Shown here: piece after piece, positions 1 through 64,000 of the stretch
Numbering within the stretch: the first letter of the stretch is position 1
How the letters are laid out: each line of letters begins with the position of its first letter
Source: Parvibaculaceae bacterium
Lineage (GTDB): Bacteria; Pseudomonadota; Alphaproteobacteria; RS24; CBDDDD01
NCBI GenBank assembly: GCA_965226465.1
Contig: OZ245362.1
Span: 112,232-176,231 of the forward strand
Length of the DNA: 64,000 nt
Direction: 5' to 3'
Position numbers and translations under genes: made by a program
The notes under the pieces: generated by a model
Database searches by the model: none
What the model was told of the DNA's origin: nothing
The model's input: the letters and a program-made list of their open reading frames with translations, nothing else

Positions 1-2
1 CG

Positions 3-341
3 GTGGAAATAGGCATTGGGGAACGTAAAAAAACCCATAAATGGGATTTGGGGTGCGATAATAAAAAGATTCTGATTGAGTGCAAATCTCATAAATGGAC
101 GGAAAGCGACAAGATACCATCTGCCAAGCTTACCACATGGGACCAAGCCATGTATTACATGCACCTTGCTCCCGATGAATATAAAAAAATATTCTGTTGC
201 CTGAAGGATATGAGTATCAAAAGGCGTAAAACATTAGCTGATTATTATATAGAAAAACACGGTCATCTTATTCCCCCCAATGTTGAAATATGGGAGTTTT
301 GTGATAAATCCAAGACAGCGGAGAAAAAATATCCCCTCTAG
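3..341 (+). CDS. hypothetical protein, possible PD-(D/E)XK-fold nuclease; probably 5'-truncated by the window edge
   Basis: The ORF is open to the window start, so the GTG at 3 may be internal. It is AT-rich relative to its neighbours. The string DLGCDNKKILIECKSHKW resembles a D...E-x-K nuclease core. No family recognised by eye. Confidence 0.35.
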   Translation: MEIGIGERKKTHKWDLGCDNKKILIECKSHKWTESDKIPSAKLTTWDQAMYYMHLAPDEYKKIFCCLKDMSIKRRKTLADYYIEKHGHLIPPNVEIWEFCDKSKTAEKKYPL

Positions 342-403
342 CCCTTCAGCCGAGTAAAGGTTGAGGAAAGTACCGTCATTATAACATGCGCCAAAGGCGC
401 ATG

Positions 404-603
404 CCCCGCCCACACCCCCCTGACCCCCCTTCGCTCAGAACACTTTGTGTTCCTGCGCGCAAAAAGCTAGACCCCAGCAAAGCTGGGGAGCTTTTTTCAC
501 CCTTTTTTAATAGGCATGTAATGCCTATTAAAAAATAGGGGGGGATAAGGAGTGCGCCCTAAGGGGCGCGCATTTTTTATGGAGTGGAGGGAATGCTCCT
601 AGT
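404..603. repeat. mosaic multi-hairpin intergenic repeat, copy A (full)
   Basis: Near-identical to 19707-19878 and partly to 26827-27079 and 5004-5054. Modules: C-rich tract 404-429, hairpin gaacac-ttt-gtgttc, hairpin ccccagc-aaa-gctgggg plus T-run, 33-nt palindrome 503-535 (ttttttaataggcat gta atgcctattaaaaaa), hairpin gcgccc..gggcgc plus T-run, then ggagtggagg tail. Confidence 0.85.
472..497 (+). terminator. intrinsic-terminator-like hairpin inside repeat copy A
   Basis: Stem ccccagc / loop aaa / gctgggg, followed by agctttttt. Lies downstream of ORF 3-341. Confidence 0.45.
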
Positions 604-654
604 CTTCCAGTCAAGCGGGTGTGTGCCTTAAAGGGGGGCTTTTTTATTTGCTGG

Positions 655-2955
655 TTATTTTTTTTGGGGGAGGAAGGCTTTTAGGGTGAAGAGGGCGAAG
701 CAGGCTACGCCGAAGGCGAAGATTAGGTCGCCGGGGACTCTTAGCCAGACTAGGGATTCCATTAGGGGGGAGTGGATTATTTCGGAGGAGCGGGCGACGT
801 GGTAGCCTTTGGTGATGCTGGCATAGGATTGTACTATGCCTTGTGGCAATAGAGAGAGGAAGGTCATCATGGCAAGTCCTATATTGAGGCTCCAAAAGCT
901 TTTGCTGAGCAGGTTGTTATCCCAGTTTTTGTGTTTGGTGAGACCGCGCATGCAATAGAGCATTAGACCTAAGCCGAGCATGCCATAGACGCCGAATAAG
1001 GCGGCGTGTCCGTGATTGGCGGTGAGGTTTAGACCTTGCACATAATAGAGGGAGATGGGGGGGTTTATCAAAAAGCCGAATATGCCGGCTCCGACCAGAT
1101 TCCAGAAGAGGACGGCGGCGAAGAAGTTGAAGCACCAGCGGTAGTTTTCTTCCCATTTTTGGCTGTGTTCTAGGCTGGAGCGGTGATATGCCTCAAAGCC
1201 GATGACGGTGAGGGGGACGACTTCCAGTGCTGAAAAGCTGGCGCCTATCGCCATTATTGCTATGGGGGTGCCGCTGAAATATAAATGGTGGAAGGTGCCT
1301 AATACGCCGCCTGCCAAGAAAATAATGGTGGCGATTAATACCATTACCGATGCCGTCTGCACTCGTAATAAGCCCATATAGACAAATAATACGGATACAA
1401 TGGCGGTGGCAAATACTTCAAACATGCCCTCTACCCAGAGGTGGACGACCCACCAGCGCCAATAATTTACTACGGCTAAATGCGTGTTCTGTCCCCATAA
1501 CAGCCCGACAAGATATAATACGCCTATGGAAACGGTCGCCAAGCCTACCAATAATAGCGGCGTTTTATATTGCACCAAAGCAGAGCGGGCATCATCGGAG
1601 CTTAGCTTTTCGCGCAATAGGGGGACTACGCCCCTAAGCACCAGAAATACCCATAATAGTAAGCCAATGGCGAGATAAATCTGCCAGAAACGTCCTAAAT
1701 CAACATATTCATAGCCTTGATGTCCGAACCAGAAATTGACGGTCATATTGCTGATGAAGCGGTGGACGGCACTCCACTCGCCGATGAAGGAGCCGACGAC
1801 TATCACCAATAGGCTGCCAAAGAGGAAGTTCACGCCTGCGCGCTGGAAGGGGGGGTCTTTTTTTGTAAGGAGGGGGGCTATATAAAGACCGGCGGCAAGC
1901 CAAGCGGTGGCTATCCAATATACCGCCAGCTGTGTGTGCCATGTTCTTGTGACGGCATAGGGGAAGTAATCCGCCAGAGGTAAGCCGTAAAGACCTTGTC
2001 CTTCCACGGCATAATGGGCGGTGATGATGCCCAAAACTATCTGCACGGCAAATAAGGCGGTTACCAGCCAGAAATATTTTGCCGTTGCCCGCATGGAGGG
2101 GGTTATCGTCACCTTATCCATAATGTCGCTGGTCGCAAAGCCAGCCTCGGGCTTCATGCTTTTATGCCAGATATTATATTGCTTGGCGTAATACCAGACT
2201 ATCGCCCCTATGCCTGCCAAGAGTAATATTACGGACAGCACGCTCCATAAAACAAGGCTGGGATGGGCTACATTGCCGAGCATGGGGTCATAGGGCCAAT
2301 TGCTGGTATAGCTATAGTCTTTATGCGGACGGTTTGTTATCGCCGCCCATGATGTCCAGAAGAAAAAGGCGTTTAGGGCATCTGCTTCGCTATTGGTGAG
2401 GTTTGCGTGGAGGGGGAGGGCGTAATCGCGGCGGATTGCTAATGCTTCCTCATCCTCGGCGGTGAATATTCGTTTGTAATAGGCTGCGGTTTTTTCTATG
2501 GCGGTGCGGCGGTTTTCGCTGACTATAATAGTGCCGCTTTGGGGGTTATAGCTATTGGTGCGCATGTCTTTTTGCAATAATGCTAAATGGGCGGCGTGGG
2601 CGGCTTCATCGCTTAAGGAGCGCAATTTGTTTTGCTTGGTGATAATCTCTAAAAGGGCTACGCCTTCTCTATGCAACCAGTCGGCACTCCAATCGGGGGC
2701 GACATAGCTGCCATGACCCCAAATAGATCCCTGCTGCATGCCCCCCATGCTTTGCCAAATATTCTGCCCATGCTCAATATCGGTTTTTTCAAAAATGACC
2801 GTGCCATTGCTGCTCACCACCTGCTCAGGAATAGGGGGGGCGACCTGGTAAATCTCACGCCCGAAATACAGCAAAATGGAAAAAGAAATAACCAGCCCTA
2901 TGATTAAGATGGTCCATAGGCGGGCAATGGAAAAAGTTTGACGATAATCTGACAT
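655..2955 (-). CDS. norB: quinol-dependent nitric-oxide reductase (single-subunit qNOR, NorB/NorZ type)
   Basis: About 766 aa, with an N-terminal extension plus a 12-TM heme-copper-oxidase core and the NorB-type string WWVVHLWVEG. I place the start at ATG 2955, preceded by gggagga; the ORF-track start at 3069 adds 38 unlikely residues. Confidence 0.85.
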   Translation of the reverse strand: MSDYRQTFSIARLWTILIIGLVISFSILLYFGREIYQVAPPIPEQVVSSNGTVIFEKTDIEHGQNIWQSMGGMQQGSIWGHGSYVAPDWSADWLHREGVALLEIITKQNKLRSLSDEAAHAAHLALLQKDMRTNSYNPQSGTIIVSENRRTAIEKTAAYYKRIFTAEDEEALAIRRDYALPLHANLTNSEADALNAFFFWTSWAAITNRPHKDYSYTSNWPYDPMLGNVAHPSLVLWSVLSVILLLAGIGAIVWYYAKQYNIWHKSMKPEAGFATSDIMDKVTITPSMRATAKYFWLVTALFAVQIVLGIITAHYAVEGQGLYGLPLADYFPYAVTRTWHTQLAVYWIATAWLAAGLYIAPLLTKKDPPFQRAGVNFLFGSLLVIVVGSFIGEWSAVHRFISNMTVNFWFGHQGYEYVDLGRFWQIYLAIGLLLWVFLVLRGVVPLLREKLSSDDARSALVQYKTPLLLVGLATVSIGVLYLVGLLWGQNTHLAVVNYWRWWVVHLWVEGMFEVFATAIVSVLFVYMGLLRVQTASVMVLIATIIFLAGGVLGTFHHLYFSGTPIAIMAIGASFSALEVVPLTVIGFEAYHRSSLEHSQKWEENYRWCFNFFAAVLFWNLVGAGIFGFLINPPISLYYVQGLNLTANHGHAALFGVYGMLGLGLMLYCMRGLTKHKNWDNNLLSKSFWSLNIGLAMMTFLSLLPQGIVQSYASITKGYHVARSSEIIHSPLMESLVWLRVPGDLIFAFGVACFALFTLKAFLPQKK

Positions 2956-3171
2956 GGCGTCCTCCCTCATAATAATACTATAGGGTGGGGTTTTCTGTGG
3001 CAAGGGGAATCTTATTATTGGATAGTATATATAAAGACGGGAATCTGCTTGGATTGGGCGGTTTTCCAAGTTTTAGGGTTTTTCAGAGAGCTTATATAAA
3101 GTGTGGACAAAAGGAAAATTCATAAAAATTGGTTTTGAAGAAAATATACTATACATGCTAGTCTGTGATTG

Positions 3172-4038
3172 ATGAATTTTTGGAATAAAAATGATGAAGT
3201 TACTTTTTTTGAAAGAGCATTAAAAAAATTTGCTCCTCCTGAAAAACTATTTTATGAACTTCCAGAAGGCTATTTTGCCTATATTCCCAAAAAACAAAGT
3301 GCCGAAGGTAAGGTGGTGCAGGCTAGAAATGCACTAATTGGAAGCTATACCGAGAAATGGTGTAAGGATTTTTTTCAACCTATTGCTGACCAATTGAAAT
3401 TATTTCCGGTAAATGGTGTTGTCTGCCAAGAATTGGGCTTAAACAATACAACAGATGCAGATTTGGCATTTTGTACAACAAAAAGCAAAGAACAATCGGC
3501 AGAAAATATAAAGCTAATCTTTGAAGTTAAAATGGGAATAGTCAATAATTATTCTTATAATGATAAGAGCGATAAATTAAAATTTGAAGGAGATTATAAG
3601 ACCCATAAGGGAAATCCTTCCATTCTCCGATCTGATTCAATGTTGAAAGCAATAGGAAAATCTATAAATATTCGTGTATCAGGAGCTAAATCCGCTAAAA
3701 TCCCAATTGTTATTTTAGGAAACAGCCCAATAGCAGAAAGCTATATAAAGAAGGTTGATTTCCTGAAACAGGCAGGAGTTGTTCAGGGATTTATTTCGCT
3801 TTATCCAAATCCAACCGCTCAATATATTCAAAAAACTCCAAATAAGGGGTTTCAAACATTTAATGATTATTCTGCATTGAAGAGTCATATATCAGAATTG
3901 ATTCAGGCAGATATGAACTTCTTCTCATCAATGTTGCCTAAGCAAAAACTTGGAGAAATGATTACAATTTCAGCCAAAGAAGAAACCGAGCTAGCCAAAG
4001 CAGAGAGATTTCTCCAATTGCTGGATGAGGAAAGCTGA
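3172..4038 (+). CDS. putative type II restriction endonuclease (PD-(D/E)XK-like)
   Basis: AT-rich ORF directly upstream of, and overlapping by 1 nt (TGATG), a DNA methyltransferase. DADLAFC...IKLIFEVKMG gives a D...E-V-K motif. No named family recognised. Confidence 0.5.
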   Translation: MNFWNKNDEVTFFERALKKFAPPEKLFYELPEGYFAYIPKKQSAEGKVVQARNALIGSYTEKWCKDFFQPIADQLKLFPVNGVVCQELGLNNTTDADLAFCTTKSKEQSAENIKLIFEVKMGIVNNYSYNDKSDKLKFEGDYKTHKGNPSILRSDSMLKAIGKSINIRVSGAKSAKIPIVILGNSPIAESYIKKVDFLKQAGVVQGFISLYPNPTAQYIQKTPNKGFQTFNDYSALKSHISELIQADMNFFSSMLPKQKLGEMITISAKEETELAKAERFLQLLDEES

Positions 4039-4946
4039 TGAAAAAAAACGGTACAACAACAAGTGCATTTGGAACAAGCGGGCGAGTTAATCATAATTCT
4101 GAAAAGTTTTATGAATCAAAGCTGTATAAAAATCTATCACAAAGCAAAGAATGCTCCAAAGAGGTTAATGAATTTCCTGCAGAATTTATGAATAAAAATA
4201 TTCTTGGAAGTGCAGAAGATATGTCAATGATTCCAGATAATTCCCTGCATCTCATGATTACCTCCCCGCCATATAATGTCTCAAAAGAATATGATGATGA
4301 TTTGTCATTGGAAGAATATTTGGAAATGCTAACAAAGGTTTTTGCGGAAACATATAGAGTGCTCGTTAATGGCGGTAGGGCATGTGTTAATGTAGCCAAT
4401 TTAGGAAGAAAACCTTACATACCACTTAGTGATCATATTTCTAAAATAATGATTGATTTAGGGTTTAATATGAGAGGAGAAATAATTTGGAATAAGGCAG
4501 CAAGTGCCGCCCCTTCTACTGCTTGGGGTAGCTGGATGTCCGCTTCTAACCCGACATTAAGGGATGTGCATGAATATATTTTAGTCTTTTCTAAAGGGGA
4601 GTATAAAAGAGAAAGAAAAAAAGAGGAAAAAGAAGTCAAAAAGAATACGATTTCAAAAGAGGACTTCATGGAATGGACCAAATCAATCTGGACCTTTAAT
4701 GCTGAGTCTGCTCGCAGAATTGGACATCCAGCCCCATTTCCTATCGTGCTTCCTGCTCGATTGATTGATTTATTTTCTTTTACTGACGATATTATATTGG
4801 ACCCTTTTATGGGCAGTGGAACGACAGGGATTGCCGCTCTAGAATCTAATAGAAATTTTGTCGGCTTTGATACAAGTGAAGAATATATTGATTTAGCTGA
4901 AAAAAGATTATTGCCCTATAGAAGCTTATTAAAACTTGAAATATAG
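4038..4946 (+). CDS. DNA methyltransferase, N4-cytosine/N6-adenine family, beta-class motif order
   Basis: Motif IV is MITSPPYNV (SPPY). It precedes motif I, LDPFMGSGTTGIAA, near the C-terminus. Confidence 0.85.
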   Translation: MKKNGTTTSAFGTSGRVNHNSEKFYESKLYKNLSQSKECSKEVNEFPAEFMNKNILGSAEDMSMIPDNSLHLMITSPPYNVSKEYDDDLSLEEYLEMLTKVFAETYRVLVNGGRACVNVANLGRKPYIPLSDHISKIMIDLGFNMRGEIIWNKAASAAPSTAWGSWMSASNPTLRDVHEYILVFSKGEYKRERKKEEKEVKKNTISKEDFMEWTKSIWTFNAESARRIGHPAPFPIVLPARLIDLFSFTDDIILDPFMGSGTTGIAALESNRNFVGFDTSEEYIDLAEKRLLPYRSLLKLEI

Positions 4947-4976
4947 ACCCCAAGGCTTTGGCAGGAAAGTCTCCTT

Positions 4977-5001
4977 AGCCTCCAATCTATGCTTGGAGGC
5001 T
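4977..5001. terminator. 9-bp hairpin between convergent genes
   Basis: agcctccaa / tctatgc / ttggaggct, located between the methyltransferase (+) and the SMP-30 gene (-). Confidence 0.35.
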
Positions 5002-5003
5002 GG

Positions 5004-5054
5004 ATAGGGGGATAAGTGGTGCGCCCTTTGGGGGCGCATTTTTTTATTTATGGG
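5004..5054. repeat. mosaic repeat, partial copy D (terminal hairpin module only)
   Basis: atagggggataagtggtgcgccctttgggggcgcattttttt matches the gataaggagtgcgccct.aggggcgcgcatttttt module of copies A-C. The gcgccc/gggcgc hairpin plus T-run acts as a plus-strand terminator. Confidence 0.7.
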
Positions 5055-5056
5055 GG

Positions 5057-5923
5057 TTAGCTACCGAACATTTTGGGTTTTTGTCCGGTGGTTTGGGTTT
5101 TTAGGGTGAAGAAGTTGCCGGCTTGGGGGTGCTTTGTTTTGTTTAGTCCTATGCGGGCGGTGGTGATGAAAAGTTCGGTGTTGGTTTTGCCGCCGAAGGT
5201 GCAGGAGGTTACTCTGGGGGCGGGGAGGGGGATTTTTTGGAGGGAGTTGCCGTGCATGTCAAAGCGTTCTATGCGGTGTCCGTCCCAGAAGGCTACCCAT
5301 ATATTGCCGTCGCTATCGGTGGTCATGCCGTCGGGGTAGCCGTCTCCCTTGCCGAATTGTTTCCATAGTCTTTTATTGCGTACTTCGCCGTGGTCGTAGT
5401 CAAAGACATAGATTTTTTGGATTGCGGAATCGGTTACATACATGCGGTTATGGATGCAGCAAAATGCGGGACCATTGGTGACTTTATAGCCGCTATCTAT
5501 GAGGGTTAGCTCGCCATTGTGGTTTAGGCGATACAAACTGCCGCTGATGTCGTCTTCTCTGTCGTCCATTGTGCCGAGCCAGAAATTTCCTTCAAAGTCT
5601 AGCTTGCCGTCATTAATGCGGTTATAGGGGAGGTCGGTTTCTAGGGGCATGAGGTCTTTTATGGTGAAACTGCCGCCAGCTTCAAGGTGTAGGTGGGCGA
5701 TGTGCCGCTTTAGCCCCGCAATGAAGCCGCCTTTTTTATGGGGGGCGAAGCAGCATAGCATTTTGCCTAGCGACCAGCTTTCATGGCGACCGCTATCGGG
5801 GTCATAGGCGAAGGCTTTTTTGCCTTTAATATCGGTGAAATAGGTAAGTCCGTTGCGCTCATCCCATATCGGTCCTTCTCCCAATAGGGCGCGGCTTTCT
5901 AAAACTAGCTCTGCTTTGCTCAT
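5057..5923 (-). CDS. SMP-30/gluconolactonase/LRE-family lactonase
   Basis: 288 aa. N-terminal LGEGPIWD string and beta-propeller-type repeats typical of the family. Confidence 0.8.
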   Translation of the reverse strand: MSKAELVLESRALLGEGPIWDERNGLTYFTDIKGKKAFAYDPDSGRHESWSLGKMLCCFAPHKKGGFIAGLKRHIAHLHLEAGGSFTIKDLMPLETDLPYNRINDGKLDFEGNFWLGTMDDREDDISGSLYRLNHNGELTLIDSGYKVTNGPAFCCIHNRMYVTDSAIQKIYVFDYDHGEVRNKRLWKQFGKGDGYPDGMTTDSDGNIWVAFWDGHRIERFDMHGNSLQKIPLPAPRVTSCTFGGKTNTELFITTARIGLNKTKHPQAGNFFTLKTQTTGQKPKMFGS

Positions 5924-6006
5924 TATGGCACTATATCCATAAGTCTTGTATTTTGCAAACTCAGAGGCTAGTCTAATGCTCTAGTTTTTATGGGGGAAGT
6001 GCTCTT

Positions 6007-7500
6007 ATGAGAAAAATTTCTATTGCCTTGATTACCATTCTTGTCATGGGAACGGCGTATTCGCTGTTTGGCGATATTATCATTAGGAGCGAAAAGCCTA
6101 ATATATTATGGATCTATGTTGAGGATATGAATGATTGGATGGGGGCGTATGGTGATGATACCGTGCCGACACCCAATATTGATAGGCTTGCGGCTAAAGG
6201 GGTGCGGTTTGATAATGCGATTATGCCGTCTCCCGTTTGCTCGGTGACGAGGTCGGCGATTATTACTGGTGTTATGGCGAGCAATTTGGGGCTGCATAAT
6301 CATCGGTCTTCTCGTGCGCCCTCTGCACAGATTTATTTGCCGCCTAAGCATAAGACTATTCCTGAATTATTTAGGCAGGCGGGCTATGTTACGTTTAATC
6401 AGGGTAAGGATGATTATAATTTTGCTTATCAAAGGCAGAAGCTTTATTCCTTTGACCCGGGGGCGGATAAGATGAAAAAGCAATATGAGAAGTCTAAGCA
6501 TAAGGTGAAGGCGGGGAAGCGGTTTAAGTTGAAGGATTTGCCGAGAAATAAGCCGTTTTTTGGGCAGATACAGCTTAATGGGGGGAAGGATAAAGCCAAG
6601 CCCATTGTGAAGGTTTCGGCGGATAGTGTTGCGGGGAAGCTGCCGCCTTATTATCCTAATGCGCCTAGTTTTAGGAAGGCGTGGGCGCGCCATTATGAGC
6701 AGATTGCGATTACGGATTGGCGGGTTGGGAAAATTATTGAGGAGCTGAAGGCGGCGGGGCTTTATGAGAATACGGTCATCTTTTTCTTTACAGACCATGG
6801 CATGGTGTTGCCCCGCCATAAGCAGTTTCTTTATGAGGGGGGTATTCGGGTGCCGCTTGTGGTGAGCTGGGCGGGTAATGAAGGGGCACTTGCTGAGCGG
6901 GGGAAGGTGCGGGCGGATATTGTCAATGGGATTGATATTGGCACTTCATCGCTTGCCATTGCGGGGATTAATATTCCGAAATATATGGAGGGGGATGATG
7001 TTTTTGACCCTCATTATGAAGATAAGGCTTTTACCATCGCAACGCGTGACCGTCTGGATTATACTTTTGACCGTATACGGACGGTTCGGGGGGTGCGGTA
7101 TAAATATATTCGCAATTTCTTCCCTGAGCGGGCTTATTTGCAGCCGCAATATCGGGACTTGCACCCGAAGGCTTTTCCTTTTATGCCGGAGCTTAGGAAA
7201 TTACAAAAACAGGGGAGACTTAGCGCGGTGCAGGAGGCATTTCTGTCGCCTACCCGCCCTATTGAGGAGTTATATGATTTGCAAAACGACCCCCATGAAA
7301 CCAAGAATCTTGCTGGTGAGCGGCGGCACCGCAAAGTTCTTAAGGAATATAGGGAAGTTTTGGAGGATTGGATAAGGGCTTCTGATGATAAGGGGGAATA
7401 TCCTGAAAGTGATGTGGCGATGGCGGCGATTATTGGGCGATGGGGGGATATTTGCCAAAGCCCTGAGTGTAGGAATTATAGGTTGCGGCATGGGTTATAG
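6007..7500 (+). CDS. exported sulfatase (type I, formylglycine-dependent family)
   Basis: Signal peptide, then NILWIYVEDMNDW...PSPVCSVTRSAIITG (active-site C-x-x-x-R) and FFTDHG. Confidence 0.8.
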   Translation: MRKISIALITILVMGTAYSLFGDIIIRSEKPNILWIYVEDMNDWMGAYGDDTVPTPNIDRLAAKGVRFDNAIMPSPVCSVTRSAIITGVMASNLGLHNHRSSRAPSAQIYLPPKHKTIPELFRQAGYVTFNQGKDDYNFAYQRQKLYSFDPGADKMKKQYEKSKHKVKAGKRFKLKDLPRNKPFFGQIQLNGGKDKAKPIVKVSADSVAGKLPPYYPNAPSFRKAWARHYEQIAITDWRVGKIIEELKAAGLYENTVIFFFTDHGMVLPRHKQFLYEGGIRVPLVVSWAGNEGALAERGKVRADIVNGIDIGTSSLAIAGINIPKYMEGDDVFDPHYEDKAFTIATRDRLDYTFDRIRTVRGVRYKYIRNFFPERAYLQPQYRDLHPKAFPFMPELRKLQKQGRLSAVQEAFLSPTRPIEELYDLQNDPHETKNLAGERRHRKVLKEYREVLEDWIRASDDKGEYPESDVAMAAIIGRWGDICQSPECRNYRLRHGL

Positions 7501-8329
7501 AGGGTTTTTCTTGGCATTGGTGTTTTTTGTTGCGGCTCCTGTTTATGCGGCTTTTGAGCCTGAGCAGGGGGGGTATCGTTTGGTGTGGAGTGATGAGTTT
7601 GATTGTAAAAGCCGTCCTGACCCGAAAAATTGGGACTATGAGAAGGGGTTTGTCCGAAATCATGAGTTGCAGTATTATCAGGAGGATAATGCTTCTTGTA
7701 AGGATGGGAAGCTTGTCATTGAGGGGAAGCGGGATAAAATTAAAAATCCGAGCTATCGGCGGAATAGTAAAAATTGGAAAGAGCAGAGGCGGTTTTCTGA
7801 ATATAGCTCCGCTTCTATTAATACTAAGGATAAGCATTATTGGAAATATGGGCGCTTTATTGTCCGTGCAAAGGTGACCGACTTGGCGGGGCTTTGGCCT
7901 GCGATTTGGTTTCTTGGCAAGGAGGGCGAGTGGCCAGCACGGGGGGAGATTGATTTGATGGAGTATTTTCAGAATAAAATTCATGCCAATGTCGCCTCCG
8001 GCACGAAAAAAAGATGGACACCGAAATGGGACGCCAATGCCAGACGCATCGCCTCGTTTCATGACCCTAGCTTTGACAAAAAATTTCATATTTGGCGCAT
8101 GGATTGGGACGAGCAATCCATAAAGCTATATATGGATGATATTTTGCTCAATGAAACCCTGCTTAAAGACACCGTTAATCCTGATGGTGTTTTTCCTCGT
8201 CATCCGTTTCACCAGCCCCATTATATTTTGCTGAACTTTGCCATTGGGGGCAAGGCGGGCGGTGACCCTTCACAAACACCTTTTCCACAATATTATGAGG
8301 TTGATTATGTTCGGATTTATCAAAAATAA
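7490..8329 (+). CDS. glycoside hydrolase family 16
   Basis: Catalytic E-x-D-x-x-E motif (GEIDLMEY). Signal peptide MGYRGFFLALVFFVAAPVYA. I place the start at ATG 7490, overlapping the upstream sulfatase stop; the track start at 7385 would lie inside that gene. Confidence 0.8.
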   Translation: MGYRGFFLALVFFVAAPVYAAFEPEQGGYRLVWSDEFDCKSRPDPKNWDYEKGFVRNHELQYYQEDNASCKDGKLVIEGKRDKIKNPSYRRNSKNWKEQRRFSEYSSASINTKDKHYWKYGRFIVRAKVTDLAGLWPAIWFLGKEGEWPARGEIDLMEYFQNKIHANVASGTKKRWTPKWDANARRIASFHDPSFDKKFHIWRMDWDEQSIKLYMDDILLNETLLKDTVNPDGVFPRHPFHQPHYILLNFAIGGKAGGDPSQTPFPQYYEVDYVRIYQK

Positions 8330-11300
8330 GGCTGCTTTTTTGGTGGTTTTTCTGCTTTTGGGGGGCGGGGTTCAGGCGGCGGCTGATTGGGAAAACCCTG
8401 AGATTATCGGGGTGAATAAGGAGCCTGCTCATGCGCATATTGAGCCTTTTGCGGATGGGGGGCGTGCATTGGAGCGGGGAAGCTCGGAGCGTATGCAGTC
8501 GCTGAATGGGAAGTGGCGGTTTCATTGGGTGGGGAAGCCTGCTGAGCGTCCTGTCCATTTTTATAAGACCAGCTATGATGTTAGCGATTGGGCGGAAATT
8601 GATGTGCCGGGCAATTGGCAGACGCAGGGGTTTGGCACGCCTATTTATACGAATATTACCTATCCTTTTTTGAGGGAAGAGCCTTATGTGACGAAGGAGC
8701 CGCCTGCTCTTTATACGGCGTATACGGATAGAAATCCTGTTGGGTCGTATAAGAAGCGGTTTATGGTGGAGCCTGCTTTGCGGGGGAAGGAGGTTTTTCT
8801 TAAATTTGAGGGGGTGAAGTCGGCTTTTTATCTTTGGGTGAATGGGGAGAAGGTTGGGTATAGTCAGGGGTCTATGACTCCTGCGGAGTTTCATATTACG
8901 GAGTTTTTGAAAGCGGGGGAAAATGAGATTGCGGTGGAGGTTTATCGCTGGTCGGATGGGAGCTATTTGGAAGACCAGGATATGTGGCGGTTGAGCGGGA
9001 TTTTTCGCGATGTCAATCTGATTGCGCGCCCGAAAAGTTATATTGAGGATTATCAGATTGCGACCACACTGCTTAACAATTATCGCAATGCGAAGCTGGC
9101 GGTGGCGGTGAAGCTTAGGAATTTGGGGGGCGGGGAGGTGAAGAGGCGGCTTATTCTTTCCTTGTTTTCGCCGGAGGGGAAGGTTTTGAAAAAAACGACG
9201 GCGAGTATTGCGCTTGCTCCGAAAAGCAGGGGTGAGGCTATGCTGAAGCTGTCGCTTAGAAATGTGAAGCTGTGGTCGGCGGAAAACCCGCATCTTTATC
9301 CGTTGCTTATTACGCTTGCTGATGAGAATAAAAAGCCGCTGGAGCATATTGCTTGGCGGCATGGAATGCGTGAGATTAAAATTGAGGATAGGCGGCTTTT
9401 TGTCAATGGGCAGTCCATAAAGATTAAGGGGATTAACCGCCATGAACATCACCCGCGCATGGGGCGGCATGTGGATGTGGAGACGATGCGGCTTGATTTG
9501 AAATTGCTGAAGCAGGGTAATTTTAATCTGGTGCGGCTCAGCCATTATCCTAATGACCCGAAATGGTATGCGCTGGCGGATGAATATGGGATGTATCTGA
9601 TGGATGAAGCCAATCAGGAATCGCATGATTATCGGCGCACGCCGAAAGTTTTGGGCGATGCGCCGAAATGGCGAAAGGCTCATATTGACCGGGCGGTTTC
9701 TATGGTGCAACGGGCTAAAAATCATGCCTCCATTATTTTTTGGTCGCTGGGGAATGAGGGGGCGAAGGGGAAAAACTTTCATGCTATGAGGCGGGCGGTG
9801 CTTGCTATTGACGGCTCGCGTCCGATTTTTTCTGATACGGATCAGAGCGCATCCGATATGGTGGATGGGAACTATCCGAGCATAAAGAGCTTGGCGGGGT
9901 ATTTTAAGGAGGCGGAAGAGGCGGGAATGCCGCTTTTTATGCGGGAATATGCCCATGCTATGGGGAATAGTCTGGGCAATTTTAAGGAGCATTGGGACGC
10001 TATTTATGGCAATCCTCATCATCTGGGGGGGGCGATATGGGATTGGGTTGACCAGGGGCTGGCGCGGGTGAAAAATACGGCGATGGTTAGCTATGGGGAT
10101 AATCCGACAAGGCTTTCCTTAGACCATGAGCGGGAAGTTTGGGCGTATGGGGGGGATTTTAATGATTTTCCTAATGATGGGGAGTTTTTGTTGAACGGGG
10201 TTGTCTCGCCTGATAGGAAGCCTTATCCGTCTTATTTTGAAGCCAAGAAGATTATGCAGAATATTCGCTTTGAGGAGGGGGGGGCGCCTAATCAGATTAT
10301 GGTTACCAATCTTTTTGATTTTACTAATCTGAGCCGTTTTACTCTGAAATGGAAGCTGTTGCAGGAGGGGAAAATAGTAGAGGAGGGAAGCTTGCCGCTT
10401 GCGCTTGCGCCCAAGCAGAGCATTGGGGTTCGGGTGCCATATAGCCTTTCGCGGGTGAGCGAGGGGCGGGAGGCTCAGCTGGTTTTATCGGCGCATTTGC
10501 GCGAAGACACAAAATGGGCGGATAGGGGATATGAGATTGCTAATGCCGAATTTTTGGTGCGTCCTTTTTCTTATGCGGGTGCGGTTGAGGCTGGTGGCAA
10601 GAAGCTCCGTGTAAAGAGGGAAGACGGCTCTATCATTATTCATGGGGGGAAGTTTAGTTTTGTCTTTGATGCGGAAGGGGGGGTTTTGCGGCAAGTCATG
10701 GAGGGGAAGCGGGAGCTACTTGCACAACCGCTTGAGCCTTATTTTTGGAAGCCTGCGAATAATAATCAGACGCGTAATAAATATGGCGAGCGGTTTATTC
10801 GCTGGCTGGAGGCGGGTGCGCTGAGAAAGGTGCGGAAGGTGAGCCTTATTGAGCATGCACCGAACCTTGTGGAGATTGTCGCTTTCATGACACTGCCCGT
10901 TAATGATGCCGATTATGTGCTTCGCTATCGGGTGAATGGTAAGGGGGAGATTGCGGTGGCGGCGGAATATAAGCCGCAAGGGGGTGGGGTGAAATATATG
11001 CCGAAATTTGGCATGCGGCTTGCGCTGAACCCTTCGCTTTCGGATATAAAATGGTATGGCAGGGGTCCGTTTGAGAACTATCCTGATAGGAAGCATGCGG
11101 CACTTATTGGGGAATATGAAAGTTCGCTTTCTGGGTTTCAGGTGCCTTATATTTCTGCTCAGGATAGTACCAATCGGTCTGATGTGCGGTGGTTTTCTTT
11201 TGGTGACCGTAAGAATACAATTACAATTATTGGGGCACAGCCGCTTAATTTTCGTGCGTGGTCCTATCTGGAAAAAGATATTATTTCGCCGCCTAATATG

Positions 11301-11510
11301 ATGAGGAGGGCGAAACAAAAACGAGATATTGGGGCGGCGTGGCGCAAGCATTATTATGATTTGCCCAAGCGCGCACTTATTAATGTCAATATTGACCTCG
11401 CTATTCATGGGGTGGGGGGTGATAATAGTTGGGGGGCGCGCACCATGTTGAAATATCATGTGCCTGCCGATAAACCGCTCCATTATGGCTTTACGATGCG
11501 CTTTGAATAA
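8307..11510 (+). CDS. glycoside hydrolase family 2 beta-galactosidase (LacZ-like), exported
   Basis: [31 protein letters not shown] and GGAIWDWVDQ strings matching LacZ catalytic regions. Signal peptide MFGFIKNKAAFLVVFLLLGGGVQA, with gagg located 6 nt upstream of ATG 8307. Confidence 0.85.
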   Translation: MFGFIKNKAAFLVVFLLLGGGVQAAADWENPEIIGVNKEPAHAHIEPFADGGRALERGSSERMQSLNGKWRFHWVGKPAERPVHFYKTSYDVSDWAEIDVPGNWQTQGFGTPIYTNITYPFLREEPYVTKEPPALYTAYTDRNPVGSYKKRFMVEPALRGKEVFLKFEGVKSAFYLWVNGEKVGYSQGSMTPAEFHITEFLKAGENEIAVEVYRWSDGSYLEDQDMWRLSGIFRDVNLIARPKSYIEDYQIATTLLNNYRNAKLAVAVKLRNLGGGEVKRRLILSLFSPEGKVLKKTTASIALAPKSRGEAMLKLSLRNVKLWSAENPHLYPLLITLADENKKPLEHIAWRHGMREIKIEDRRLFVNGQSIKIKGINRHEHHPRMGRHVDVETMRLDLKLLKQGNFNLVRLSHYPNDPKWYALADEYGMYLMDEANQESHDYRRTPKVLGDAPKWRKAHIDRAVSMVQRAKNHASIIFWSLGNEGAKGKNFHAMRRAVLAIDGSRPIFSDTDQSASDMVDGNYPSIKSLAGYFKEAEEAGMPLFMREYAHAMGNSLGNFKEHWDAIYGNPHHLGGAIWDWVDQGLARVKNTAMVSYGDNPTRLSLDHEREVWAYGGDFNDFPNDGEFLLNGVVSPDRKPYPSYFEAKKIMQNIRFEEGGAPNQIMVTNLFDFTNLSRFTLKWKLLQEGKIVEEGSLPLALAPKQSIGVRVPYSLSRVSEGREAQLVLSAHLREDTKWADRGYEIANAEFLVRPFSYAGAVEAGGKKLRVKREDGSIIIHGGKFSFVFDAEGGVLRQVMEGKRELLAQPLEPYFWKPANNNQTRNKYGERFIRWLEAGALRKVRKVSLIEHAPNLVEIVAFMTLPVNDADYVLRYRVNGKGEIAVAAEYKPQGGGVKYMPKFGMRLALNPSLSDIKWYGRGPFENYPDRKHAALIGEYESSLSGFQVPYISAQDSTNRSDVRWFSFGDRKNTITIIGAQPLNFRAWSYLEKDIISPPNMMRRAKQKRDIGAAWRKHYYDLPKRALINVNIDLAIHGVGGDNSWGARTMLKYHVPADKPLHYGFTMRFE

Positions 11511-11556
11511 GGGCTTGCGGTGGGGGGGGAAAGGTATAAAATAGGGGGTCTGTTGA

Positions 11557-14712
<3,156 letters not shown>

Positions 14713-14713
14713 C

Positions 14714-16120
14714 ATGAAAACCATTATTCATATTTTGCTTGTCGGGGTCATTGCTCTTTTTGCGGTGTCTGAGGTGCAAGCCAAGCGCAAAAAGCCTAAT
14801 CTTGTCCTTATACTGACGGATGACCAAGGCTATGCCGATGTTGGGTTTAATGGTAGCACCGAGATTAAGACGCCTAATATTGACCGTATTGCTTATGAGG
14901 GGGTGCGCTTTGATAGCGGATATGTGTCTTTTCCTGTCTGTGGTCCAAGTCGGGCGGGGCTTTTGACGGGGAGATATCAGGATAGGTTTGGCTTTATTCT
15001 GAACCCAAGCCCTGACCCTAAGGATAAAAAGGGGGGGCTTCCTAAGAGTGAGAAAAATATCGCTGAGGTGCTGAAGCCTGCGGGATATCGGAGCGCAATT
15101 TTGGGGAAATGGCATATGGGCTCGCACCCTATTTTTCATCCCAATCGGCGGGGCTTTGATTATTTCTTTGGGTTTCTGACCGGTGGGCATAAATATTTTC
15201 CTCATGCGCTGAAATATAATTCTGTGGAGGAGACGCTGCAAAAATGGGATTGGTATTCAACCAGAATCCTCAGAAATAATAAGCGGATTGATATTGACGA
15301 ATATCTTACCGATGAGATTTCCAATGAGGCGGTCGCCTTCATTAAGAGGGAAAAGAAAAAGCCCTTTTTTCTTTATGTCGCCTATAACGCTCCGCATGGA
15401 CCTTTGCAGGCAACGGAGAAATATCTCAAGCGATATAGCCATATTAAAAATAAGAAGCGGCGCACCTATGCCGCTATGGTGAGCGCCGTTGATGATGGGG
15501 TCGGGCGCATACTGGATGTGCTGGAAGAGGAGGGGCTGGATGAGGATACGATTGTGGTTTTCCTGTCTGATAATGGCGGTCCTGTTAAGAAAAATGCGTC
15601 CAATAATGGGGTATTGCGGGAGGGGAAAAGTAGCCCCTTTGAGGGTGGTATCAGAGTGCCTTTTGCGATGCGCTGGAAGGGGGTTATTCCAGCCGGCATG
15701 GATTATAAAGAGCCTGTTATTTCGCTGGATATTCTTGCTACCATTGTCGGGGAGGCTAAGGTCAGTATGCGGAGGAATAAAAAGCTGGATGGGGTCAATC
15801 TTGTTCCCTATTTGACGGGCAAGAAGAAAGGCTCGCCCCATGATATTTTATTTTGGAGGGGGTGGCGCAAGCAATTTAGCGTCGCCAGAATGGGGGAGGA
15901 TAAGATTGTCAATGTGAAGAAAAAACCCATGCTCTATAATTTGGAGGAGGATATTTCCGAAAAAAATGACCTCTATTGGCGGGATAAAAAAACCTATAAA
16001 GCCCTTAATGAAAAGCTGGATGAGTGGAAAAAGGACTTCTCGCCGCCTGCTTTTCAGGGGCTTTTGGGCTGGAAGGCTGAGAATAAAAAGAGGGGCAATA
16101 GGAATAAAGATAATGAGTAA
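14714..16120 (+). CDS. exported sulfatase (arylsulfatase family)
   Basis: Signal peptide, LILTDDQGYADVG, active site CGPSRAGLLTGRY, GKWHMG, FLSDNGG. ATG 14714 lies 2 nt after the upstream stop. The track start at 14525 is an overlap artefact. Confidence 0.85.
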   Translation: MKTIIHILLVGVIALFAVSEVQAKRKKPNLVLILTDDQGYADVGFNGSTEIKTPNIDRIAYEGVRFDSGYVSFPVCGPSRAGLLTGRYQDRFGFILNPSPDPKDKKGGLPKSEKNIAEVLKPAGYRSAILGKWHMGSHPIFHPNRRGFDYFFGFLTGGHKYFPHALKYNSVEETLQKWDWYSTRILRNNKRIDIDEYLTDEISNEAVAFIKREKKKPFFLYVAYNAPHGPLQATEKYLKRYSHIKNKKRRTYAAMVSAVDDGVGRILDVLEEEGLDEDTIVVFLSDNGGPVKKNASNNGVLREGKSSPFEGGIRVPFAMRWKGVIPAGMDYKEPVISLDILATIVGEAKVSMRRNKKLDGVNLVPYLTGKKKGSPHDILFWRGWRKQFSVARMGEDKIVNVKKKPMLYNLEEDISEKNDLYWRDKKTYKALNEKLDEWKKDFSPPAFQGLLGWKAENKKRGNRNKDNE

Positions 16121-16187
16121 AAGAGGTGTTCGCTTGACGGCAAAGGATTATCGGGTTAGCTTTATGAATAGAACTTCTGGGGGGAAA

Positions 16188-17594
16188 ATGAAATTTTTTA
16201 TCCATATTTTGCTTGTCGGGGCAATTGCCCTTTTTGCGGTGTCTGATGCTTCTGCCAAGCGCAAAAAGCCTAATCTTATTCTTATACTGACCGATGACCA
16301 AGGCTATGCCGATGTCGGGTTTAATGGCAGCACGGAGATTAAAACGCCCAATATTGACCGTATCGCTTATGAGGGGGCACGTTTTGATAGCGGATATGTG
16401 TCTTTTCCTGTCTGTGGTCCGAGCCGTGCGGGGCTTTTGACGGGGAGATATCAGGATAGGTTTGGCTTTATTCTGAACCCTTCTATTAATCCTGCTGACA
16501 AAGCGGGGCTTCCCAAAAGTGAGAAAAATATTGCTGAGGTGCTGAAGCCTGCGGGATATCGCACGGCTATTCTTGGGAAATGGCATATGGGGACGCATCC
16601 TGTTTTTCATCCTAATCGTCGGGGCTTTGATTATTTTTGGGGTTTTCTTTCGGGCGGGCATAGATATTTTCCCCATGAGCTGACATTGAACTCTCTTGAT
16701 GAGGTGGAAAGAGCTTGGCAATGGTATAGCACGCGAATCTTGCGAAATAATAAGCGGATTGATATTGACGAATATCTGACTGATGAGATTTCCAATGAGG
16801 CGGTCGCTTTCATTAAGAGGGAAAAGAAAAAGCCCTTCTTTCTTTATGTCGCCTATAATGCGCCCCATGCGCCTTTGCAGGCTACGGAGAAATATCTCAA
16901 GCGATTTAGTCATGTTGAGAATAAGAGGCGCAGAACCTATCTCGCTATGGTGAGTGCGGTTGATGATGGGGTCGGGCGCATTTTGGACACGTTGGAAGAG
17001 GAGGGGCTGGATGAGGATACGATTGTGGTTTTCCTTTCCGATAATGGCGGGGCGTTGAAGAAAAATGCTTCCGATAATGGCATATTGCGGGACGGCAAGG
17101 GTAGTCCCTTTGAGGGCGGTATCAGGGTGCCTTTTGCGATGCGCTGGAAGGGGGTTATTCCCGCTGGCTTGGATTATAAGCCTGCCGTTATTTCGCTTGA
17201 TATTCTTGCTACCATTGTCGGTGAGGCTAAGGTCAGTATGCGGAGGAATAAGAAGCTGGATGGGGTCAATCTCATTCCCTATCTGACGGGGAAGAAAAGG
17301 GGCGAGCCTCATGATATTTTATTCTGGCGGGGCTGGAATAGGAAATATACCGTTGCTAGGGCGGGGGGGGATAAGATTATTACCGCCAAGAAAACGCCTA
17401 TGCTTTATAATTTGGAGGAGGATATTTCCGAAAAAAATAATCTCTATCGGAAGAATAAAAAGCGTTATGAAAGCCTCAATGCAAAAGTGGAGGAGTGGAA
17501 AGAGGATTTCTCGCCGCCTATTTTTACCGGTCTTGGGGAATGGACGGGCAATAATAATAATAAAAAAAATAACAAGAAAAAGAAAAGGAGATGA
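16188..17594 (+). CDS. exported sulfatase, tandem paralogue of 14714-16120
   Basis: Most positions are identical by eye to the preceding sulfatase, with the same motifs. C-terminal tail NNNNKKNNKKKKRR. Start at ATG 16188 with ggggggaaa upstream. Confidence 0.85.
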   Translation: MKFFIHILLVGAIALFAVSDASAKRKKPNLILILTDDQGYADVGFNGSTEIKTPNIDRIAYEGARFDSGYVSFPVCGPSRAGLLTGRYQDRFGFILNPSINPADKAGLPKSEKNIAEVLKPAGYRTAILGKWHMGTHPVFHPNRRGFDYFWGFLSGGHRYFPHELTLNSLDEVERAWQWYSTRILRNNKRIDIDEYLTDEISNEAVAFIKREKKKPFFLYVAYNAPHAPLQATEKYLKRFSHVENKRRRTYLAMVSAVDDGVGRILDTLEEEGLDEDTIVVFLSDNGGALKKNASDNGILRDGKGSPFEGGIRVPFAMRWKGVIPAGLDYKPAVISLDILATIVGEAKVSMRRNKKLDGVNLIPYLTGKKRGEPHDILFWRGWNRKYTVARAGGDKIITAKKTPMLYNLEEDISEKNNLYRKNKKRYESLNAKVEEWKEDFSPPIFTGLGEWTGNNNNKKNNKKKKRR

Positions 17595-19144
17595 GTATGA
17601 TGCCGTTTGTTTTCAGAACTCTCGCTATTGCTCTCCTCTTGCCGTTGGTTTTTGCTTGCAAGGAGGAGGGCAAACCCATGCATGGCATGGGTAAGAAGCC
17701 CAATGTGGTTATTTTTTATATTGATGATTTGGGTTATGGTGACCTCGGCTCTTATGGTGCAAAGGGGGTTAAAACGCCCGAAATTGACCGCATTGCTAAG
17801 AAGGGTGTGCGCTTTACGGACGCTCATAGCTCGGCGGCTACCTGCACGCCAAGCCGATATTCCTTATTGACCGGCGAGCATGGCTTTCGTAGCAAAGCGG
17901 CTATTCTGCCGGGTGATGCGCCCGCTCTTATCCGTCCGGGCAAGCCGACATTGGCAACGCTTTTCAAAAAGGCGGGCTATCAAACTGCCGTCGTCGGCAA
18001 ATGGCATTTGGGGCTGGGCAATGGCAATGTCAATTGGAATAAGAAAGTCGCACCCGGTCCCTTGGAGATAGGGTTTGATTATAGTTTTCTGCTTCCTGCT
18101 ACGGGGGATAGGGTGCCGACGGTTTATCTGGATGGTCACCATGTGGTGAGCCTTGATAGGAAAGATCCGATTAAGGTTAGTTATCGGGGTAAGGTGGGCA
18201 AGCGTCCTACCGGTTTGGAGCGTCCTGACCTGCTGCGGGTCAAGGCGGATAAGCAACATAGTCAGACGATTATTAATGGTGTCAGTCGCATTGGCACGAT
18301 GGGTGGCGGTGAGAGTGCGCTGTGGGTGGATGAGGATTTCCCCGATATTTTTACCGAAAAAGCCGTGCAGTTTATGCGTGAAAATAAGGATAAGCCTTTT
18401 TTCCTTTTTCATTCCTATCATGATATTCATGTGCCGCGCTTGCCCCATCCGCGCTTTGAGGGGAAGTCCCGCATGGGTCCAAGGGGGGATGCGATTGTGC
18501 AGATGGATTGGATGACCGGTCAGATTATTCGTGAGCTGGAAAAGCTTGGGATTGCGGATAATACGCTTATTATTTTTACGAGCGATAATGGTCCTGTGCT
18601 GAATGATGGCTATGAGGATGAGGCGGTGGAGAAGCTTGGGAAGCATAAGCCTTGGGGTCCGTTTCGGGGGGGGAAATATAGTGCTTATGAGGCGGGAACC
18701 AGGGTGCCGACGATTGTGTATTGGCCCGGAACCATAAAGCCCAAAACCAGCAAGGTGCTGTTTTCGCAGATTGATATTTATGCATCGCTCGCCAAGCTTA
18801 TCGGCATTGAGCTTGAGGATGGCGAGGCGATGGATAGCATGGAGGTGCTGGATGTTATGCTCGGCAAAAAAGGGCGCGAGCGCAGGGAGCTTTTGGAGGA
18901 ATCGGTTGCGACCAATGCGCTCAGAGACGGCAAGTGGAAGTTTATTCCGATAACGCCTTCCAAGCGTAATCATGAGTTTCTGAAAAGGAAAAATATTGAG
19001 GGCGGCTTTAAGCCCTATCCGCAATTATATAATCTGGATAAGGATATTGGCGAGCGCAATAATCTCGCCGAGCAACACCCTGAGCGTGTTAAAGCTATGG
19101 CGGCGCGCATTAAGGATATTGTTAAAAATGGCTACTCCCGCTAG
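17591..19144 (+). CDS. sulfatase, probable lipoprotein
   Basis: Lipobox LVFAC. IFYIDDLGYGDLG, active site CTPSRYSLLTG, GKWHLG, FTSDNGP. ATGA overlap with the upstream stop. Confidence 0.85.
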   Translation: MSMMPFVFRTLAIALLLPLVFACKEEGKPMHGMGKKPNVVIFYIDDLGYGDLGSYGAKGVKTPEIDRIAKKGVRFTDAHSSAATCTPSRYSLLTGEHGFRSKAAILPGDAPALIRPGKPTLATLFKKAGYQTAVVGKWHLGLGNGNVNWNKKVAPGPLEIGFDYSFLLPATGDRVPTVYLDGHHVVSLDRKDPIKVSYRGKVGKRPTGLERPDLLRVKADKQHSQTIINGVSRIGTMGGGESALWVDEDFPDIFTEKAVQFMRENKDKPFFLFHSYHDIHVPRLPHPRFEGKSRMGPRGDAIVQMDWMTGQIIRELEKLGIADNTLIIFTSDNGPVLNDGYEDEAVEKLGKHKPWGPFRGGKYSAYEAGTRVPTIVYWPGTIKPKTSKVLFSQIDIYASLAKLIGIELEDGEAMDSMEVLDVMLGKKGRERRELLEESVATNALRDGKWKFIPITPSKRNHEFLKRKNIEGGFKPYPQLYNLDKDIGERNNLAEQHPERVKAMAARIKDIVKNGYSR

Positions 19145-19389
19145 TGGGTGGGGGTGGATTTTTTATTTGGTAAAATGGAATCCTTTAAGCGGTCTTCAAA
19201 GAGTTTGGTCATTTCATGTAATACTTTTTCATAAATATCATCCCAAAAATTGGAAACAAAGCTATCCTTGCCTCTGTTCGCTTTATAGGTAAAAACCATA
19301 AGGGGAACCATACCAGTTTTGATAAACTCCGAAGCGAGCCAGTCTTTAAGTTCTTTATTGGTAAGCATTTTTTTCATTTCATCTGTCAT
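19141..19389 (-). CDS. hypothetical small protein (82 aa)
   Basis: ATG at 19389 is preceded by aggaga with 5-nt spacing. AT-rich. Its stop overlaps the sulfatase stop (CTAG). The upstream part of track ORF 19141-19866 runs through structured and repeat DNA and is not credible. Confidence 0.45.
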   Translation of the reverse strand: MTDEMKKMLTNKELKDWLASEFIKTGMVPLMVFTYKANRGKDSFVSNFWDDIYEKVLHEMTKLFEDRLKDSILPNKKSTPTH

Positions 19390-19394
19390 TTCAT

Positions 19395-19640
19395 TCTCCT
19401 GTGTTGTTTTTAACGAAACGACACCAATGTCAAAACATTGGTGTCGGGGCGTTAAGAAGCCAGACAAAAGAATGGCTGCGGTGCTTTTACCGCAGGCGGC
19501 TATTTTATAACACCGCCACCCCAACTCTTGTTGAAGTGGCTTGTTTTGGGTGGTGCCATACCACCACTTTTGTCTGGGGTTCTTAAACCCCGAAACTGGA
19601 ATACCCAGTTCTGCCAATAATCTAGCACATAAGAAAATGA
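19395..19640 (-). ncRNA. candidate structured 5' leader / cis-regulatory RNA upstream of the 82-aa ORF
   Basis: An 11-bp long-range pairing (19460-19470 ccagacaaaag / 19567-19577 cttttgtctgg) encloses three local hairpins. Two further hairpins lie at 19576-19612. An 11-bp perfect hairpin at 19419-19446 is followed on the minus strand by tttcgtt, then the RBS. No known riboswitch consensus recognised. Confidence 0.3.
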
Positions 19641-19706
19641 AAATACAAAAAGAAAAAGCGGTGGCTTCATTTATAGCGCCCGCCTTTGGCGGGCTTCCCC
19701 GCCCAC

Positions 19707-19878
19707 ACCCCCCTAACCCCCCTTCGCTCGGAACACTTCGTGTTCCTGCGCGCAAAAAGCTAGACCCCAGCAAAGCTGGGGAGCTTTTTTCACCCTTTTT
19801 TAATAGGCATGTAATGCCTATTAAAAAATAGGGGGGGATAAGGAGTGCGCCCTGAGGGGGGCGCATTTTTTATTTTTT
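19707..19878. repeat. mosaic multi-hairpin intergenic repeat, copy B (full)
   Basis: Near-identical to copy A over about 170 nt. The few substitutions fall mostly in loops or spacers (cctgacc/cctaacc, cactttgtg/cacttcgtg). Confidence 0.85.
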
Positions 19879-20232
19879 GCGGAGGAGGTGGGGGAGGGTT
19901 AGGGCGTCTTTTAGCCAGAATAGGCGGATAGCTAAGAAGGGGAGGGCTATGGTGATGCCGAGGATTGTGGTGCCTAGGGGGGTGAAGGGGTTGACGGTGC
20001 CGCCGGTGTAGAGGATGAAGCCCATTATGGCTAGGAGCTCGGGGGCGAGGAGTAGTAGTAGGAGGTAGTAGGGGTGGAGTCCGGGCATGATGCCTAGTTG
20101 GAGGCATAGGAGGGTGAAGGTGGCGGTGAAGTATAGGAGGGCGCCTTTTTTGTCGCCGGTGTAGAGGCGGTGGGCGCCGAAGCGGCCTAGAAATAGCCAG
20201 AGGAGATAGGCGGTTATTGTTCGTTTTATCAT
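19870..20232 (-). CDS. TM2-domain membrane protein
   Basis: AYLLWLFLGRFGAHRLYTGD matches the TM2 signature, and several TM helices follow. The start is uncertain: ATG 20232 gives the usual short N-terminus, while the track start at 20331 adds a P-rich extension. Confidence 0.65.
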   Translation of the reverse strand: MIKRTITAYLLWLFLGRFGAHRLYTGDKKGALLYFTATFTLLCLQLGIMPGLHPYYLLLLLLAPELLAIMGFILYTGGTVNPFTPLGTTILGITIALPFLAIRLFWLKDALTLPHLLRKK

Positions 20233-20282
20233 GGGGGTATTTTGCGCCTTTTTGGGGGGGGTTGGCAAGGGGGGGATAGGGC

Positions 20283-20310
20283 TTGACATTGGGGAGTTTC
20301 CGTTTATAAA
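20283..20310 (+). promoter_or_regulatory. candidate sigma70 promoter for the 23S-5S-tRNA unit
   Basis: TTGACA (20283-20288), 16-nt spacer, TATAAA (20305-20310). About 360 nt upstream of the mature 23S 5' end. Confidence 0.35.
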
Positions 20311-20649
20311 AGCCCAACACAATCCTTCCATCTTCGCTTATCGTGCAAAATGTGAAAGGGTGTGGGTTGCGTGAAATTTGGCAAAATATGCTGAAAACCG
20401 CGTAACATGCTGTTTGATATTGTGAAGAAGAGTGATATGCCTGGACTTCTTGTCCGCATGTAAGCCTATCAACTTATGTGCATATATTTATATATACCTA
20501 TATTTATATATAAAAGACTTGTAATGGGTGCCTGTTCCAAATAGGTGCCGAGCAAACCCACGCTTTTTGGGTATATCCAATTAAGGTCATCCGCTTATGT
20601 GAGAATAAGCGGATAATAATCGTAATCATTGCATCATTTCTATCCAAGA

Positions 20650-20670
20650 AATGGGCGGTGATAATGAGAA
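20650..20670 (+). other. 23S leader half of the precursor processing stem
   Basis: aatgggcggtgataatgagaa is complementary at 19 of 21 positions to the trailer at 24096-24116. Confidence 0.6.
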
Positions 20671-21096
20671 TAATCAAGCGTTTAAGAGCATTTGGTGAAT
20701 GCCTTGGCGTTGAGAGGCGATGAAGGACGTGGCACGCTGCGATAAGCTACGGGGAGTTGTGAGCAAACTCTGATCCGTAGATTTCCGAATGGGGAAACCC
20801 AGCCCTTCGGGGCTATCTTCTGCTGAATTAATAGGCAGAAGAGGCAAACCCGGGAAACTGAAACATCTAAGTACCCGGAGGAAAGGACATCAACCGAGAC
20901 TCCGTTAGTAGTGGCGAGCGAACGCGGACCAGGCCAATGCCTGTTATTTTGTAACCAGAAGGAGCTGGGAAGCTCCGCCAGAGTCGGTAATAGCCCGGTA
21001 TGGGTATGCAAAATAATAGGATCCGAGTAAGGCGGGACACGTGAAATCCTGTCTGAATATGGGGGGACCACCCTCCAAGCCTAAGTACTCCTCAAC

Positions 21097-21142
<46 letters not shown>

Positions 21143-21700
21143 AATGAGGGGAGTGAAATAGTCCCTGAAACCGAATGCTTACAATCAGTTGGAGCCTCTT
21201 TTGAGGTGACAGCGTACCTTTTGTATAATGGGTCAGCGACTTAGTCCGGCGTGCGAGCTTAAACCGTTAGGTGTAGGCGTAGCGAAAGCGAGTCTGAACA
21301 GGGCAACCTAGTTCGTCGGATTAGACCCGAAGCCGAGTGATCTAGCCATGGCCAGGTTGAAGGTGCAGTAACATGCACTGGAGGACCGAACCCACCTATG
21401 TTGAAAAATGGGGGGATGAGCTGTGGCTAGGGGTGAAAGGCCAATCAAACTCGGATATAGCTGGTTCTCCGCGAAAACTATTTAGGTAGTGCGTCGCGTG
21501 AATACTCTCGGGGGTAGAGCACTGGATGGGCTAGGGGGCTTCACCGCTTACCAAACCTAACCAAACTCCGAATACCGAGAAGTAATGCGTGGCAGACACA
21601 CTATGGGTGCTAAGGTCCATAGTGGAAAGGGAAACAGCCCGGACCGTCGTCTAAGGTCCCTAAGTTATGGCTAAGTGGGAAAGGATGTAGGGGTTCCAAA

Positions 21701-21749
<49 letters not shown>

Positions 21750-21825
21750 CAGCTCACTGGTCTAATTAAGAACCCCCGCGCCGAAGATATATCGGGGCTA
21801 AAGCCATACACCGAAGACACGGGTG

Positions 21826-22519
21826 CTTGAGATCGTTTACTATAGTTAGTAAAGTAAAAAATAAAATGTGGGAAAACCTTATTCCTTCCCTTGCATTATT
21901 TCTGCCTTTTCCATAAGGTCAAAGCAGAATAAGCAAGAGAAGGGGAGCAATACGCTCATGGGTTCAGAAAAAGAAAAAAATACTGAGAGCGCAATCAAAA
22001 AGAGATTGCAGTCTATTGCCAAAACACTTCAGGAAAATAATTTTGAAGTGAAATTTGGGCAAGGAAGTGAAGGCAATCGCCTTTATCTCAAAAGTGTATT
22101 TCGTAAAAATATCTCTTCTGACTCCTTTAGCTGGCGTTTTGATAATTTTGATGTCTGGATAACAGAAACAGATGATGGGAAGGATATGCTCATTTGCAGA
22201 TTTAAGCATGATGTGGATAGTCCAGCCTGTTTTAAAGAATATGAAACGCTTAAAGAAAAAATAAGCGAGCGGATAATGAGGGATATAAAAGCAGAAACAG
22301 GAATTAAAGTTTGCTTTGAGAAGAGAACAGGATATCAAGCAGTGTCTTTTGATGATATTGCGAAGATGGTTTTTCTGCTGATAGTTGGAGGAATGCTAAT
22401 CATATCTTTTGATGGATTTTACAGTAATCTTTTAGGAGGTTTTCTTGTTTTCATAAGCTTCATGTTTTTTCTTACCTACGCCATAAGTTATATCAAAAAC
22501 TATAGTAATCGGTCTCAAG
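21826..22519 (+). other. 23S rRNA intervening sequence (IVS), helix 45 site
   Basis: Conserved 23S sequence stops at ...ccgaagacacgggtg and resumes at cgcggtagcggagcgttccgtaagcc. The 694-nt AT-rich insert is bounded by the 22-nt inverted repeat 21826-21847 / 22498-22519 (one G.U pair and one mismatch). Confidence 0.8.
21891..21919 (+). promoter_or_regulatory. candidate internal sigma70 promoter inside the IVS
   Basis: TTGCAT, 17-nt spacer, TAAGGT. About 40 nt upstream of the IVS ORF start. Confidence 0.25.
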
Positions 22520-22527
22520 CGCGGTAG
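21958..22527 (+). CDS. hypothetical membrane-anchored protein encoded within the 23S IVS (189 aa)
   Basis: ATG 21958 is preceded by aggggag (21941-21947). The product has a soluble N-terminal region of about 140 aa, then two hydrophobic helices (MVFLLIVGGMLIISF, LLGGFLVFISFMFFLTYAISYI). The alternative GTG at 21868 seems less likely. Translation is unproven. Confidence 0.4.
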   Translation: MGSEKEKNTESAIKKRLQSIAKTLQENNFEVKFGQGSEGNRLYLKSVFRKNISSDSFSWRFDNFDVWITETDDGKDMLICRFKHDVDSPACFKEYETLKEKISERIMRDIKAETGIKVCFEKRTGYQAVSFDDIAKMVFLLIVGGMLIISFDGFYSNLLGGFLVFISFMFFLTYAISYIKNYSNRSQAR

Positions 22528-22686
22528 CGGAGCGTTCCGTAAGCCAGTGAAGGCGATTTGTAAGAATTGCTGGAGGTATCGGAAGTGAGAATGCTGACAT
22601 GAGTAACGATAAGGAGGGTGAAAAACCCTCCCGCCGAAAGTCCAAGGGTTCCTGCCCAATGTTAATCAGGGCAGGGTTAGTCGGCA

Positions 22687-22722
<36 letters not shown>

Positions 22723-23080
22723 GAGGTTAATATTCCTCAACCTGTGGGTAGTGACAGATCGCAGAAGTAGTTTTCCCTTATCGGATTGAGAAGGCTGCCA
22801 CGTGGTCTCAGGAAATAGCTCCCACATTTAAGACCGTACCCTAAACCGACACAGGTGGACAGGTAGAGAATACCAAGGCGCTTGAGAGAACGATGCTGAA
22901 GGAACTCGGCAAAATACCTCCGTAACTTCGGGAGAAGGAGGCCCTATAGGGAGGCAACTCTCTATGGGGGGCACAGACCAGGGGGTAGCGACTGTTTATT
23001 AAAAACACAGGGCTCTGCGAAGTCGCAAGACGACGTATAGGGTCTGACGCCTGCCCGGTGCCGGAAGGTTAAGACGCGGA

Positions 23081-23187
<107 letters not shown>

Positions 23188-23446
23188 CGACTTCCCCACT
23201 GTCTCCAGCATCGACTCAGTGAAATTGAATTCCCCGTGAAGATGCGGGGTTCCTGCGGTTAGACGGAAAGACCCCGTGCACCTTTACTACAGCTTTGCAG
23301 TGGCGTTAGTGACGACATGTGTAGGATAGGTGGTAGGCTTTGAAGCCAGGGCGCAAGCCCAGGTGGAGCCGCAATGTGAAATACCACCCTTATCTTTATT
23401 GACGTCTAACCGCGGCCCGTTATCCGGGTCCGGAACCCTGCATGGT

Positions 23447-23493
<47 letters not shown>

Positions 23494-23615
23494 GCAATGG
23501 TAGGCTCAGGCTGGTCGGAAATCAGCCGTCGAGTGCAATGGCATAAGCCTGCCTGACTGCGAGAGTGACAGCTCGAGCAGAGACGAAAGTCGGTCATAGT
23601 GATCCGGTGGTCCCA

Positions 23616-23670
<55 letters not shown>

Positions 23671-23945
23671 GACCCCCAAGAGTCCATATCGACGGGGTTG
23701 TTTGGCACCTCGATGTCGGCTCATCTCATCCTGGGGCTGAAGCAGGTCCCAAGGGTTTGGCTGTTCGCCAATTAAAGAGGTACGTGAGCTGGGTTTAGAA
23801 CGTCGTGAGACAGTTTGGTCCCTATCTGCCGTGGGTGTTGGAAAGTTGAGAGGAGTTGTCCCTAGTACGAGAGGACCGGGATGAACATATCTCTGGTGGA
23901 GCTGTTGTCGCGCCAGCGGCATTGCAGCATAGCTATATATGGAAA

Positions 23946-23979
<34 letters not shown>

Positions 23980-24095
23980 CCCTCGAAACAAACTATCCCT
24001 GAAGAGCCGTGGTAGACTACCACGTTGATAGGCCGGGTGTGGAAGCGCAGCAATGCGTGGAGCTTACCGGTACTAATTGCTCGTTCGGCTTGGTT

Positions 24096-24116
24096 TTCTC
24101 ATTTTCTCCGCCCATT
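24096..24116 (+). other. 23S trailer half of the precursor processing stem
   Basis: ttctcattttctccgcccatt pairs with the leader at 20650-20670. Confidence 0.6.
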
Positions 24117-24174
24117 GCGGGGTGCGCCCTTGTGGTGCGCTCCCAATGTGCGGGGCGCGATTTTGTCTTATATT

Positions 24175-24292
24175 GGTCTGGTGATTATAGCGAGGAGCTC
24201 ACACCCGATCCCTTTCCGAACTCGGAAGTTAATCTCCTCCGCGCCGATGGTACTGCATCTTAAGGTGTGGCAGAGTAGGTCGTTGCCAGGCC
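24175..24292 (+). rRNA. rrf: 5S ribosomal RNA
   Basis: ccgaactcggaagttaa...gcgccgatggtact...agagtaggtc strings, with terminal helix ggtctggtg / tgccaggcc. Confidence 0.9.
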
Positions 24293-24399
24293 TATATAAG
24301 ACAAAACTTGTGCGTATGCCTGCCGTGAGCAGGCGCGCGCTTGGCTCTATGATTGGACACACTCTTCTTCTCAATAACATACATGCCTACTCGGATTTG

Positions 24400-24478
<79 letters not shown>

Positions 24479-24556
24479 GTGGATAGTTGAAGTTTTATAG
24501 GGGGGGGTAGATATGGATGAGAAGCAGAACATAAAAGACTAAGGGGAGTATAGACT

Positions 24557-26692
24557 ATGGTAGGCATATATGAAAAATTTTGTAAGACCAAAGACTATAA
24601 TCAAGCCACAAAGGATTGTATTGAGAATACAGTTCGGGAAATTAAAAAAACTGATACGACTGCACAAAAGCCAGGAATGTTGCTCGGTAAAATCCAGAGT
24701 GGGAAAACTCGTACATTTATAGGCGTGACGGCTTTGGCTTTTGATAAGGGCTATGACTTTGCAGTTGTGCTCACCAAAGCTACGAATGCACTAACAAAAC
24801 AAACCTATGAGCGTTTGTGCCAAGAGTTTGAAGAATTCGTTGAGGATGATGAAATCGGAATCTATGATATCATGAATACGCCTGACGAATTAACGCCTTA
24901 TATACGAGGGAAAAAGTTAATCTTCATCGTTAAAAAAGAGACACATAATCTTGATCGACTTGTTAAGTTGTTCGAGAAATATGAAGACTTTAGAACAAAA
25001 CAAGTGCTGATTATTGATGATGAAGCTGACTATGCCAGCATTGGTTTCAAGAGAGATGGAAAACAGATTGACGATGTATCCATCAATACAATCGCTAATA
25101 AGATTAATAGACTGCGCGATTATGGCGCAACGACAAGCTTCTTGCAAGTTACCGCTACGCCTTACAGTCTGTATCTTCAGCCAGACGATATACATTTGAA
25201 CGGCGAAGAATACCACCCTGTCCGCCCGGCGTTCACAGAGCTGGTGCCTATTTATAAAGGATATATCGGCGGTGAGTTTTACTTTGAGGAAAGCGAAAAC
25301 CCTGATTCACCCGCTTATTACCTGCATGTGGACGTGCCAGAGAAAGAATTAGAAGTTCTAGGAAAGCGCGACATGCGGTATCTCAGCAACATACTTGATA
25401 CACCAAATCTAGAAGTGTTTCGCTTCGCGATTTTAAATTTCCTTGTAGGTGGAAGCATTCGGTGGCTACAAGAACAACCCAGAAAGTATAAATGTAGTTG
25501 CATTATTCATATTGAAGTAGCCCAGAAAAAACACACTTGGCAATATAAGCTTGTTGAAACTCTACTTGAAGAGTTGAAGGCTGGCATTGAGAAAGAGCCT
25601 GATGCTCTGGAGAGATTGGTTCGTGATAGCTATAATAATCTTAAGCTATCCATTAAAGATGACCAACTTCCTACGTTTAAGGATGTTTTTACTTTTGTAA
25701 AGAAAGCCATTGGGGATGGCTATGTAGGCATTAGTAAAATTAATTCTGAAGGACAGGTGCAAACGCTACTTGACCGTAAAGGGCAGTTGCGGCTGGATAA
25801 TCCATTTAATATCTTCATAGGGGGGCAGATTCTGGATAGGGGCATTACAATTGAGAATCTCATTTGTTTTTTTTATGGAAGAAACCCTAAAAAGTTTCAG
25901 CAGGACACCGTTCTTCAACATTCTAGAATGTATGGTGCACGCTCAAAGCAGGATATTTCCGTAACACGTTTCTACACCTCTTCCCGAATTTATGATGCCA
26001 TGAAAAAAATGCATCAATTTGATACCGCACTACGCGAAGCCTTTGAGAAGGGGCAGCATAAAGATGGTGTGGTTTTTCTGGAGAAAGATACTTCTGGTAG
26101 CGTCAAAATATGCGCCCCTAACAAAATCCTAATCTCCTCAACCGAAACAATTCGACCATATCGTCGCCTGCTTCCTCGTGGTATGCAGACAGTTTCAGCT
26201 ACGAAGATGACATCTATCGCTTCGCAAATTGAACAGCTTCTAGAAAAGTATAAATTTTATGACGACAGTGCAATTTTGATTGATTGTGATGATGCAGTAA
26301 AGATGCTGGACTTAATCTATGAAAGTTATGAGTTCTCACATCGATTTAAAAATTTGTACTGCAAATGGGATATAGATTCGTATAAAGCCATTATTCACAG
26401 GCTTTGTGTTAGTCATTGTAACTCAGATAAAGAAAGAAAAATATATTGCTTCATTCGGCGCAACAGGAATATCAGTCGGTTCAAGGAAGGCTATGCATTC
26501 ACTGATGCGCCAGATGATGGTCGAACAGATATTCCGTTGGCGAAGAAACATGCTCAAGACCTGCCTGTTCTTCAGTTATTTCATCAGAATGGGAAAAAAA
26601 AGAATGGTTGGCGGGATGTGCCATTTTGGTGGCCTGTTCTGATTTGTCCTAAAAAAACCAAAACATTAGTTTTTACAGCAGAGACTCTATGA
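24557..26692 (+). CDS. SF2-type ATPase with Z1-like C-terminal domain (restriction/defence-associated family)
   Basis: Walker A GKIQSGKT, Walker B LIIDDEADYAS, VTATP, DRGITIENL and QHSRMYGAR motifs, and a C-terminal GWRDVPFWWPVL string as in Z1-domain proteins. AT-rich. RBS ggggag lies 8 nt upstream. Confidence 0.55.
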   Translation: MVGIYEKFCKTKDYNQATKDCIENTVREIKKTDTTAQKPGMLLGKIQSGKTRTFIGVTALAFDKGYDFAVVLTKATNALTKQTYERLCQEFEEFVEDDEIGIYDIMNTPDELTPYIRGKKLIFIVKKETHNLDRLVKLFEKYEDFRTKQVLIIDDEADYASIGFKRDGKQIDDVSINTIANKINRLRDYGATTSFLQVTATPYSLYLQPDDIHLNGEEYHPVRPAFTELVPIYKGYIGGEFYFEESENPDSPAYYLHVDVPEKELEVLGKRDMRYLSNILDTPNLEVFRFAILNFLVGGSIRWLQEQPRKYKCSCIIHIEVAQKKHTWQYKLVETLLEELKAGIEKEPDALERLVRDSYNNLKLSIKDDQLPTFKDVFTFVKKAIGDGYVGISKINSEGQVQTLLDRKGQLRLDNPFNIFIGGQILDRGITIENLICFFYGRNPKKFQQDTVLQHSRMYGARSKQDISVTRFYTSSRIYDAMKKMHQFDTALREAFEKGQHKDGVVFLEKDTSGSVKICAPNKILISSTETIRPYRRLLPRGMQTVSATKMTSIASQIEQLLEKYKFYDDSAILIDCDDAVKMLDLIYESYEFSHRFKNLYCKWDIDSYKAIIHRLCVSHCNSDKERKIYCFIRRNRNISRFKEGYAFTDAPDDGRTDIPLAKKHAQDLPVLQLFHQNGKKKNGWRDVPFWWPVLICPKKTKTLVFTAETL

Positions 26693-26826
26693 GCATAATC
26701 AATAAGCTGATTATCAATGTGATAAGTGGTGATGCTTGAAATGCGCAATACTACATAATCAAATGGCTTTATGAGGTCATGGTCTATAAGCGGGTGGGGA
26801 CTTTCTCCGAGTTTGCATTTTTTCTT

Positions 26827-27079
26827 CCCCGCCCACACCCCCCTAGCCCCCCTCCGCCCTTTTTTAATAGGCATTGCATGCCTATTAAAAAATAGGGGGG
26901 GATTAGGAGTGCGCCCTGAGGGGCGCGCATTTTTTTATGGAGTGGAGGAAATGTTTCTAGCCCCCTAGCCAAGCTGGGTAGGGGGGGGGCTGGTGGTGCG
27001 CCCTGAGGGGGGCGCATTTTTATTTATGGAGTGGGGGGGATGCTTTTAGCCCTCTCGCCAAGTTGGAGAGGGGGGCATT
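26827..27079. repeat. mosaic multi-hairpin repeat, copy C (rearranged, terminal module duplicated)
   Basis: It shares the C-rich tract, the 33-nt palindrome (with a different centre, tgc) and the gcgccct.agggg.gcgc hairpin (present twice) with copies A and B. It lacks the two middle hairpins and has extra hairpins cccccta..taggggg and ccctctc..gagaggg. Confidence 0.8.
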
Positions 27080-28111
27080 TTATTTATTGAGGGCGATGTG
27101 GGCGATTTTTTTCATTAGGGTGGGGAGGGGGTGGTGGGGGAGGTGGGGTTTGGGTATCCATTTTTGGTGGGGGTGGGTTTTTAGGGTTTTTGTTTGGGCG
27201 GTTTTAATTTCTATTGTTAGGTGGAAATGGGTGAAGCTGTGGGTGATGGTTCCTTTTTTTTGCCATTTTAGGTTCCAGGGGGGGGTGGAGGTTTGTTTTG
27301 TTTCTTGCCATTGGTTTGTGGGGAAGCCGGTCATGCCGCCTAATAGTCCTTTTTCTTTTCGTTTTTCCAGGAGTAGTTCGCCTTTGTGGTTTTCTATGAC
27401 ATAGGCGGTGGCGTATCTTGTGGGCTTTTTTTTGGGGGGGGGTCTTTTGGGTAGTTGATTGGCGAGGTTTTGTTTTTGGGCTTGGCAGTATTTTTCTATT
27501 GGGCAGAGGGGGCATTTGGGGGTTTTGGGGGTGCATATCATGGTTCCCATATCCATTAGGGCTTGTGCCCATTCGCCTGATTTTTTTTGGGGGGATAGGG
27601 CTTGGGCTTTTTGCCATAGTTCTTTTTTTGCTTTGGGGAGGGGGGTGGTGATGGCGTAAATTCTTGCCATTATGCGTTCTATATTGCCGTCTATGGGGGT
27701 GGTGGGTTTGCCATAGGCGATGGCGGCGATGGCGGCGGCGGTGTATTTGCCGATGCCGGGGAGGGCTTCTAGCTCTTTTATAGTTTCGGGGATTTTGCCG
27801 CCGTGATGGGTTGTGATTTCTTTGGCGCATTTTATGAGATTGCGGGCACGGCTGTAATAGCCAAGCCCCGCCCATGCGGTTAGGACTTCTTGTTCGTCGG
27901 CTTTTGCTAGTTCCTCTAGGGTTTTCCAGCTTGTGGTGAAGTGGTTGAAATAGTCCAAAACGGTGACCACTCTTGTCTGCTGTAGCATTATCTCGGAAAG
28001 CCATATATGATAGGGGTTGGGTGCTTTCTCATTGCGCCATGGTAGCGAGCGTTTGTGAAGCCGATACCAGTCCAATATGCTTTTGTGAAAAACCCGCTTA
28101 TCAACCATCAA
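27080..28111 (-). CDS. mutY: A/G-specific adenine DNA glycosylase
   Basis: LDWYRLHKRSLPWR...PYHIWLSEIMLQQTRV, an HhH-GPD region, a 4Cys cluster (CTPKTPKCPLCPIEKYC) and a NUDIX-like C-terminus. Confidence 0.9.
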   Translation of the reverse strand: MMVDKRVFHKSILDWYRLHKRSLPWRNEKAPNPYHIWLSEIMLQQTRVVTVLDYFNHFTTSWKTLEELAKADEQEVLTAWAGLGYYSRARNLIKCAKEITTHHGGKIPETIKELEALPGIGKYTAAAIAAIAYGKPTTPIDGNIERIMARIYAITTPLPKAKKELWQKAQALSPQKKSGEWAQALMDMGTMICTPKTPKCPLCPIEKYCQAQKQNLANQLPKRPPPKKKPTRYATAYVIENHKGELLLEKRKEKGLLGGMTGFPTNQWQETKQTSTPPWNLKWQKKGTITHSFTHFHLTIEIKTAQTKTLKTHPHQKWIPKPHLPHHPLPTLMKKIAHIALNK

Positions 28112-28125
28112 GTAAAACCAATATC

Positions 28126-28608
28126 ATGCCAAATTATAGAAAAAAAATCGGTGCCAAACCTATCGGAAGCCTTTTTCATTCCATTCTCGCTCCTATTCAT
28201 AAAAGAAGGGGGTTTTCCGAAACCCATATCCTCCAGCATTGGAACGAAATTATGGGCGATAGTCTTGCCCGCTTTTCCCGCCCCGTCAAGCTGTCCAAAG
28301 CGCATGCCCAAGGGCGCAGTCTGACGGTGATGGTGGAGGCGGGGTTTGCGACCAGCTTGCAACACCAAACTACGCAAATTCTTGAGCGGATTAATTTTTA
28401 TTATGGGTATAATGCGATTACCAAGATCCATATTATTCAGGGTCCGGTGGGGGCGGAAGGGGGCGCAAAAAAATCAAAGCGCTTGGCGGAGCCTGAAAGT
28501 GGGGGGCAAGAGGATAAAAATCTGCAACAATTCCAGTCGGCTGGCTTGAAGGAGGCGTTTTCGCGCTTGCGGCATTATGTGGAAAAGAAAAATAATCCAC
28601 GAAAATAA
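28126..28608 (+). CDS. DUF721-family protein
   Basis: About 160 aa, in the conserved position next to mutY as in alphaproteobacteria. Start at ATG 28126; the track start at 27973 overlaps mutY. Confidence 0.5.
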   Translation: MPNYRKKIGAKPIGSLFHSILAPIHKRRGFSETHILQHWNEIMGDSLARFSRPVKLSKAHAQGRSLTVMVEAGFATSLQHQTTQILERINFYYGYNAITKIHIIQGPVGAEGGAKKSKRLAEPESGGQEDKNLQQFQSAGLKEAFSRLRHYVEKKNNPRK

Positions 28609-28701
28609 TCACCGGCGGCTTAAAAAATCTGGTGGTATTGGCGAAAAGGGTTATAATGGGGGCGATTCGCAGAAAAGGAAGTTCTGAGGAGAGAAAGTGA
28701 T

Positions 28702-29388
28702 ATGGCGAACCATAACCCGATGAAAAAGCTAAACCGAAAACAGCGAAACCTCCTCATTGCCGGTGCGGTTATTGTTTTTGCAGTTTTTGCCTTTTTTATC
28801 TCGCCGGCACGACAGGTGCTGGTGGAAGAGGGTGGGCTACCTTCCAAAAAGGAGATGTTGGAAAGCCCGACCATATTGGGTGAGGTTAGGATGGGGAGCG
28901 AGCGTGCGCCGGTTACGATTATTGAATATTCTTCTTTTACTTGTCCGCATTGCGCTAATTTTCATAATAAGACGCTGCCGAAATTGCAGGAATATATTGA
29001 TAGGGGTGAGGTGCAGATTTGGTTTCGTCCTTTTCCGTTAAATACGTTGAGCCTTGCGGCTTCTATGCTGGTGCAGTGCTCTTCGGCTGAGAATAGGCTG
29101 GCGGTGACGGATATGCTTTTTAAGCGGCAGCGGCAATGGGCGAGAGCCGAGAAGCCGGGTATTATTCTTGAGCAGCTTGCGCGCCAAGTTGGGTTTTCGG
29201 CGGAGGAGTTTCGTTCTTGTCTTTCGGATGCGGCGCTTTTGCAATCCATTGAAAAGGTGAAAAAGGAGGCGGCTGATATTCTTAAAGTTAATGCGACGCC
29301 AAGCTTCTTTATTAATGGGCAGAAGGTTGGCAGTAATATTACTTTTGAGGAAATGGAAAAGATTATCCTCAAAAAGCTGGGGAGGTAG
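28702..29388 (+). CDS. DsbA-family thiol:disulfide oxidoreductase
   Basis: N-terminal TM anchor, and CPHC active site within a thioredoxin-fold context. Confidence 0.75.
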   Translation: MANHNPMKKLNRKQRNLLIAGAVIVFAVFAFFISPARQVLVEEGGLPSKKEMLESPTILGEVRMGSERAPVTIIEYSSFTCPHCANFHNKTLPKLQEYIDRGEVQIWFRPFPLNTLSLAASMLVQCSSAENRLAVTDMLFKRQRQWARAEKPGIILEQLARQVGFSAEEFRSCLSDAALLQSIEKVKKEAADILKVNATPSFFINGQKVGSNITFEEMEKIILKKLGR

Positions 29389-29391
29389 TTT

Positions 29392-32300
29392 ATGCAGTTT
29401 AAGCAGTTGAAAATTATCGGGTTTAAGTCCTTTATTGAGCCGCTTAGCATTGATATTGAGGAGGGGCTGACGGGGATTGTTGGTCCTAATGGCTGTGGGA
29501 AGTCCAACCTGCTGGAGGCGTTGCGGTGGGTTATGGGGGAGACAAGTTATAAGACCATGCGGGGTGAGGGCATGGAGGATGTTATTTTTTCGGGAACCAA
29601 AGCTCGCCCCGCGCGCAATATGGCGGAGGTGACGCTCATTATTGATAATAGCGCGCGTGATGCGCTGGCGGCGTATAATGATAGCGATGAGATTGAGATT
29701 AATCGGCGGATTGAGCGCGAGACCGGCTCTAGTTATAAAATTAATGGGCATGAGGTGCGGCAGAAAGATGTGCAATTGTTTTTTGCTCATGCGGCAAGTG
29801 GGGCGAAAAGCTCAGGGCTGGTGAGCCAGGGGCGTATTGCGGCGATTATTAATGCCTCGCCCGAAGAGCGCAGAAAGCTTATTGAGGAGGCTGCCGGTAT
29901 TACGGCTCTGCGCGCTCAGCGCCATGATTCTGAGCTTCGCCATAAGGCTACATTGGGGAATTTGGAAAAAGTGGATGCCGACCTTGGCGAAAAGGCGAGC
30001 CAGATGCGCGGGCTGAAAAGGCAGGCTCGGCTTGCGGGGCGCTATCGTAAGCTGACGGAGAATATTCGTAATATGGAGGCGGAGCTGCTTTATATGTCTT
30101 GGCTTCATGCTCGCCAGCAACAGGAAAGAAGTACTTCTGCGCTTGCCGTTTTGCAGGAGGAGATTAGCCGCCTTACGGGGTTGGAGGCGGAAGCGCAGAA
30201 AAACTTTGCGGCTCAGCAGGAAAAAATGCCCGAACTGCTAAAGGCGGAAGCTCAGGCAAGTGCGGCGTTGGCGCGCATTGATATGGAATGTGAGGCGATT
30301 GAAAATAAAAAGGCGAATGCGGAGCGTGAAACCGCACGGCTCACTGAAATGTTGGAGACCATTGCCCAAGATGAGGCGCGCGAAAAAGAGACGCTGAGAG
30401 AGGCGGAGGCTGAAATGGCGGGGGCAAAGGAGAGGGTCGCCCCCTTGCAGGAGCTTATTAATAATCATGAGCAGGCGGTGGCTGAGGCTAGTAGCGTGGT
30501 TAAGCCTATTCGTGAAAAGCAGGAATTGGCGCAGGCGGAGTGGGATAAGACCCATAATATTTCGGCGCAATATGAGGCGGAAGCCCACCAGCTGGAGCGG
30601 GCGCATGAGGAGGCGAGCGGGCGTATTGTTTCTATAAAGAGTAAACTTGCTTCTATGGAGCAGGAGCGCGACCAGCTTGCTTTGAACTTGCAAGAGGGGG
30701 GCGATATGGAGGGGCTTTCTCGTGAGCTTGAGGGGGCGCAGCGTGAGCTTTCTCGTGCTAAGGCACAAGCGGAAAAGGCGGGGGCTAGGCTCTCTGAGTT
30801 GCGTGAAAAATTGGGGGCGTTGGAGGCTTCCCATGAGCGGGCGCATCTTCATTTGCAGGGGCTTTCTGGGCAATATGAGGTGTTGCAGGATATGTTGGAG
30901 GGGGAGGGTAGCGGCTCGGTATTGCAGGAAATCTCTGCTGATGAGGGGTATGGGATTGCGCTGCTTGCGGCTTTGGGGGAGGCGGCGAAGGCTCCGCTAT
31001 CCTCTTGGCAGGCTAGGGGTACGCCTGAGCAAAGCTTACCCGATGGGATTGCTTCGCTTGGGGATTTTGTCAAAAATAAAAAGGCGCTTGCGCCTTTATT
31101 GTCGCAGATTGGGGTGGTTAGTTCTGAGGAAGCCAAGAAGGTTTTGCCTGCGCTTAAAACGGGGCAGATGTTGGTTTCTAAAGAGGGGGATATTTGGCGG
31201 TGGGACGGATATGTTGCTTCGGCGGCGCTGCATTTGGGGAAGAGGAAAGAGTTTGAAACGATAAAGGCTGAGCTTGAGGAAGCCCGCAAAAAGGCGGCGG
31301 CAAGTGAGGAAAGCAGGGGCTTGGCGCGCAAGGAGGCTGAGGAGGCGGCGAGGGAAGATGAGAAGGCGAGGGCTGCATGGGAAGGGGCGCAGGCGCATAT
31401 TGAGGAATTGCGGCGGAAACATGCTGAGTTGCAAAAAGCTTCGCATACGGAGCAAACCAAGTTTGAATTGCTGAAAAGTTCTATTCGCCATGAGCAGGAG
31501 CAGATGAAATCCAATGAGGGGAAGCTTGCTGATATTGAGAAAAAGCGGGAGGCACAAAGTGCTCCACCCATTGAGGGGGCGAAAATTGAGGCGCAGAAAG
31601 AAACATTGGAAGACTATCGCCGGCAATTAATACAGGCGGAGGCGAAAATGGAGGGTGTGGAGCGGCAAAGCAGTGAGGCAAAGGCGCGCTTGCAAGAGTT
31701 GCTTTCGGCGCAAGAGGGCTGTGAGCGGCGGAGTTCTCATGCTTCTGAGCAGATTGTGAAATTGCAGGAGAGGCGGCAAAAAGCCCAAGCGGAGTTGGAG
31801 GAGAATAAGAAAATACCTTCTGCCAGTGAGGAGCAATATCAGAAATTAATGGAGCAGAAGGGGCAATGCGAAACCAGACGCAATGAGGCGGGCGATGTTT
31901 TGGCACGGGAGCAGGAAAAATATGATGGGCTGGATAAGACCCTTAAGGATTGTGGCGGTAAGCTGGGGGAGGCGAGAGAGGGGCGTTCTGCCGAGCAGGT
32001 GCGGGTCAATGCTGCCAAAGAGGATTTGGAGCGGGCGTTGCATAATATGGAGCGTGTTCAGCAATCGCCTGAAGTGCTAGCCGAGGAGCTTGGTGAGCGG
32101 GCGGAGTTCGGTGAGATAAGCTCTGAGCTTTATGCCCAAACTGAGCAAAATATTGATAAGGCTAAAGCCGAGCGTGACACCATGGGGGCGGTTAATCTTG
32201 TTGCCGATAGTGAGGTGGAGGAGTTGGAAACCTTAATTGCTGAGGTTAAGAAAGAGCGTGATGATGTTGAGAAAACCCTAGAATCCCTCAGGCAGAGCAT

Positions 32301-32853
32301 TCGCCATATTAATAAAGAGGCGCGTGGGAAGTTGATGGATGCTTTTGAAAAGGTCAATCAGCATTTTGGCACTTTATTTGCCAGTCTTTTTGGGGGCGGG
32401 AAAGCCTATTTGCAATTTAGCGGGAGCGATGATCCGCTGGAGGCGGAGCTTGAGATTATCGCTACGCCGCCGGGTAAGAAGCCGAAAACATTATCGCTTC
32501 TCTCGGGTGGGGAGCAGACTTTGACGGCGCTCTCGCTTTTATTCTCGGTCTTCTTAACCAATCCTTCACCGATTTGTGTGCTGGATGAGGCGGACGCTCC
32601 GCTTGATGAAGCCAATGTCGCCCGCCTTTGTAACATGCTTGAGGAAATTATCAAAAAAACCAATATTCGTTTTATCATCATCACCCATCATGCCTATACC
32701 ATGGCAAAGGCAAACCGCCTTTATGGGGTTACCATGCAGGAGCAGGGCGTTAGTTTTGTCGCCAGCCTTAATTTGAAAGATGCAGCACAACACGCCATTT
32801 CGCCCGAAAATCAGCACAATCAGCACAGCATAAATGCAGAAAATGCCTCATAA
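29392..32853 (+). CDS. smc: chromosome segregation protein SMC
   Basis: 1153 aa. N-terminal GPNGCGKSN, long coiled coils, and C-terminal LSGGEQTLTALSLLF...LDEADAPLD. Confidence 0.9.
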   Translation: MQFKQLKIIGFKSFIEPLSIDIEEGLTGIVGPNGCGKSNLLEALRWVMGETSYKTMRGEGMEDVIFSGTKARPARNMAEVTLIIDNSARDALAAYNDSDEIEINRRIERETGSSYKINGHEVRQKDVQLFFAHAASGAKSSGLVSQGRIAAIINASPEERRKLIEEAAGITALRAQRHDSELRHKATLGNLEKVDADLGEKASQMRGLKRQARLAGRYRKLTENIRNMEAELLYMSWLHARQQQERSTSALAVLQEEISRLTGLEAEAQKNFAAQQEKMPELLKAEAQASAALARIDMECEAIENKKANAERETARLTEMLETIAQDEAREKETLREAEAEMAGAKERVAPLQELINNHEQAVAEASSVVKPIREKQELAQAEWDKTHNISAQYEAEAHQLERAHEEASGRIVSIKSKLASMEQERDQLALNLQEGGDMEGLSRELEGAQRELSRAKAQAEKAGARLSELREKLGALEASHERAHLHLQGLSGQYEVLQDMLEGEGSGSVLQEISADEGYGIALLAALGEAAKAPLSSWQARGTPEQSLPDGIASLGDFVKNKKALAPLLSQIGVVSSEEAKKVLPALKTGQMLVSKEGDIWRWDGYVASAALHLGKRKEFETIKAELEEARKKAAASEESRGLARKEAEEAAREDEKARAAWEGAQAHIEELRRKHAELQKASHTEQTKFELLKSSIRHEQEQMKSNEGKLADIEKKREAQSAPPIEGAKIEAQKETLEDYRRQLIQAEAKMEGVERQSSEAKARLQELLSAQEGCERRSSHASEQIVKLQERRQKAQAELEENKKIPSASEEQYQKLMEQKGQCETRRNEAGDVLAREQEKYDGLDKTLKDCGGKLGEAREGRSAEQVRVNAAKEDLERALHNMERVQQSPEVLAEELGERAEFGEISSELYAQTEQNIDKAKAERDTMGAVNLVADSEVEELETLIAEVKKERDDVEKTLESLRQSIRHINKEARGKLMDAFEKVNQHFGTLFASLFGGGKAYLQFSGSDDPLEAELEIIATPPGKKPKTLSLLSGGEQTLTALSLLFSVFLTNPSPICVLDEADAPLDEANVARLCNMLEEIIKKTNIRFIIITHHAYTMAKANRLYGVTMQEQGVSFVASLNLKDAAQHAISPENQHNQHSINAENAS

Positions 32854-33148
32854 GAAAAATACAGCCTTGCGCTCCGTTCGTAATCGGGTAAAACAAGCCA
32901 AAGCAAAACAAATAAATCCTGTGGAGGATGAAAATGCAGCCAAGAGAGCAAAGGGATATGCCATCGCTTTTCGGTTATCTACCGAGTTTGTCGCCGCACC
33001 CCTCATCGCCTGCTTCATCGGCTGGAGCTTGGATAAAGCCTTTAACACCAAGCCCTTTCTCATGCTCCTTTTCTTTTTCCTTGGCGTTGCCGCTGGCGGG
33101 CTTAATGTCGTGAGAGCCGCAAAAGAGATGAATAAAAATGGCAGATAA
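32834..33148 (+). CDS. ATP synthase protein I-like (AtpI/AtpZ)
   Basis: Small two-TM protein immediately upstream of atpB. Confidence 0.5.
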   Translation: MQKMPHKKNTALRSVRNRVKQAKAKQINPVEDENAAKRAKGYAIAFRLSTEFVAAPLIACFIGWSLDKAFNTKPFLMLLFFFLGVAAGGLNVVRAAKEMNKNGR

Positions 33149-33911
33149 TTCACATCATATTGAAAATGGCGCAACGCACGCTTTTGACCCTATGCATCAG
33201 TTTGAGTTGAAAAAAATATTTGAGCTGCCGCAGATTGGCGGGCTGGATATTTCCTTTACCAATTCCTCGCTTTGGATGCTTATTGCTATTTTTTCTATTT
33301 CGCTTTTTATGATTTTTGCCACCAGACGCAAAAATATCGTGCCGACCAGAATGCAAAGTCTTGCCGAAATTGCTTATGAGTTTGTCGCCAATATGGTCAG
33401 GGATAATGTCGGGACGCAGGGGCAGAAATATTTTCCCTTTATCTTTTCGCTTTTTATGTTTGTGCTTTTTTGCAATATGTTGGGAATGTTGCCTTATAGT
33501 TTTACCGTGACCAGTCATATTAGTGTTACCTTGGCACTTGCCATGATGGTGTTTCTTGGTGTCACTTTTATCGGTTTTGCCAAGCATGGGGTCGGGTTTC
33601 TGAAATTATTTGTGCCAAGTGGTATTCCGATTATCCTGCTACCTTTGCTGGTGGTCATTGAGATTATTTCTTATCTATCGCGCCCGATAAGCCTGTCAGT
33701 AAGGCTTTTCGCCAATATGTTTGCTGGGCACACCATGCTTAAGGTTTTTGCCAGCTTCGTCATATCGCTCGGCTTTCTCGGAGGTTGGGCACCGCTCGGA
33801 TTTATGGTTGTATTCACAGGCTTGGAAATGCTAATCGCTTTCTTGCAAGCCTATGTCTTTGCCATATTAACCTGCATCTATCTTAATGATGCTATTCATA
33901 TGAACCACTAA
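33138..33911 (+). CDS. atpB: F0F1 ATP synthase subunit a
   Basis: LSVRLFANMFAGH motif, multiple TM helices, operon context. Confidence 0.9.
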   Translation: MADNSHHIENGATHAFDPMHQFELKKIFELPQIGGLDISFTNSSLWMLIAIFSISLFMIFATRRKNIVPTRMQSLAEIAYEFVANMVRDNVGTQGQKYFPFIFSLFMFVLFCNMLGMLPYSFTVTSHISVTLALAMMVFLGVTFIGFAKHGVGFLKLFVPSGIPIILLPLLVVIEIISYLSRPISLSVRLFANMFAGHTMLKVFASFVISLGFLGGWAPLGFMVVFTGLEMLIAFLQAYVFAILTCIYLNDAIHMNH

Positions 33912-33936
33912 CCAAACCAATAATGGAGGAAAAATC

Positions 33937-34164
33937 ATGGAAGCAGAAGCAGCAAAATATATAGGAGCCGGTATCGCATGTGTCGCCTTAGCGGGTGCTG
34001 GGGTCGGTATCGGGATTATCTTCGGGAATTATCTCGCAGGTGCTTTGCGGAACCCGGGAGCGGCGCAATCGCAGTTCGCCAATCTCTTGCTCGGCTTTGC
34101 CTTAGCAGAGGCGACGGGACTTTTCGGGCTGGTCGTCGCACTTATCCTGCTCTTTGCCATTTAA
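33937..34164 (+). CDS. atpE: F0F1 ATP synthase subunit c
   Basis: 75-aa hairpin proteolipid with the string LGFALAEATGLF. Confidence 0.9.
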   Translation: MEAEAAKYIGAGIACVALAGAGVGIGIIFGNYLAGALRNPGAAQSQFANLLLGFALAEATGLFGLVVALILLFAI

Positions 34165-34177
34165 GTAAGGAGGGCTT

Positions 34178-34633
34178 ATGCCGCAATTTGATGCACCCAT
34201 GCTCGGCCCGCAGCTTTTTTGGCTGGCGGTCTGTTTTGGCATTTTATATTTCATCATGTCCGCCTATGTGCTGCCGCGCATGGCGAGCCTTTTTGAGGAA
34301 AGGCGCGATAAAATTGCCGATGATGTGGATATGGCGCAAAAGCTGCAAAGCGAGGCGGAGCAGGCTTGTGAAAGCTATGAGAGCGAGCTTGCCAAGGCGC
34401 GCTTGGGTGCGAGCGCGCTGATTGCCAAAAAGCGCTCGGAGCTTGGTAAGGAAAATGATAAGAAGCGGGCGGTGCTGGCGGGGAAGCTTTCTGAAAAGGA
34501 AAAAGAGGCAATTGCCTCTTTGGAGAAAACCGGTGCCAAAGCCATGCAGCAAGCCAATGAGATATCGGGTGCGTTAGTCGGCGAGATTGTTGATAGGATT
34601 TGTCATCTTGCTGAGAAGGGGGCGGGGAAATAG
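34178..34633 (+). CDS. F0F1 ATP synthase subunit b'
   Basis: Single TM helix plus a long charged helix. It is the first of two b-type genes, as in alphaproteobacteria. Confidence 0.7.
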   Translation: MPQFDAPMLGPQLFWLAVCFGILYFIMSAYVLPRMASLFEERRDKIADDVDMAQKLQSEAEQACESYESELAKARLGASALIAKKRSELGKENDKKRAVLAGKLSEKEKEAIASLEKTGAKAMQQANEISGALVGEIVDRICHLAEKGAGK

Positions 34634-34635
34634 TC

Positions 34636-35118
34636 ATGTTTGATGCTTCCTTTTTTGTGGCGATTGCGTTTTTTGGGGTGATTGGGCTGTTTGTCTATTT
34701 GAAAGTGCCACGCAAAATTATTGCCGCCTTGGATGCGCGCTCCAAAGCCATTGCCGATGAGCTTGAGGAAGCCCGCCGCTTGCGCGAGGATGCTCAAAAG
34801 CTGTTTGCTCAATATCAGAGAAATCAGCGTGATGGGGAAAGGGAGGCGGAGAATATTCTCGCCCTTGCCAAGAAGGAGGCGGAAAGCCTTGCCAAAGATG
34901 CGGAGAAGAAGATTACTGCTGAGATGAAGGCTCGCACGCGCATTGCGGAGGAAAAAATTGCGCAAGCGGAGGCGCAGATTATTCAGAAGATTCAAAAACT
35001 TGCTGCCGAGACCGCCATAAAGGGGGCGGAGGAAATGCTCACCAAAAAGCTTTCGGAAAAACAGCAGAAAAAAAATATTGATAAAACTATCAGAGAATTA
35101 TCTGATAAGCTCCATTAA
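34636..35118 (+). CDS. atpF: F0F1 ATP synthase subunit b
   Basis: Single TM helix plus a long charged helix. Second b-type gene of the operon. Confidence 0.75.
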   Translation: MFDASFFVAIAFFGVIGLFVYLKVPRKIIAALDARSKAIADELEEARRLREDAQKLFAQYQRNQRDGEREAENILALAKKEAESLAKDAEKKITAEMKARTRIAEEKIAQAEAQIIQKIQKLAAETAIKGAEEMLTKKLSEKQQKKNIDKTIRELSDKLH

Positions 35119-35802
35119 ATGATATCGGTGATTATTCCAACGCTGAATGTTGGGGCAGTCCTGCCCGCATGCTTGCAAAGCCTTGTGCCTGCTTCTATGG
35201 AGGGGCTGGTGAGCGAGGTGCTTATTATTGATGGCGGCTCCAGCGATGATAGTGCTGAGATTGCGGAGAAAAGGGGTGCCAGGCTTATCCGCTCCAAGAA
35301 AAGGGGGCGGGGGGTGCAGATGGCATTGGGGGCGAAGCGGGCTAAGGGGGAATGGCTGCTTTTTCTTCATGCCGATGTGGTGCTTTCTGAAAAATGGATG
35401 GAGGAGGGGCGGGGCTTTCTGCTGCAATCTGCGCCTTTTAAGGCAGGGGCGTTTCGGTTTGCTTTGGAGAAAAAAACGCGTGCTGCTAGGCTTATGCAGT
35501 GGCTTGTCTATTGGCGGTGTGCGCTTTTTGGGCTTAGTTATGGTGACCAAGGGCTGCTTATTCATAGGAGTCATTATGAAAAAGTGGGGGGCTTTAAGCC
35601 TCAAGAAATTATGGAGGATGTGGATATGGTGCGGCGTATCGGCAAGAAAAATCTCGTCATGTTGAAAAGCCCTATTCTTATTTCGGATAGGCGGCATGAG
35701 GAGGATGGGTATTTGCGCCGCTCCTGTAAAAATCTGTTTTGTGTCGCCCTTTATTTTTGTAAGGTGCCGCTTTCCACCATTGCCAGGATTTATTATTCAT
35801 GA
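35119..35802 (+). CDS. family 2 glycosyltransferase
   Basis: VIIPTLN...IIDGGSSDDS...FLHAD motifs. Confidence 0.75.
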   Translation: MISVIIPTLNVGAVLPACLQSLVPASMEGLVSEVLIIDGGSSDDSAEIAEKRGARLIRSKKRGRGVQMALGAKRAKGEWLLFLHADVVLSEKWMEEGRGFLLQSAPFKAGAFRFALEKKTRAARLMQWLVYWRCALFGLSYGDQGLLIHRSHYEKVGGFKPQEIMEDVDMVRRIGKKNLVMLKSPILISDRRHEEDGYLRRSCKNLFCVALYFCKVPLSTIARIYYS

Positions 35803-36455
35803 GGCGGAATATATTGGTTCTGTTTTTGCGCTTTCCGATGCTGGGGCAGGGGAAGACGCGCCTTGCTAAGGATATTGGTAGTGCGGCGGCGGTATGTTTT
35901 CAGCGCCATAGTATTGCGCGCCTTATTCGTAATCTTAATGGCTCGCCGCTTTGGGAGCTTCGGCTTCTTATGACGCCTGACCGTGCCCGATATGAGATGC
36001 CGTTTGCACCGCTTCTTCCGCTGCCGCAAGGGGGGGGGAGTTTTGGGGAGCGGTTGTTTCATATTTTTTCATTGTTTCCTGGTGCCAATATCATGATTAT
36101 CGGGTCTGACCAGCCTTATCTTGAGGCGGGGACTATTGCTCATGCGTTCAAAATGCTTGGCTCTCATCATGCGGTTATCGGTCCTGCTAAGGATGGGGGG
36201 TTTTATCTTTGTGGGTTTGCACCGCGCCCTTTTGCGCCTTTTGGGGCGGGGCGGTTTTCTGAAAATCCGTTTCGGAATATACGCTTTTCTACCCGCTTTG
36301 CTGGTGCTGATTTATTGCGTAATCTCAAGCCTTATAAGACGGCTTTGCTTGCGCCGATGGAGGATGTGGACTGTGCGGCGAGCCTGAAAAGGGCTAAAGC
36401 AGAAGCTCTGCCAAATTGCAGGGGCGGCTCCTTCTATCAAGGTGGAAGCGGATAA
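35799..36455 (+). CDS. DUF2064-family protein (nucleotidyltransferase-like)
   Basis: N-terminal VLFLRFPMLGQGKTRLA string. Paired with the upstream GT2, as often seen for this family. Confidence 0.55.
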   Translation: MRRNILVLFLRFPMLGQGKTRLAKDIGSAAAVCFQRHSIARLIRNLNGSPLWELRLLMTPDRARYEMPFAPLLPLPQGGGSFGERLFHIFSLFPGANIMIIGSDQPYLEAGTIAHAFKMLGSHHAVIGPAKDGGFYLCGFAPRPFAPFGAGRFSENPFRNIRFSTRFAGADLLRNLKPYKTALLAPMEDVDCAASLKRAKAEALPNCRGGSFYQGGSG

Positions 36456-36912
36456 TCTGCCAGCCATCCTTGCAGGCATTGGGGGAGCCGGGAAGTGAAA
36501 ACAGGCATGTCTTTTGGACAAGCCCGGCACTTGCTCGTGAGAGCAGGGTGGAGAAGCCAATTTTCTCTAAACTTTTTTGGTGGAAGAGGAGCGAAAAGCC
36601 TTCTATCTCTTTTTCATATAGGCTGTGAAAGGCTTCGGGGGTTACGTCTTTTTGATATAAGCCCGTGCCGCCTGTGGCGATGATGGCGTGGATGGTTTTG
36701 TCGCCTATCCATGTTTTTGCTTGGGCGGTAATCTTATTTTTGTCGTCGGCTATGATGGCTTGGGCGATGAGGTGGTGTCCCTCCTCTTGGGTTTTTTTTG
36801 CAAGCCAGTTGCCTGAGATGTCATTTTCCCGCTTGCGGGTGTCGGAAATGGTCATGACCGCAATTCCTAGAGGCGTGAAAGCCTGCTCGGCGTTATCGGG
36901 GTTTTGTGGCAT
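36394..36912 (-). CDS. moaB: molybdenum cofactor biosynthesis protein B (MoaB/MogA fold)
   Basis: ISDTR...IIATGGTG...LPGSP motifs. Confidence 0.7.
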   Translation of the reverse strand: MPQNPDNAEQAFTPLGIAVMTISDTRKRENDISGNWLAKKTQEEGHHLIAQAIIADDKNKITAQAKTWIGDKTIHAIIATGGTGLYQKDVTPEAFHSLYEKEIEGFSLLFHQKSLEKIGFSTLLSRASAGLVQKTCLFSLPGSPNACKDGWQIIRFHLDRRSRPCNLAELLL

Positions 36913-38701
36913 GTGCCTGTTTATCCTCCGCCTTTATGCCATTATTTTTGTCCAAAGATAGGTAAAGCGGCCAAAGTCCTGCCGCCAATGCGTCAAGGCT
37001 CGGCGTGTCTTGTCCAAGCCTTTTGCGATATGCCCATAAATTGGTCAGAACATTTGCGAGATAATGGCGGGTTTCGCGAACGGGGAGGCTTTCCAGAAAC
37101 AGCAGGGGGTCGCCGTCAAATTGAACATCCTTGAACCAGCGGCGCATATTGCCCGGTCCCGCATTATAGGCACCCAATGCGAAAACAAGATTGTTTTTTG
37201 CGGTTTCGTTTTTGAGCATAATCTCCAAATATTCTTGCCCTAAATCCAGATTTAGCTCATCGCGGTAAAGCTTGTCGCGCCCGGTGCGGCGCCTCAGGCT
37301 CTTATCCTTGCTGATGAAAGCTGCCGTGGTCGGCATGAGCTGCATAAGTCCTCTTGCGCCCGCCGAGCTTTTTGCTCGCCGTTTGAAGCCGCTCTCCTGT
37401 CTTATGAGGGCGAGCAATAGGGCTTGGTCTAGGGTGAAGCCGCTTTCTGGCTCATAGGAGGGGACGGGGAAAAGTCCTGCGGGAACCGCCATGATGCCGG
37501 TGGTGAGGTCGTGGCGTATCTCGTCGGCAACCGCAATTTGTAGGGCGGCGAAGCCTTCGCTTTCGGCAAGGGAAATAAGCGCCGAATCCAATTGGGAGGA
37601 GAGCCTGCCATGCAGGGTGAGAAGTTCGCCCTCGCCCATCTCGCCCCTGCCTATCTGGTTGAGGGCGCGCGCTCTTTGCACCGCTTTATGGTTTCTAAGC
37701 TTCTCTATCTCCTCGCCATTGCCGCCCGAAAATATCCAGCTTATCTGTATGGGTCCGTAAAGCCTGCGCTCTGCCAGCATGGCGTAGAAGTGCAAGCCCT
37801 GATCGCGCGCGAAGTTTAGAAACTGCACGGCTTTTTTGTCATTACCAAGAATAATATGGCAACGTGCCGCCCAGAATGCGCCTGCGGCGCGCTCGTCATT
37901 TTCGGAAAAGGCGGCTTTTGAGAGGCGGGTGAAATGCTCGGCGGCTTTTTCATATTCGCCAATCCGCCATGCGGCAAGTCCGGCATACCAGTTAATTTCG
38001 GGTATTTCTTTTTGTGAGCGGGAGGCTTGTAGGGAAATCTTATAGCTGAGCTCCGGCTTGTGCTCTATGAAATAGGAGCGGGCTATCCAGCTTTTTAGTA
38101 AATCGGTCTCGGCGGCTTTTAAGTGTCTGTCCTGCTCAGGGCGCAAAATATAGCGCAATGCCTGAGAGGGGCGTTCAATCTGGATGAGCTTTCTGACCTC
38201 ATTTCTAACCTTTTTTGATTCCCTTGTTTGAAAAAGGGGAACTCTTTGTACGAGCGGGCGGGCAATGCCGCCTGTGTTTCTATAGACTCTTTTATTGGGG
38301 GAGGGCGGCATTTTGGCGTTATGGGGGCGGCGGCGTTTGGCGAGATAGTAAATATTCCAGGCACCCGGATGGTCGGAATAATTGCGGAGCCAGTTTCTTA
38401 GCTCAAGCCAGCCTGTGCGATAGGAGGTATCAAGAATATAACGTTGATAGAGAATATGCCCTAAGAGGAACTTATTTTCCAAGCGTCCGACTAAAATATC
38501 GGCTTCCTTCCAAAACCCGCCATCCTGCAGGTTGAAAATCTGCTCATATAGATAGCGGTCATCGGAGCTTAGTAAATCCGTACCCCAGCGGCTTTCGGGA
38601 TAGGGCAAGGGGGGCGGATAGGTGCGTGACTTCTCCTGGGCATTGGCAAAGCTAAGCCCCGCCTGCCCCATAAGAACGAGCAAAAAGAAAAACTGCCTCA
38701 T
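36893..38701 (-). CDS. soluble lytic murein transglycosylase (Slt70-like)
   Basis: Signal peptide, superhelical N-terminal region, and an SLT domain with IRQESGF, GLMQLMP and AYNAGPG. Start at ATG 38701, in an ATGA overlap with the udg stop. Confidence 0.8.
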   Translation of the reverse strand: MRQFFFLLVLMGQAGLSFANAQEKSRTYPPPLPYPESRWGTDLLSSDDRYLYEQIFNLQDGGFWKEADILVGRLENKFLLGHILYQRYILDTSYRTGWLELRNWLRNYSDHPGAWNIYYLAKRRRPHNAKMPPSPNKRVYRNTGGIARPLVQRVPLFQTRESKKVRNEVRKLIQIERPSQALRYILRPEQDRHLKAAETDLLKSWIARSYFIEHKPELSYKISLQASRSQKEIPEINWYAGLAAWRIGEYEKAAEHFTRLSKAAFSENDERAAGAFWAARCHIILGNDKKAVQFLNFARDQGLHFYAMLAERRLYGPIQISWIFSGGNGEEIEKLRNHKAVQRARALNQIGRGEMGEGELLTLHGRLSSQLDSALISLAESEGFAALQIAVADEIRHDLTTGIMAVPAGLFPVPSYEPESGFTLDQALLLALIRQESGFKRRAKSSAGARGLMQLMPTTAAFISKDKSLRRRTGRDKLYRDELNLDLGQEYLEIMLKNETAKNNLVFALGAYNAGPGNMRRWFKDVQFDGDPLLFLESLPVRETRHYLANVLTNLWAYRKRLGQDTPSLDALAAGLWPLYLSLDKNNGIKAEDKQAHATKPR

Positions 38702-39489
38702 CAATGTTTTTTCTCCAGTCTTTCCCCGAAGCGTAACCAATCTTGCCATGCTTCTTCTTTGCGAAGGGGCTGGCGTAATAGATAGGCGGGATGGAGCATC
38801 GCCATCGCCTCTATCTTTATAGCATGTTTTTCATACGGAAACCAATTGCCGCGTAATTGTGTGATGCCTTGCGTCTGCCCCAATATATTCTTTGTGGCGA
38901 TATTTCCTATACATATTAAAAACTTTGGCGCCATCAGCTCTATGTGACGCTCAATAAAGGGCTTGCAAAGGGCTATCTCATCGGGGCGGGGGGCGCGGTT
39001 TCCTGCAGGGCGCCAGAAAACTGTATTGGTGATATAGACCTGCTCTCGGGTAAGCCCGATATATTTCATCATCTCATCCATAAGCCTGCCGCTTTCGCCG
39101 ACAAAGGGCAGACCTTTTCTGTCCTCTTCTCTTCCGGGTGCTTCGCCTATCAGCATGATGTCGGCATTTTGGTTGCCGTCGGCAAAAACGGTGTTCTTTG
39201 CCATTTTGGATAGGGCGCAGCCTTTGAAGCCGCATAATGCTTTATATAAATCATCAATGCTCTTGCAGTTTTTGGCAAGCTCGTCTGCCTCTTTTTGGGC
39301 GGTGGTATCAATGAGGGGGGGAGGTGTTTTTATGGGGGTGAGGGTTGGCTTTTGGTGGGGAGTTGTCTGCCTCGTCTTTGCTTCCGAAAAGCGGTCTATC
39401 GGGTCTTTTTGCAAAAACTCGTCGGCGCCTGCCTCTATATGGCGCTCCAAAAGCTCCAATGCTTGCTCTTTTGACATCTCTTTATCCAT
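38701..39489 (-). CDS. uracil-DNA glycosylase, family 4
   Basis: IMLIGEAPGREEDRKGLPFVGESGRLM motif, and HPAYLLR near the C-terminus. Confidence 0.85.
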   Translation of the reverse strand: MDKEMSKEQALELLERHIEAGADEFLQKDPIDRFSEAKTRQTTPHQKPTLTPIKTPPPLIDTTAQKEADELAKNCKSIDDLYKALCGFKGCALSKMAKNTVFADGNQNADIMLIGEAPGREEDRKGLPFVGESGRLMDEMMKYIGLTREQVYITNTVFWRPAGNRAPRPDEIALCKPFIERHIELMAPKFLICIGNIATKNILGQTQGITQLRGNWFPYEKHAIKIEAMAMLHPAYLLRQPLRKEEAWQDWLRFGERLEKKH

Positions 39490-39568
39490 GACGGGCTATC
39501 TTACGCCCTTTGCGGGGGGAAACAATAAAAACTATTGGCGTTTTGGCAAAAAAGCGCATAATGCGGAA

Positions 39569-41281
39569 ATGGCAAAGCAGCAAAAACAGAAACATATCAT
39601 CGCAATTCTTGCTTTTATCCTGCTCTTGGGGGCGGCAAGTGCAATTGGCGGGCTGTTTATGATGTCGTTTTATTTGAAACCGCCGCCATTGGTATTATCA
39701 CCCTCGCCATCGGGGGATTTTCTCTCCGCCCAATATGCGATTTATGAAAAGGATAGTGATGAGGCTCGTGTTCTTTATGAGGCGGCACTTGCTCATGCGC
39801 CAGAAAGTCCGACATTATTGCGGAAAGTTTTTCAGGTGTCGCTATTGACCGGAAATATGCCCCAAGCGATAGAAATGGCGCAGAAGCTGGAGAAAAAAGA
39901 GGAGGGCTTTCCGCTTTCTCATCTCATGCTTGCGGTTTATGAAATGAATAGGGGGAAATATAAGAGGGTGGCGGGGCATTTGAAGCAGATACCGCCTGAG
40001 CCTTTTAATGTGCTGATTAGTGATATTATTTCCTCATGGGCGGAATATGGGAAGGGGAGTTATCTGAACGCTCAGGGCAAGCTGATTAAAATGGAGGATG
40101 AGAAAGCCTTCCGTCTTATCGCCCATTATGGGCAGGCGCTTTTTGCGGAGAGGGAGGAGAATATTCTTGAGACTACGCACCAATATCAGAAGGCTATGCA
40201 AAATGGCGGGCTTCGCTATTCGCAGATTGTCAGTGATTTTGGGAAATATTTGCAGAGGAATAAGCGGGGTAAGGATGCGCAAACGGTTTATGAAACCTAT
40301 ATGAGTTTTTATGGTAGCTCGCCTAATATTATTGCGGATATGCAAAATCTGGAAACCTCTACCTCGCCGACAAAGCTTTATGACAGCCCTGCAAGGGGGC
40401 TGGCGAGAAGTCTGTTATTGGTTGCCGATATTCTCTCGCAGGAAAATCCGCAAAATATCGGCGAGCCTTATGCCCGCCTTGCTTACTATCTTGACCCCTC
40501 GCTGGAGCAGGCGGTTTTATTGCTCGGCGATTTTGCCCAAAGGGCGAAAGATTGGAACAGGGCGCTGCAGGAATATGCAAGGCTTCCGCAAAACTCTATC
40601 TGGCATGTGGAGGCGGAAATGGAAACGGCGCTTGTGCTGAGCAAGATTGATAAAATTTCCCAAGCCGAAAATCTGTTGAAAGATCTCGGTAAGCAATATC
40701 CTTCCAACCCTAAGCCCTATATTCAGCTTGGCGATTTATGGCGCACCAATGATAAATTTGAAAATGCTATTGGCGCCTATAGCACGGCGCTGAAGCGGAT
40801 TGGTGAGATTGAGGTTATTCATTGGCCGATATTGTTTTCGCGCGGTATCAGCTATGAGCGTGCCAAAAAATGGGAAAAGGCGGAGCAGGATTTGCAGGAG
40901 GCGGTGGAGCTTTCCAATGAAAATGCCGAAGTGCTGAATTATCTCGGCTATAGCTGGATTGAGCAGGGTATTCATCTGGCAAAGGCGATGCAAATGCTGC
41001 AAAAAGCCGCTAAAAAAAGCCCTAATAGCGGGCATATTCTGGATAGTCTTGGCTGGGCGCATTATCGCCTCACCGAGTTTGAAAATGCTGTCGCCACGCT
41101 GGAAAAAGCCATTCGCCTCATGCCCGATGACCCCGTTATTAACGACCATTTTGCCGATGCGCTTTGGCAGGTTGGGCGACATATTGAGGCGCGCTATCAG
41201 TGGAAGCGGGTGCTGGTGCTGAACCCTGATGAGGAGCTTGCTGAGCAGGTGCAGAAAAAATATTTGAGCGGGCTGGAATAA
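39569..41281 (+). CDS. TPR-repeat protein with N-terminal membrane anchor
   Basis: TM helix after MAKQQKQKH, then multiple TPR-like repeats. The track start at 39155 overlaps udg and is rejected. Confidence 0.7.
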   Translation: MAKQQKQKHIIAILAFILLLGAASAIGGLFMMSFYLKPPPLVLSPSPSGDFLSAQYAIYEKDSDEARVLYEAALAHAPESPTLLRKVFQVSLLTGNMPQAIEMAQKLEKKEEGFPLSHLMLAVYEMNRGKYKRVAGHLKQIPPEPFNVLISDIISSWAEYGKGSYLNAQGKLIKMEDEKAFRLIAHYGQALFAEREENILETTHQYQKAMQNGGLRYSQIVSDFGKYLQRNKRGKDAQTVYETYMSFYGSSPNIIADMQNLETSTSPTKLYDSPARGLARSLLLVADILSQENPQNIGEPYARLAYYLDPSLEQAVLLLGDFAQRAKDWNRALQEYARLPQNSIWHVEAEMETALVLSKIDKISQAENLLKDLGKQYPSNPKPYIQLGDLWRTNDKFENAIGAYSTALKRIGEIEVIHWPILFSRGISYERAKKWEKAEQDLQEAVELSNENAEVLNYLGYSWIEQGIHLAKAMQMLQKAAKKSPNSGHILDSLGWAHYRLTEFENAVATLEKAIRLMPDDPVINDHFADALWQVGRHIEARYQWKRVLVLNPDEELAEQVQKKYLSGLE

Positions 41282-41284
41282 ACC

Positions 41285-42127
41285 ATGTCGCTATTTGCGC
41301 CCGCAAAGCTCAATCTGACATTGAATATTATCGGGAAAAATAAGGGCTATCATGACTTGCAGAGCCTTGTCTGTTTTCCTGATATGGGGGATAGCGTAAG
41401 TTTTTCTGAGGCTTCGGATTTGGAGCTTTTTTTGTCGGGGGAGTTTGCGGCTTCTATTGAGGGGGAGAATATGGTTTTGGAAGCGGCTCGGCTTTTGCGG
41501 CGGGAGAAAAATATTGCAAAGGGGGCGCATATTCATTTGGTGAAGAATATTCCTGTTGGGGCGGGGCTTGGGGGAGGGTCGGCGGATGCGGCTTGTGTTT
41601 TGCGGGGGCTTTCTGAGTTTTGGGGCTGTTCGCTTTCTCAAAAAGAAATGGGCGAGATGGCGCTTGGGCTTGGGAGCGATGTGCCGGCTTGTTTGGTGTC
41701 TGAGCCTTTATGGCTGGAGGGGCGGGGCGAGCGGTTGGCGAGGGTGCGGCTTCCTGACTTTGCGGTTTTGCTGGTTTATTGTGGGGAGCCGCTTGGCAGT
41801 GAGGAGATGTTTTCTCTTATGCGTCCGCCTTTTTCTAAAGTGTCGGTTTTGCCTGACTCATTTGCCGATAGGGGGGAGCTTGTTGCTTATATTAGGGAGA
41901 GGGGAAATGATTTTCTGCCTTTGGCGCAAAAAAAATTGCCTGTCATTTCTAAAGTTTTGGAGGGGCTTGCGGGCTGTGCGCCTTTGGTGGCTTCTTTATC
42001 GGGTTCTGGCTCTGTCTGTTTTGGACTTTTTGCTTCGCTTGCGGAGGCGGAGGGTGCTGGGGAAAAGATGAAGGGGCGTCATCCTTCTTATTGGGTGCGC
42101 TCGGCTTTTGTTAATAATGGCGGGTAA
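41285..42127 (+). CDS. ispE: 4-diphosphocytidyl-2-C-methyl-D-erythritol kinase
   Basis: APAKLNL N-terminus and GHMP-kinase motif PVGAGLGGGSADAA. Confidence 0.85.
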   Translation: MSLFAPAKLNLTLNIIGKNKGYHDLQSLVCFPDMGDSVSFSEASDLELFLSGEFAASIEGENMVLEAARLLRREKNIAKGAHIHLVKNIPVGAGLGGGSADAACVLRGLSEFWGCSLSQKEMGEMALGLGSDVPACLVSEPLWLEGRGERLARVRLPDFAVLLVYCGEPLGSEEMFSLMRPPFSKVSVLPDSFADRGELVAYIRERGNDFLPLAQKKLPVISKVLEGLAGCAPLVASLSGSGSVCFGLFASLAEAEGAGEKMKGRHPSYWVRSAFVNNGG

Positions 42128-43094
42128 TGCAGAAGCTGACCAGCTCGTGCAGGGTTTGTTGCCAGTTGCTTTTTTCAAAAATGCTCAATGCCTTTTGTGC
42201 TTTTTTGCCATATTGCTCTGCCTCTGCCAGCACCATATCCAGCACTTTGTGGTGTTCAAATCGCTCTATCGCTTTGGCGAAATCTTGCTCCTCTTGGGTG
42301 TCGGGGTTCATCGCTTTTTTCCAGAAACGCTTTTCCTGCCTATCCGCCTTTTCATAGGCGAGCAATAGCGGCAGGGTTATCTTGCCCTCGCGGAAATCAT
42401 CGCCAATGTTTTTGCCCAATGCCTGCTTCTTGCCCGAATAATCAAGGGCATCATCAACCAGCTGAAATGCCATGCCCAGATGGCGACCATAATCGCTGAG
42501 CGCGCGCCTTTTTTTCTTGTCGGTTTTCGCCAATATCGCTCCGACTTCGCAGGCGGCGGCGAATAGCTCGGCGGTTTTGGCGTTGATGATGTTCAGATAG
42601 TTTTGCTTGCCCCATGGCAGCTTGCCTTTGGCGTCAAGCTGGTCTACTTCGCCCTCAGCAATGATTGCGCTTGCGCGCGATAGGACTTCCAGTGCTTCTA
42701 GCGAGCCTATCTCCACCATTTTGCGGAAGGATTGACCGAGCAAAAAATCCCCGACCAGCACGCTTGCCGAATTGCCCCATAGCTTTGACGCTGTCGGTTT
42801 GGCACGCCGAAGGCTGCTCTCATCAACGACATCATCATGGAGGAGGGTTGCCGTGTGCATGAACTCTACCGCCATGCCAAGCCCGATATGTCCCTTGCCC
42901 TCATAGCCGCATAAATGCGCTCCCGCTATGGTCAACATCGGGCGCAGGCGCTTGCCGCCCGCGCCCAATATGTGCTTGCCAATGGTGGGAATATAGCGCG
43001 TATGCGAGCCAAGCGCCGAGATAATCAGACGGTCTATCTGCTTCATGTCGGCGCTCGCAAGAGCCTCCAGCTTTTCTATTGCGGTTTTCGTCAT
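42111..43094 (-). CDS. ispB: polyprenyl (octaprenyl-type) diphosphate synthase
   Basis: LLHDDVVDES and DDALDY aspartate-rich motifs. The length and context fit ispB. Confidence 0.8.
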   Translation of the reverse strand: MTKTAIEKLEALASADMKQIDRLIISALGSHTRYIPTIGKHILGAGGKRLRPMLTIAGAHLCGYEGKGHIGLGMAVEFMHTATLLHDDVVDESSLRRAKPTASKLWGNSASVLVGDFLLGQSFRKMVEIGSLEALEVLSRASAIIAEGEVDQLDAKGKLPWGKQNYLNIINAKTAELFAAACEVGAILAKTDKKKRRALSDYGRHLGMAFQLVDDALDYSGKKQALGKNIGDDFREGKITLPLLLAYEKADRQEKRFWKKAMNPDTQEEQDFAKAIERFEHHKVLDMVLAEAEQYGKKAQKALSIFEKSNWQQTLHELVSFCITRHY

Positions 43095-43115
43095 GGGCGT
43101 TACAGTGAAAATCCT

Positions 43116-43340
43116 ATGAAAGAAGTTTTGCGCTCAAATAATGCCGTCTGGCTCAGTTTTTCACAAGCACTTTTGCAAAGCGAGGGCATTGAAAGTGTCA
43201 TTATGGATAGCCATGCCAGTATTATGGACGGCTCTATTGGTGCGCTGCCGAGAAGGCTTATGGTGGCAAGGGACGATTTGGAGCGGGCGCTGGTGCTGAT
43301 TGAAAATGCGGAGAGGGAGCATAATGCAGGCAAAGGGTGA
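43116..43340 (+). CDS. DUF2007-like small protein
   Basis: 74 aa. The pattern NAVWLSFSQALLQSEGIESVIMD is typical of the family. Start at ATG 43116. Confidence 0.45.
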   Translation: MKEVLRSNNAVWLSFSQALLQSEGIESVIMDSHASIMDGSIGALPRRLMVARDDLERALVLIENAEREHNAGKG

Positions 43341-44067
43341 TGATTTTCTGGGCGGGGCGCTGAGTATTGCTCAGCCCGAAAAGGGGTTTCGCTCCGGGCA
43401 GGATGCGGTGCTGTTGGCGGCTTCTATTCCTGCCAAGTCTGGCGAGTTTTGCCTTGAGCTTGGGGCGGGGGCGGGGGTTGCCAGCCTTTGCCTTGCTCAT
43501 CGGGTGCGGGGGTGTTCTGTCTATGGGTTGGAAATTGATGAGGGGCTTGTTGGGCTTGCTGGGGAGAATGCCAAGCAAAATGGGTTGCAGGGAGTGGTGC
43601 GGTTTTTTCGGGCTGATATTACGGAAAAGCTGAGCAGTTTTCCAACGCTTGAGCCTGAGCGCTTTGACCATGTTTTTGCAAATCCGCCTTTTTATAATGA
43701 GGCGGAGTTTGCCAAAGCGCCTAATGCGGGGCGGGCGCTGGCGCGCTCATTGCCAGAGGGGGGGCTTTCCGATTGGGTGCGGGTGGCTTGTGCGCTGGTG
43801 CGCTCGGGGGGGAGTGTTAGTTTTATTTATCCTGCGAGGTTTGTGCTTCGGCTTTTGCCTTTAGTGGAGGAGAAGCTTGGCAATATTATTCTCTTTCCGC
43901 TTTTTGCAAAGGAGGGGGCGGAGGCGAAGCTCATGCTTATTCGTGCTATTCGTGACAGTAAGGCTCCGCTGCAATGGAAGCGGGGGGCTGTTATCCATCA
44001 AAGCGATAATAAGCACACCCCGACGCTCAATGCCATATTGCGCCAGGGGCAGGGTCTTGTATTTTAA
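43324..44067 (+). CDS. SAM-dependent methyltransferase with NPPF motif (YfiC/TrmN6-like)
   Basis: [11 protein letters not shown] (motif I) and FANPPFY (motif IV). Confidence 0.65.
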
Positions 44068-44095
44068 GCCCTTGCGGGATAGCTTCGGGGGAGCC

Positions 44096-44962
44096 ATGAG
44101 TAAAAATCGGAAATATTCTTTTCAGCAGCTTATCTTGACGCTTCAAAACTTTTGGGCGGAGCAGGGCTGTCTTATCTTGCAGCCCTATGATGTGGAAATG
44201 GGGGCGGGGACTTTTCACCCTGCGACATTGCTTCGGGCATTGGGGGAGAAGCCGTGGAAGGCGGCTTATGTTCAGCCGTCAAGGCGTCCTGCGGATGGGC
44301 GCTATGGGGAAAATCCGAACCGCTTGCAGCATTATTATCAGTTTCAGGTTATTTTGAAGCCGTCTCCCGAAAATATTCAGGCGCTTTATCTCAAAAGTCT
44401 GCAAGCCATTGGTATTGAGCCGAAAAAACATGATATCCGCTTTGTGGAGGATGATTGGGAAAGCCCGACATTGGGGGCGGCGGGGCTTGGCTGGGAGGTC
44501 TGGTGCGATGGCATGGAAATTACGCAATTTACCTATTTTCAGCAGGTTGGCGGGATTGAATGTCGCCCGGTGAGCGGGGAGATTACCTATGGGCTGGAGC
44601 GGCTGGCGATGTATGTGCAGGGGGTGGAGAATGTTTTTGAGCTGGACTTTAATGGCGAGGGGGTCAGCTATGGTGATGTGTTTTTGGAAAATGAAAAGCA
44701 GTTTTCTGCCTATAATTTTGAGCATGCGGATATTGATATTTTGCGGCGGCATTTTGAGGATGCGGAGGGGGAGTGTAAGGCGTTGGTGGAGAAAAAACTG
44801 CCTTTGCCCGCTTATGACCAGTGCATGAAGGCGAGCCATTGTTTTAATCTGCTGGATGCGCGGGGGGTGATATCGGTGGCGCAGAGGCAGGATTATATTG
44901 CGAGGGTGCGCGCGCTTGCCAAAGCTTGTGCCAAAAGTTATTTGGCGGGGGATAAGGAATGA
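44096..44962 (+). CDS. glyQ: glycine--tRNA ligase alpha subunit
   Basis: [17 protein letters not shown]...[26 protein letters not shown]. Start at ATG 44096. Confidence 0.95.
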
Positions 44963-47043
44963 GCGGGGAGCTTCTGATAGAGTTTTATAGCGAGGAGATA
45001 CCGGCGCGCATGCAGGGGCAGGCGGAATTGCAATTTGCGCACGCTATGGAGAAGGCTTTGAAAAAAGAGGGGATTGGGTTTGATACAATTCAATGCTTTT
45101 CTACGCCGCGCCGTTTGGCGTTATGTGTGAGCGGGATTGCTAAGAGTGTGAGCCGTGCGGGTGAGCGCAAAAAGGGGGTGCGGGTGGGTGCGCCGCAAAA
45201 GGCGATTGACGGATTTTTGCGAAGTGTCGGTGTTTCCGATGTCGGTAAGCTGGAGACGGAAAAAGATGATAAGAGTGCATATTATGTCGTTATTATTCCT
45301 GCCAAAATCATAAAAACTGCTGACATAATTGCGGAGATTGTGCCTGATATTGTGCGGGGGTTTCCTTGGCAGAAGTCTATGCGTTGGGGGGAGGGTAGCC
45401 TTAGCTGGGTGCGTCCATTGCGGTCTATTCTGGCGGTGTTGGATGGGAAAATTGTGCCTTTTTCTGTGGGGGGGGTTGCGAGCGGGAATGTTACTTATGG
45501 TCATCCGTTTCTTGCGCCTGAGGCGATTAAGTGCGCGGATTTCAAGGCTTATCAGCAGGGGTTGAAAAAGGCGTTTGTGGTTTTGGAGGCGGGGAAAAGG
45601 AAAGAGGCTATTCGCAAAAAGGCGGAAGCCCTTGCTGCCAAAAAGGGGCTTGTTGCTGACTTGGATGAGGCGCTGCTTTCGGAAATTGCCGCTTTGGTGG
45701 AAAGCCCGCATGTGCTTATGGGGGCGATTGAAAAGAAATATATAAGCATTCCTATTGAGGTCAGTATTAGTGTGATGCGTATCCATCAGAAATATATTCC
45801 GCTTGCGGATAAAAAGAGAAAGCTTGCGCCCTTTTTTCTTATCACTGCCAATATTGCTGATAGCGAAAAAATGATTGTGCAGGGGAATGAGCGGGTGCTT
45901 TCGGCGCGCCTTGCGGATGCGCAGTTTTTCTTTGAAGAGGACAAGAAAACCTCTCTGGAGGAAAAAGCAAAGATGATGGGCGGTATCCTCTCTCACGGCA
46001 ATATCACCTTTGCAGAAATGTCTAGAAGAGTTGGAAAGTTGGCAGAAGTGTTAATGGAGCGTTTCGGTGGTAAAGAAGAGCATAAAAAAAACATAAGACG
46101 GGTGGCGCAACTTGCAAAGGCAGACCTGGTCTCAAAAATGGTGCAGGAATTTTCGCATTTGCAGGGAGTGATGGGGTATTATTATGCCTTGCATGATGGC
46201 GAGAATATAGAGGTTGCGAAAGCCATTCGTGACCAATATAAGCCTGTGGGTCCTACCGATTCCATACCTGAAACTGCTGTGGGAGTTGTATTTGCATTGG
46301 CGGAGAAGCTTTATAATCTGCAATATTTCTGGCAGATTGGAGAAAAGCCGACTGGCTCCAAAGACCCCAATGCGCTCCGCCGTGCGACAATTGGTGTTTT
46401 ACGAATTATTCTGGAAACGGAAATGCCCTTATCTCTGAGAGATAATTTGACAATACAGGATGAAAAAATAAAGCAAGACCTTATTGATTATATCAATAAC
46501 CGAATACCAGACTTATTTAAAGGAGGGGGCATTAGACATGATGCCTTAAAAGCCGCAAGGGGAGGAATGGCAAAAGGTCATTATAGGGACATGCCACTGG
46601 CTCTATATGATTGTGCAAAGCAATTATCCAATTTTCTTCCTACAAAAGATGGTGATGAGGTATTAGACGCCTATTGGAGGGTGCGTGGTTTCTTAGACTC
46701 TGGGAGGTGGATTGATGTAAATGGGAAATGGCTGGTGGAAAAAGAGTGTAATCCAGAGCTTTTTGAAACTGACCAAGAAAGAGAGCTTTTTAACGCAACA
46801 GATGTAGAAGCAATGGTACAACGTGGAACAGGAGTAAAGAAAGGAGCTGGCTATAAGAGGGGCGGGTTTAAAAAAGAATTTGAATATCTTGCAAGCTTGC
46901 GTCCAAAAGTAGATGCTTTTGCTGATGGATTGCGGGTTGATGTTGAGGATAAAAGGTTGAAAAACAATCGTCTTGCGCTTCTTCAGCGTATTATGATGTA
47001 TATGAGTGCTTACGCAGATTTCTCGCAGATACGGAAGAAATAG
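44959..47043 (+). CDS. glyS: glycine--tRNA ligase beta subunit
   Basis: [15 protein letters not shown]-terminus, 694 aa, with a 4-nt overlap onto glyQ. Confidence 0.9.
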
Positions 47044-47138
47044 GGGGAATAGTTAAGGAATTATGGGAAAAGTCAATGATTTCAGGGGGGTAAAAAGTGC
47101 TTTCCCGAATCGGGGTTTTCGGGTATATTTGCGCTGAT

Positions 47139-47729
47139 ATGAAAAGGGTTAGACATAGTATACATGTTGTCATTGTGGCTATTGCTTTGATGGGGTTTGC
47201 GCCTGTTGAAAGCACGAAATTTGCGTTGCAGAAAATGAGGACGGCTCAGCCTGCGCCTAAGCAGCATGCTAGTGAGCCTTTTGATGAGGCTAGGAATTGT
47301 CTGGCTCAGGCGATTTATTTTGAAGCCCGCTCGGAGCCTTATGAGGGGTGGATGGCGGTGGGGGAAGTTGTTTTAAACAGGGCGCGCTCGCCTAGATATC
47401 CTGCTCATATTTGTCAGGTTGTTTTTCAGGGTGAGGAAAATCGGCACCAGTGCCAGTTTTCTTTTGCTTGTGATGGGCGCTCGGATAGAGCCAGAAATAA
47501 ATATCTTTGGAAAAAAGCATATCAGCTTGCCGGTATTTTGCTCACTACCCCCATGCGTACACCGCTTACGAATACGGCTACCCATTATCATGCCGAATAT
47601 GTGGAGCCGTTTTGGTCTGGTGATTTTCGTAAGATCCAGAAAATTGGGAAACATATTTTCTATGCGGATAGTCTGAACCGCGTCATCATGCCGCTTGCCA
47701 GACCGGAGCGCATAGAGCGCAATCTGTAA
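47139..47729 (+). CDS. cell wall hydrolase, SleB family
   Basis: Signal peptide and the LAQAIYFEARSEPYEGWMAVGEVVLNR motif. Confidence 0.75.
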   Translation: MKRVRHSIHVVIVAIALMGFAPVESTKFALQKMRTAQPAPKQHASEPFDEARNCLAQAIYFEARSEPYEGWMAVGEVVLNRARSPRYPAHICQVVFQGEENRHQCQFSFACDGRSDRARNKYLWKKAYQLAGILLTTPMRTPLTNTATHYHAEYVEPFWSGDFRKIQKIGKHIFYADSLNRVIMPLARPERIERNL

Positions 47730-47732
47730 TTA

Positions 47733-48542
47733 TTATATACTATCAAGTCCGATATCCAGCGCCTTTACCGAATGGGTGAGGCTGCCAAGTGCGATATAGT
47801 CAATGCCGGTTTTGGCAATCTCGGTAATATTGCGCTCCGTAATGCCGCCGCTTGCTTCAAGCTGGACGCCTTCGGGGCGGGTTGCCACTGCCTGTTTTAT
47901 TTGCTCCGGTGTCATATTATCCAGCAGGATTAGGCGTGCTCCTTTTTGAAGCGCTTTTTCATATTGCTGCAAACTATCTACCTCTATTTGAAAGGGCTTG
48001 TTTTGGAGGCGTTGGGTGATGTCGTCCAGACTGCCCGCTAAGGCGATGTGGTTGTCTTTTACGAGAATGGAATCATATAAACCGAAGCGGTGGTTTGTGC
48101 CGCCGCCTAGCTTGACTGCTTGTTTTTCTAACGCGCGCAGGAGGGGGGTGGTTTTGCGGGTGCATCGGATAATTGCTTTTGTGCCTGAAATGGCGGCTAC
48201 CATTTTTGCCGTTTGGGTGGCGATGCCCGATAAATGGCATAGGAAATTGAGGGCGGTGCGCTCGGCTGCCAATATGCTTTTTGCGTTTCCCTCTATGTGG
48301 GCGATTGGCTCATTGGGATTTATTTTGTCGCCGTTTTGCTTTTTTGCGCTCCATTTGAGGGTTTTGTTGATTTGGTGGAAGCAGGCTTCTGCTATTTCCA
48401 GCCCTGCCAATATGCCTTGTTCGCGGGGTTGTAAAATGTAATGGGCGGTTTGCCCCTCTTCTATTAGAGCTTGGGAGGTGATGTCGCCTTCATTGCCTAA
48501 GTCTTCTGCCAATGCCATTGCTATCAGTTCTTGCATGGTCAT
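47733..48542 (-). CDS. nadC: nicotinate-nucleotide diphosphorylase (carboxylating)
   Basis: RTALNFL...RKTTPLLR...HR motifs, and nadABC operon context. Confidence 0.9.
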   Translation of the reverse strand: MTMQELIAMALAEDLGNEGDITSQALIEEGQTAHYILQPREQGILAGLEIAEACFHQINKTLKWSAKKQNGDKINPNEPIAHIEGNAKSILAAERTALNFLCHLSGIATQTAKMVAAISGTKAIIRCTRKTTPLLRALEKQAVKLGGGTNHRFGLYDSILVKDNHIALAGSLDDITQRLQNKPFQIEVDSLQQYEKALQKGARLILLDNMTPEQIKQAVATRPEGVQLEASGGITERNITEIAKTGIDYIALGSLTHSVKALDIGLDSI

Positions 48543-50128
48543 GCGCCGTGTTCCTTTATGGGGAAGCTGTCGCTCAGCTCGGTTTGTTCTTCGGCGAGCG
48601 TTCTTGCTTGTGCCAGTGTCATGAAATTATGTTCTGCTTTTTTTGCTTTATCGGGGAAGTCGCTGCGCCAATGGGCGCCTCGGCTTTCTTCGCGCTGTAA
48701 TGCGCTTGCGGCTATTAGCAGGCATGCGATGCTCCGATTGGATAGGACGCCTTCTGCGGTGAGGCTTCGCTCTATTCTTCTAATGGCGGAAACGGCTTGC
48801 TTCAGCCCTTCGGCGTTGCGGCGCACGCCGACTTTTTGCGTCATAATCTGGCGCAAATGCTCATTTGCTTTATTGCCGATATCGGATTTTTGCTCGGTGC
48901 TTTGTCCTGTAAAAGCTTGTCCGCTTTTCTGCTCGGATATATTGGCGTTGATATCTTTGGCGATGCGGGCGGCGAAAACCAGTGCCTCTAAAAGGCTGTT
49001 GCTGGCAAGGCGGTTTGCGCCATGTGCACCACTGCTTGCGGTCTCGCCGCATATCCATAAGCCCTCCATGCTTGAGCGTCCCCATATATCCACGACCACG
49101 CCGCCCATGTGGTAATGGGCGGCGGGGGCTACTTTGATGCCCTCTCTTGTGGGGTCAATGCCAAGCTCTTTGCAGGAGGCGGCGATGCTTGGGAAGGCAC
49201 TATCCAGATGCTCGGCTAGTTTTTTGGGGAGCTTTAGCTCCACTTTGCCGGTGTGCTCTATTTCTTTTGCAACGGCGCGGGCGACGATGTCGCGGGGGGC
49301 AAGTTCGTTTTCTAGGAAGCGGTTGCCCTCGCCATTAATGAGCCATGCGCCTTCGCCGCGCAACGCCTCGGTGGCGAGCGGGGCGGGGCTTTGTCCATAG
49401 GCGAGGGCGGTGGGGTGGAACTGTACAAACTCCATATCCACGCATTGCACGCCTGCGCGGGCTGCCATTGCCAGACCTTCTCCGCTGGCTTGGGGGGGGT
49501 TGGTGGTCACCGCATATAAATGTCCGGTGCCGCCGCTTGCCAGAACGACTGCTCTTGCTTTGATGAGGAGGGTTTCTTTGAATGGGCTATGGGCGGGGCT
49601 TACGAAAACGCCGCTTATTCTGCCATCCTCCACCGCCAACTCATGGGCGGTGAAGCCTTCAATCATGCGGATGGAGGGGGTGTTGCGGGTTGCGTGTTTG
49701 AGAACCTGCATTATCTCCTTGCCGCTTCTATCGCCCTCAACGCCGACAATGCGGGGTTTGCTATGGGCGCCCTCTTGTCCTAATTTCAGTCCGCCTTTTT
49801 CGTCGCGGTCAAAGCTGACCCCCATGCGGAGTAAGTCTTCTATGCGCTGGGGGGCTTCCTCTGCCAGCAAGTGTGCTGTCGCCTCATGCACCAAGCCGTC
49901 ACCCGCTTTTATCGTATCCTCGGCGTGTTGGGCGGGGCTGTCATATTTGCCAAGTGCTGCCGCAATGCCGCCTTGCGCCCATGCGGTGCTGGCACCATGC
50001 CCAAGCGGTGCTGGACTTATCACGGAGCAGCGCCTTGGGGAGAGGCTTAGTGCGGTGAATAATCCCGCCAAGCCTGCGCCGATAATGAGCACATCGCCGC
50101 CATCAATAATATTATTTTGTCCGCTCAT
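48539..50128 (-). CDS. nadB: L-aspartate oxidase
   Basis: FAD motif [11 protein letters not shown], the strings HYHMGG and RLASNSLLE. Confidence 0.9.
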
Positions 50129-51147
50129 TTATTCAGCGCAATCATGCGCTCCACTGCTTGCCTTGCGGGTGCGATGAGGTGGGGTTCTATTTCAATTTCA
50201 TATTGCTCATGGACGAGGCTTTCCAAAATCTTGGGGAGGGTTATTTTTTTCATGTGGGGGCATAGATTGCAGGGGCGGACGAACTCGGTTTCGGGAAGCT
50301 CAATGGCGACATTGTCGCTCATGGAACACTCCGTAACCAGAAGCACCTTTTCGGGTCTGTTCTCATGCACCCATTTTATCATTGCCGAGGTGGAGCCTGA
50401 GAAGTCGGCTTCCTTTAGGACTTCGGGCATACATTCGGGGTGGGCGATAATCTGTATGCGCTCATCTTGGGCGCGGTAATCGCGGAGCTCTTTTGCGGTG
50501 AAGCGTTCATGGACTTCGCATTTGCCTTTCCATGCCAGCACTTCTACTTTTGTTTGGGCGGCAATGTTTTTCGCTAAATATTCATCGGGGATACACAGCA
50601 CCTTATCCACGCCGAAGCTTTCTACAATCGCAACGGCGTTGGAGGAGGTGCAGCATATATCGCTCTCCGCCTTCACCTCAGCGGAGGTATTGACATAGCT
50701 GATTATCGGAATATTGGGGTGCGCCTCGCGCAAGGTGCGGACATCGGCTCCCGTGATGCTTTCGGCAAGGGAACAGCCTGCTTCCCTATCGGGTATTAGG
50801 ACTTTTTTGTCGGGGTTTAGCAGCTTGCTCGTCTCCGCCATGAAGTGGACGCCGCATTGCACAATCATGTCTGCCTCCACGCTTGCCGCCTCGCGCGCCA
50901 ATTGCAGGCTGTCGCCAATGCTATCGGCGATGGTGTGAAATATCTCCGGCGTCTGGTAATTATGCGCCAATATCACCGCGCGCTTCTCGCGCTTCAGCTC
51001 CTCTATCGCCTTGATATAGGGAGCGAAAATCTGCCACTCAAGCTCGGGTATCACATGCTGGAGGCGCGCATAGGTAGGCTCCATCTCGCGGGCTAGTTGC
51101 GGCGTGTAGGATATGCCCATCTGCTTCAGAAGTTCAGGCGCTTGCAT
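50125..51147 (-). CDS. nadA: quinolinate synthase
   Basis: ILAHNYQ...VHFMAET motifs. Overlaps nadB. Confidence 0.9.
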
Positions 51148-51192
51148 GAGTGTTCTCCTTGTCTTTTATAATATGGGCTTTTCGGGAGGGTT

Positions 51193-51984
51193 TTACAAGG
51201 TGGGGGATGTGAGGGTTATTTGCTGCCCCTCTGCGGTGCAGGTGCCAGCCTTTGCGGCATCTTTGCGAAGCAGGAGGAGTGCCTTTTTGCCAGCGCTGGT
51301 GCATAGTTTGCCTATGGTTTTTTCGCCTTGCATGATGGGGGTTTGTGGGGGGGGTGGGGTTTTCGGGAAGGTGCCGATATAGATTGCTTTTTTGGTGCTG
51401 CCGCGTCTTTGTATTTTTGATATTACTTCTTGTCCGAGAAAGCAGCCTTTTTCAAGGCTGATGCTGCCCATTTTGGTAAAGCCGAAATCAAGGGGGAAGT
51501 CTTTTCCGCTTAGCATATCTTCGCCATCTATGATGCCGTGTTCTATGCGCCATGCTTTGTAGTCTGCTTCGGTGGCGTTGGTGGGGGTTTCTGTGAGGGC
51601 GGCTCTTGCGCCCATTTTCGGGGAGCGGGTGTCTTTTTGCCATGCGGGGAGGGTTTCGCCCCAGGCGGCATAGGTGTGGGTTTGGGGGTCGGGGGTTATT
51701 TTTATTTTGGCGCCGAGCTGGTAGTGGTGGAGTTTTTCTATTAGGCGGTCATGGTCGGTTTTATGCACCTCTATGCGGATGGCGGTTTTGGTGCGGGTTA
51801 GGAAAAAATCAAAATCATATTTGCCTTGTGCGGTTAGTAATGCGCTGTGTTGTGCTTCTTCGTGTTGGGGTAAATTGCTGGTGATGAGGCGTTCTAGAAA
51901 AGGCTCGCTTTCGGTGCCGCTTATCAGAAAGCTCCGCCTGCTTGTGAGCCTCGCTATATGAGGGGATATTTTTTTCTGTTTCAT
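51193..51984 (-). CDS. ygfZ: YgfZ/CAF17-family folate-binding protein
   Basis: KGCFLGQE signature and GcvT-like fold length. Confidence 0.7.
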   Translation of the reverse strand: MKQKKISPHIARLTSRRSFLISGTESEPFLERLITSNLPQHEEAQHSALLTAQGKYDFDFFLTRTKTAIRIEVHKTDHDRLIEKLHHYQLGAKIKITPDPQTHTYAAWGETLPAWQKDTRSPKMGARAALTETPTNATEADYKAWRIEHGIIDGEDMLSGKDFPLDFGFTKMGSISLEKGCFLGQEVISKIQRRGSTKKAIYIGTFPKTPPPPQTPIMQGEKTIGKLCTSAGKKALLLLRKDAAKAGTCTAEGQQITLTSPTL

Positions 51985-52011
51985 AACCGCTAAATATGCA
52001 AATCTTGCACC

Positions 52012-52962
52012 ATGTTGAGACCAAGCCTATTCATTACATCAAATGCCATTGGCGACGCAATTTTTTCTACCGGATTGCTCCACCATATCGCCAAGAATGA
52101 GCCTGACCATCCGCTCTTTGTCGCTTGCGGTACCGCTCCTGCTCCGCTTTTCCGATATATGCCCAATGTGGAGAAAATATTTCCCTTTCGCAAAGAAAAA
52201 TATAAATTGCATTGGCTGAAGCTATATGGACGGGCTTTGCCTCATCGTTATCATCGGATTATTGACCTGAGGGATTCGGTGCTTTCTAGGGTGCTGGTTG
52301 CCCGCCATAAGCATATTTTGAAGCCCGATATGGAAAAAAATAGGGTGGCGCATATTGGGGCGCTGTTTCATCTTGACCCGCCGCCTGCGCCTTATATTTC
52401 TATTCCAGCCGAGATTGAGGGGGTAGTGGAGAAAAGGCTTCCGAAAAATGTGCCGCTTTTGGCGATTGGTCCGACTGCAAATTGGGGGAATAAAATATGG
52501 GCGTATACGAATTATGTGGAGCTTTGCCTTGCGCTTGTGAAGGAAAGGGGGCTGCTTCATGGGGCGTCTATTCTTATTCATGCCGGTCCCAAGGAAAGGG
52601 CGGCGGTGGGGCGGATAAAAAAGGCGTTTATTGAGCGGGGGTTTGCCAAAAACCGCCTTATTGATTTTACGGCTTGTCCGCTTTTGGAAGCGGCTGCGAG
52701 CCTGAAACATGCCAAGCTCTATATCGGTAATGATAGCGGGCTTACTCATCTTGCCGCCGCTGTGGGGGCACCGAGCCTTGCTTTATTTGGTCCGACTGAT
52801 GATAGGCTTTATGCCCCTTTTGGGGAGCATTGTGCTATTGTTAGGAGTGTGCCGCTTGCGGAAATTATCGCTCGCAATGGGGGTAAGCTCCATGATATGA
52901 GTGATATTACGGTGCCTCAGGTTTATGAGGCGGCGTGCAAATTATTGGAAGGGAAGTCATGA
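52012..52962 (+). CDS. family 9 glycosyltransferase (heptosyltransferase-like)
   Basis: C-terminal GNDSGLTHLAAAVGAP motif. Confidence 0.7.
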   Translation: MLRPSLFITSNAIGDAIFSTGLLHHIAKNEPDHPLFVACGTAPAPLFRYMPNVEKIFPFRKEKYKLHWLKLYGRALPHRYHRIIDLRDSVLSRVLVARHKHILKPDMEKNRVAHIGALFHLDPPPAPYISIPAEIEGVVEKRLPKNVPLLAIGPTANWGNKIWAYTNYVELCLALVKERGLLHGASILIHAGPKERAAVGRIKKAFIERGFAKNRLIDFTACPLLEAAASLKHAKLYIGNDSGLTHLAAAVGAPSLALFGPTDDRLYAPFGEHCAIVRSVPLAEIIARNGGKLHDMSDITVPQVYEAACKLLEGKS

Positions 52963-54275
52963 GTTATCAGTTGATTTTGCGGGGGGGAACCCTGCTGACG
53001 CATAAGGGCGAGCATGAGGGGGATATTGCTATTCGTGATGGGCGGATTGTGGAGATTGGCTCTTTTGGTGAGGGGGCGGCGGGGGAGAGTATAGATTGTG
53101 CGGGGCTGCATATTTTGCCGGGCGTTATTGATACGCAGGTGCATTTTCGCGAGCCCGGCAATGAGCATAAGGAAAATCTTGAAAGCGGCTCGCGCGCTGC
53201 CATTATGGGCGGGGTGGTGGCTGTTTTTGAAATGCCAAATACTGCGCCCCCTACGACTTCTATTGATGCGCTGGAGGATAAATTGCGGCGCGCTCGGAAT
53301 AATATGCATTGTGATTATGCTTTTTATGCGGGCGGGACGCCTGATAATGCGGAGCTTTTGCCGGAGATGGAGCGGCTGGCGGGGTGTTGTGGGGTTAAGG
53401 TGTTTATGGGGTCTTCTACGGGGAATCTGCTGGTGCCGGATGATGAAAATGTTGGCAAGATTATTCGCCATATTACGAGGCGGGCGGCGTTTCACTCGGA
53501 GGATGAGTTTTTGCTTAGGGAACAGGTACATCTGGCTGAGCAGGGGAATGTGCATAGTCATCCTGTTTGGCGCGATGAGCAGGTTGCTTTTTCTTGCACT
53601 AAGCGGCTGCTGGCTCTTGCTGAAAAGGAGCAGAAGCAGATCCATGTGCTGCATGTCACCACCAAAAGTGAGATGGAGCTTTTGGCGAAACACCGCTCTA
53701 TTGCATCCGTTGAGGTGACGCCGCAACATTTAACGCTTGTGGCACCTGCGTGCTATGACGAGCTTGGTAGTTTTGCGCAGATGAACCCGCCTATTCGGGA
53801 AGCCCAGCATAGGGAAGCGCTTTGGCGGGCGCTTTCTGCGGGGATTGTGGATGTTATCGGCTCTGACCATGCGCCTCATAGTCGTGAGGAGAAGGCGGCG
53901 GAATATCCCAAATCGCCGGCGGGTATGCCGGGTGTGCAGACTTTGCTGCCGCTTATGTTGGAGCATGTTCATGCCAAAAGGCTCTCGCGCCAGAGGTTGG
54001 TGGAGTTGACCTCGCTTAATGCTCATCGGCTTTTTAAGCTTGCCAATAAGGGCAAAATGGAAAAGGGGTTTGATGCTGATTTTACGCTGGTTGATTTTGC
54101 CGCCAAGAAAGTGATTTCTGAAGACTGGTTGCAGTCCAAATGTGGCTGGTCGCCTTTTACGGGGAAAGAGGTGCATGGTTGGCCGGTGGCGACTATTATT
54201 CGGGGGAATATTGTGATGCGTGAGGGGGAGTTGATTGCGCCTTCTTTGGGGAAACCGATTGAGTTTATGAGTTAG
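52959..54275 (+). CDS. pyrC: dihydroorotase-type cyclic amidohydrolase
   Basis: VIDTQVHFREPG and SDHAPH metal-ligand motifs. Start at ATG 52959, in an ATGA overlap. Confidence 0.75.
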   Translation: MSYQLILRGGTLLTHKGEHEGDIAIRDGRIVEIGSFGEGAAGESIDCAGLHILPGVIDTQVHFREPGNEHKENLESGSRAAIMGGVVAVFEMPNTAPPTTSIDALEDKLRRARNNMHCDYAFYAGGTPDNAELLPEMERLAGCCGVKVFMGSSTGNLLVPDDENVGKIIRHITRRAAFHSEDEFLLREQVHLAEQGNVHSHPVWRDEQVAFSCTKRLLALAEKEQKQIHVLHVTTKSEMELLAKHRSIASVEVTPQHLTLVAPACYDELGSFAQMNPPIREAQHREALWRALSAGIVDVIGSDHAPHSREEKAAEYPKSPAGMPGVQTLLPLMLEHVHAKRLSRQRLVELTSLNAHRLFKLANKGKMEKGFDADFTLVDFAAKKVISEDWLQSKCGWSPFTGKEVHGWPVATIIRGNIVMREGELIAPSLGKPIEFMS

Positions 54276-54282
54276 CTATCCC

Positions 54283-54747
54283 ATGCGCTTTTTGCTTTTT
54301 TGCTGTCTTTTTCTGTTTTCTTTGCCGCTTTTTGCCCAAAGCCCGCAAAGGGGGTTGGAGGAGGATAGGCTGGAAATTATTACCCAAGCGGGTAAGCATT
54401 ATCTGTTTGATGTTGAAATTGCTAAAACGCCTGCACAGACCTCAAAGGGCATGATGTATCGGCGCAGTATTCAGCCTTTTTCGGGTATGTTGTTTTTATT
54501 GGGGAAGCCTCGTATTCAACGCTTTTGGATGAAAAATACCTATGTGCCGCTTGATATTGTCTTTATACGGAGAGATGGGGTCATTGCTGATATTATTACG
54601 AGATATGATATTGGCTCGCATGGCTCGTCAAGCTCCAGTGAAAAAGTTACCGCCGCTCTTGAAATTGGGGCGGGGCGGGCAAAGGCGCTGAATATTATGG
54701 TGGGTGATAGGGTGGTTTTTCCCTATTTTGTGCCGTCATTGGATTGA
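54283..54747 (+). CDS. DUF192-family exported protein
   Basis: Signal peptide and the strings GMMYR...FWMKNTYVPLDIVF. Confidence 0.6.
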   Translation: MRFLLFCCLFLFSLPLFAQSPQRGLEEDRLEIITQAGKHYLFDVEIAKTPAQTSKGMMYRRSIQPFSGMLFLLGKPRIQRFWMKNTYVPLDIVFIRRDGVIADIITRYDIGSHGSSSSSEKVTAALEIGAGRAKALNIMVGDRVVFPYFVPSLD

Positions 54748-55661
54748 ACGGCTCTTTCTAGGCGGTCATTAATGGCACGCCCTAGCCCTTTTTCGGGGAT
54801 GGGGTGGACAGCAATTTTTTCTGCTTTTTTGTCTAGCTCGTGGAGGAAGGAGAAAAAATTGGCGGCGGCTTCTTGTAAATTGCCGTTTTTGCTGAGGTTT
54901 AGGGTAAGCCCTTTATGGTCGGGTGTGTTGCCAAAGGTGAGGAGGGCTTCGTCTTTTTCTATGTGGGTGGCGTTTATGCGAAGTTTTGCTTGGGGGGAGT
55001 AATGGAGGCTTGTTCTGCCGGGTGATAGGCGTGCTTCTTTGCCGTATTCTGCTTTTGCTTGTTGTAGTTTCTTGCCTAGTACCGTTTCTATCTCTTCGCT
55101 GGCTATGGCGCCTTGTCGTAGTAATAGGGGGGTTTCGTGTTGGCAGGAGATGATTGTGCTTTCCAGTCCTTTTTCGGTTTTGCCGCCGTCCAGTATCATG
55201 ATGTTTTTTATGTCTATGTGTTTTGCTTCGGTGGGGCTAAGTCTGCCTGATAGATTGGCGCTTGGGGCGGCGAGCGGCATGGCGGATTTTTGTAGTAAGG
55301 CTTGTGCGGTTTTATGGGCGGGGATGCGGATGGCGAGGGTTTCTAGCCCTGCGCTTACTAGGGGGGTGATGGTGGTGTCTTTTTTTGTGCCGATGAGGGT
55401 GAGGCTTCCAGGCCAGAAATGGGTTGCCAGTTTTTGGGTGTCGGGGGTCATGTGGATAAGCTCTTCCGCCGCCGTCATGCTTGCTACATGGACGATGAGG
55501 GGGTTGAAGTGGGGGCGCTGTTTTAGGGCGAAAATCTTGGCTATGGCTTCGCTGTTTCTTGCGTCAGCGCCCAAACCATAGACGGTCTCGGTGGGGAAAA
55601 CCACCGGCTCGCCTTGTCGTAAAACTGCTACTGCTTTTTCTATATTTTCCATATTTTCCAT
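54723..55661 (-). CDS. tsaC: L-threonylcarbamoyladenylate synthase (Sua5/YwlC type)
   Basis: FPTETVYGLGADA and APSANLSG motifs, plus a Sua5 C-terminal domain. Confidence 0.85.
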   Translation of the reverse strand: MENMENIEKAVAVLRQGEPVVFPTETVYGLGADARNSEAIAKIFALKQRPHFNPLIVHVASMTAAEELIHMTPDTQKLATHFWPGSLTLIGTKKDTTITPLVSAGLETLAIRIPAHKTAQALLQKSAMPLAAPSANLSGRLSPTEAKHIDIKNIMILDGGKTEKGLESTIISCQHETPLLLRQGAIASEEIETVLGKKLQQAKAEYGKEARLSPGRTSLHYSPQAKLRINATHIEKDEALLTFGNTPDHKGLTLNLSKNGNLQEAAANFFSFLHELDKKAEKIAVHPIPEKGLGRAINDRLERAVQSNDGTK

Positions 55662-55730
55662 TGCCGAAACCTTGCCTTATCCGCCTTTATCGGACAAACT
55701 ATTCTATCCGCTAATGCCAGGAGGTCAAAT

Positions 55731-55952
55731 ATGACAGAAAAAACAAAAAAAACAGAAAAAATAAGTTTTGAAGCCGCCCTTAGTGAGTTGGAGGACATTG
55801 TCGCCCAATTGGAAAATGGTGAGGCTCAGCTGGATGACGCCATAACGCTTTATGAGCGTGGGGAGGCACTTCGCAAAACTTGCGAGAAACAATTGCAAGC
55901 GGCAAAGATGAAAATTGAAACGCTTGCCAAAGAAAAACAAAAACAGGAATAA
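55731..55952 (+). CDS. xseB: exodeoxyribonuclease VII small subunit
   Basis: 73 aa with the string SFEAALSELEDIVAQLENGE. Confidence 0.85.
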   Translation: MTEKTKKTEKISFEAALSELEDIVAQLENGEAQLDDAITLYERGEALRKTCEKQLQAAKMKIETLAKEKQKQE

Positions 55953-55954
55953 TC

Positions 55955-56827
55955 TTGCCGAACAATCAAAAGCCTAGCACCGCCTTTCATAGCGCATTGC
56001 AGCAAACCGCACAAAGCGTGGAGCAGGTTTTGTCCAATCTATTGCCGCTTTCCCAAGACCCGGAGAGCAAGCTCATTGAGGCGATGCGCTATGGTGTGTT
56101 GGGGGGGGGAAAGCGGTTGCGTCCCTTTCTGGTGGCGGAGGTGGCGGAGCTTTTTGAGGTCAAGCCGAAATCTGCCATTCTTGTTGGGGCGGCGATTGAG
56201 ATTATTCATGGATATTCGCTTATCCATGATGACCTGCCTTGCATGGATGATGATGCGATGAGGCGGGGCAAGCCCTCGCTGCATGTTGCCTTTGGCGAGG
56301 CGATGGCGGTGCTTGCGGGGGATGGGCTGTTGACGCTCGCCTTTGAGATATTGGCAAGCGAGGAGGTTCATAAATCTACCGCTATTCGGGTGGAGCTATT
56401 GCAGGCAATGGCACATGCAGGCGGGGTGCATGGCATGGTGGGGGGGCAGAGCATTGATCTGCAAAATCATGGGGCGCTTCCTGAGCTTGGTATATTGACG
56501 AGGCTGCATGGGATGAAAACGGGGTCGCTTATTCATTTTGCGGTGGATAGCGGGGCGATTCTTGGGCAGGCTTCTAAGGAAGACCGTGCGGCTCTTGGCG
56601 GATATGCACAGATGATTGGGCTGGCTTTTCAGATTATTGATGATTTGCTGGATTATAAAGAGAGCGATAGTAAGAAGACAAGTTTTGTGGCGCTGATGGG
56701 CGAGGAGCGGGCTAGAGAGCAGGCGGCTCATCTTGTTCAGCAGGCAAAGGCGCATTTGGTAAGTTTTGGGAAGCGGGCGGATATGCTTTGTGAGATTGCC
56801 GATTTTGTTCAGATACGGGAGAGTTAA
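55955..56827 (+). CDS. ispA: farnesyl diphosphate synthase
   Basis: GGKRLRPFL, LIHDDLPCMDDDAMRRGKPS and a second D-rich motif IIDDLLD. TTG start at 55955. Confidence 0.85.
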   Translation: MPNNQKPSTAFHSALQQTAQSVEQVLSNLLPLSQDPESKLIEAMRYGVLGGGKRLRPFLVAEVAELFEVKPKSAILVGAAIEIIHGYSLIHDDLPCMDDDAMRRGKPSLHVAFGEAMAVLAGDGLLTLAFEILASEEVHKSTAIRVELLQAMAHAGGVHGMVGGQSIDLQNHGALPELGILTRLHGMKTGSLIHFAVDSGAILGQASKEDRAALGGYAQMIGLAFQIIDDLLDYKESDSKKTSFVALMGEERAREQAAHLVQQAKAHLVSFGKRADMLCEIADFVQIRES

Positions 56828-56830
56828 ATT

Positions 56831-58717
56831 ATGTCCAAGAAGTCGCAAACTCCCCTTTTGGATACGATAAACTCGCCTAAAGAGTTGCGGCGGCTTTCTG
56901 AGAAGGAGCTTGTTCAGCTTGCTGGGGAGCTGCGTGAAGATATGGTGCAGATGGTTTCAAAGACGGGGGGGCATTTGGGGGCGGGGCTGGGGGTGGTGGA
57001 GCTTAGTATTGCGCTGCATTATGTTTTTGATACGCCTAAGGATAGGCTGGTTTGGGATGTGGGGCATCAGAGCTATCCGCATAAAATATTGACCAAGAGG
57101 CGGGGGAAAATGGGGACGTTGCGCCAAAAAGGGGGCTTGTCGGGATTTACGAAAAGGGCGGAAAGTGTCTATGACGCTTTTGGGGCGGCGCATAGTTCTA
57201 CTTCTATCTCGGCGGGGCTGGGCATGGCGATGGCGCGTGATATTCTTGGTAAGGATAATCATATTATCTGTGTCATTGGTGATGGGGCGATGTCGGCGGG
57301 CATGGCATATGAGGCGATGAATAATGCCGGCGCTATGGATAAGAGGCTGATTGTTATTCTTAATGATAATGATATGTCTATTGCCCCACCTGTGGGGGCG
57401 ATGTCGGCTTATCTTGCGCGCTTATTATCGGGTAGTCGGTATCGGAAAGTTAGAAATATCGCTAAAAATATTGTTCATCGTCTGCCCGCGCGCTTTGCTG
57501 AAAAGGTGCGGCGCATGGAGGAATATATGCGCGGATTTGCTATGGGGGGGACGCTGTTTGAGGAGATGGGGTTTTATTATGTCGGTCCGATTGATGGGCA
57601 TAATATGGCGCATCTTTTGCCGATATTGAGAAATGTTAAGAAGGCGAAAACGGGTCCCATTCTGCTCCATGTCGTGACGAAAAAGGGCTATGGATATGAG
57701 CCTGCGGAAAAGGCGGCGGATAAATATCATGGGGTGGGGAGCTTTAATCCTGATACGGGTGAGAAGCATTCTGCTAAGGCGGCACCGCCAAGCTATACTT
57801 CTATTTTTGCCCGCCAGCTCATTGCGGAGGCGAAGAGGGATAAGAAAATTGTCGCCTTTACCGCCGCCATGCCAGAGGGGACGGGGCTGGATAGGTTTGC
57901 CAAGCAGTTTCCTGAGCGATGTTTTGATGTTGGCATTGCCGAGCAGCATGCGGTGACTTGTGCGGCGGGCATGGCGTGTGAGGGTTTTAAGCCTTTTGTC
58001 GCGATTTATTCTACCTTTTTGCAACGTGCGTATGACCAGATTGTGCATGATGTTGCTATTCAGAAACTGCCTTTGCGTTTTGCTATTGACCGTGCGGGTC
58101 TTGTGGGGGCGGACGGTCCGACCCATGCGGGTGCTTTTGACTTGGCGTATCTGGCTTGCCTGCCGCATTTTACGCTTATGGCGGCTTCTGATGAGATTGA
58201 GCTTATGCGGATGGTGAAGACTGCCGCCCTTATTGATGATGCCCCTTCTGCTTTTCGCTATCCGAGGGGGGCGGTGCGGGGGCTTGAGATTCCTAAAAAA
58301 ATTGAGCCGTTGGAAATTGGTAAGGGGCGGGTTATTGCTGAGGGGGAGCGGGTTGCCTTTCTGAATCTTGGGGCAAGGCTTGCGGAGGTGGAGAAGGCGG
58401 CGGAAATATTGCGGAAGAAAAATATAGCCGCAAGCATTATTGATATGCGTTTTATGAAGCCGTTGGATAGTGATTTATTGTTGAAATTGGCGAAAACCCA
58501 TAGCGTGCTTATTTCTATTGAGGAGGGGGCGAGGGGTGGATTTGGGGCGCATATATTGCAGTTTCTTGCGGAAAGGGGGGTGCTGGATGAGGGGCTTGTG
58601 TTCCGTCCGCTCTGTCTGCCTGACCGATTTATTGACCATGCGGCGCCTTTTGATATGTATGAGGACGCCAAGCTTAATGCCGAGCATATTGCCAAGATTG
58701 CGCTTGGGCTTATGTAA
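56831..58717 (+). CDS. dxs: 1-deoxy-D-xylulose-5-phosphate synthase
   Basis: [13 protein letters not shown]...[14 protein letters not shown]...IGDGAM motifs. Confidence 0.95.
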
Positions 58718-59801
58718 TTTTTCCGCCTTGTCCTAAATGGCGCAACCAATGGTCTGCCAGAACCAGCGCCATCATGGCTTCGCCTATCGGGACGGCTCGG
58801 ATGCCGACACAGGGGTCGTGCCTGCCTTTGGTGCGTATCTCTTGTTCTTTGCCTTTGGTGTCAACGGTTTTGCGAGGCGTTAAAATGGAGGAGGTGGGTT
58901 TTACGGCAAAGCGGGCGATGATGTCCTCGCCATTGGAAATGCCGCCTTGTATGCCGCCTGAGTGATTGCTGGTGAAGCTAACCTTGCCGCCTTTATTTCT
59001 CATCTCATCGGCGTTCTGCTCGCCTCTTAGTTTTGCGGCTTGAAAGCCGTTTCCTATCTCTACGCCTTTGACGGCGTTAATGCTCATCATGGCTTGGGCA
59101 AGGTCTGAATCCAGCTTGCCATAAACGGGGGCGCCAAGACCTTTTGGCACGTTTTTCGCTACCACTTCTATTACCGCTCCGATGCTGGAGCCTTGTTTTC
59201 TGATGCCGTCAAGATAGGCTTCCCATTGCTTTGCCGCCTGCTTGTCGGGACACCAGAAGGGGTTTTTGTCAATCTGTTTCCAATCCCAGTTTTCCCTGTT
59301 TATGGACTGCTCGCCTATGGAGATGAGCGCTCCTTTTATCTCTACGCCTTTTAGGATTTTGCGGGCAATGGCGGCGGCGGCTACGCGCATAGCTGTTTCT
59401 CTTGCGGAGCTTCGCCCGCCGCCGCGATAATCGCGGATGCCGTATTTTTGCAGATAGCTGTAATCGGCGTGTCCGGGGCGGAAGCTCTTTTTTATCTCGC
59501 TGTAATCTTTGGAGCGGGCATCCTCGTTTTTGATGAGCAGGCTTATGGGGGTGCCTGTGGTTACTTGTATGCCTTTTTCGTTTTCAAAGACGCCTGATAA
59601 TATTTCTACCTTGTCGGATTCTTTTCTTTGGGTGGTGAAGCGGTTTTGTCCGGGCTTTCTTTTATCTAGCCAGTGTTGGATGTCTTTTTCTTCTAGCGGG
59701 ATAAGGGGGGGTGCGCCGTCAATGACGCAGCCTATCGCTTTGCCGTGGCTCTCGCCCCAGCTTGTTACATGCAGTAAATGTCCAAAGCGGTTATGCGACA
59801 T
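58710..59801 (-). CDS. aroC: chorismate synthase
   Basis: [15 protein letters not shown]...GRHDPCV motifs. Confidence 0.95.
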
Positions 59802-59804
59802 TGG

Positions 59805-60596
59805 CTATTTTGCCCCTTCCAGACTTGCCATGCCGACAATATGATAGCCGGCATCAACATGGTGAATTTCGCCGCTGACCCCATTGCTTAAATCGCTCAG
59901 GAAATAAAGCCCTGCATTGCCGACTTGTTCTATGGTGACGTTTTGGCGAAGCGGGGTGTTTTTTTCAGACCAGTCCAGCATGGCGCGGAAATCGTCAATG
60001 CCGCTTGCCGCCAGCGTGCGGATGGGTCCTGCTGAGATGGCATTGACCCTTATTTGCTTGCTGCCCAAATCAGCCGCCATATAGCGGACACTTGCCTCCA
60101 ATGCCGCTTTGGCAACGCCCATGACATTATAATGGGGGATGACTTTCTCGGCGCCATAATAGCTCATGGTCAGCAGGCTTCCGCCATTTTTCATAAGCTT
60201 CTCGGCGCGCCTTGCAATGGCGGTGAAGCTGTAGCAGGAGACATTGAGGGCAAGGGCAAAGCCCTCAGCGCTGGTGTCAACATATCTGCCCTTTAGCTCG
60301 TCCCTATGGGCGAAGGCGATGGCGTGGACGACGAAGTCTAGCTCGCCCCATTTTTTTTCAAGAGTGGCGAAAAGGGAGTCTAGGCTTTTGTCGTCGGTGA
60401 CATCGCAGGGCATGACCAGGCTGCTTCCCACACTTTCTGCCAGAGGGGTTACGCGCTTTTCTAGTTTGTCGCCTTGATAGCTGAAGGCAAGCTCTGCGCC
60501 TGCATCGGCACATGCCTTGGCAATGCCCCATGCAATGGAGCGTTCATTGGCTACGCCCATTATCAATCCTTTTTTTCCCTTCATAATCGGTTCCAT
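59805..60596 (-). CDS. fabI: enoyl-ACP reductase (NADH), FabI
   Basis: GKKGLIMGVANERSIAWGIA...SYYGAEK...NAISAGPIRTLA. Confidence 0.9.
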   Translation of the reverse strand: MEPIMKGKKGLIMGVANERSIAWGIAKACADAGAELAFSYQGDKLEKRVTPLAESVGSSLVMPCDVTDDKSLDSLFATLEKKWGELDFVVHAIAFAHRDELKGRYVDTSAEGFALALNVSCYSFTAIARRAEKLMKNGGSLLTMSYYGAEKVIPHYNVMGVAKAALEASVRYMAADLGSKQIRVNAISAGPIRTLAASGIDDFRAMLDWSEKNTPLRQNVTIEQVGNAGLYFLSDLSNGVSGEIHHVDAGYHIVGMASLEGAK

Positions 60597-60643
60597 ATTT
60601 CTGCCCTTTACGTTAAAACTATAAGCCTATTATACCCATTTCC

Positions 60644-61288
60644 ATGAAATCCGAAAGGGAAGAGAGGCATATTGTGAACAAGATTATGCAAGCAGAGATA
60701 GAGGAGGCAGGTTGCCCCATCGTCCTTTTTGAAAAATGGATGGCGGAGGCGGCGGCGAAGGGCGATGGTTTCGCCAATGCCATGTCGCTTGCCAGTGTGG
60801 ATGAGCACCATGCGCCCCAGCAACGTATGGTGCTTTTGAAGGCGGTGGATGAGGGGCGGTTTGTTTTTTATACCAATATGGAAAGTCCCAAAGCGCGCCA
60901 TTTGGGGGGTAATGGGCAGGCTTCGCTTCTGTTTCATTGGAAGGTTTTGGAGCGGCAGGTTCGGGTTTCGGGTAGCTGTGTGCCGGTGTCTAGGGAGCGG
61001 GTGGAGGCTTATTTTAATACTCGTGAGCGGGATAGTCAGATTGGGGCGTGGGCGTCAGTGCAGTCTGAGGTGCTTGGCTCACGGCAAGAATTGGTGGCAC
61101 TTTTTGAAAAATTTGAGAAGGAGTTTGAGGGGAAATCCATACCAGCACCGCCTTTTTGGGGGGGGTTTGCATTGTCTCCTGTGCAGATAGAGTTTTGGCT
61201 CTCGCGCCCTGCGCGCCTGCATGAGCGGGTGTTATACACAAGGGAAAGCGTCAATAATGATTGGCAGACCCGCTTTCTGTTTCCCTGA
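60644..61288 (+). CDS. pdxH: pyridoxamine 5'-phosphate oxidase
   Basis: RMVLLK...IEFWLSRPARLHER...F strings. Confidence 0.9.
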   Translation: MKSEREERHIVNKIMQAEIEEAGCPIVLFEKWMAEAAAKGDGFANAMSLASVDEHHAPQQRMVLLKAVDEGRFVFYTNMESPKARHLGGNGQASLLFHWKVLERQVRVSGSCVPVSRERVEAYFNTRERDSQIGAWASVQSEVLGSRQELVALFEKFEKEFEGKSIPAPPFWGGFALSPVQIEFWLSRPARLHERVLYTRESVNNDWQTRFLFP

Positions 61289-61343
61289 GCGAAGTTTATT
61301 GTTAGGCTGGGGTGTTTTTTGAATGTGAAAAGAGATAGGGGAA

Positions 61344-61991
61344 ATGATGGGCGAGCAACAAGGAAAAATTGTTAATTTTTTAAAGCTTCTAGATGACTTC
61401 GTAATGTATTGTATTACAAGTGTTGATAGGGCGGACGGTCACCCAAAAACTATAATTGGAAGTATTGTTCTTCTCTACGTGCTTTTGTTTGCGGTTTTTG
61501 GCGGTTGGGTGATTTTCCTATTTTTTGGATTGGGAGGACTTGCTCTTTGGTTTCCTGTTAAATTGCTTTTGGATAAGTTGTCTGACTCACCAAAAGACTT
61601 ATTTGAGATTGTATTTTTTCAAATAGTTGTAATTGGAGCGTGTCTTTTGTGGACTGGTTGGATATATGGTGATTTATCACCCGATAGTATTTCGGATTAT
61701 TTTATCATTGTCCCCGGCACATGGCTTGTTATTTTTGCATGTCCAATCGGCGCTACTCTATTGAATAATAAGGACGATTGGCAATCAATGCCCAGTATTA
61801 TAAGTTTTATATTTTATAGTGCGACTATTGCTCTTATAGGGGGTATTTTGTTTAATTTTGAGGTAATTTTGTTTAATTTTGGGGTAATAGAGGTGCTTAT
61901 TATTCAAGCGGTTTTCCAATGTCTGGGCGGTATTTGGGATATAGTAAAATTGCAAGATAAGCAGAAGCAGATGTTACAGGAGGAGGAATAG
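61344..61991 (+). CDS. hypothetical multi-TM membrane protein (AT-rich insert)
   Basis: 215 aa with 5-6 hydrophobic segments. It contains an in-frame 21-bp tandem duplication (61845-61865 / 61866-61886). No family recognised. Confidence 0.5.
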   Translation: MMGEQQGKIVNFLKLLDDFVMYCITSVDRADGHPKTIIGSIVLLYVLLFAVFGGWVIFLFFGLGGLALWFPVKLLLDKLSDSPKDLFEIVFFQIVVIGACLLWTGWIYGDLSPDSISDYFIIVPGTWLVIFACPIGATLLNNKDDWQSMPSIISFIFYSATIALIGGILFNFEVILFNFGVIEVLIIQAVFQCLGGIWDIVKLQDKQKQMLQEEE

Positions 61992-62005
61992 TCTTGGGGA
62001 AAGGT

Positions 62006-62926
62006 ATGGAGAAGGTGCAAGAAAAATCGCAAAAGGATGGGCGCTTAATGCGTGCCATTAGTTGGGCAAGCGTGTTGGTGGGTATTGTGCTTATCGCCGC
62101 AAAGTTTTTTGCGTGGATGATGACCGGCGGCTCGGTGGCGGTGCTTAGTTCGTTGCTCGACTCTAGTTTGGATCTTATTGCTTCTATTGGTAATTTTTTT
62201 GCTATTCGTCATTCGCTGACACCGGCTGATAAGGAACATCGTTTTGGGCATGGGAAGGCGGAGGCGCTGGCGGCACTTGGGCAGGCTTTGTTTATTTTTT
62301 GCTCAGGGGCATTGCTGACCATTGCGGCGGTGCGGGATTTTTTAAATCCTTTACCGACCGATAAGAGTCACATTGCCATTATTATTATTGCGCTTTCTAT
62401 ACCGCTGACATTGGCGCTGATTGCGGGGCAGGTTTATGTGGCGAGGCGCACGCAATCGCTGGCTATTTCGGCAGATAGTGCGCATTATCAGGGGGATTTA
62501 TTTCTCAATCTATCGGTTATTATTTCTATATTATTGGCGACGCAGCTGGGCTGGGTGTGGGCGGAAAGCCTGCTTGCTTTTATTGTTGCCATGTTCATGT
62601 TTTTCTCCTGCTTTCGGATTTTTATGCGCTCCGCCAATCATCTCATGGACCATGAGTTGAACGATGAGAGGAGGGGGCAGATTAAAAATATTATTCTTGC
62701 TCATCCTAAGGTCGTGAATATGCATGACCTCAGAACGAGGCGGGCGGGGATTCAGATTTTTATTCAGTGCCATATTGAGCTTGACCCTGATATGAGCCTT
62801 GTGGAGGCGCATACTATTTCCGATGAGGTGGAGGCGGCGGTTTTGAAGGAATTTCCCAATAGTGAGGTGCTTATCCACCAAGACCCTGCCGGACATGAAG
62901 ACCCTAGCAGTTTGGAGAAAAGCTGA
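62006..62926 (+). CDS. cation diffusion facilitator (CDF) family metal efflux transporter
   Basis: Six TM helices, the strings SLLDSSLD and HRFGHGKAE, and a C-terminal cytoplasmic domain. I prefer ATG 62006 over the TTG at 61994. Confidence 0.8.
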   Translation: MEKVQEKSQKDGRLMRAISWASVLVGIVLIAAKFFAWMMTGGSVAVLSSLLDSSLDLIASIGNFFAIRHSLTPADKEHRFGHGKAEALAALGQALFIFCSGALLTIAAVRDFLNPLPTDKSHIAIIIIALSIPLTLALIAGQVYVARRTQSLAISADSAHYQGDLFLNLSVIISILLATQLGWVWAESLLAFIVAMFMFFSCFRIFMRSANHLMDHELNDERRGQIKNIILAHPKVVNMHDLRTRRAGIQIFIQCHIELDPDMSLVEAHTISDEVEAAVLKEFPNSEVLIHQDPAGHEDPSSLEKS

Positions 62927-64000
62927 TGAAAGCCCTTATGCAAGATGCCCCGCTTCTGCTCTCCTCTATCATTGACCATGCTGCTAAATGGCATGGGGAG
63001 CGCGAGATTGTTAGCCTTATGGGGAAGGGGGTGCTTCATCGGGAAACATATAAAGAGGCGCAATTGCGTGCCAAAAAACTGGCGCAGGCATTAAAGCGGA
63101 TGGGGGTCAAAAAGGGGGAAGTGGTCGCTACTATGGCGTGGAATCATTATCGTCATTTTGAAAGTTGGTATGGGGTTTCTGGAATGGGGGCGGTTGTGCA
63201 TACCTTGAACCCGCGCCTTTTTCCTGACCAGCTTATTTATATTATGAACCATGCGGGGGCTTCGCTTTTATTGCTGGATGTTTGCTTTTTGCCGCTTATT
63301 GAAAAGCTGGCGCCTCATCTGCCCAAGATAAGGGGCTATGTGTTTTTCTGTGGGGGGGCGGAAATGCCGGAGCATGGTCTGCAAAATGCCTATTCTTATG
63401 AGGAGATTCTTGAGGCGGAAAGTGGCGATTATGAGTGGGAGAAGCTGGATGAAAACCATGCTTGTGGCATTTGTTATACTTCTGGGACTACGGATGAGCC
63501 TAAGGGGGTTGTCTATTCGCACCGCTCCAATGTGCTTCATTGTCTGGCGACGCTTAATAATGATGTCATGGGTATCTCGGCTTGTGATGTGGTGATGCCT
63601 GTGGTGCCGATGTTTCATGCTAATGCGTGGGGGATTGTGTTTTCTGCACCGGCGCAGGGGGCGAAACTGGTGAACCCTAATGCTATGCTTGACCCTGAGA
63701 GTCTGCTTTTTCTTTTGGAAAAGGAGGAGGTGAGCTTTACGGCGGCGGTGCCGACGATTTGGGCGGGGCTTTTGCAATATCTTCAAAAAAGCGGCAAGAA
63801 GCCTTCGCATTTGAAGCGGGTTGTTATTGGGGGGGCGGCGGTGCCGTCTGTGATGATTGAGGCATTTGCGGGGCTTGGGATTGAGGTGCGCCATGCGTGG
63901 GGAATGACGGAAACGTCACCCTTGGGGGTTATTTCGGCTCCCAAAGCGGGGGCATCAAAGGAGCAATTATGTAAGCAGGGGCGTCCGCCCTTTTTGATTG
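62926..64000 (+). CDS. long-chain fatty-acid--CoA ligase (AMP-binding family), 3'-partial
   Basis: My own translation of this frame is stop-free to the window end. It contains the strings YTSGTTDEPKGVVYSHRS and WGMTETSPLG. ATG 62926 overlaps the upstream TGA. Confidence 0.8.
   Translation, partial: MKALMQDAPLLLSSIIDHAAKWHGEREIVSLMGKGVLHRETYKEAQLRAKKLAQALKRMGVKKGEVVATMAWNHYRHFESWYGVSGMGAVVHTLNPRLFPDQLIYIMNHAGASLLLLDVCFLPLIEKLAPHLPKIRGYVFFCGGAEMPEHGLQNAYSYEEILEAESGDYEWEKLDENHACGICYTSGTTDEPKGVVYSHRSNVLHCLATLNNDVMGISACDVVMPVVPMFHANAWGIVFSAPAQGAKLVNPNAMLDPESLLFLLEKEEVSFTAAVPTIWAGLLQYLQKSGKKPSHLKRVVIGGAAVPSVMIEAFAGLGIEVRHAWGMTETSPLGVISAPKAGASKEQLCKQGRPPFLI

Follow-up and report, generated by a model that had tools for sequence, protein, structure and literature searches.

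The GC-rich hairpins of BIME/REP elements can attenuate transcription and protect mRNA 3' ends, dRS3 repeats are integration sites of filamentous prophages, and Correia elements can be terminators or promoters. Replication-coupled single-strand transposition is known for IS608 and ISDra2. Among the Alphaproteobacteria, RIMEs are reportedly intergenic mosaics built from large palindromes, a likeness to the family described here, whereas we know of no AT palindrome or C-rich head described for them. BIME, NIME, Correia and BOX elements are composite small interspersed repeats (Croucher et al., PMC3049150). The Rhizobium-specific intergenic mosaic elements (RIMEs) are named in PMC2873474, which cites Osteras, Stanley and Finan (1995, J Bacteriol 177:5485).

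Composite interspersed repeats are common as a kind; the sequence family described here, found in a 64-kb window (the whole stretch of DNA that was analysed), is undescribed. The best reading is that this repeat resembles BIME, BOX or NIME in kind and is not a member of the REP/RAYT group. With a probability of about one half, it is a lineage-specific composite interspersed repeat that serves as a terminator or insulator at junctions of acquired and convergent native genes.

A chain of hairpin modules repeated at four sites

Four intergenic sites in the window (copies A to D, Table 1) are copies of a single non-coding repeat in which hairpins are chained in a fixed order. The modules described for these sites in the first-pass annotation are all present as written. 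Its account of a non-coding family with unrelated flanks, whose independent hairpin modules keep their order and are present, absent or duplicated between copies, also stands, as does the near-identity of copies A and B. A repeat search and blastn aligned copy A (404-580) with copy B (19697-19873) at 97% identity over 177 nt (E=6e-84) and copy A with copy C at 88% identity over 123 nt. The GCGCCC module (M5) has five copies in the window, and the flanks of the repeat copies are unrelated to one another. Four module patterns, searched with at most three mismatches, gave 3, 5, 3 and 2 matches against a shuffled expectation of 0.0-0.2, and the observed numbers were reached in none of 100 shuffles. 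Every module copy in the window lies on the + strand. All four loci fall within 27 kb, with none in the remaining 37 kb of the window, and nhmmer profiles identified no further diverged copies of M5 or M6 in the 64 kb.

Some limits given in the first-pass annotation need correction. The left limit of copy B is 19697 and not 19707, and copy A runs on to approximately 654 through an extra module, M6 (579-654), which had been missed and is homologous to two units of copy C; copy D may also reach further left. Copies A, B and C all follow the module order M1-(M2-M3)-M4-M5-(M6), as is characteristic of a composite small interspersed repeat.

Table 1. Repeat copies, modules and adjoining features of the window, with positions counted from its first nucleotide.
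Feature	Position	Strand	Description
Copy A	404-654	+	M1-M2-M3-M4-M5-M6; fullest copy
Copy B	19697-19880	+	M1-M2-M3-M4-M5, without M6
Copy C	26827-27079	+	M1-M4-M5-M6-M5-M6, without M2 and M3
Copy D	5004-5056	+	Lone M5: TAGGGGGATAAGTGG, hairpin TGCGCCC-TTTGG-GGGCGCA at 5020-5038, T7 run, ATTTATGGGGG
M1 in copy A	404-436	+	C-rich head, CCCCGCCCACACCCCCCTRRCCCCCCTYCG; G-quadruplex motif when read on the minus strand
M2 in copy A	437-453	+	Weak hairpin GAACAC-TTY-GTGTTC; -5.4 kcal/mol, z=-2.3
M3 in copy A	461-497	+	AAAAAGCT-AGA-CCCCAGC-AAA-GCTGGGG-AGCTTTTTT; -19.2 kcal/mol, z=-4.0
M3 in copy B	19754-19790	+	
M4 in copy A	503-535	+	33-nt perfect AT-rich palindrome TTTTTTAATAGGCAT-GTA-ATGCCTATTAAAAAA; -14.8 kcal/mol, z=-4.9
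M4 in copy B	19796-19828	+	
M4 in copy C	26860-26892	+	Centre TGC
M5 in copy A	538-578	+	G7 run and spacer, hairpin, T6 run
M5 hairpin in copy A	552-571	+	GTGCGCCC-TAAG-GGGCGCGC; T6 at 573-578; -17.6 kcal/mol
M5 hairpin in copy B	19845-19865	+	T-run 19866-19871
M5 hairpins in copy C	26909-26928, 26995-27018	+	
M6 in copy A	579-654	+	Opens with ATGGAGTGGAGGGAATGCTCCTAG; main hairpin degenerate, z=0.1, no significant fold
M6 terminal small hairpin in copy A	625-639	+	GCCTTAAAGGGGGGC; a T-run ends the module
M6 hairpin in copy C, unit 1	26961-26985	+	CCCCCTA-G-CCA-AGC-TGG-G-TAGGGGG
M6 hairpin in copy C, unit 2	27050-27074	+	CCCTCTC-G-CCA-AGT-TGG-A-GAGAGGG
Hairpin directly upstream of copy D	4977-5001	+	AGCCTCCAA-TCTATGC-TTGGAGGCT
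Terminator-like sites	472, 552, 5018, 19765, 26909, 26995	+	Fold energies -16 to -19 kcal/mol
Terminator-like sites	488, 19781	minus	M3
norZ stop codon (TTA)	655-657	minus	Right of copy A
SMP-30/gluconolactonase gene stop codon	5057-5059	minus	Right of copy D
TM2-domain gene stop codon	19870-19872	minus	Inside the M5 T-run of copy B
mutY stop codon	27080-27082	minus	Right of copy C
Segment left of copy A	1-403		GC 0.407; 112-aa ORF (3-341, +)
Segment left of copy D	3070-5003		GC 0.352; putative restriction enzyme and type II methyltransferase
Segment left of copy B	19158-19696		GC 0.403; 82-aa minus-strand ORF
Segment left of copy C	24478-26826		GC 0.398; Z1/ResIII 'type II helicase' protein

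G4 motifs on the minus strand of the window are confined to the three C-rich heads (M1). M2 and M3 were found in copies A and B only and form a single 66-nt block that is missing from copy C; the M3 hairpin is symmetric, with an A-tract ahead and a T-tract behind. M4 has the general form TTTTTTAATAGGCAT-NNN-ATGCCTATTAAAAAA and folds at -14.8 kcal/mol (z=-4.8 to -4.9). M5 comprises a G7 run with a spacer, a hairpin of the form GTGCGCCC-loop-GGGSGCGC and a T6-7 run, its copies folding at -16 to -18.4 kcal/mol (z=-3.8 to -5.0). M6 is composed of ATGGAGTGGRGG..TAG followed by the hairpin CCCYCTM-G-CCA-AGY-TGG-R-KAGRGGG, for which the two units of copy C give -15.7 and -19.2 kcal/mol (z=-2.2 and -1.1). 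The hairpin directly upstream of copy D has TAGCC...GGCTGG in common with the M6-to-M5 junction of copy C; its nhmmer match to M6 is not significant (E=1.1), and it may be a diverged M6-like unit that extends copy D to the left.

Identity between the copies is mosaic. Copy A matches copy B across M1-M5, its M5 variant and its M6 are common to the first unit of copy C, and the M5 variant of copy B is common to the second unit of copy C and to copy D. This mosaic identity suggests exchange between copies by recombination or gene conversion. Under the preferred reading, each copy would be a colinear chain drawn from six modules, namely a C-rich head, three to four GC-rich hairpins and an AT palindrome; new copies would arise by copying of the element itself and not of its surroundings, with modules exchanged between copies later. 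The window encodes no enzyme that would carry out this copying, and we infer both the mode of spread and the existence of copies outside the window. Genome-wide dispersal may prove false and the family local, a live possibility given that a single 27-kb stretch of accessory-rich DNA contains all four loci.

The modular shuffling had been likened in the first-pass annotation to BIME/REP-type mosaics. A corresponding alternative, which we regard as decidedly unlikely, is a REP/REPIN or IS200/IS605-derived non-autonomous element that is moved in single-stranded form by a single-copy HUH Y1 transposase (RAYT/TnpA) encoded elsewhere. Indeed, the element is extragenic and rich in hairpins, and its single orientation on the G-rich strand (presumably the lagging-strand template) would fit replication-coupled single-strand transposition; target-site duplications are absent, as this mechanism predicts, and the 97% identity between copies A and B points to recent copying. 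However, the element does not reiterate any one REP unit, its right ends are not fixed but differ from copy to copy in a modular fashion, and its boundaries lack a conserved tetranucleotide (left junctions CATG/CCCC, GCTT/CCCC and TCTT/CCCC). The 4/4 orientation bias reaches a two-sided P of only 0.125 and is confounded, since the native gene next to each copy is always a minus-strand gene. Membership in REP/BIME finds no support, given the lack of a palindromic unit in alternating orientation, of a Y1 transposase encoded in the window and of inverted REP doublets, which define REPINs (PMC3116915).

A classical MITE, with terminal inverted repeats and target-site duplications and mobilised by an IS transposase, would share with the element a length of 180-250 nt, strong secondary structure and an intergenic location, and the repeat search returned imperfect inverted matches between head and tail in copies A, B and C. 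These matches vary by copy, lie partly inside neighbouring genes and pair a C-run with a G-run. When the left half of the element was aligned with its reverse-complemented right half, all three copies scored 19, whereas shuffled controls scored 15.6-16.3 (sd 2.3-2.7, maximum 23-27). With scores at the shuffled level, the element was judged to have neither terminal inverted repeats nor an overall palindrome. No direct repeats or target-site duplications flank any copy, the element is GC-rich and not AT-rich, and IS elements are absent from the window, which leaves a MITE a very remote prospect.

The family had not been recognised as a described one in the first-pass annotation, and the searches agree, with no Rfam match and no true match in the public collections searched. 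In Rfam, only LSU rRNA, 5S rRNA and tRNA pass the gathering threshold in the window, the elements scoring at best 22-24 bits against thresholds of 50-55. The exact M4 pattern has 9 matches in genomes, 31 in metagenomes and 0 in viruses, which is the chance level, and the flanking bases are never shared. Should the genome collection include the source genome with just this window masked, the family would have no other M4-bearing copy and would be local. The M1, M3 and M5 patterns have no match in the viral collection, copy A has no blastn match among plasmids and phages, and the translated element has 0 matches among 1.84 billion representative proteins. Two further candidate identities were rejected. 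Short ATGGAGTGG...TAG frames (MEWRECS, MEWRKCF, MEWGGCF) have no ribosome-binding site, follow the T-run and differ by non-synonymous changes, and are not considered coding; the M4 half-site, considered as a DNA-uptake-type signal, has only two extra single copies in 64 kb.

Folding of the modules and terminator-like anatomy

The hairpins of M3, M4 and M5 have folding energies far below those of shuffled sequence (z between -3.8 and -5.0), and the whole-copy folds give z=-6.9 for copy A (370-660) and z=-4.5 for copy C. It had been noted in the first-pass annotation that differences between copies fall mostly in loops and spacers, with selection on the stems suggested as the reason. This holds weakly for the alignment of copies A, B and C, where two of the 11 variable columns lie in stems, which make up 51% of the columns (binomial P=0.029), but not for copies A and B alone, where two of five differences are in stems and there is no stem bias. 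The M4 arms are kept at 15/15 positions in three copies, whereas the centre between them differs at 3/3 bases in copy C. Among the outer pairs of the M6 hairpins of copy C, two of seven are compensatory double changes, and no pair is broken. Together these patterns hint at selection on the stems of the element.

Stable predicted structures and compensatory pairs in M6 are also what would be seen if the copies were small RNA genes or cis-acting RNAs (3'-UTR regulators, or antisense RNAs against the 3' end of the convergent gene) and not a DNA-level repeat. Terminators could set discrete 3' ends for such RNAs, and the elements directly adjoin the 3' ends of convergent genes. However, the consensus scan identified no promoter-like site within any copy, no Rfam family matches (22-24 bits against 50-55), module content varies between copies, and a perfect palindrome such as that of M4 would rather be expected of a feature that works at the DNA level. 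Short ATG...TAG frames do occur after M5, but their sequences differ and a ribosome-binding site is missing. We consider this explanation quite improbable.

Among the modules, M3 and M5 both have the GC-rich stem-loop followed by a T-run that is the mark of intrinsic terminators. Of the five M5 copies, four were flagged as terminator-like on the + strand by the consensus scan; the scan does not list that of copy B, which nevertheless folds at -18.4 kcal/mol with a T6 run behind it. M3 was flagged on both strands. On the + strand M5 has the look of a canonical intrinsic terminator, and M3, being symmetric (A-tract, hairpin, T-tract), could stop transcription from either side. We infer transcription termination at M3 and M5 from anatomy alone.

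The distribution of such sites along the window is uneven. The strongest class, defined by at least six G-C pairs and an unbroken T-run, has ten calls in the window, all within 1-27.2 kb. The elements hold eight of them, which belong to M3 of copies A and B (both strands counted) and to four of the five M5 modules; the other two, at 19132 and 19446, lie outside the elements. In 27.2-64 kb, terminator-like sites occur at the shuffled expectation (34 against 30.1 and 35 against 30.4), and no site of the strongest class was found. In other words, this is a compact genome in which canonical terminators elsewhere are near chance, and the elements carry nearly all strong terminator-like sites of the window.

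Three observations count against the terminator reading for individual copies and modules. Copy B has no + strand gene upstream, which leaves its + strand terminators without an obvious target. In copies C and D, which have no M3, no terminator-like site was found for a minus-strand gene running into the element. The terminator reading also assigns no role to the C-rich head or the AT palindrome.

Junctions between low-GC segments and native genes

Each copy ends on its right at a distance of 0-20 nt from a stop codon (TTA on the + strand) that belongs to a minus-strand gene of native GC content (4/4), and its left neighbour is a low-GC segment (4/4; the window mean is 0.49). In a fine GC scan, the four segments make up the main low-GC stretches of the first 27 kb apart from rRNA, and they have probably been acquired. 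The 112-aa ORF left of copy A (3-341, + strand) has no family match and possibly carries a nuclease motif, and the methyltransferase and the Z1 protein have only distant matches among plasmids (24-40% identity). A further low-GC ORF at 61.3-62.2 kb has no element. Elsewhere in the window, native convergent gene pairs overlap or abut, with neither a spacer nor an element between them, and the region from 28 to 64 kb is composed of tightly packed housekeeping genes and is element-free.

It should be noted that the + strand is strongly G-rich over the whole window, and that 23S-5S-tRNA-fMet genes are located at 20672-24477 with no 16S gene upstream.

The window is alphaproteobacterial. Its MutY is 90% identical to a partial protein of the MAG GCA_051010235.1 ('Parvibaculales bacterium'), the second-best match having 52% identity, and two contigs of this MAG (L010 and L042) show 94.6-95% DNA identity to window positions 27297-30157 and 31958-38023. 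These contigs cover element-free regions of the window, and no modules were found in them. A profile search with eight unrelated flanking proteins matched only the SMP-30 protein of the window itself and NorB homologues at about 70% identity. The host lineage is barely sampled, and its closest public relative is this single fragmented MAG labelled Parvibaculales.

The main rival to the preferred reading starts from this arrangement, and we regard it as unlikely. The element would be a landing pad for acquired cassettes, or their 3' end, with foreign DNA entering on the head side through a recombinase that is encoded elsewhere and recognises a folded or palindromic structure (M4 or the head). 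Integron attC sites, or the neisserial dRS3/NIME sites that phages use, would be loose analogies. Several observations are in line with this. The low-GC segment always lies on the head side and the native gene opposite (4/4 copies), restriction/defence genes are co-oriented with the element in three of the four segments, and native convergent pairs without foreign DNA have neither element nor spacer. Moreover, the GC content of the element (0.51-0.58) is unlike that of the low-GC cassettes beside it, and the same element is common to unrelated cassettes. However, the window encodes no integrase, transposase or recombinase, and none of these, nor a Y1 gene, was found with Pfam/NCBIfam among the approximately 50 window ORFs scanned. 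Left junctions of the low-GC segments show no element copy or recognisable scar, the cassettes are not arrayed, and the 82-aa ORF beside copy B is oppositely oriented. With only four sites, the association can equally be explained by repeats being tolerated only in flexible regions. No repeat of the tRNA-Met 3' end that would mark an island boundary was found near copy C.

A recombination site of the integron type was rejected, as the attC cores RYYYAAC / GTTRRRY are absent from both strands of all copies, which also counts against a landing pad. An undescribed cassette-capture system without attC/IntI, with the elements as its recombination sites, is improbable. In such a system, small low-GC cassettes, mostly of restriction/defence genes, would enter at the C-rich head of an element placed directly behind a native stop codon, the structure recognised would be the 33-nt palindrome or the head with its minus-strand G-quadruplex motif, and the terminators of the element would also insulate the newcomer genes.

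Under the preferred reading of a terminator-bearing composite repeat, the copies would act as transcriptional insulators and mRNA 3'-end hairpins where low-GC acquired genes meet a convergent native gene. They would keep transcription of the acquired genes from running on into the native gene in antisense, and vice versa. Each copy marks a junction between low-GC, defence-type DNA and a native stop codon. Should the same hold genome-wide, the family would provide a clean case of a repeat serving as a portable insulator, or an integration site, for horizontally acquired genes, as well as a practical marker of acquired DNA in this lineage.

Comparison with described repeats and recombination sites

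Like the enterobacterial BIME/REP elements, the family is extragenic, often found between convergent genes, and composed of variable modules (PMC3049150, in part). In contrast to a BIME, where one unit alternates in orientation with short linkers, different hairpins follow one another here in a single orientation, and reiteration, seen only for M5-M6 in copy C, takes the form of a direct tandem, unlike REP/BIME. The C-rich head and the 33-nt AT palindrome have no BIME counterpart, and, unlike in REP/RAYT systems, no RAYT gene is located in the window.

The pneumococcal BOX element (boxA-boxB(n)-boxC) is similar in its fixed order, variable number of internal modules and restriction to a single lineage, and also in its extensive secondary structure and likely effect on co-transcribed genes (PMC3049150). 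However, BOX has terminal inverted repeats that resemble the ends of ISSpn2, which the element lacks, and is not built around terminators; the two are set apart by description, no sequence relationship being expected. NIME and Correia elements are likewise composite intergenic repeats, of 70-200 bp (PMC3049150). The integration-site role of dRS3 and the terminator activity of Correia elements parallel the junction position and the terminator anatomy of the present element, whereas the 20-bp dRS3 inverted repeats that bracket NIMEs, and the 26-bp terminal inverted repeats and TA duplication of Correia elements, are absent here. The RIMEs, which are compared by description only, belong to a different host order.

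Among recombination sites, attC is likewise structured and imperfectly conserved, lies at the 3' end of acquired genes that lack a promoter, and is homogeneous in one host though the cassettes are unrelated. Unlike the attC sites of an integron, the element copies have no cores, intI is absent from the window, and instead of forming a contiguous array they have native genes between them, among these norZ, a sulfatase/glycosidase cluster and the 23S-5S rRNA genes.

Finally, M3 and M5 share the GC-rich stem, short loop and T-run of intrinsic terminators, and the upstream A-tract of M3 is a feature of bidirectional terminators. Ordinary terminators at unrelated loci are not 80-97% identical across non-stem flanks, nor are they chained to non-terminator modules, whereas the copies of this element are both.

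Sequences accompanying the repeat copies and the low-GC segments

The two GC hairpins that stand before the C-rich heads of copies A and B of the mosaic hairpin repeat are unrelated in sequence, and a similar CATT(T)ATA motif precedes each of them; these hairpins are possibly modules of the element chain that are older and have diverged. The palindrome near copy B is located immediately upstream of the minus-strand 82-aa ORF (19141-19389), where it may serve as an operator or as a terminator.

Downstream of module M5, the GCGCCC hairpin with its T-run, copies A and C possess seven-codon frames in which the motif ATGGAGTGG is conserved. The ATG immediately follows the T-run in copy A and in the first of the two units of copy C; in the second of these units, the nucleotides ATTT intervene. 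These frames were judged to be non-coding, as no ribosome-binding site accompanies them and their variation is non-synonymous.

Low-GC segments are found at the head side of all four copies. The 215-aa low-GC ORF, for which no match was identified in Pfam or PADLOC, has no element beside it; among the low-GC inserts of the window, it is the only exception to this association.

Features of the repeat surroundings, the low-GC ORF and the rRNA genes
Feature	Position	Description
GC hairpin, 3-nt loop	385-403	CATGCGCC-AAA-GGCGCATG; immediately upstream of copy A head
Seven-codon ATG...TAG frame	579-602	MEWRECS
Perfect palindrome, 12-bp arms	19419-19446	CGACACCAATGT-CAAA-ACATTGGTGTCG; low-GC segment adjoining copy B
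GC hairpin, 3-nt loop	19669-19685	GCCCGCC-TTT-GGCGGGC; immediately upstream of copy B head
Promoter-like site	~20284-20313	TTGACA-17-TATAAA; upstream of 23S-5S-tRNA-Met genes
23S rRNA gene	20672-24097	3426 nt vs 2925-position model
ORF, 219 aa	21868-22527	inside 23S inserted region
Seven-codon ATG...TAG frame	26937-26960	MEWRKCF
Seven-codon ATG...TAG frame	27026-27049	MEWGGCF
Low-GC ORF, 215 aa	61344-61991	GC about 0.35; housekeeping genes on its sides

Strand asymmetry and transcription termination

Over the whole window, the + strand demonstrates an extreme asymmetry (G 29.4%, C 19.7%), and the minus-strand genes too show positive GC skew on this strand. Runs of G are in excess, with 96 of at least six and 42 of at least seven nucleotides; the corresponding counts for C are 10 and 1, and six of the ten C runs of at least six nucleotides belong to the element heads.

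At the native convergent gene pairs, the 3' ends overlap or abut without a spacer (42111-42127, 47729-47733, 54723-54747 and 58710-58717), and no terminator-like structure was found at any of these sites. Between 27 and 64 kb, the number of terminator-like sites equals the shuffled expectation. Together, these observations pose the question of how this genome terminates its transcripts.

Polysaccharide-utilisation-type cluster

The region 6007-19144 is a polysaccharide-utilisation-type cluster that includes four sulfatases, one GH16 enzyme and two GH2 beta-galactosidases. Two of the sulfatases (14525-16120 and 15966-17594; 83-90% identity) and the two GH2 enzymes (8238-11510 and 11557-14712; about 74-77% identity) are recent tandem paralogues.

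rRNA genes and the implied 23S insertion

The rRNA genes are unlinked, and the 16S gene is absent upstream of the 23S, 5S and tRNA-Met(CAT) genes (20672-24477); the 1.5 kb preceding the 23S gene is occupied by copy B and the TM2-domain gene. The 1301 nt of the 23S gene at 21500-22800 match model positions 888-1507 only, implying an insertion of approximately 500-700 nt; the part of the gene most concerned is 21650-22650. The GC content of the inserted region is low, with a minimum of 0.34. The ORF inside it has no Pfam match, and Rfam yielded no match to an intron family; the insertion may represent a long intervening sequence.

Follow-up and report, generated by a model that had tools for sequence, protein, structure and literature searches.

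Locus and genomic setting

The 64-kb stretch of alphaproteobacterial chromosome analysed here (the window) carries, on its minus strand, a structured leader and an 82-codon open reading frame (ORF) lying between sulfatase genes and a 23S rRNA gene. Neighbouring genes encode a GH16 enzyme, two GH2 enzymes, three sulfatases, a TM2 protein, 23S-5S rRNA, tRNA-Met (which follows the 5S gene), a Z1 helicase, MutY, DciA, DsbA and SMC. No phage or integron gene or family was found among the 13 neighbouring proteins scanned. The possibility that the region is a known mobile-element end, raised in the original prediction, is ruled out, as neither terminal inverted or direct repeats nor target duplications bound positions 19141-19870. 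At the nucleotide level, the 266-nt leader matched no plasmid, and a comparison with phages returned just four short Vibrio phage matches with E near 1. The nearest relatives of the unit lie in another Parvibaculaceae genome (MAG OZ240687.1); between this and the window genome, the Dxs proteins share 68% identity and the adjoining genes are syntenic.

All features described below lie on the minus strand. The leader is preceded by a candidate promoter, TTGTAT-18-TAGATT (19619-19648), with TTGTAT at 19648-19643, an 18-nt spacer and TAGATT at 19624-19619. The predicted sequence is indeed there, but it is weak: its hexamers match the consensus at 3/6 and 4/6 positions, respectively, and a consensus promoter scan did not report it. 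Fourteen homologous units in MAG OZ240687.1 carry a near-consensus TTGAC(A/T), a spacer and a TATGAT/TATGGT-type hexamer just upstream of the first leader hairpin, and the promoter in the window is assigned by this equivalent position only.

Three hairpins follow, each where the original prediction had placed it on the minus strand (as gaactgg..ccagttc, ggggt..acccc and ggtggt..accacc). Hairpin H0 (GAACUGG/CCAGUUU, 19593-19611) belongs to the predicted fold and has a counterpart at the same place in the MAG homologues; H1 (GGGG..CCCC, or GGGGU/ACCCC, 19576-19591) carries in its loop a site, a1, discussed below; and H2 (GGUGGU AUGGC ACCACC, 19549-19565), also part of the predicted fold, is replaced in the MAG copies by a hairpin of different sequence. 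The 266 nt fold with -115.2 kcal/mol, compared with -68.1 +/- 4.8 kcal/mol for dinucleotide shuffles (z = -9.8), and none of 200 shuffles folded as well. The original prediction was right in placing here, on the minus strand, a structured leader with a regulatory link to the ORF behind it.

The ORF (19141-19389) begins at ATG 19389 behind the Shine-Dalgarno (SD) sequence AGGAG, both as predicted, and encodes a predicted four-helix soluble protein of 82 amino acids (AlphaFold2 from single sequence, pLDDT 86, pTM 0.72). Its description as an orphan held in protein searches: word-indexed and exhaustive HMMER searches recovered only the protein itself, Pfam gave no match, PADLOC gave only a chance-level 0.044, no contig record encoding the protein was found, and the predicted fold had no match in the PDB with E below 1. 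The GC content of the ORF region is 0.35-0.38, compared with about 0.5 in the flanks, and the 3' end of the ORF overlaps the terminator that belongs to the convergent sulfatase gene. The ORF could be spurious, despite its good SD and confident predicted fold. By position, it corresponds to Icd/Ant of phage P1, SymE of the Xanthomonas cassettes or prophage antirepressors.

A three-way-junction RNA of the sRNA-Xcc1 family

Positions 19443-19525 of the leader contain an sRNA-Xcc1/C4-like three-way-junction RNA, identified with Rfam model RF02221, a covariance model of our own (R2) and covariation counts. RF02221 (sRNA-Xcc1) matches this core at full length (model positions 1-87 of 87) with 43.7 bits, which is below its gathering score of 53 and corresponds to E = 5e-6 in a 1.6-kb region and 2e-4 in the 64-kb window, where the core is its sole match. 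The Rfam covariance scan returned a known family that is not a riboswitch. Model R2, made from 98 viral sRNA-Xcc1 members with the window left out, also matches the window RNA at full length, with 43.6 bits and E = 1.9e-7 over 226 kb; sampled seed loci of R2 score 65-86 bits on RF02221.

The closing stem P1 pairs 19525-19517 (GUUGGGGUG) with 19451-19443 (CGCCCCGAC), and P2 (GCGGUG/CACCGC) pairs 19516-19511 with 19483-19478, both with support from covariation. P2 continues through an internal loop, AUAAAAUA (19508-19501), that is invariant in the alignments, into P2b (19500-19497 with 19492-19489), and P3 pairs 19477-19473 with 19462-19458. The window RNA forms all four junction helices. The family motif AUA(C/A)AAUA followed by (C/G)CCG, likewise invariant in the alignments, reads AUAAAAUAGCCG in the window (19508-19497). 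Canonical members have a GNRA tetraloop on a 3-bp P2b stem, whereas the window and the MAG subgroup share a 4-bp form, GCCG-NNNG-CGGU, with the loop CCUG in the window.

Across the 98 members, 97.1% of alignment cells are paired and both sides change in 20 of the 21 pairs, a level reached by none of 500 shuffles, while in slid controls the paired fraction does not exceed 54%. For the window subgroup, 93.2% are paired and both sides change in 14 of 21 pairs. These counts come from a hand-structured gap-free seed realigned with the covariance model, used instead of MAFFT and RNAalifold, which on the mixed-length members missed the fold and recovered 3 pairs only. The first degenerate scans of viral sequences gave mostly false positives, which a test for P1 pairing served to remove. 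Metagenomes were scanned twice for the window subgroup, with either no match or three false positives.

Homologues with covarying pairs therefore exist and support P1, P2 and P3. A junction is present, as originally predicted, but the multi-way arrangement proposed then differs from the conserved fold, which by covariation is a three-way P1/P2/P3 junction. Two of the inner hairpins described earlier, ggcgg..ccgcc and ctgcggt..accgcag, are possible and belong to the minimum-free-energy fold, yet they compete with the conserved P2. Taken together, sequence and covariation make it well supported that the core is a divergent chromosomal member of the sRNA-Xcc1 family, at a locus that lacks the integron-cassette, prophage or plasmid context upstream of symE or an antirepressor gene that is typical of this family.

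Address segments and their upstream targets

Two segments of the junction RNA form its variable address. Segment b' (CAUUCUUUUGUCUGG, 19460-19474) comprises the P3 loop and its 3' arm and is variable, and a second segment, a' (UUCUUAAC, 19451-19458), is the junction strand between P3 and the 3' strand of P1 (P1'). Upstream, site a1 (UUAAGAA, 19586-19580) in the H1 loop is complementary to UUCUUAA of a' over 7 bp, and site b1 (CCAGACAAAAG, 19567-19577) forms 11 Watson-Crick bp with the part CUUUUGUCUGG of b' (19470-19460). A repeat search found b1:b' on its own as well, within an imperfect inverted repeat of 30 nt. When b1 is compared with a 14-nt segment of the P3 loop, a 10-bp Watson-Crick run results that 0.1-0.2% of dinucleotide shuffles match or beat. 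When 25,582 windows of the 64 kb are ranked as partners of a'b', the combined a1b1 site comes first on the sense strand, the trivial reverse complement on the other strand being disregarded. The 11-bp helix 19577-19567/19470-19460, originally proposed to close an aptamer, is thus real, but it represents the antisense, self-target pairing b1:b' rather than an aptamer base.

For the full leader, the minimum free energy is -100.9 kcal/mol when a1b1 pairs with a'b' versus -83.3 kcal/mol in the junction state, and without a1b1 the junction state lies within 2 kcal/mol of the minimum. It is well supported that the a' and b' segments target their own transcript at a1 and b1.

The same arrangement recurs among relatives. 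In 96 non-redundant viral members of the family, the P3 loop finds a Watson-Crick run of at least 7 nt in its own downstream leader in 57% of cases, against 3.5% for non-native partners, and in its own upstream leader in 68%, against 4.0%. For the junction strand, a downstream run of at least 6 nt occurs in 61% (14.6% for non-native partners). The median distance from the end of the downstream target to the start codon is 9 nt, and that between a1 and b1 is 7 nt. Variable loops that covary with flanking target sites imply an antisense logic. On the viral contigs, 57 of 70 downstream proteins (a sum of per-family counts) carry Bro-N, KilA-N, Rha, P22_AR_N, AntA or ORF6N domains.

MAG OZ240687.1 holds at least 16 dispersed copies of the unit. 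In the eleven analysed, the cores are 77% identical and nine different b' sequences occur, each with its own matching b1; b1:b' pairing amounts to 9-11 bp in all 11, and a1:a' covaries as well. Class A copies, which lie between housekeeping genes, share the promoter, leader and RNA but lack an ORF behind them, and in class B the RNA precedes a small membrane ORF. Class B does not show b2 covariation, since b' varies while the downstream leader is constant. No Rfam c4-a1b1 match was found beside family members.

Hairpin P4 and the ribosome-binding site

Downstream of the junction, a 12-bp hairpin, P4 (19419-19446), has a base that overlaps the last 4 nt of P1' and is followed by UUUCGUU; it corresponds to the predicted 19446-19419 hairpin, which had been counted as 11 bp. 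An inverted repeat search extends P4 to 24 nt, bringing a' opposite a downstream site, a2. The tail directly after P1' reads ACCA (19442-19439). Across the family, a CC within 4 nt after P1' is common (90% of members), and a run of at least four T within 60 nt after P1' is scarce (20%).

These features bear on the original interpretation of the leader as a ligand-sensing riboswitch or attenuator, in which P4 would be a terminator controlling the ORF. In favour of this interpretation are the pronounced structure of the element, the strong conservation of its internal loop AUAMAAUA and the adjacent CCG, a hairpin before the RBS and the existence of mutually exclusive folds. The anticipated mutually exclusive pairings were in fact confirmed. 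The parts that vary are address loops covarying with the flanks and not a conserved ligand pocket, members of this known sRNA family precede antirepressor genes and not a metabolic regulon, and T runs are scarce. The region has no Rfam riboswitch match at E <= 10, in line with the earlier failure to match the leader to any known riboswitch consensus. The known sRNA family, the antisense covariation, the antirepressor genes and the scarce T runs thus leave the riboswitch reading unsupported, and we regard it as very improbable.

Two candidate target sites lie between P4 and the ORF. Site a2 (CGUUAAAAA, 19407-19415) contains CGUUAA, which pairs with UUAACG formed by a' and the start of P1'; this match of just 6 bp makes a2 weak on its own. 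Site b2 (ACAGGAGAAUG, 19392-19402) spans the SD AGGAG (19400-19396) together with the spacer; its 11-bp duplex with CAUUCUUUUGU of b' includes 2 G-U pairs and has an energy of -12.4 kcal/mol. Equal stability is reached by 1.4% of dinucleotide shuffles, and 1.85% contain a run of at least 11 bp (p about 0.015), while window-wide the energy is unexceptional, at about 1 sd below (better than) the mean. Duplex energies for the whole a'b' segment do not set the window RNA with its own leader apart from pairings with the leaders of other members (-13.9 vs -13.4 +/- 3.9); contiguous-run and shuffle tests were used because the U-rich loop pairs with any purine-rich leader. With a1b1 removed, the junction fold is favoured by 6 kcal/mol over masking of the SD in cis. 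Site b2 ends 2 nt before the start codon in the window, compared with the family median of 9 nt.

A possible, though not likely, reading of these data is a free-standing small RNA gene, trans-acting or self-contained, with an unrelated or spurious ORF and any real targets elsewhere in the genome; a1b1:a'b' pairing would then serve only the folding, maturation or autoregulation of the RNA. Class A copies, which stand between housekeeping genes without an ORF, fit this reading, as do the absence of covariation between the class B downstream leader and b', the statistically modest b2 match in the window and the prospect that P4 and UUUCGUU could end the transcript before the ORF. Furthermore, sRNA-Xcc1 and the Acinetobacter C4-like sRNAs are treated as trans-acting in the literature (PMC2996969, PMC12189769, PMC5320573). 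However, the loop covaries with the SD region of the next gene across the 96 viral members, the window has its 11-bp match at the SD, where the family has its b2 region, P4 brings a2 into register, and T runs after P4 are rare in the family.

Another reading, which we consider improbable, is that a mobile module for immunity or addiction, either an immI-like prophage piece or a small cassette, inserted between the sulfatase operon and the TM2/rRNA genes and is now decaying, no longer under selection in this genome. The AT-rich, orphan ORF overlapping the terminator of the convergent gene would suit such a remnant, as would relatives that are multi-copy and dispersed like a mobile repeat and the lack of phage or integron families in the 13 neighbouring proteins. 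Against this stand the intact P1-P3, a1:a', b1:b' and P4, an ORF that is open behind a strong SD, the confident predicted protein fold, and the absence of terminal repeats or target duplications from 19141-19870.

A model for the unit

The best explanation is that the region is a single minus-strand transcription unit of promoter, leader, junction RNA, P4, a2/b2 and the 82-codon ORF. We consider it probable that the leader is a C4-like, phage-type antisense RNA of the sRNA-Xcc1 family whose loops match sites in its own transcript, including the RBS of the ORF. In the primary transcript, a1b1 would mask a'b', as this is the predicted most stable state. By analogy with P1, whose C4 is cut there by RNase P, and given the ACCA tail of the window RNA, cleavage at the 5' end of P1 may release the junction RNA. 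Once free, this RNA could pair through its b' loop and a' strand with b2 and a2 and cover the SD, and such occlusion would be expected to repress translation of the 82-amino-acid protein, in cis or in trans.

A more speculative and rather unlikely proposal goes further. The unit may be an addressable RNA-controlled cassette that escaped from phage immunity regions into alphaproteobacterial chromosomes and silences a possibly growth-inhibiting 82-amino-acid protein, with sRNA-Xcc1 being a second C4-type lineage that governs antirepressors. If so, it would be analogous to a type I toxin-antitoxin or addiction module, but with the RNA co-transcribed on the same strand and with a private address and a self-mask in every copy; this built-in a1b1 mask would mean that the RNA becomes active only after processing.

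The analysis replaces an ‘unknown riboswitch’ with a specific antisense RNA whose address loops and targets are mapped. At the family level, sRNA-Xcc1 members have the architecture of P1 C4 together with covarying upstream and downstream sites, and in viral contigs they mostly precede antirepressors. This architecture and association are absent from the searchable text of the family literature, which describes sRNA-Xcc1 as trans-acting and virulence-linked and does not mention a1b1/a2b2 self-targets, and from the clan assignment in Rfam, where sRNA-Xcc1 has no clan and covarying flanking sites are not recorded. In the alphaproteobacterial lineage, a small chromosome carries many such units, whose self-matching addresses differ from copy to copy. 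This extends the observation of domesticated C4-like sRNAs in Acinetobacter and provides a natural set of orthogonal RNA address pairs.

Comparison with known systems

The closest architectural parallel is the C4 immunity RNA of phages P1 and P7 (RF01695 and RF03163, clan CL00128), which is likewise arranged as promoter, a1, b1, RNA, a2, b2/RBS and small ORF; viral sRNA-Xcc1 members mirror the annotated P1 order a1, b1, c4, a2, b2, icd. When the annotated P1 sequence and the Rfam consensus structure are compared with the window fold, both show a closing stem, a first hairpin, a second hairpin with the b' loop, a', the 3' arm and a CC-containing tail. In C4, b2 overlaps the ribosome-binding site, as does the candidate b2 of the window, and in both systems variable a'/b' segments set specificity. 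C4 is described as an RNA cut from a longer transcript by RNase P, whose b' loop occludes the RBS (PMC5320573, citing Hartmann 1995, Citron & Schuster 1990).

That the sRNA-Xcc1 family has the same topology and logic as C4 is an architectural statement and not one of demonstrated homology, because the models do not cross-match: RF01695 and RF03163, which score 68.8 and 51 bits on P1, find nothing in window positions 19100-20700 at E <= 10, and R2 does not match P1 c4. On model scores, membership of C4 proper is ruled out. The systems also differ in the first hairpin, a UUCG hairpin in C4 and a conserved AUAMAAUA internal loop with a capped stem in the window, and in the extra hairpin P4 that the window has between the RNA and a2. 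Moreover, the downstream gene is icd-ant in P1 and an orphan in the window, where the host is alphaproteobacterial and the chromosomal neighbourhood showed no phage gene.

The sRNA-Xcc1 RNA of Xanthomonas campestris, carried on an integron cassette, shares with the window RNA the P1/P2/P3 fold, AUA(A/C)AAUA with (G/C)CCG, and the CC-containing tail after P1'. It is reported as an 88-nt RNA on Northern blots (PMC2996969) that in Xanthomonas lies directly upstream of symE on the same strand (bioRxiv 10.1101/2025.06.18.660453), just as the window RNA precedes a small same-strand gene. Unlike it, the window RNA lies outside any integron, prophage or plasmid, has a sub-threshold score and carries a 4-bp P2b with CCUG.

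The Group 1 C4-like sRNAs of Acinetobacter baumannii are described as multi-copy chromosomal RNAs with a phage-derived fold and variable a'/b', processed from longer transcripts (PMC5320573). They parallel the at least 16 dispersed units of MAG OZ240687.1 in having many copies, a conserved structure and variable a'/b'. However, the A. baumannii RNAs are RF01695-like and those of the MAG and the window RF02221-like, the host class differs, and in the alphaproteobacterial units analysed, each copy has its own covarying a1b1 self-target.

Finally, type I toxin-antitoxin systems, including SymE/SymR, resemble the unit as proposed here in that a small RNA pairs at the translation-initiation region of an adjacent gene for a small, possibly harmful protein, and in being horizontally mobile, multi-copy and fast-evolving modules. 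In type I systems the RNA is an overlapping antisense gene, whereas the window RNA lies upstream, on the same strand and co-transcribed, and the 82-amino-acid product is a predicted soluble helical protein and not a membrane peptide like type I toxins. Judged from the complementarity of its b' loop, base-pairing of the window RNA at the SD, as in type I toxin-antitoxin systems, is plausible.

A structured leader, very likely of the sRNA-Xcc1 family

All elements named in the original prediction, which read the region from sequence alone as a riboswitch-like leader, were found on the minus strand at its positions: a promoter candidate (TTGTAT-18 nt-TAGATT, 19648-19619), three short hairpins (19611-19593, 19591-19576 and 19565-19549), an 11-bp long-range helix (19577-19567 with 19470-19460), the 12-bp hairpin P4 (19446-19419) followed by UUUCGUU, and an AGGAG with the ATG (19389) of an 82-codon ORF running to 19141. 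The structured leader is real and far beyond chance, a 266-nt stretch folding at -115.2 kcal/mol versus -68.1 +/- 4.8 kcal/mol for dinucleotide shuffles (z = -9.8). Its reading as a riboswitch has become highly improbable, the leader instead appearing to be a member of the sRNA-Xcc1 family with C4-like self-targeting, a combination that we consider very likely.

At gathering thresholds, Rfam finds one 23S rRNA, one 5S rRNA and one tRNA in the whole window, and nothing more. With E-value reporting, the Rfam scan proposed in the original prediction returned a full-length match to sRNA-Xcc1 (RF02221, assigned to no Rfam clan) at 19525-19435 (minus strand), the sole match to this family within 64 kb, scoring 43.7 bits where the gathering score is 53 bits (E = 5e-6 in a local search, 2e-4 over the whole window). 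Relatives were gathered by degenerate pattern scans of viral contigs with a filter for pairing of helix P1, yielding about 100 non-redundant members, and those of them re-checked on RF02221 score 65-86 bits. A covariance model (R1) was made from a hand-structured seed of 11 gap-free sequences, and its 98 matches yielded a second model (R2), built without any window sequence, which matches 19526-19442 (minus strand) at 43.6 bits (E = 1.9e-7) and nowhere else in the window. Judged by these models, the window RNA belongs to the sRNA-Xcc1 family as a divergent member scoring below the threshold.

Covariation among the collected relatives, a check also suggested at the outset, bears out a junction of helices P1, P2 and P3 through double-sided pair changes. 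The three-way junction is strongly supported by sequence change across 98 members, with 97.1% of alignment cells paired and both sides changed in 20 of 21 pairs; none of 500 shuffled controls attains these values, and slid controls reach at most 54% of cells paired. In the window's own subgroup, 93.2% of cells are paired, with double changes in 14 of 21 pairs. All four family helices can form in the window (minus strand): P1 (19525-19517 with 19451-19443), P2 (19516-19511 with 19483-19478), P2b (19500-19497 with 19492-19489) and P3 (19477-19473 with 19462-19458). The family model closes the junction with GUUGGGGUG/CGCCCCGAC instead of the 11-bp helix first taken to do so, which corresponds to a pairing between an upstream site, b1, and the address segment b'. 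Two inner hairpins of the original prediction (ggcgg..ccgcc and ctgcggt..accgcag) can form as an alternative to P2, and are 1.9 kcal/mol more stable in silico, but compensatory changes in relatives favor P2; G19513-C19481 and U19512-A19480 of the window are A-U and C-G in copies from a related metagenome-assembled genome (MAG).

Address segments and their proposed targets

The junction RNA carries two putative address segments, b' (CAUUCUUUUGUCUGG, 19474-19460), formed by the P3 loop and 3' arm, and a' (UUCUUAAC, 19458-19451), the strand leading from P3 to the 3' arm of P1 (P1'), each with a candidate partner on either side (all minus strand). Upstream, a1 (UUAAGAA, 19586-19580), in the loop of a GGGG..CCCC hairpin, could form 7 bp with a', and b1 (CCAGACAAAAG, 19577-19567) 11 Watson-Crick bp with CUUUUGUCUGG of b'. 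Downstream, a2 (CGUUAAAAA, 19415-19407) could form 6 bp with UUAACG of a' and the start of P1', and b2 (ACAGGAGAAUG, 19402-19392), which covers AGGAG, 11 bp including 2 G-U with CAUUCUUUUGU of b'. In a repeat search, the upstream pairing shows up as an inverted repeat of 30 nt and the downstream pairing as an extension of hairpin P4 by 24 nt. A 10-bp part of b1:b' is equalled or beaten by 0.1-0.2% of dinucleotide shuffles, and a1b1 ranks first among sense-strand partners of a'b' across 25,582 windows of the 64 kb; b2:b' is equalled by 1.4-1.9% of shuffles, with an energy (-13.4 kcal/mol) that improves on the window-wide mean by only ~1 sd. These statistics, which differ between the two sides, make the upstream self-target solid and the predicted Shine-Dalgarno (SD) target plausible but modest.

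In the 238-nt leader, the minimum free energy state pairs a1b1 with a'b' (-100.9 kcal/mol), the junction lies at -83.3 kcal/mol, and pairing of a'b' with a2b2, which masks the SD, at -91.9 kcal/mol. Without a1b1, the minimum (P1, P3 and the alternative P2) is -57.6 kcal/mol, the family junction -55.7 kcal/mol and the SD-masked state -51.6 kcal/mol. These energies fit a course in which the address segments would stay covered by a1b1 up to removal of the leader. Repression of the 82-aa ORF through b':b2 and a':a2 is a proposal that we hold to be evenly balanced. The window sequence 3' of P1' is ACCA, and CC lies at most 4 nt from P1' in 90% of members, resembling a tRNA 3' end. A run of at least four T within 60 nt occurs in only 20% of members, and P4 is therefore not generally a terminator.

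Separately, a far-upstream U-rich stretch (19627-19647), overlapping the promoter candidate, is imperfectly complementary to the SD/start region (19384-19404; minus strand, 21 nt at 76%). This pairing also appears in the 266-nt fold, and would matter only if the transcription start lay upstream of the assumed one.

Multi-copy units in a related genome

A genome scan turned up at least 16 units within a single 2.1-Mb Parvibaculaceae MAG (OZ240687.1), spread between 80 kb and 2.04 Mb, with cores ~77% identical to the window core. They share its whole architecture, namely promoter, hairpin H0, hairpin H1 with a1 in the loop, b1, hairpin H2, junction RNA and P4. The window's subgroup gained no further members from two metagenome scans. 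The window's host is probably an alphaproteobacterium with kinship to this MAG, its Dxs being 68% identical, with local synteny, and its tRNA-Met(CAT) coming after the 5S gene. The MAG promoters are near-consensus (hexamers TTGAC(A/T) and of the TATGAT/TATGGT type), and their equivalent placement gives positional support to the promoter originally proposed for the window, whose hexamers are present but weak. The 11 aligned copies carry nine distinct b' sequences, each copy matching its own b1 by 9-11 Watson-Crick bp versus a non-native mean of 5.6, and a1:a' co-varies like b1:b'. Class A copies, lying between housekeeping genes (e.g. dnaK, grpE, fabB and pnp), have a second C4-like RNA lacking P3 behind them and no ORF. 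In class B, the copies are followed by a small membrane ORF, with a constant downstream leader, a variable b' and no b2 covariation. The missing ORF in class A and missing b2 covariation in class B temper the cis-repression model.

The MAG loci (L354-L405; e.g. L372:3237-3543 and L405:5993-6607) are intergenic, beside dnaK/grpE and fabB/pnp, and many carry the tandem second RNA without P3; L405 holds four matches in 600 nt. Class B units lie at L356:566-777 (minus strand), L360 and L378, and the membrane ORF that they precede (MHEYNFLADVLNKYHTSTDLVQAIWIISFTIIIVTLMIGLKNT...) recalls type I toxins. Every copy that was analysed carries a b'/b1 address of its own. A by-product of this work is a multi-copy alphaproteobacterial lineage with a private address per copy.

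The 82-aa ORF and its surroundings

Searches of 5.8 billion clusters and of 1.84 billion representatives gave no relative of the 82-aa product, which also has no Pfam match. Single-sequence prediction confidently gives a four-helix protein (pLDDT 86, pTM 0.72), which has no fold match in the PDB. The ORF has a GC content of 0.35-0.38 versus ~0.5 in its flanks, and its last codons overlap the terminator of a convergent sulfatase gene. Neighbors include a GH16 enzyme, two GH2 enzymes, three sulfatases, a TM2 protein, 23S-5S rRNA with tRNA-Met, a Z1 helicase, MutY, DciA, DsbA and SMC; none of 13 neighboring proteins scanned matches a phage or integron family. A polysaccharide-degradation cluster (7385-19144, plus strand) comprises the GH16 gene, the two GH2 beta-galactosidase-like genes and the three sulfatases, which are tandem paralogues. 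The spacer that separates the RNA unit from the TM2 gene (19650-19870) is hairpin-dense and has no repeats elsewhere in the 1.6 kb examined. Among its features are a perfect palindrome of 15 nt (19796-19810 with 19814-19828), CCCCAGC..GCUGGGG, and, at 19691-19673, a hairpin rich in GC.

The 23S rRNA gene (20672-24097, plus strand) measures 3426 nt versus a 2925-nt model. About 1.2 kb into it lies an AT-rich block of ~700 nt (especially 21830-22540; GC 0.34-0.39 versus ~0.52), coinciding with a 219-aa ORF (21868-22527; GTG start, hydrophobic C-terminus) without significant Pfam or PADLOC match; the block looks like an unusually long, ORF-bearing intervening sequence. The rRNA genes appear unlinked, because the locus (19870-24477) holds no 16S, tRNA-Ile or tRNA-Ala upstream of 23S, the TM2 gene (19870-20331, minus strand) lying there instead, 340 nt away, and the order is 23S, 5S, tRNA-Met(CAT). 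Directly after tRNA-Met, a gene for a protein with Z1 and ResIII/DEAD helicase domains (24557-26692, plus strand) may mark the edge of a defence island at the tRNA.

Comparison with the C4 antisense RNA

Every viral member carries, 3' of the junction, a short hairpin, then 20-30 nt, and then an SD with a start codon. Inspection by eye shows complementarity of the P3 loop to the SD region, and of the P3-P1' strand to a site just 5' of that region. For quantification, each RNA of 96 non-redundant members was compared with its own flanks and with those of other members. Runs of at least 7 nt link the P3 loop to its own downstream flank in 57% (non-native 3.5%) and upstream flank in 68% (4.0%), and runs of at least 6 nt link the junction strand to the downstream flank in 61% (14.6%) and upstream flank in 33% (8.4%). 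Across these members, the downstream target ends a median 9 nt 5' of the start codon, and the upstream sites are ordered a1, b1 with a median spacing of 7 nt. Summed per family, 57 of 70 downstream proteins match antirepressor-type families (Bro-N 24, KilA-N 12, Rha 8, P22_AR_N 6, AntA 5 and ORF6N 2). Viral members often occur as two tandem copies (loci L004-L351; e.g. L167:823-1109, L282:1182-1508 and L293:7027-7350); their co-varying upstream and downstream target sites are unannotated, and the Rfam c4-a1b1, isrK and C4 models give no match adjoining them.

sRNA-Xcc1 is an 88-nt RNA detected by Northern blotting (PMC2996969); in Xanthomonas, it belongs to an integron cassette, where symE lies downstream of it (bioRxiv 10.1101/2025.06.18.660453). 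None of the literature passages on this RNA that were consulted describes flanking self-targets. At family level, the co-varying a1b1/a2b2 sites and the antirepressor association are additions to an Rfam family whose description is that of a trans-acting virulence sRNA. For C4, the immunity antisense RNA of phage P1, published work establishes excision by RNase P at the stem's 5' end, with b' occluding the RBS and a' adding specificity (PMC5320573, citing Citron & Schuster 1990 and Hartmann et al. 1995). The immI annotation of phage P1 runs a1, b1, c4, a2, b2 over the icd RBS, then icd-ant, and sRNA-Xcc1 members have the same design. Moreover, the Rfam consensus topology of C4 is that of sRNA-Xcc1: a stem, a hairpin, a b'-loop hairpin, an a' strand, the 3' arm and a CC-containing tail. 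Members of the sRNA-Xcc1 family very likely work like the C4 antisense RNA of phage P1.

Follow-up and report, generated by a model that had tools for sequence, protein, structure and literature searches.

Helix 45 of a complete bacterial 23S rRNA gene is interrupted by a long AT-rich insert whose ends prolong the native helix and which holds an open reading frame (ORF). The gene lies in the 64,000-nucleotide (64-kb) stretch of DNA analysed here, referred to as the window. In our reading, the insert is probably an intervening sequence (IVS) of the classical helix-45 type that RNase III removes, and its cargo is a foreign orphan gene, or part of a gene, that is probably silent. IVSs are usually regarded as short, non-coding, selfish stem-loops, and helix 45 is a classic site for inserts in 23S genes. 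The type of element and its site are textbook; what is new is the cargo (an orphan protein with a predicted alpha/beta domain and two transmembrane helices), a size near the upper end of the IVS range and an ORF that overruns the stem into mature rRNA.

The 23S gene (20672-24097; features are on the + strand unless stated otherwise) matched the Rfam bacterial large-subunit model (RF02541, LSU_rRNA_bacteria) over model positions 1-2925 with 2704 bits. It spans 3426 nt, and ~2744 nt when the insert is removed, a length similar to that of the aligned alphaproteobacterial relatives. Its 5' domain (20940-21160) falls short of the Rfam bacterial consensus by ~42 nt (model ~274-315) and by a further ~8 nt (model 399-406). 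The two flanks of the gene, 20576-20690 and 24082-24177, paired in RNAduplex at -66.7 kcal/mol. They form the usual long pre-23S processing stem, which indicates a transcript of the normal RNase III-processed type. The gene is followed by a 5S rRNA (24177-24291; Rfam RF00001, 88.6 bits) and a tRNA-Met (CAT) (24401-24477; ARAGORN and Rfam). Such a tRNA usually closes alphaproteobacterial rrn operons, and the order 23S-5S-tRNA-fMet is alphaproteobacterial. Neither Rfam nor ARAGORN located a 16S rRNA, tRNA-Ile or tRNA-Ala within 20 kb upstream of the 23S gene. Among plasmids and chromids, the closest sequences to the 3' half of the 23S were Hyphomicrobiales rrn copies (88%). Taken with the gene order, this similarity points to a divergent alphaproteobacterium with unlinked rRNA genes as the host.

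The 20 kb upstream of the rrn unit instead code for sulfatases and other proteins. Three tandem paralogous sulfatase genes of the arylsulfatase/choline-sulfatase type (517-542 aa as listed) occupy 14525-19144 (+); the first two overlap by ~155 nt as listed, so the second start probably lies further downstream. A gene for a TM2-domain protein (19870-20331, - strand) lies directly upstream of the 23S gene in divergent orientation. The 23S-5S-tRNA-fMet unit is preceded by its own AT-rich region of ~340 nt (20332-20671). Within it, ~160 nt upstream of the 23S processing stem, 20480-20515 is very AT-rich and contains the near-direct repeat ATATATTTATATATA ... CTATATTTATATATA; this stretch may be a promoter or UP-element region for the 23S operon. 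Downstream of the rrn unit, a gene for DciA (DnaC/DnaI antecedent; 27973-28608, +) is situated close to mutY and SMC. All 2-kb bins of the window from 1 to 64000 have a positive GC skew (0.07-0.34), an unusually strong and uniform + strand asymmetry.

When 21640-22720 was submitted to a local cmscan, the flanks aligned to model positions 1028-1423 and the AT-rich block was left as an unaligned insert, which falls entirely within the hairpin beginning at model position 1206. This hairpin is preceded by the universally conserved CACCGAAG and followed by GGUAG-GGAGCGUU, which identifies it as helix 45. The 5' strand of the native stem, GUGCUUGAG (21823-21831), was assigned from the Rfam consensus paired columns starting at model position 1206 and from the stem of the relatives; the 3' strand, CUCAAGCGC (22514-22522), was assigned from the Rfam alignment, the relatives and the hairpin fold. 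The insert proper, 21832-22513 (~682 nt), replaces the helix-45 loop, as delimited by cmscan, by composition and by its absence from the nearest 23S genes. Its interior has a GC content of 0.35, compared with 0.53 in the remainder of the 23S.

A repeat search returned the arms of the closing stem as an inverted repeat of 23 nt with 91% complementarity (21825-21847 and 22498-22520). Including the native base of helix 45, the stem comprises 24 pairs, one U-U mismatch and one G.U pair. Its outer ~6-9 bp are native helix 45, the stem of which measures 6-9 bp in relatives, and the first and last ~15 nt of the insert prolong the helix. The minimal hairpin formed by the closing stem has a dG of -34.8 kcal/mol, as against -14.4 +/- 2.9 kcal/mol for shuffled sequences (z = -7.1). 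No third copy of the inverted repeat was present in the window, where 0.01 chance matches were expected. At the level of sequence, both features of the helix-45 IVS class were thus found: the loop is replaced, and a duplex of at least ~20 bp is continuous with the rRNA helix. An earlier reading of this DNA, made from the sequence by eye (the sequence-only reading), had described an AT-rich block of 694 nt at helix 45, closed by an inverted repeat with one G.U pair and one mismatch. In the Rfam alignment the conserved 23S ends and restarts at the junctions it had given, cmscan places the insert within the helix-45 hairpin of a full-length 23S, the block was recovered at ~690 nt with the expected composition, and the count of irregular pairs was correct on direct reading. 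Site and repeat thus stand, but the bounds needed correction: the outer stem is native helix 45, so that the insert proper measures ~682 nt and not 694. The stem-closed architecture it had compared with that of RNase III-excised IVSs was also recovered, at an unusual length.

To place the insert among related genes, 23S-flank patterns were scanned against 185,579 species genomes and against metagenome contigs, which returned 28 23S loci. The species genomes yielded only Oceaniradius (L001), 85% identical overall and lacking the insert; the metagenomes yielded 27 loci that were at most 86% identical. The insert was absent from all 28. In the nine most similar loci (84-86%) the helix-45 hairpin has 17-22 nt and the exact downstream sequence is kept; in Oceaniradius and in L003, L004, L013, L018, L021 and L029 (84-86%) the hairpin of this length is followed by the identical GGTAGCGGAGCGTTCCGTAAGCC. 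The insert is thus missing from every related 23S recovered, but these genes are only 84-88% identical to that of the window, which limits how far the insert can be called sporadic or recently acquired. In five metagenome loci whose 23S is ~75% identical to that of the window (L007, L008, L015, L020 and L027), helix 45 is AT-rich and moderately extended (AACTATATAATTTGGATAATTATATAGTT, ~29 nt). This extension resembles a mini-IVS at the same site in an unrelated lineage. Its ends, AACTATA/TATAGTT, are similar to the inner stem of the window, ACTATAGTT/AACTATAGT, probably by coincidence.

The ORF (21958-22527) extends from an ATG to a TAG and encodes 189 aa; its frame is open from 21868, which gives 219 aa when counted from a GTG. 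The same 702 nt were simulated 20,000 times with a first-order Markov model. None of these sequences had an open stretch as long as the 220 codons observed (longest stretch: mean 72, maximum 203). Purines make up 65% of codon position 1, and G is more frequent at position 1 (0.28) than at position 3 (0.18), a coding signature. These two results, a structure prediction superior to that of an antisense control and two hydrophobic spans (both described below) indicate that the ORF did not arise by chance. The block therefore codes for a protein or did so until recently. The ORF has a GC content of 0.35 and a GC3 of 0.32, compared with 0.42-0.57 and 0.45-0.60 in host genes, and its composition appears foreign to the host. 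An intact frame of 189-219 codons in DNA of 35% GC would decay fast if unselected, which implies either recent acquisition or maintenance by selection.

The ORF does not end within the insert. It reads through the whole 3' arm of the stem (N-Y-S-N-R-S-Q-A), and its TAG (22525-22527, direct reading) is part of the conserved GGUAGCGGAGCG of mature 23S; it falls beyond the stem, 3 nt past the last pair (22522). The sequence around the stop, GGTAGCGGAGCG, is also present in relatives without the insert. A frame that runs off the end of the insert suggests capture of a gene that lacked its 3' end, as opposed to one adapted to residence in an IVS.

A Shine-Dalgarno-like AGGGGAG (21941-21947, direct reading) precedes the ATG by 10 nt. 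It is paired in the minimum free energy structure of the ~110-nt leader, where an imperfect 20-bp hairpin (21883-21944) holds most of it: the 3' arm takes up A-A-G-G-G of AAGGGGAG, and the GAGC that is left forms part of a small hairpin before the ATG. The fold of 21848-21975 has a free energy of -32.6 kcal/mol (z = -2.8), and none of 200 shuffled sequences was equally stable. A permissive Rfam scan of the insert gave only spurious miRNA-precursor-like matches, which mark the leader hairpin.

The AlphaFold2 (AF2) single-sequence model of the ORF product was of moderate confidence, with a mean pLDDT of 67.6 and 103 residues at or above 70. The antisense shadow ORF (124 aa), modelled as a control, reached 49.9, with 4 such residues. 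The predicted topology comprises a helix (4-26), five strands, a helix (89-114), a strand (117-123) and two helices (131-151 and 158-187). The last two coincide with predicted transmembrane helices. The first of these, at residues ~131-151 (22348-22410), has a Kyte-Doolittle mean above 1.6 in 19-residue windows; the second, at residues ~158-180 (22429-22497), was likewise indicated by hydropathy. The predicted protein thus consists of an N-terminal alpha/beta domain and two C-terminal transmembrane helices, and it ends in a basic C-terminal tail.

No homologue of this product was recovered among about 15 billion proteins. A word-indexed search of 5.8 billion clusters and an exhaustive phmmer search of 1.84 billion representatives each returned the ORF itself only, and the protein-cluster search left it as a singleton. 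Up to E<=10, Pfam gave no match to 23S_rRNA_IVP/S23p (PF05635), LAGLIDADG, GIY-YIG, HNH, reverse transcriptase or any transposase. Searches of NCBIfam, PHROGs, PADLOC and the PDB sequences with the product returned nothing, and neither did Foldseek of the model against PDB and BFVD at E<=1e-3, tblastn against plasmids and phages, or a back-translated pattern scan of metagenome contigs. The same kind of scan matched one viral contig (L002), in which an 808-aa phage tape-measure-like protein shares only EYETLKEK with the ORF product; we attribute this match to chance. At the nucleotide level, no homologue of the insert was detected in plasmids, in the fetched loci or in the rest of the window. 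On this sequence evidence the predicted product is an orphan, matching nothing in the databases searched. An S23p four-helix bundle was considered as its fold and rejected, as the predicted fold is alpha/beta with two transmembrane helices and PF05635 was not matched.

Several statements of the sequence-only reading bear on the ORF. The 189-aa frame, the Shine-Dalgarno-like sequence and the hydrophobic C-terminus were all reproduced. The covariance-model alignment, HMM search, structure prediction and fold search it had proposed placed the insert and revealed no family, and the denial of kinship to the S23p/23S_rRNA_IVP proteins agrees with the empty Pfam result and with a predicted fold that is not a four-helix bundle. 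It had also taken the ORF to be carried within the insert; this applies to the start and the body, but not to the end of the frame.

We propose the following course of events for the IVS with its captured gene. Some 682 nt of foreign AT-rich DNA would have taken the place of the helix-45 loop, its ends providing the extension to a 24-bp helix. By analogy with the IVSs of Salmonella, Leptospira, Coxiella and Alphaproteobacteria, RNase III would cut this stem in the pre-23S without religation. Stem-closed helix-45 IVSs are well documented in Alphaproteobacteria (reviewed in PMC4990558 and PMC8708148), and the 28-bp stem cut by RNase III in Coxiella is comparable with the 24 bp present here (PMC4990558). 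The 23S would then consist of two pieces of ~1.15 kb and ~1.58 kb that remain associated within the 50S subunit. The released RNA would be short-lived and degraded, as it is in Coxiella and Salmonella. The ORF would derive from a real coding sequence of a low-GC source, either a whole gene or the 5' portion of one, and would travel as cargo that excision does not require. Its translation is probably inefficient or absent, since a hairpin sequesters the ribosome-binding site and no stop codon would remain in the excised RNA. Any RNase III cut within the stem would release an RNA ending at or before 22522, and thus a non-stop message whose product would be subject to tmRNA tagging. A plausible Shine-Dalgarno sequence at a workable distance from the ATG speaks against the silence of the cargo.

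That same signal would be expected if the ORF were an expressed, working gene that uses the rRNA promoter and encodes a small bitopic membrane protein, translated either from the pre-23S or from an internal transcript. The intact and highly non-random frame, the protein-like AF2 model with two clear transmembrane helices and the basic C-terminal tail would also fit. In the former case translation would require pre-23S that has not yet been processed, since no other RNA contains both the start and the stop codon. In the latter, a weak promoter-like TTGAGA-17-TAAAGT (21827-21855) would give an mRNA lacking the 5' arm, which would therefore escape RNase III; however, the region contains 7 promoter-like sites, no excess over the 5.0 +/- 2.4 found in shuffled sequences. 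The sequestered Shine-Dalgarno sequence, a stop codon beyond the excisable unit, and foreign GC content and codon usage all argue against a functional gene, and with no homologue in the collections searched there is no sign of selection. The IVS ORF of Coxiella, the best-studied analogue, is not expressed (PMC4990558). We therefore regard an expressed gene as unlikely. A special form of it would restrict synthesis of the two-transmembrane protein to conditions under which RNase III leaves helix 45 uncut or cuts it late, since the complete message exists only in uncut pre-23S and a hairpin encloses the ribosome-binding site. Under this very improbable scheme, normal cleavage would yield a non-stop message whose product is tmRNA-tagged and destroyed, and a membrane-acting, possibly toxic or growth-arresting protein would be coupled to ribosome-biogenesis stress.

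The remaining explanations concern the nature of the insert itself. It could be the remnant of a MITE-like or IS-like transposable element that landed in the helix-45 loop and whose terminal inverted repeats were co-opted as a processing stem. Repeats of ~15 nt beyond the native helix and a foreign composition are consistent with such a remnant, inserts in the 23S genes of Nostoc and Deinococcus combine a transposase with inverted repeats of 15-27 nt (PMC2672173), and an origin of IVSs by transposition has been proposed (PMC4990558). However, Pfam, NCBIfam and PHROGs revealed no transposase, nuclease or recombinase domain, direct reading found no target-site duplication or direct repeat flanking the inverted repeat, and no second copy of the repeat or insert was found in the window or in the plasmid, phage, viral-contig and metagenome collections, which makes a transposon remnant rather improbable. 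Excision followed by religation of the 23S would be expected of a self-splicing group I or II intron with the ORF in a loop. In its length of ~0.7 kb and its internal ORF the insert is similar to rRNA introns of CPR bacteria that carry ORFs (PMC11270868). Against an intron, no intron family reached the Rfam gathering score, or E<=10 when the insert was scanned alone, and Pfam detected no homing-endonuclease domain; moreover, the insert sits at the tip of a variable hairpin instead of in the conserved core, and its ends pair in a plain long duplex. We give this explanation almost no credence. Scarcely more probable is an assembly or chimera artefact, or an expansion segment that is retained and never excised, for both of which the single copy seen could be cited. 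A misassembly would not hit the apex of a hairpin exactly, with ends that add 15 pairs in perfect register, and a retained expansion would have to keep 680 nt with a 24-bp duplex of the RNase III type, for which we know of no precedent in bacteria.

If the insert is an IVS with foreign cargo, the helix-45 site can take ~0.7 kb of unrelated foreign coding DNA. This bears on the tolerance of the site and on the origin of IVSs, which may arise from arbitrary DNA captured between repeats that extend a helix. Were the ORF expressed, a protein gene would be placed under one of the strongest promoters of the cell and gated by rRNA processing. As a single, unconserved instance so far, the element is mainly a catalogued curiosity. 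It also has a consequence for annotation: pipelines that mask rRNA overlook such ORFs, and those that do not will call a 'hypothetical membrane protein' in an rRNA gene. The sequence-only reading had called a membrane protein in an rRNA gene an unusual arrangement. This is upheld for the cargo, which is unlike S23p, but not for the arrangement as such, as ORF-bearing 23S inserts are known, with S23p in Coxiella, Leptospira and Brucella and transposases in Nostoc and Deinococcus. To our knowledge, S23p is the only recurrent protein cargo of IVSs, apart from occasional transposases.

Compared with known systems, the insert shares its site, an extended AU-rich stem-loop in place of the helix-45 loop and a presumed fragmentation by RNase III with the helix-45 IVSs of Salmonella, Yersinia, Campylobacter and Helicobacter. 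Those measure about 30-180 nt and have no ORF (PMC2801512, PMC2672173), whereas the insert described here has ~690 nt with an ORF of 189 codons. The 23S inserts of Nostoc PCC 7120 (1471 nt) and Deinococcus radiodurans (1067 nt), with inverted repeats of 15-27 nt and a transposase ORF (PMC2672173), are likewise large, with inverted-repeat ends and an ORF. In contrast to the present case, in which neither a transposase domain nor another copy was seen, their transposases are recognisable and other genomic copies exist. The rRNA insertion sequences of CPR bacteria are 0.5-1 kb long, and some match neither intron class and are of unknown function; almost all of their annotated ORFs are LAGLIDADG or GIY-YIG homing endonucleases, at conserved sites of the rRNA core (PMC11270868). 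The present insert is similarly long and, like some of these, outside both intron classes, but its host is an alphaproteobacterium, it encodes no homing-endonuclease domain and its site is not in the core.

Closer parallels are found among the S23p IVSs of Leptospira and of Brucella/Xanthomonas, which are also large and stem-closed and contain an internal ORF. These elements are excised by RNase III, and their sporadic distribution suggests horizontal transfer; S23p-type IVSs reportedly reach about 0.75 kb (Ralph and McClelland 1993). Their ORFs lie wholly within the loop, unlike the present one, whose cargo belongs to a different and unique family. The helix-45 IVS of Coxiella burnetii has 428-444 nt, an S23p ORF and a 28-bp terminal stem, and the 23S of this organism is present as fragments of ~1.2 and 1.6-1.7 kb (PMC4990558). 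The insert described here is ~60% longer, its ORF is not S23p and overruns the 3' arm, and it has no relative in the collections searched, whereas the Coxiella IVS occurs in all strains. Both elements nevertheless occupy helix 45, are closed by a long terminal stem (28 bp in Coxiella, 24 bp in the present insert), have an ORF on the sense strand of the pre-23S and give fragments of similar (here predicted) size. In Coxiella, RNase III removes the Shine-Dalgarno sequence of the S23p ORF, and the protein was not detected (PMC4990558). An RNase III cut would remove a translation signal here as well, the stop codon in place of the Shine-Dalgarno sequence.

Follow-up and report, generated by a model that had tools for sequence, protein, structure and literature searches.

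Intervening sequences (IVSs), which occupy helices 9, 25, and 45, form part of the pre-23S transcript until RNase III excises them without religation; they are then degraded, and no effect on ribosome function has been detected (PMC4990558; PMC8708148). Their typical length is 100 to 200 nt (PMC8708148). In the helix-45 IVS of Coxiella, RACE maps RNase III cleavage to the middle of a 28-bp stem, and this cut takes a putative Shine–Dalgarno site off an ORF for S23p, a four-helix protein, from which no protein was obtained without an engineered ribosome-binding site (PMC4990558). The S23p ORF carries deletions among strains, the IVS RNA is short-lived, and the authors concluded that the protein is not made and that the ORF is decaying (PMC4990558). 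Other protein-coding inserts in 23S rRNA genes are the IS elements with transposase ORFs of Nostoc and Deinococcus (PMC2672173), and the homing endonucleases and S23p of CPR bacteria (PMC11270868). Among the titles and abstracts found for IVS, 23S, and tmRNA, none described an IVS ORF that lacks a stop codon.

The locus analysed here lies in a 64-kb stretch of DNA (the window, by which we mean the whole stretch). Its 23S rRNA gene contains an insert in helix 45 that encloses a long sense-strand ORF, and this ORF ends only in conserved 23S sequence outside the insert (Table 1). The gene belongs to a 23S–5S–tRNA-Met unit; the order 23S–5S–tRNA-fMet is typical of Alphaproteobacteria. No 16S rRNA gene was found anywhere in the 64-kb window, and both 16S and tRNA-Ile/Ala are absent within 20 kb upstream of the unit; the rRNA genes of this organism thus appear unlinked. 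The Parvibaculaceae metagenome-assembled genome (MAG) that has the most similar 23S rRNA gene recovered (L001) has no 16S gene within 4.6 kb upstream of its own 23S. The sequences flanking the window 23S gene pair with each other and, folded as a hairpin, yield −38.3 kcal/mol, which is consistent with a classical processing stem and with maturation of the RNase III type. ARAGORN found no tmRNA within the 64-kb window. Several sulfatase-like ORFs cluster at 14525–19144, shortly before the rRNA unit and next to a LacZ-type β-galactosidase (11557–14712), an arrangement that suggests a polysaccharide-degrading lifestyle.

Table 1. Features of the interrupted 23S rRNA gene and of the helix-45 loci used for comparison. 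Positions are those of the window, except in the last four lines, where they are those of the locus named.
Feature	Position	Strand	Basis or remark
23S processing stem, 5′ half	20648–20680	+	pairs with 24086–24116
23S rRNA gene, host of the insert	20672–24097	+	Rfam RF02541, 2704 bits, full model length
IVS stem, 5′ arm	21823–21847	+	lower 8 nt (21823–21830) are native helix 45
IVS proper, ~680 nt	21833–22512	+	no counterpart in related 23S genes
Structured leader, two hairpins (21870–21890, 21890–21937)	21870–21937	+	between 5′ arm and Shine–Dalgarno-like motif
Shine–Dalgarno-like motif AAGGGGAG	21940–21947	+	10 nt before ATG; read from sequence
IVS ORF, 189 codons plus TAG	21958–22527	+	ATG start; alternative start GTG 21868
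Two predicted membrane helices	22357–22494	+	about aa 134–152 and 158–179; Kyte–Doolittle windows above 1.6
IVS stem, 3′ arm	22498–22522	+	ORF codons 181–189; 22515–22522 are native helix 45
Conserved 23S GGUAG; UAG (22525–22527) is the ORF stop	22523–22527	+	Rfam upper-case consensus; E. coli 23S alignment
23S processing stem, 3′ half	24086–24116	+	pairs with 20648–20680
5S rRNA	24177–24291		downstream of 23S
tRNA-Met (CAT)	24401–24477		downstream of 5S
PF05635 IVS, L077	approx. 3895–4172		
PF05635 IVS, L107	approx. 1541–1819		
PF05635 IVS, L108	approx. 350–640		
PF05635 IVS, L109	approx. 2358–2845		reverse-complement orientation

The limits of the insert were set by comparison with the L001 23S gene. 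A blastn alignment between the two genes breaks exactly at 21832/22513, so that the insert proper measures about 680 nt. In the Rfam LSU model, the same sequence remains unaligned as a block within the terminal loop of helix 45 (the hairpin spanning model positions 1205 to 1218), and this placement (E. coli about 1170–1180) agrees with the alignment to E. coli 23S. A repeat finder reported a single inverted repeat in the region, pairing 21825–21847 with 22498–22520 (23 nt, 91% complementary). Minimum-free-energy and centroid folds of 21800–22560 both retain this stem and lengthen it by one G·U and one G-C pair to 21823/22522, giving 24 pairs with one U·U mismatch, the lowest 8 bp of which are native helix 45. 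The stem alone, closed by a tetraloop as a minimal hairpin, yields −35.1 kcal/mol. Between the arms, the GC fraction is 0.35, compared with 0.53 in the rest of the 23S gene and 0.49 in the window. Judged by its site and predicted fold, the insert is a helix-45 IVS whose stem extends the native helix; by analogy with described IVSs, its excision by RNase III would be expected. Both arms contain the 8-nt palindrome ACTATAGT (21839–21846 and 22499–22506), and each arm could therefore also fold back on itself or dimerize with an identical arm.

A protein-coding insert with inverted termini could in principle be the remnant of a non-autonomous transposon or IS (MITE) whose terminal inverted repeats happen to form a stem. 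In IS elements, ORFs commonly extend into the right-hand repeat. There is also precedent for IS elements with transposase ORFs as inserts of 23S genes, in Nostoc and Deinococcus (PMC2672173). However, Pfam and NCBIfam detect no transposase domain in the ORF, and no LAGLIDADG, GIY-YIG, or reverse transcriptase domain either; the arm sequence has no second copy in the window; and no direct repeat or target duplication is visible at the insert junctions. Like classical IVSs, moreover, the insert is located exactly within the loop of helix 45 and lengthens the native helix. We therefore consider a transposon remnant highly improbable. Intron RNA models gave no match in the window, where Rfam at its gathering threshold returned only rRNA and tRNA.

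Other helix-45 loci were collected by their 3′ flanks. When GTDB genomes were scanned at the DNA level for the 3′ junction, one genome was returned, L001, an alphaproteobacterium whose 23S gene is 87 to 91% identical to that of the window. This identity and the order 23S–5S–tRNA-fMet make it likely that the window, too, comes from an alphaproteobacterium. L001 has its own helix-45 IVS of about 340 nt (5746–6085), unrelated to the window IVS, and the two stems have only their lowest 8 to 9 bp in common. The L001 insert encodes a very basic ORF of 55 to 57 aa that has no Pfam match and terminates deep within the loop. Scanning metagenomes for the 24-nt 3′ flank gave 120 loci, one of which starts at the match itself and could not be scored. 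The helix-45 span is 22 to 40 nt, without an insert, in 114 of the remaining 119, and four loci carry IVSs of about 220 to 430 nt. All four of these IVSs contain PF05635 (23S_rRNA_IVP, “S23p”) ORFs that score 34 to 53 bits and are cut to half a domain or frameshifted, and all four ORFs stop before the 3′ arm, with an open run of only 6 to 20 codons upstream of the conserved TAG. The stem arms of the four consist of short CTGACA/TCTGTC-type repeats and recall the GACAGAT heptamer repeats at the 5′ end of the Coxiella IVS.

From these comparisons, the window IVS is judged to be sporadic, with cargo that varies among helix-45 loci; at this site, the cargo apparently turns over and the stem base is retained. 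Its patchy occurrence, together with its atypical composition, points to a horizontal origin of the IVS. The loci also bear on the idea, raised in the earlier note, that an ORF reading through the arm serves a purpose. In all five of the other helix-45 IVSs recovered (L001 and the four metagenomic ones), the ORF ends inside the loop, before the stem, which weakens the idea; it nevertheless survives, because none of these IVSs is homologous to the one in the window.

The sense frame is open across the entire IVS loop. From 21865 to the TAG, it runs for 220 codons (21868–22527 on the plus strand in the ORF list), and ATG 21958 is the most plausible start, giving a protein of 189 aa. The G-rich motif upstream of this ATG (AAGGGGAG) is also found upstream of host genes at 24557 and 29392, and its distance from the ATG is suitable for use; a small hairpin at 21945–21957 overlaps it. 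Stop codons are expected at 8.1% of codons at the composition of the insert, which puts the probability of 189 open codons, calculated analytically, at about 1e-7. Likewise, when the insert was shuffled 5000 times with dinucleotides preserved, no shuffle reached the open run of 216 to 220 codons (mean 70 codons). The open frame as a whole is thus not due to chance. Its codons resemble those of coding sequence, with purines at 67% of first positions (A 0.38, G 0.29) and a T-rich third position. GC at third positions is 0.31, compared with 0.52 in host ORFs, which makes the gene look foreign. A frame of this length at 35% GC must have been either kept by selection or acquired very recently, and selection would imply that the protein is made. 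An antisense ORF of 124 aa (21964–22338, minus strand) was set aside as much shorter than the sense frame of 189 to 220 codons.

Translation of this ORF need not begin on the rRNA transcript. An IVS promoter in or past the 5′ arm would yield an mRNA that lacks the 5′ arm, and therefore has no stem and escapes RNase III, with the TAG of 23S serving as an ordinary stop codon. A promoter-like sequence, TTGAGA-17-TAAAGT, lies at 21827–21855, and a 110-nt leader, structured and equipped with the Shine–Dalgarno-like motif, separates the 5′ arm from the ATG. The promoter match is weak (9/12), however, and sites of this kind are not enriched in the sequence (7 found, compared with 5.0 ± 2.4 in shuffles). 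Moreover, no terminator lies downstream, and the transcript would run into 1.6 kb of 23S. Independent transcription of the gene is on these grounds unlikely.

The product of the ORF has no detectable relatives. In the public protein collection, the 189-aa protein occurs once (P0001, one member), and searches of a 5.8-billion protein index and, with phmmer, of 1.84 billion representatives returned the ORF only to itself. No domain was matched in Pfam or NCBIfam, and the absence of matches in PHROGs and PADLOC leaves no defence or toxin family to which it could be assigned. PF05635, the family usual at this site, gave no match to the window ORF even at E ≤ 1, whereas the same profile recovered the IVS ORFs of L077, L107, L108, and L109 at the bit scores given above (cut-off 33.8). 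Searches of plasmids and phages with tblastn found no match to the ORF, peptide-pattern scans of GTDB genomes and JGI metagenomes found no relative of it, and tblastn and blastn against 121 23S loci (L001–L121) found nothing like the window IVS at the DNA or protein level. The only hit in viral contigs, an 808-aa tape-measure-like protein (L123), shares the seed peptide EYETLKEK and a hydrophobic stretch with the ORF (30.8 bits pairwise) and was rejected as a chance similarity. By sequence comparison, then, the ORF is an orphan outside known families. Part of this status may be an annotation effect, since ORFs inside rRNA genes are probably under-called and protein databases probably under-sample them; the nucleotide-level scans partly offset such under-calling. 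Because no homologue was found, conservation of the stop arrangement cannot be shown.

Single-sequence AF2 modeling predicts, in this order, one helix, five strands, another helix, and a further strand, with two hydrophobic helices after them. The N-terminal domain is modeled as an ordered α/β fold (pLDDT 73.5, pTM 0.61), and the hydrophobic helices (aa 131–151 and 158–187 in the model) overlap those of the hydropathy plot; the predicted architecture is an α/β domain joined to a two-helix membrane hairpin. Foldseek searches of the PDB, for which both the full model and the N-terminal domain served as queries, and of BFVD gave no hit at E ≤ 0.001, and no TM-score exceeded 0.36. By hydropathy, only one codon separates the end of the second hydrophobic helix from the 3′ arm, whose nine codons specify the tail N-Y-S-N-R-S-Q-A-R. 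A cytoplasmic tail would be expected to be basic. Because the hairpin ends one codon earlier and the tail is basic (K, R, R), the arm-encoded residues could be a functional part of the protein.

These properties also bear on whether the ORF is simply dead, or was never translated: the relic of a captured gene fragment that lost its own end at insertion and is transcribed only as rRNA. The ORF is an orphan and has no stop codon of its own, and degenerate ORFs are usual both in the other recovered IVSs and in Coxiella (PMC4990558). Against this stand the absence of any frameshift or internal stop in 189 to 220 codons, at a stop probability of 8% per codon, and an architecture that looks complete, with an ordered predicted fold. 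A silent relic is in our judgment improbable, if the least far-fetched of the alternatives.

The end of the ORF lies outside the IVS. Its last codons are AAA AAC TAT AGT AAT CGG TCT CAA GCG CGG, followed by TAG at 22525–22527, and the frame contains no stop codon from 21865 to 22524. The Rfam consensus directly 3′ of helix 45 is GGUAG in upper case, denoting high conservation, and the window has GGTAG at the corresponding positions. The stop segment is the counterpart of E. coli GGGUAGGGG, the near-universal GGUAG that follows helix 45; direct alignment to the E. coli 23S gene sets window GCGCGGTAGCGGAGCGTTC opposite E. coli GTTGGGTAGGGGAGCGTTC, and the wider alignment sets ...TCAAGCGCGGTAGCGGAGCGTTC opposite ...GCGTTGTTGGGTAGGGGAGCGTTC. 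The Rfam consensus and the E. coli alignment thus identify the TAG of the ORF as conserved 23S sequence. The earlier note, which was made from the letters of the sequence, had claimed that the ORF reads through the 3′ arm and takes its stop from 23S, and had equated the stop segment with its E. coli counterpart; both claims are borne out. Some of its boundaries need adjustment. It quoted the ten last codons and the position of the TAG correctly, but the ten begin at 22495 rather than 22498, and it is nine of them (22498–22524) that fall in the arm, codon 181 beginning at its first base. The inverted repeat is real and starts at 22498 as described, but it reaches 22520–22522 rather than 22519.

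The stop codon begins 3 nt past the last paired base of the stem. Because it lies outside the stem, any cut within 21823–21847/22498–22522 would leave an IVS RNA that has no in-frame stop. The earlier proposal that a cut in the stem strips the ORF of its stop is therefore valid as geometry, with cleavage itself supposed by analogy; for the excised RNA to be a non-stop message, cutting of the stem and translation of the RNA would both be necessary and would together suffice. The read-through is unremarkable in itself. The probability that 10 codons remain open is 0.43 at the composition of the insert, and two of the three frames cross the arm without a stop: one frame closes at TAG 22503, within the palindrome ACTATAGT, one at the conserved TAG, and one at 22586. 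Passage through the arm is thus no more than expected by chance.

Our preferred explanation, to which we assign a probability of roughly 0.6, is a classical helix-45 IVS with novel orphan cargo: an AT-rich ORF, acquired horizontally, that codes or until recently coded for a real protein and whose frame is incidentally open through the 3′ arm to the conserved GGUAG. The ORF lacks a stop of its own; its frame passes the nine arm codons and closes at the GGUAG past helix 45, where an in-frame stop is first encountered. A cut in the stem, presumably by RNase III, would part the ORF from this stop. On the excised IVS RNA, which is expected to be short-lived, ribosomes would then only stall, to be rescued, and their product would be degraded; uncut precursor would be the sole source of releasable protein. 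Overall, little or no stable protein would be expected from the rRNA transcript. We infer that the stop arrangement is probably not under selection, and that the read-through is probably a by-product of the seat of the insert in the helix rather than a selected device.

The contrary proposal is that the borrowed stop was selected, and that the gene is gated by RNase III: releasable protein would arise only from unprocessed pre-23S and would report failure or inhibition of RNase III or of rRNA maturation. In a refinement of this proposal, the ribosome on the last ~10 codons melts the stem, so that translation competes with excision. The geometry is as such gating would need, with the stop lying 3 nt beyond the stem; statistically, the ORF is real, and a host-like Shine–Dalgarno motif precedes it; and the predicted membrane-hairpin architecture is compatible with a small effector. 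The earlier note had gone in this direction, speculating that full-length protein is made only when excision fails and that its production is coupled to RNase III activity or rRNA maturation. We found this coupling unsupported. There is no homologue in which conservation could be seen and no match to a defence or toxin family, an open frame through the arm is expected by chance (P = 0.43), the ORFs of the other IVSs terminate within the loop, and in Coxiella the analogous severing accompanies decay of the ORF, not regulation. Selection of the borrowed stop for such gating is accordingly very unlikely. Its most explicit form is a shade less probable still: a gene translated on nascent pre-23S, whose membrane protein is finished only if the helix-45 stem escapes RNase III (for example, through inhibition of RNase III by phage or stress, or through stalled ribosome assembly), with the ribosome at the last ten codons blocking excision and the excised RNA cleared by ribosome rescue. 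Three features argue against pure accident, namely the intact frame of 189 to 220 codons in AT-rich DNA, the host-type Shine–Dalgarno motif, and the membrane hairpin with its basic tail, and for this reason the maturation-gated reading stays alive at the level of a few percent.

Even if the arrangement is incidental, as the explanation that we prefer has it, the locus is a clean natural example that the cargo of IVSs goes beyond the S23p family. It would also illustrate that rRNA maturation can remove an essential translation signal from an embedded ORF, here the stop codon and in Coxiella the Shine–Dalgarno sequence; loss of translation signals in this way helps explain why IVS ORFs decay. 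Were the arrangement selected, this would be the first protein whose completion depends on failure of rRNA processing, linking RNase III activity, ribosome biogenesis, and ribosome rescue directly, and the output of a small membrane effector would read the state of rRNA processing. A practical warning follows from the single occurrence of the ORF in the protein collection: ORFs embedded in rRNA genes are the kind of sequence that annotation probably misses.

Among known systems, the closest are the helix-45 IVSs of Salmonella, Leptospira, Coxiella, Campylobacter, and alphaproteobacteria, which resemble the window IVS in site, in a long stem that extends the helix, in GC below that of the host, and in sporadic distribution; the IVS ORFs of Leptospira and Coxiella also lie on the rRNA sense strand, as the window ORF does. 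At about 680 nt, the window IVS is far above the typical 100 to 200 nt and longer than the 428-nt IVS of Coxiella, and its ORF differs from the usual helix-45 IVS ORFs in not belonging to PF05635, in overlapping the whole 3′ arm, and in having no stop inside the IVS. The two inserts are similar in composition (both about 35–36% GC) and in that processing of the stem would part the ORF from a translation signal, the Shine–Dalgarno at the 5′ side in Coxiella and the stop at the 3′ side in the window. In Coxiella, however, the ORF lies in the loop, has its own stop, and belongs to a widespread family, and cleavage, RNA instability, and absence of the protein have been tested experimentally, whereas the window case is read from sequence. 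PF05635 proteins are likewise encoded inside 23S IVSs, including the four metagenomic helix-45 IVSs that have the 3′ flank of the window, but the family is a 106-position profile of four-helix proteins with no membrane segments described, whereas the window ORF is predicted to be α/β with two membrane helices.

The IS elements and homing-endonuclease introns of rRNA genes share with the window a protein-coding 23S insert, flanked by inverted repeats in the IS case; the window insert differs in having no transposase, no LAGLIDADG or GIY-YIG domain, no intron RNA match, and no other copies in the window. A last parallel is with non-stop mRNAs, which, when produced by endonucleolytic cutting, are rescued by tmRNA–SmpB. 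The excised IVS RNA would resemble them in carrying a start codon and a Shine–Dalgarno-like motif but no in-frame stop, and would differ from them in that its truncation would be built into rRNA maturation, as a constitutive and programmed step, instead of arising through mRNA decay.
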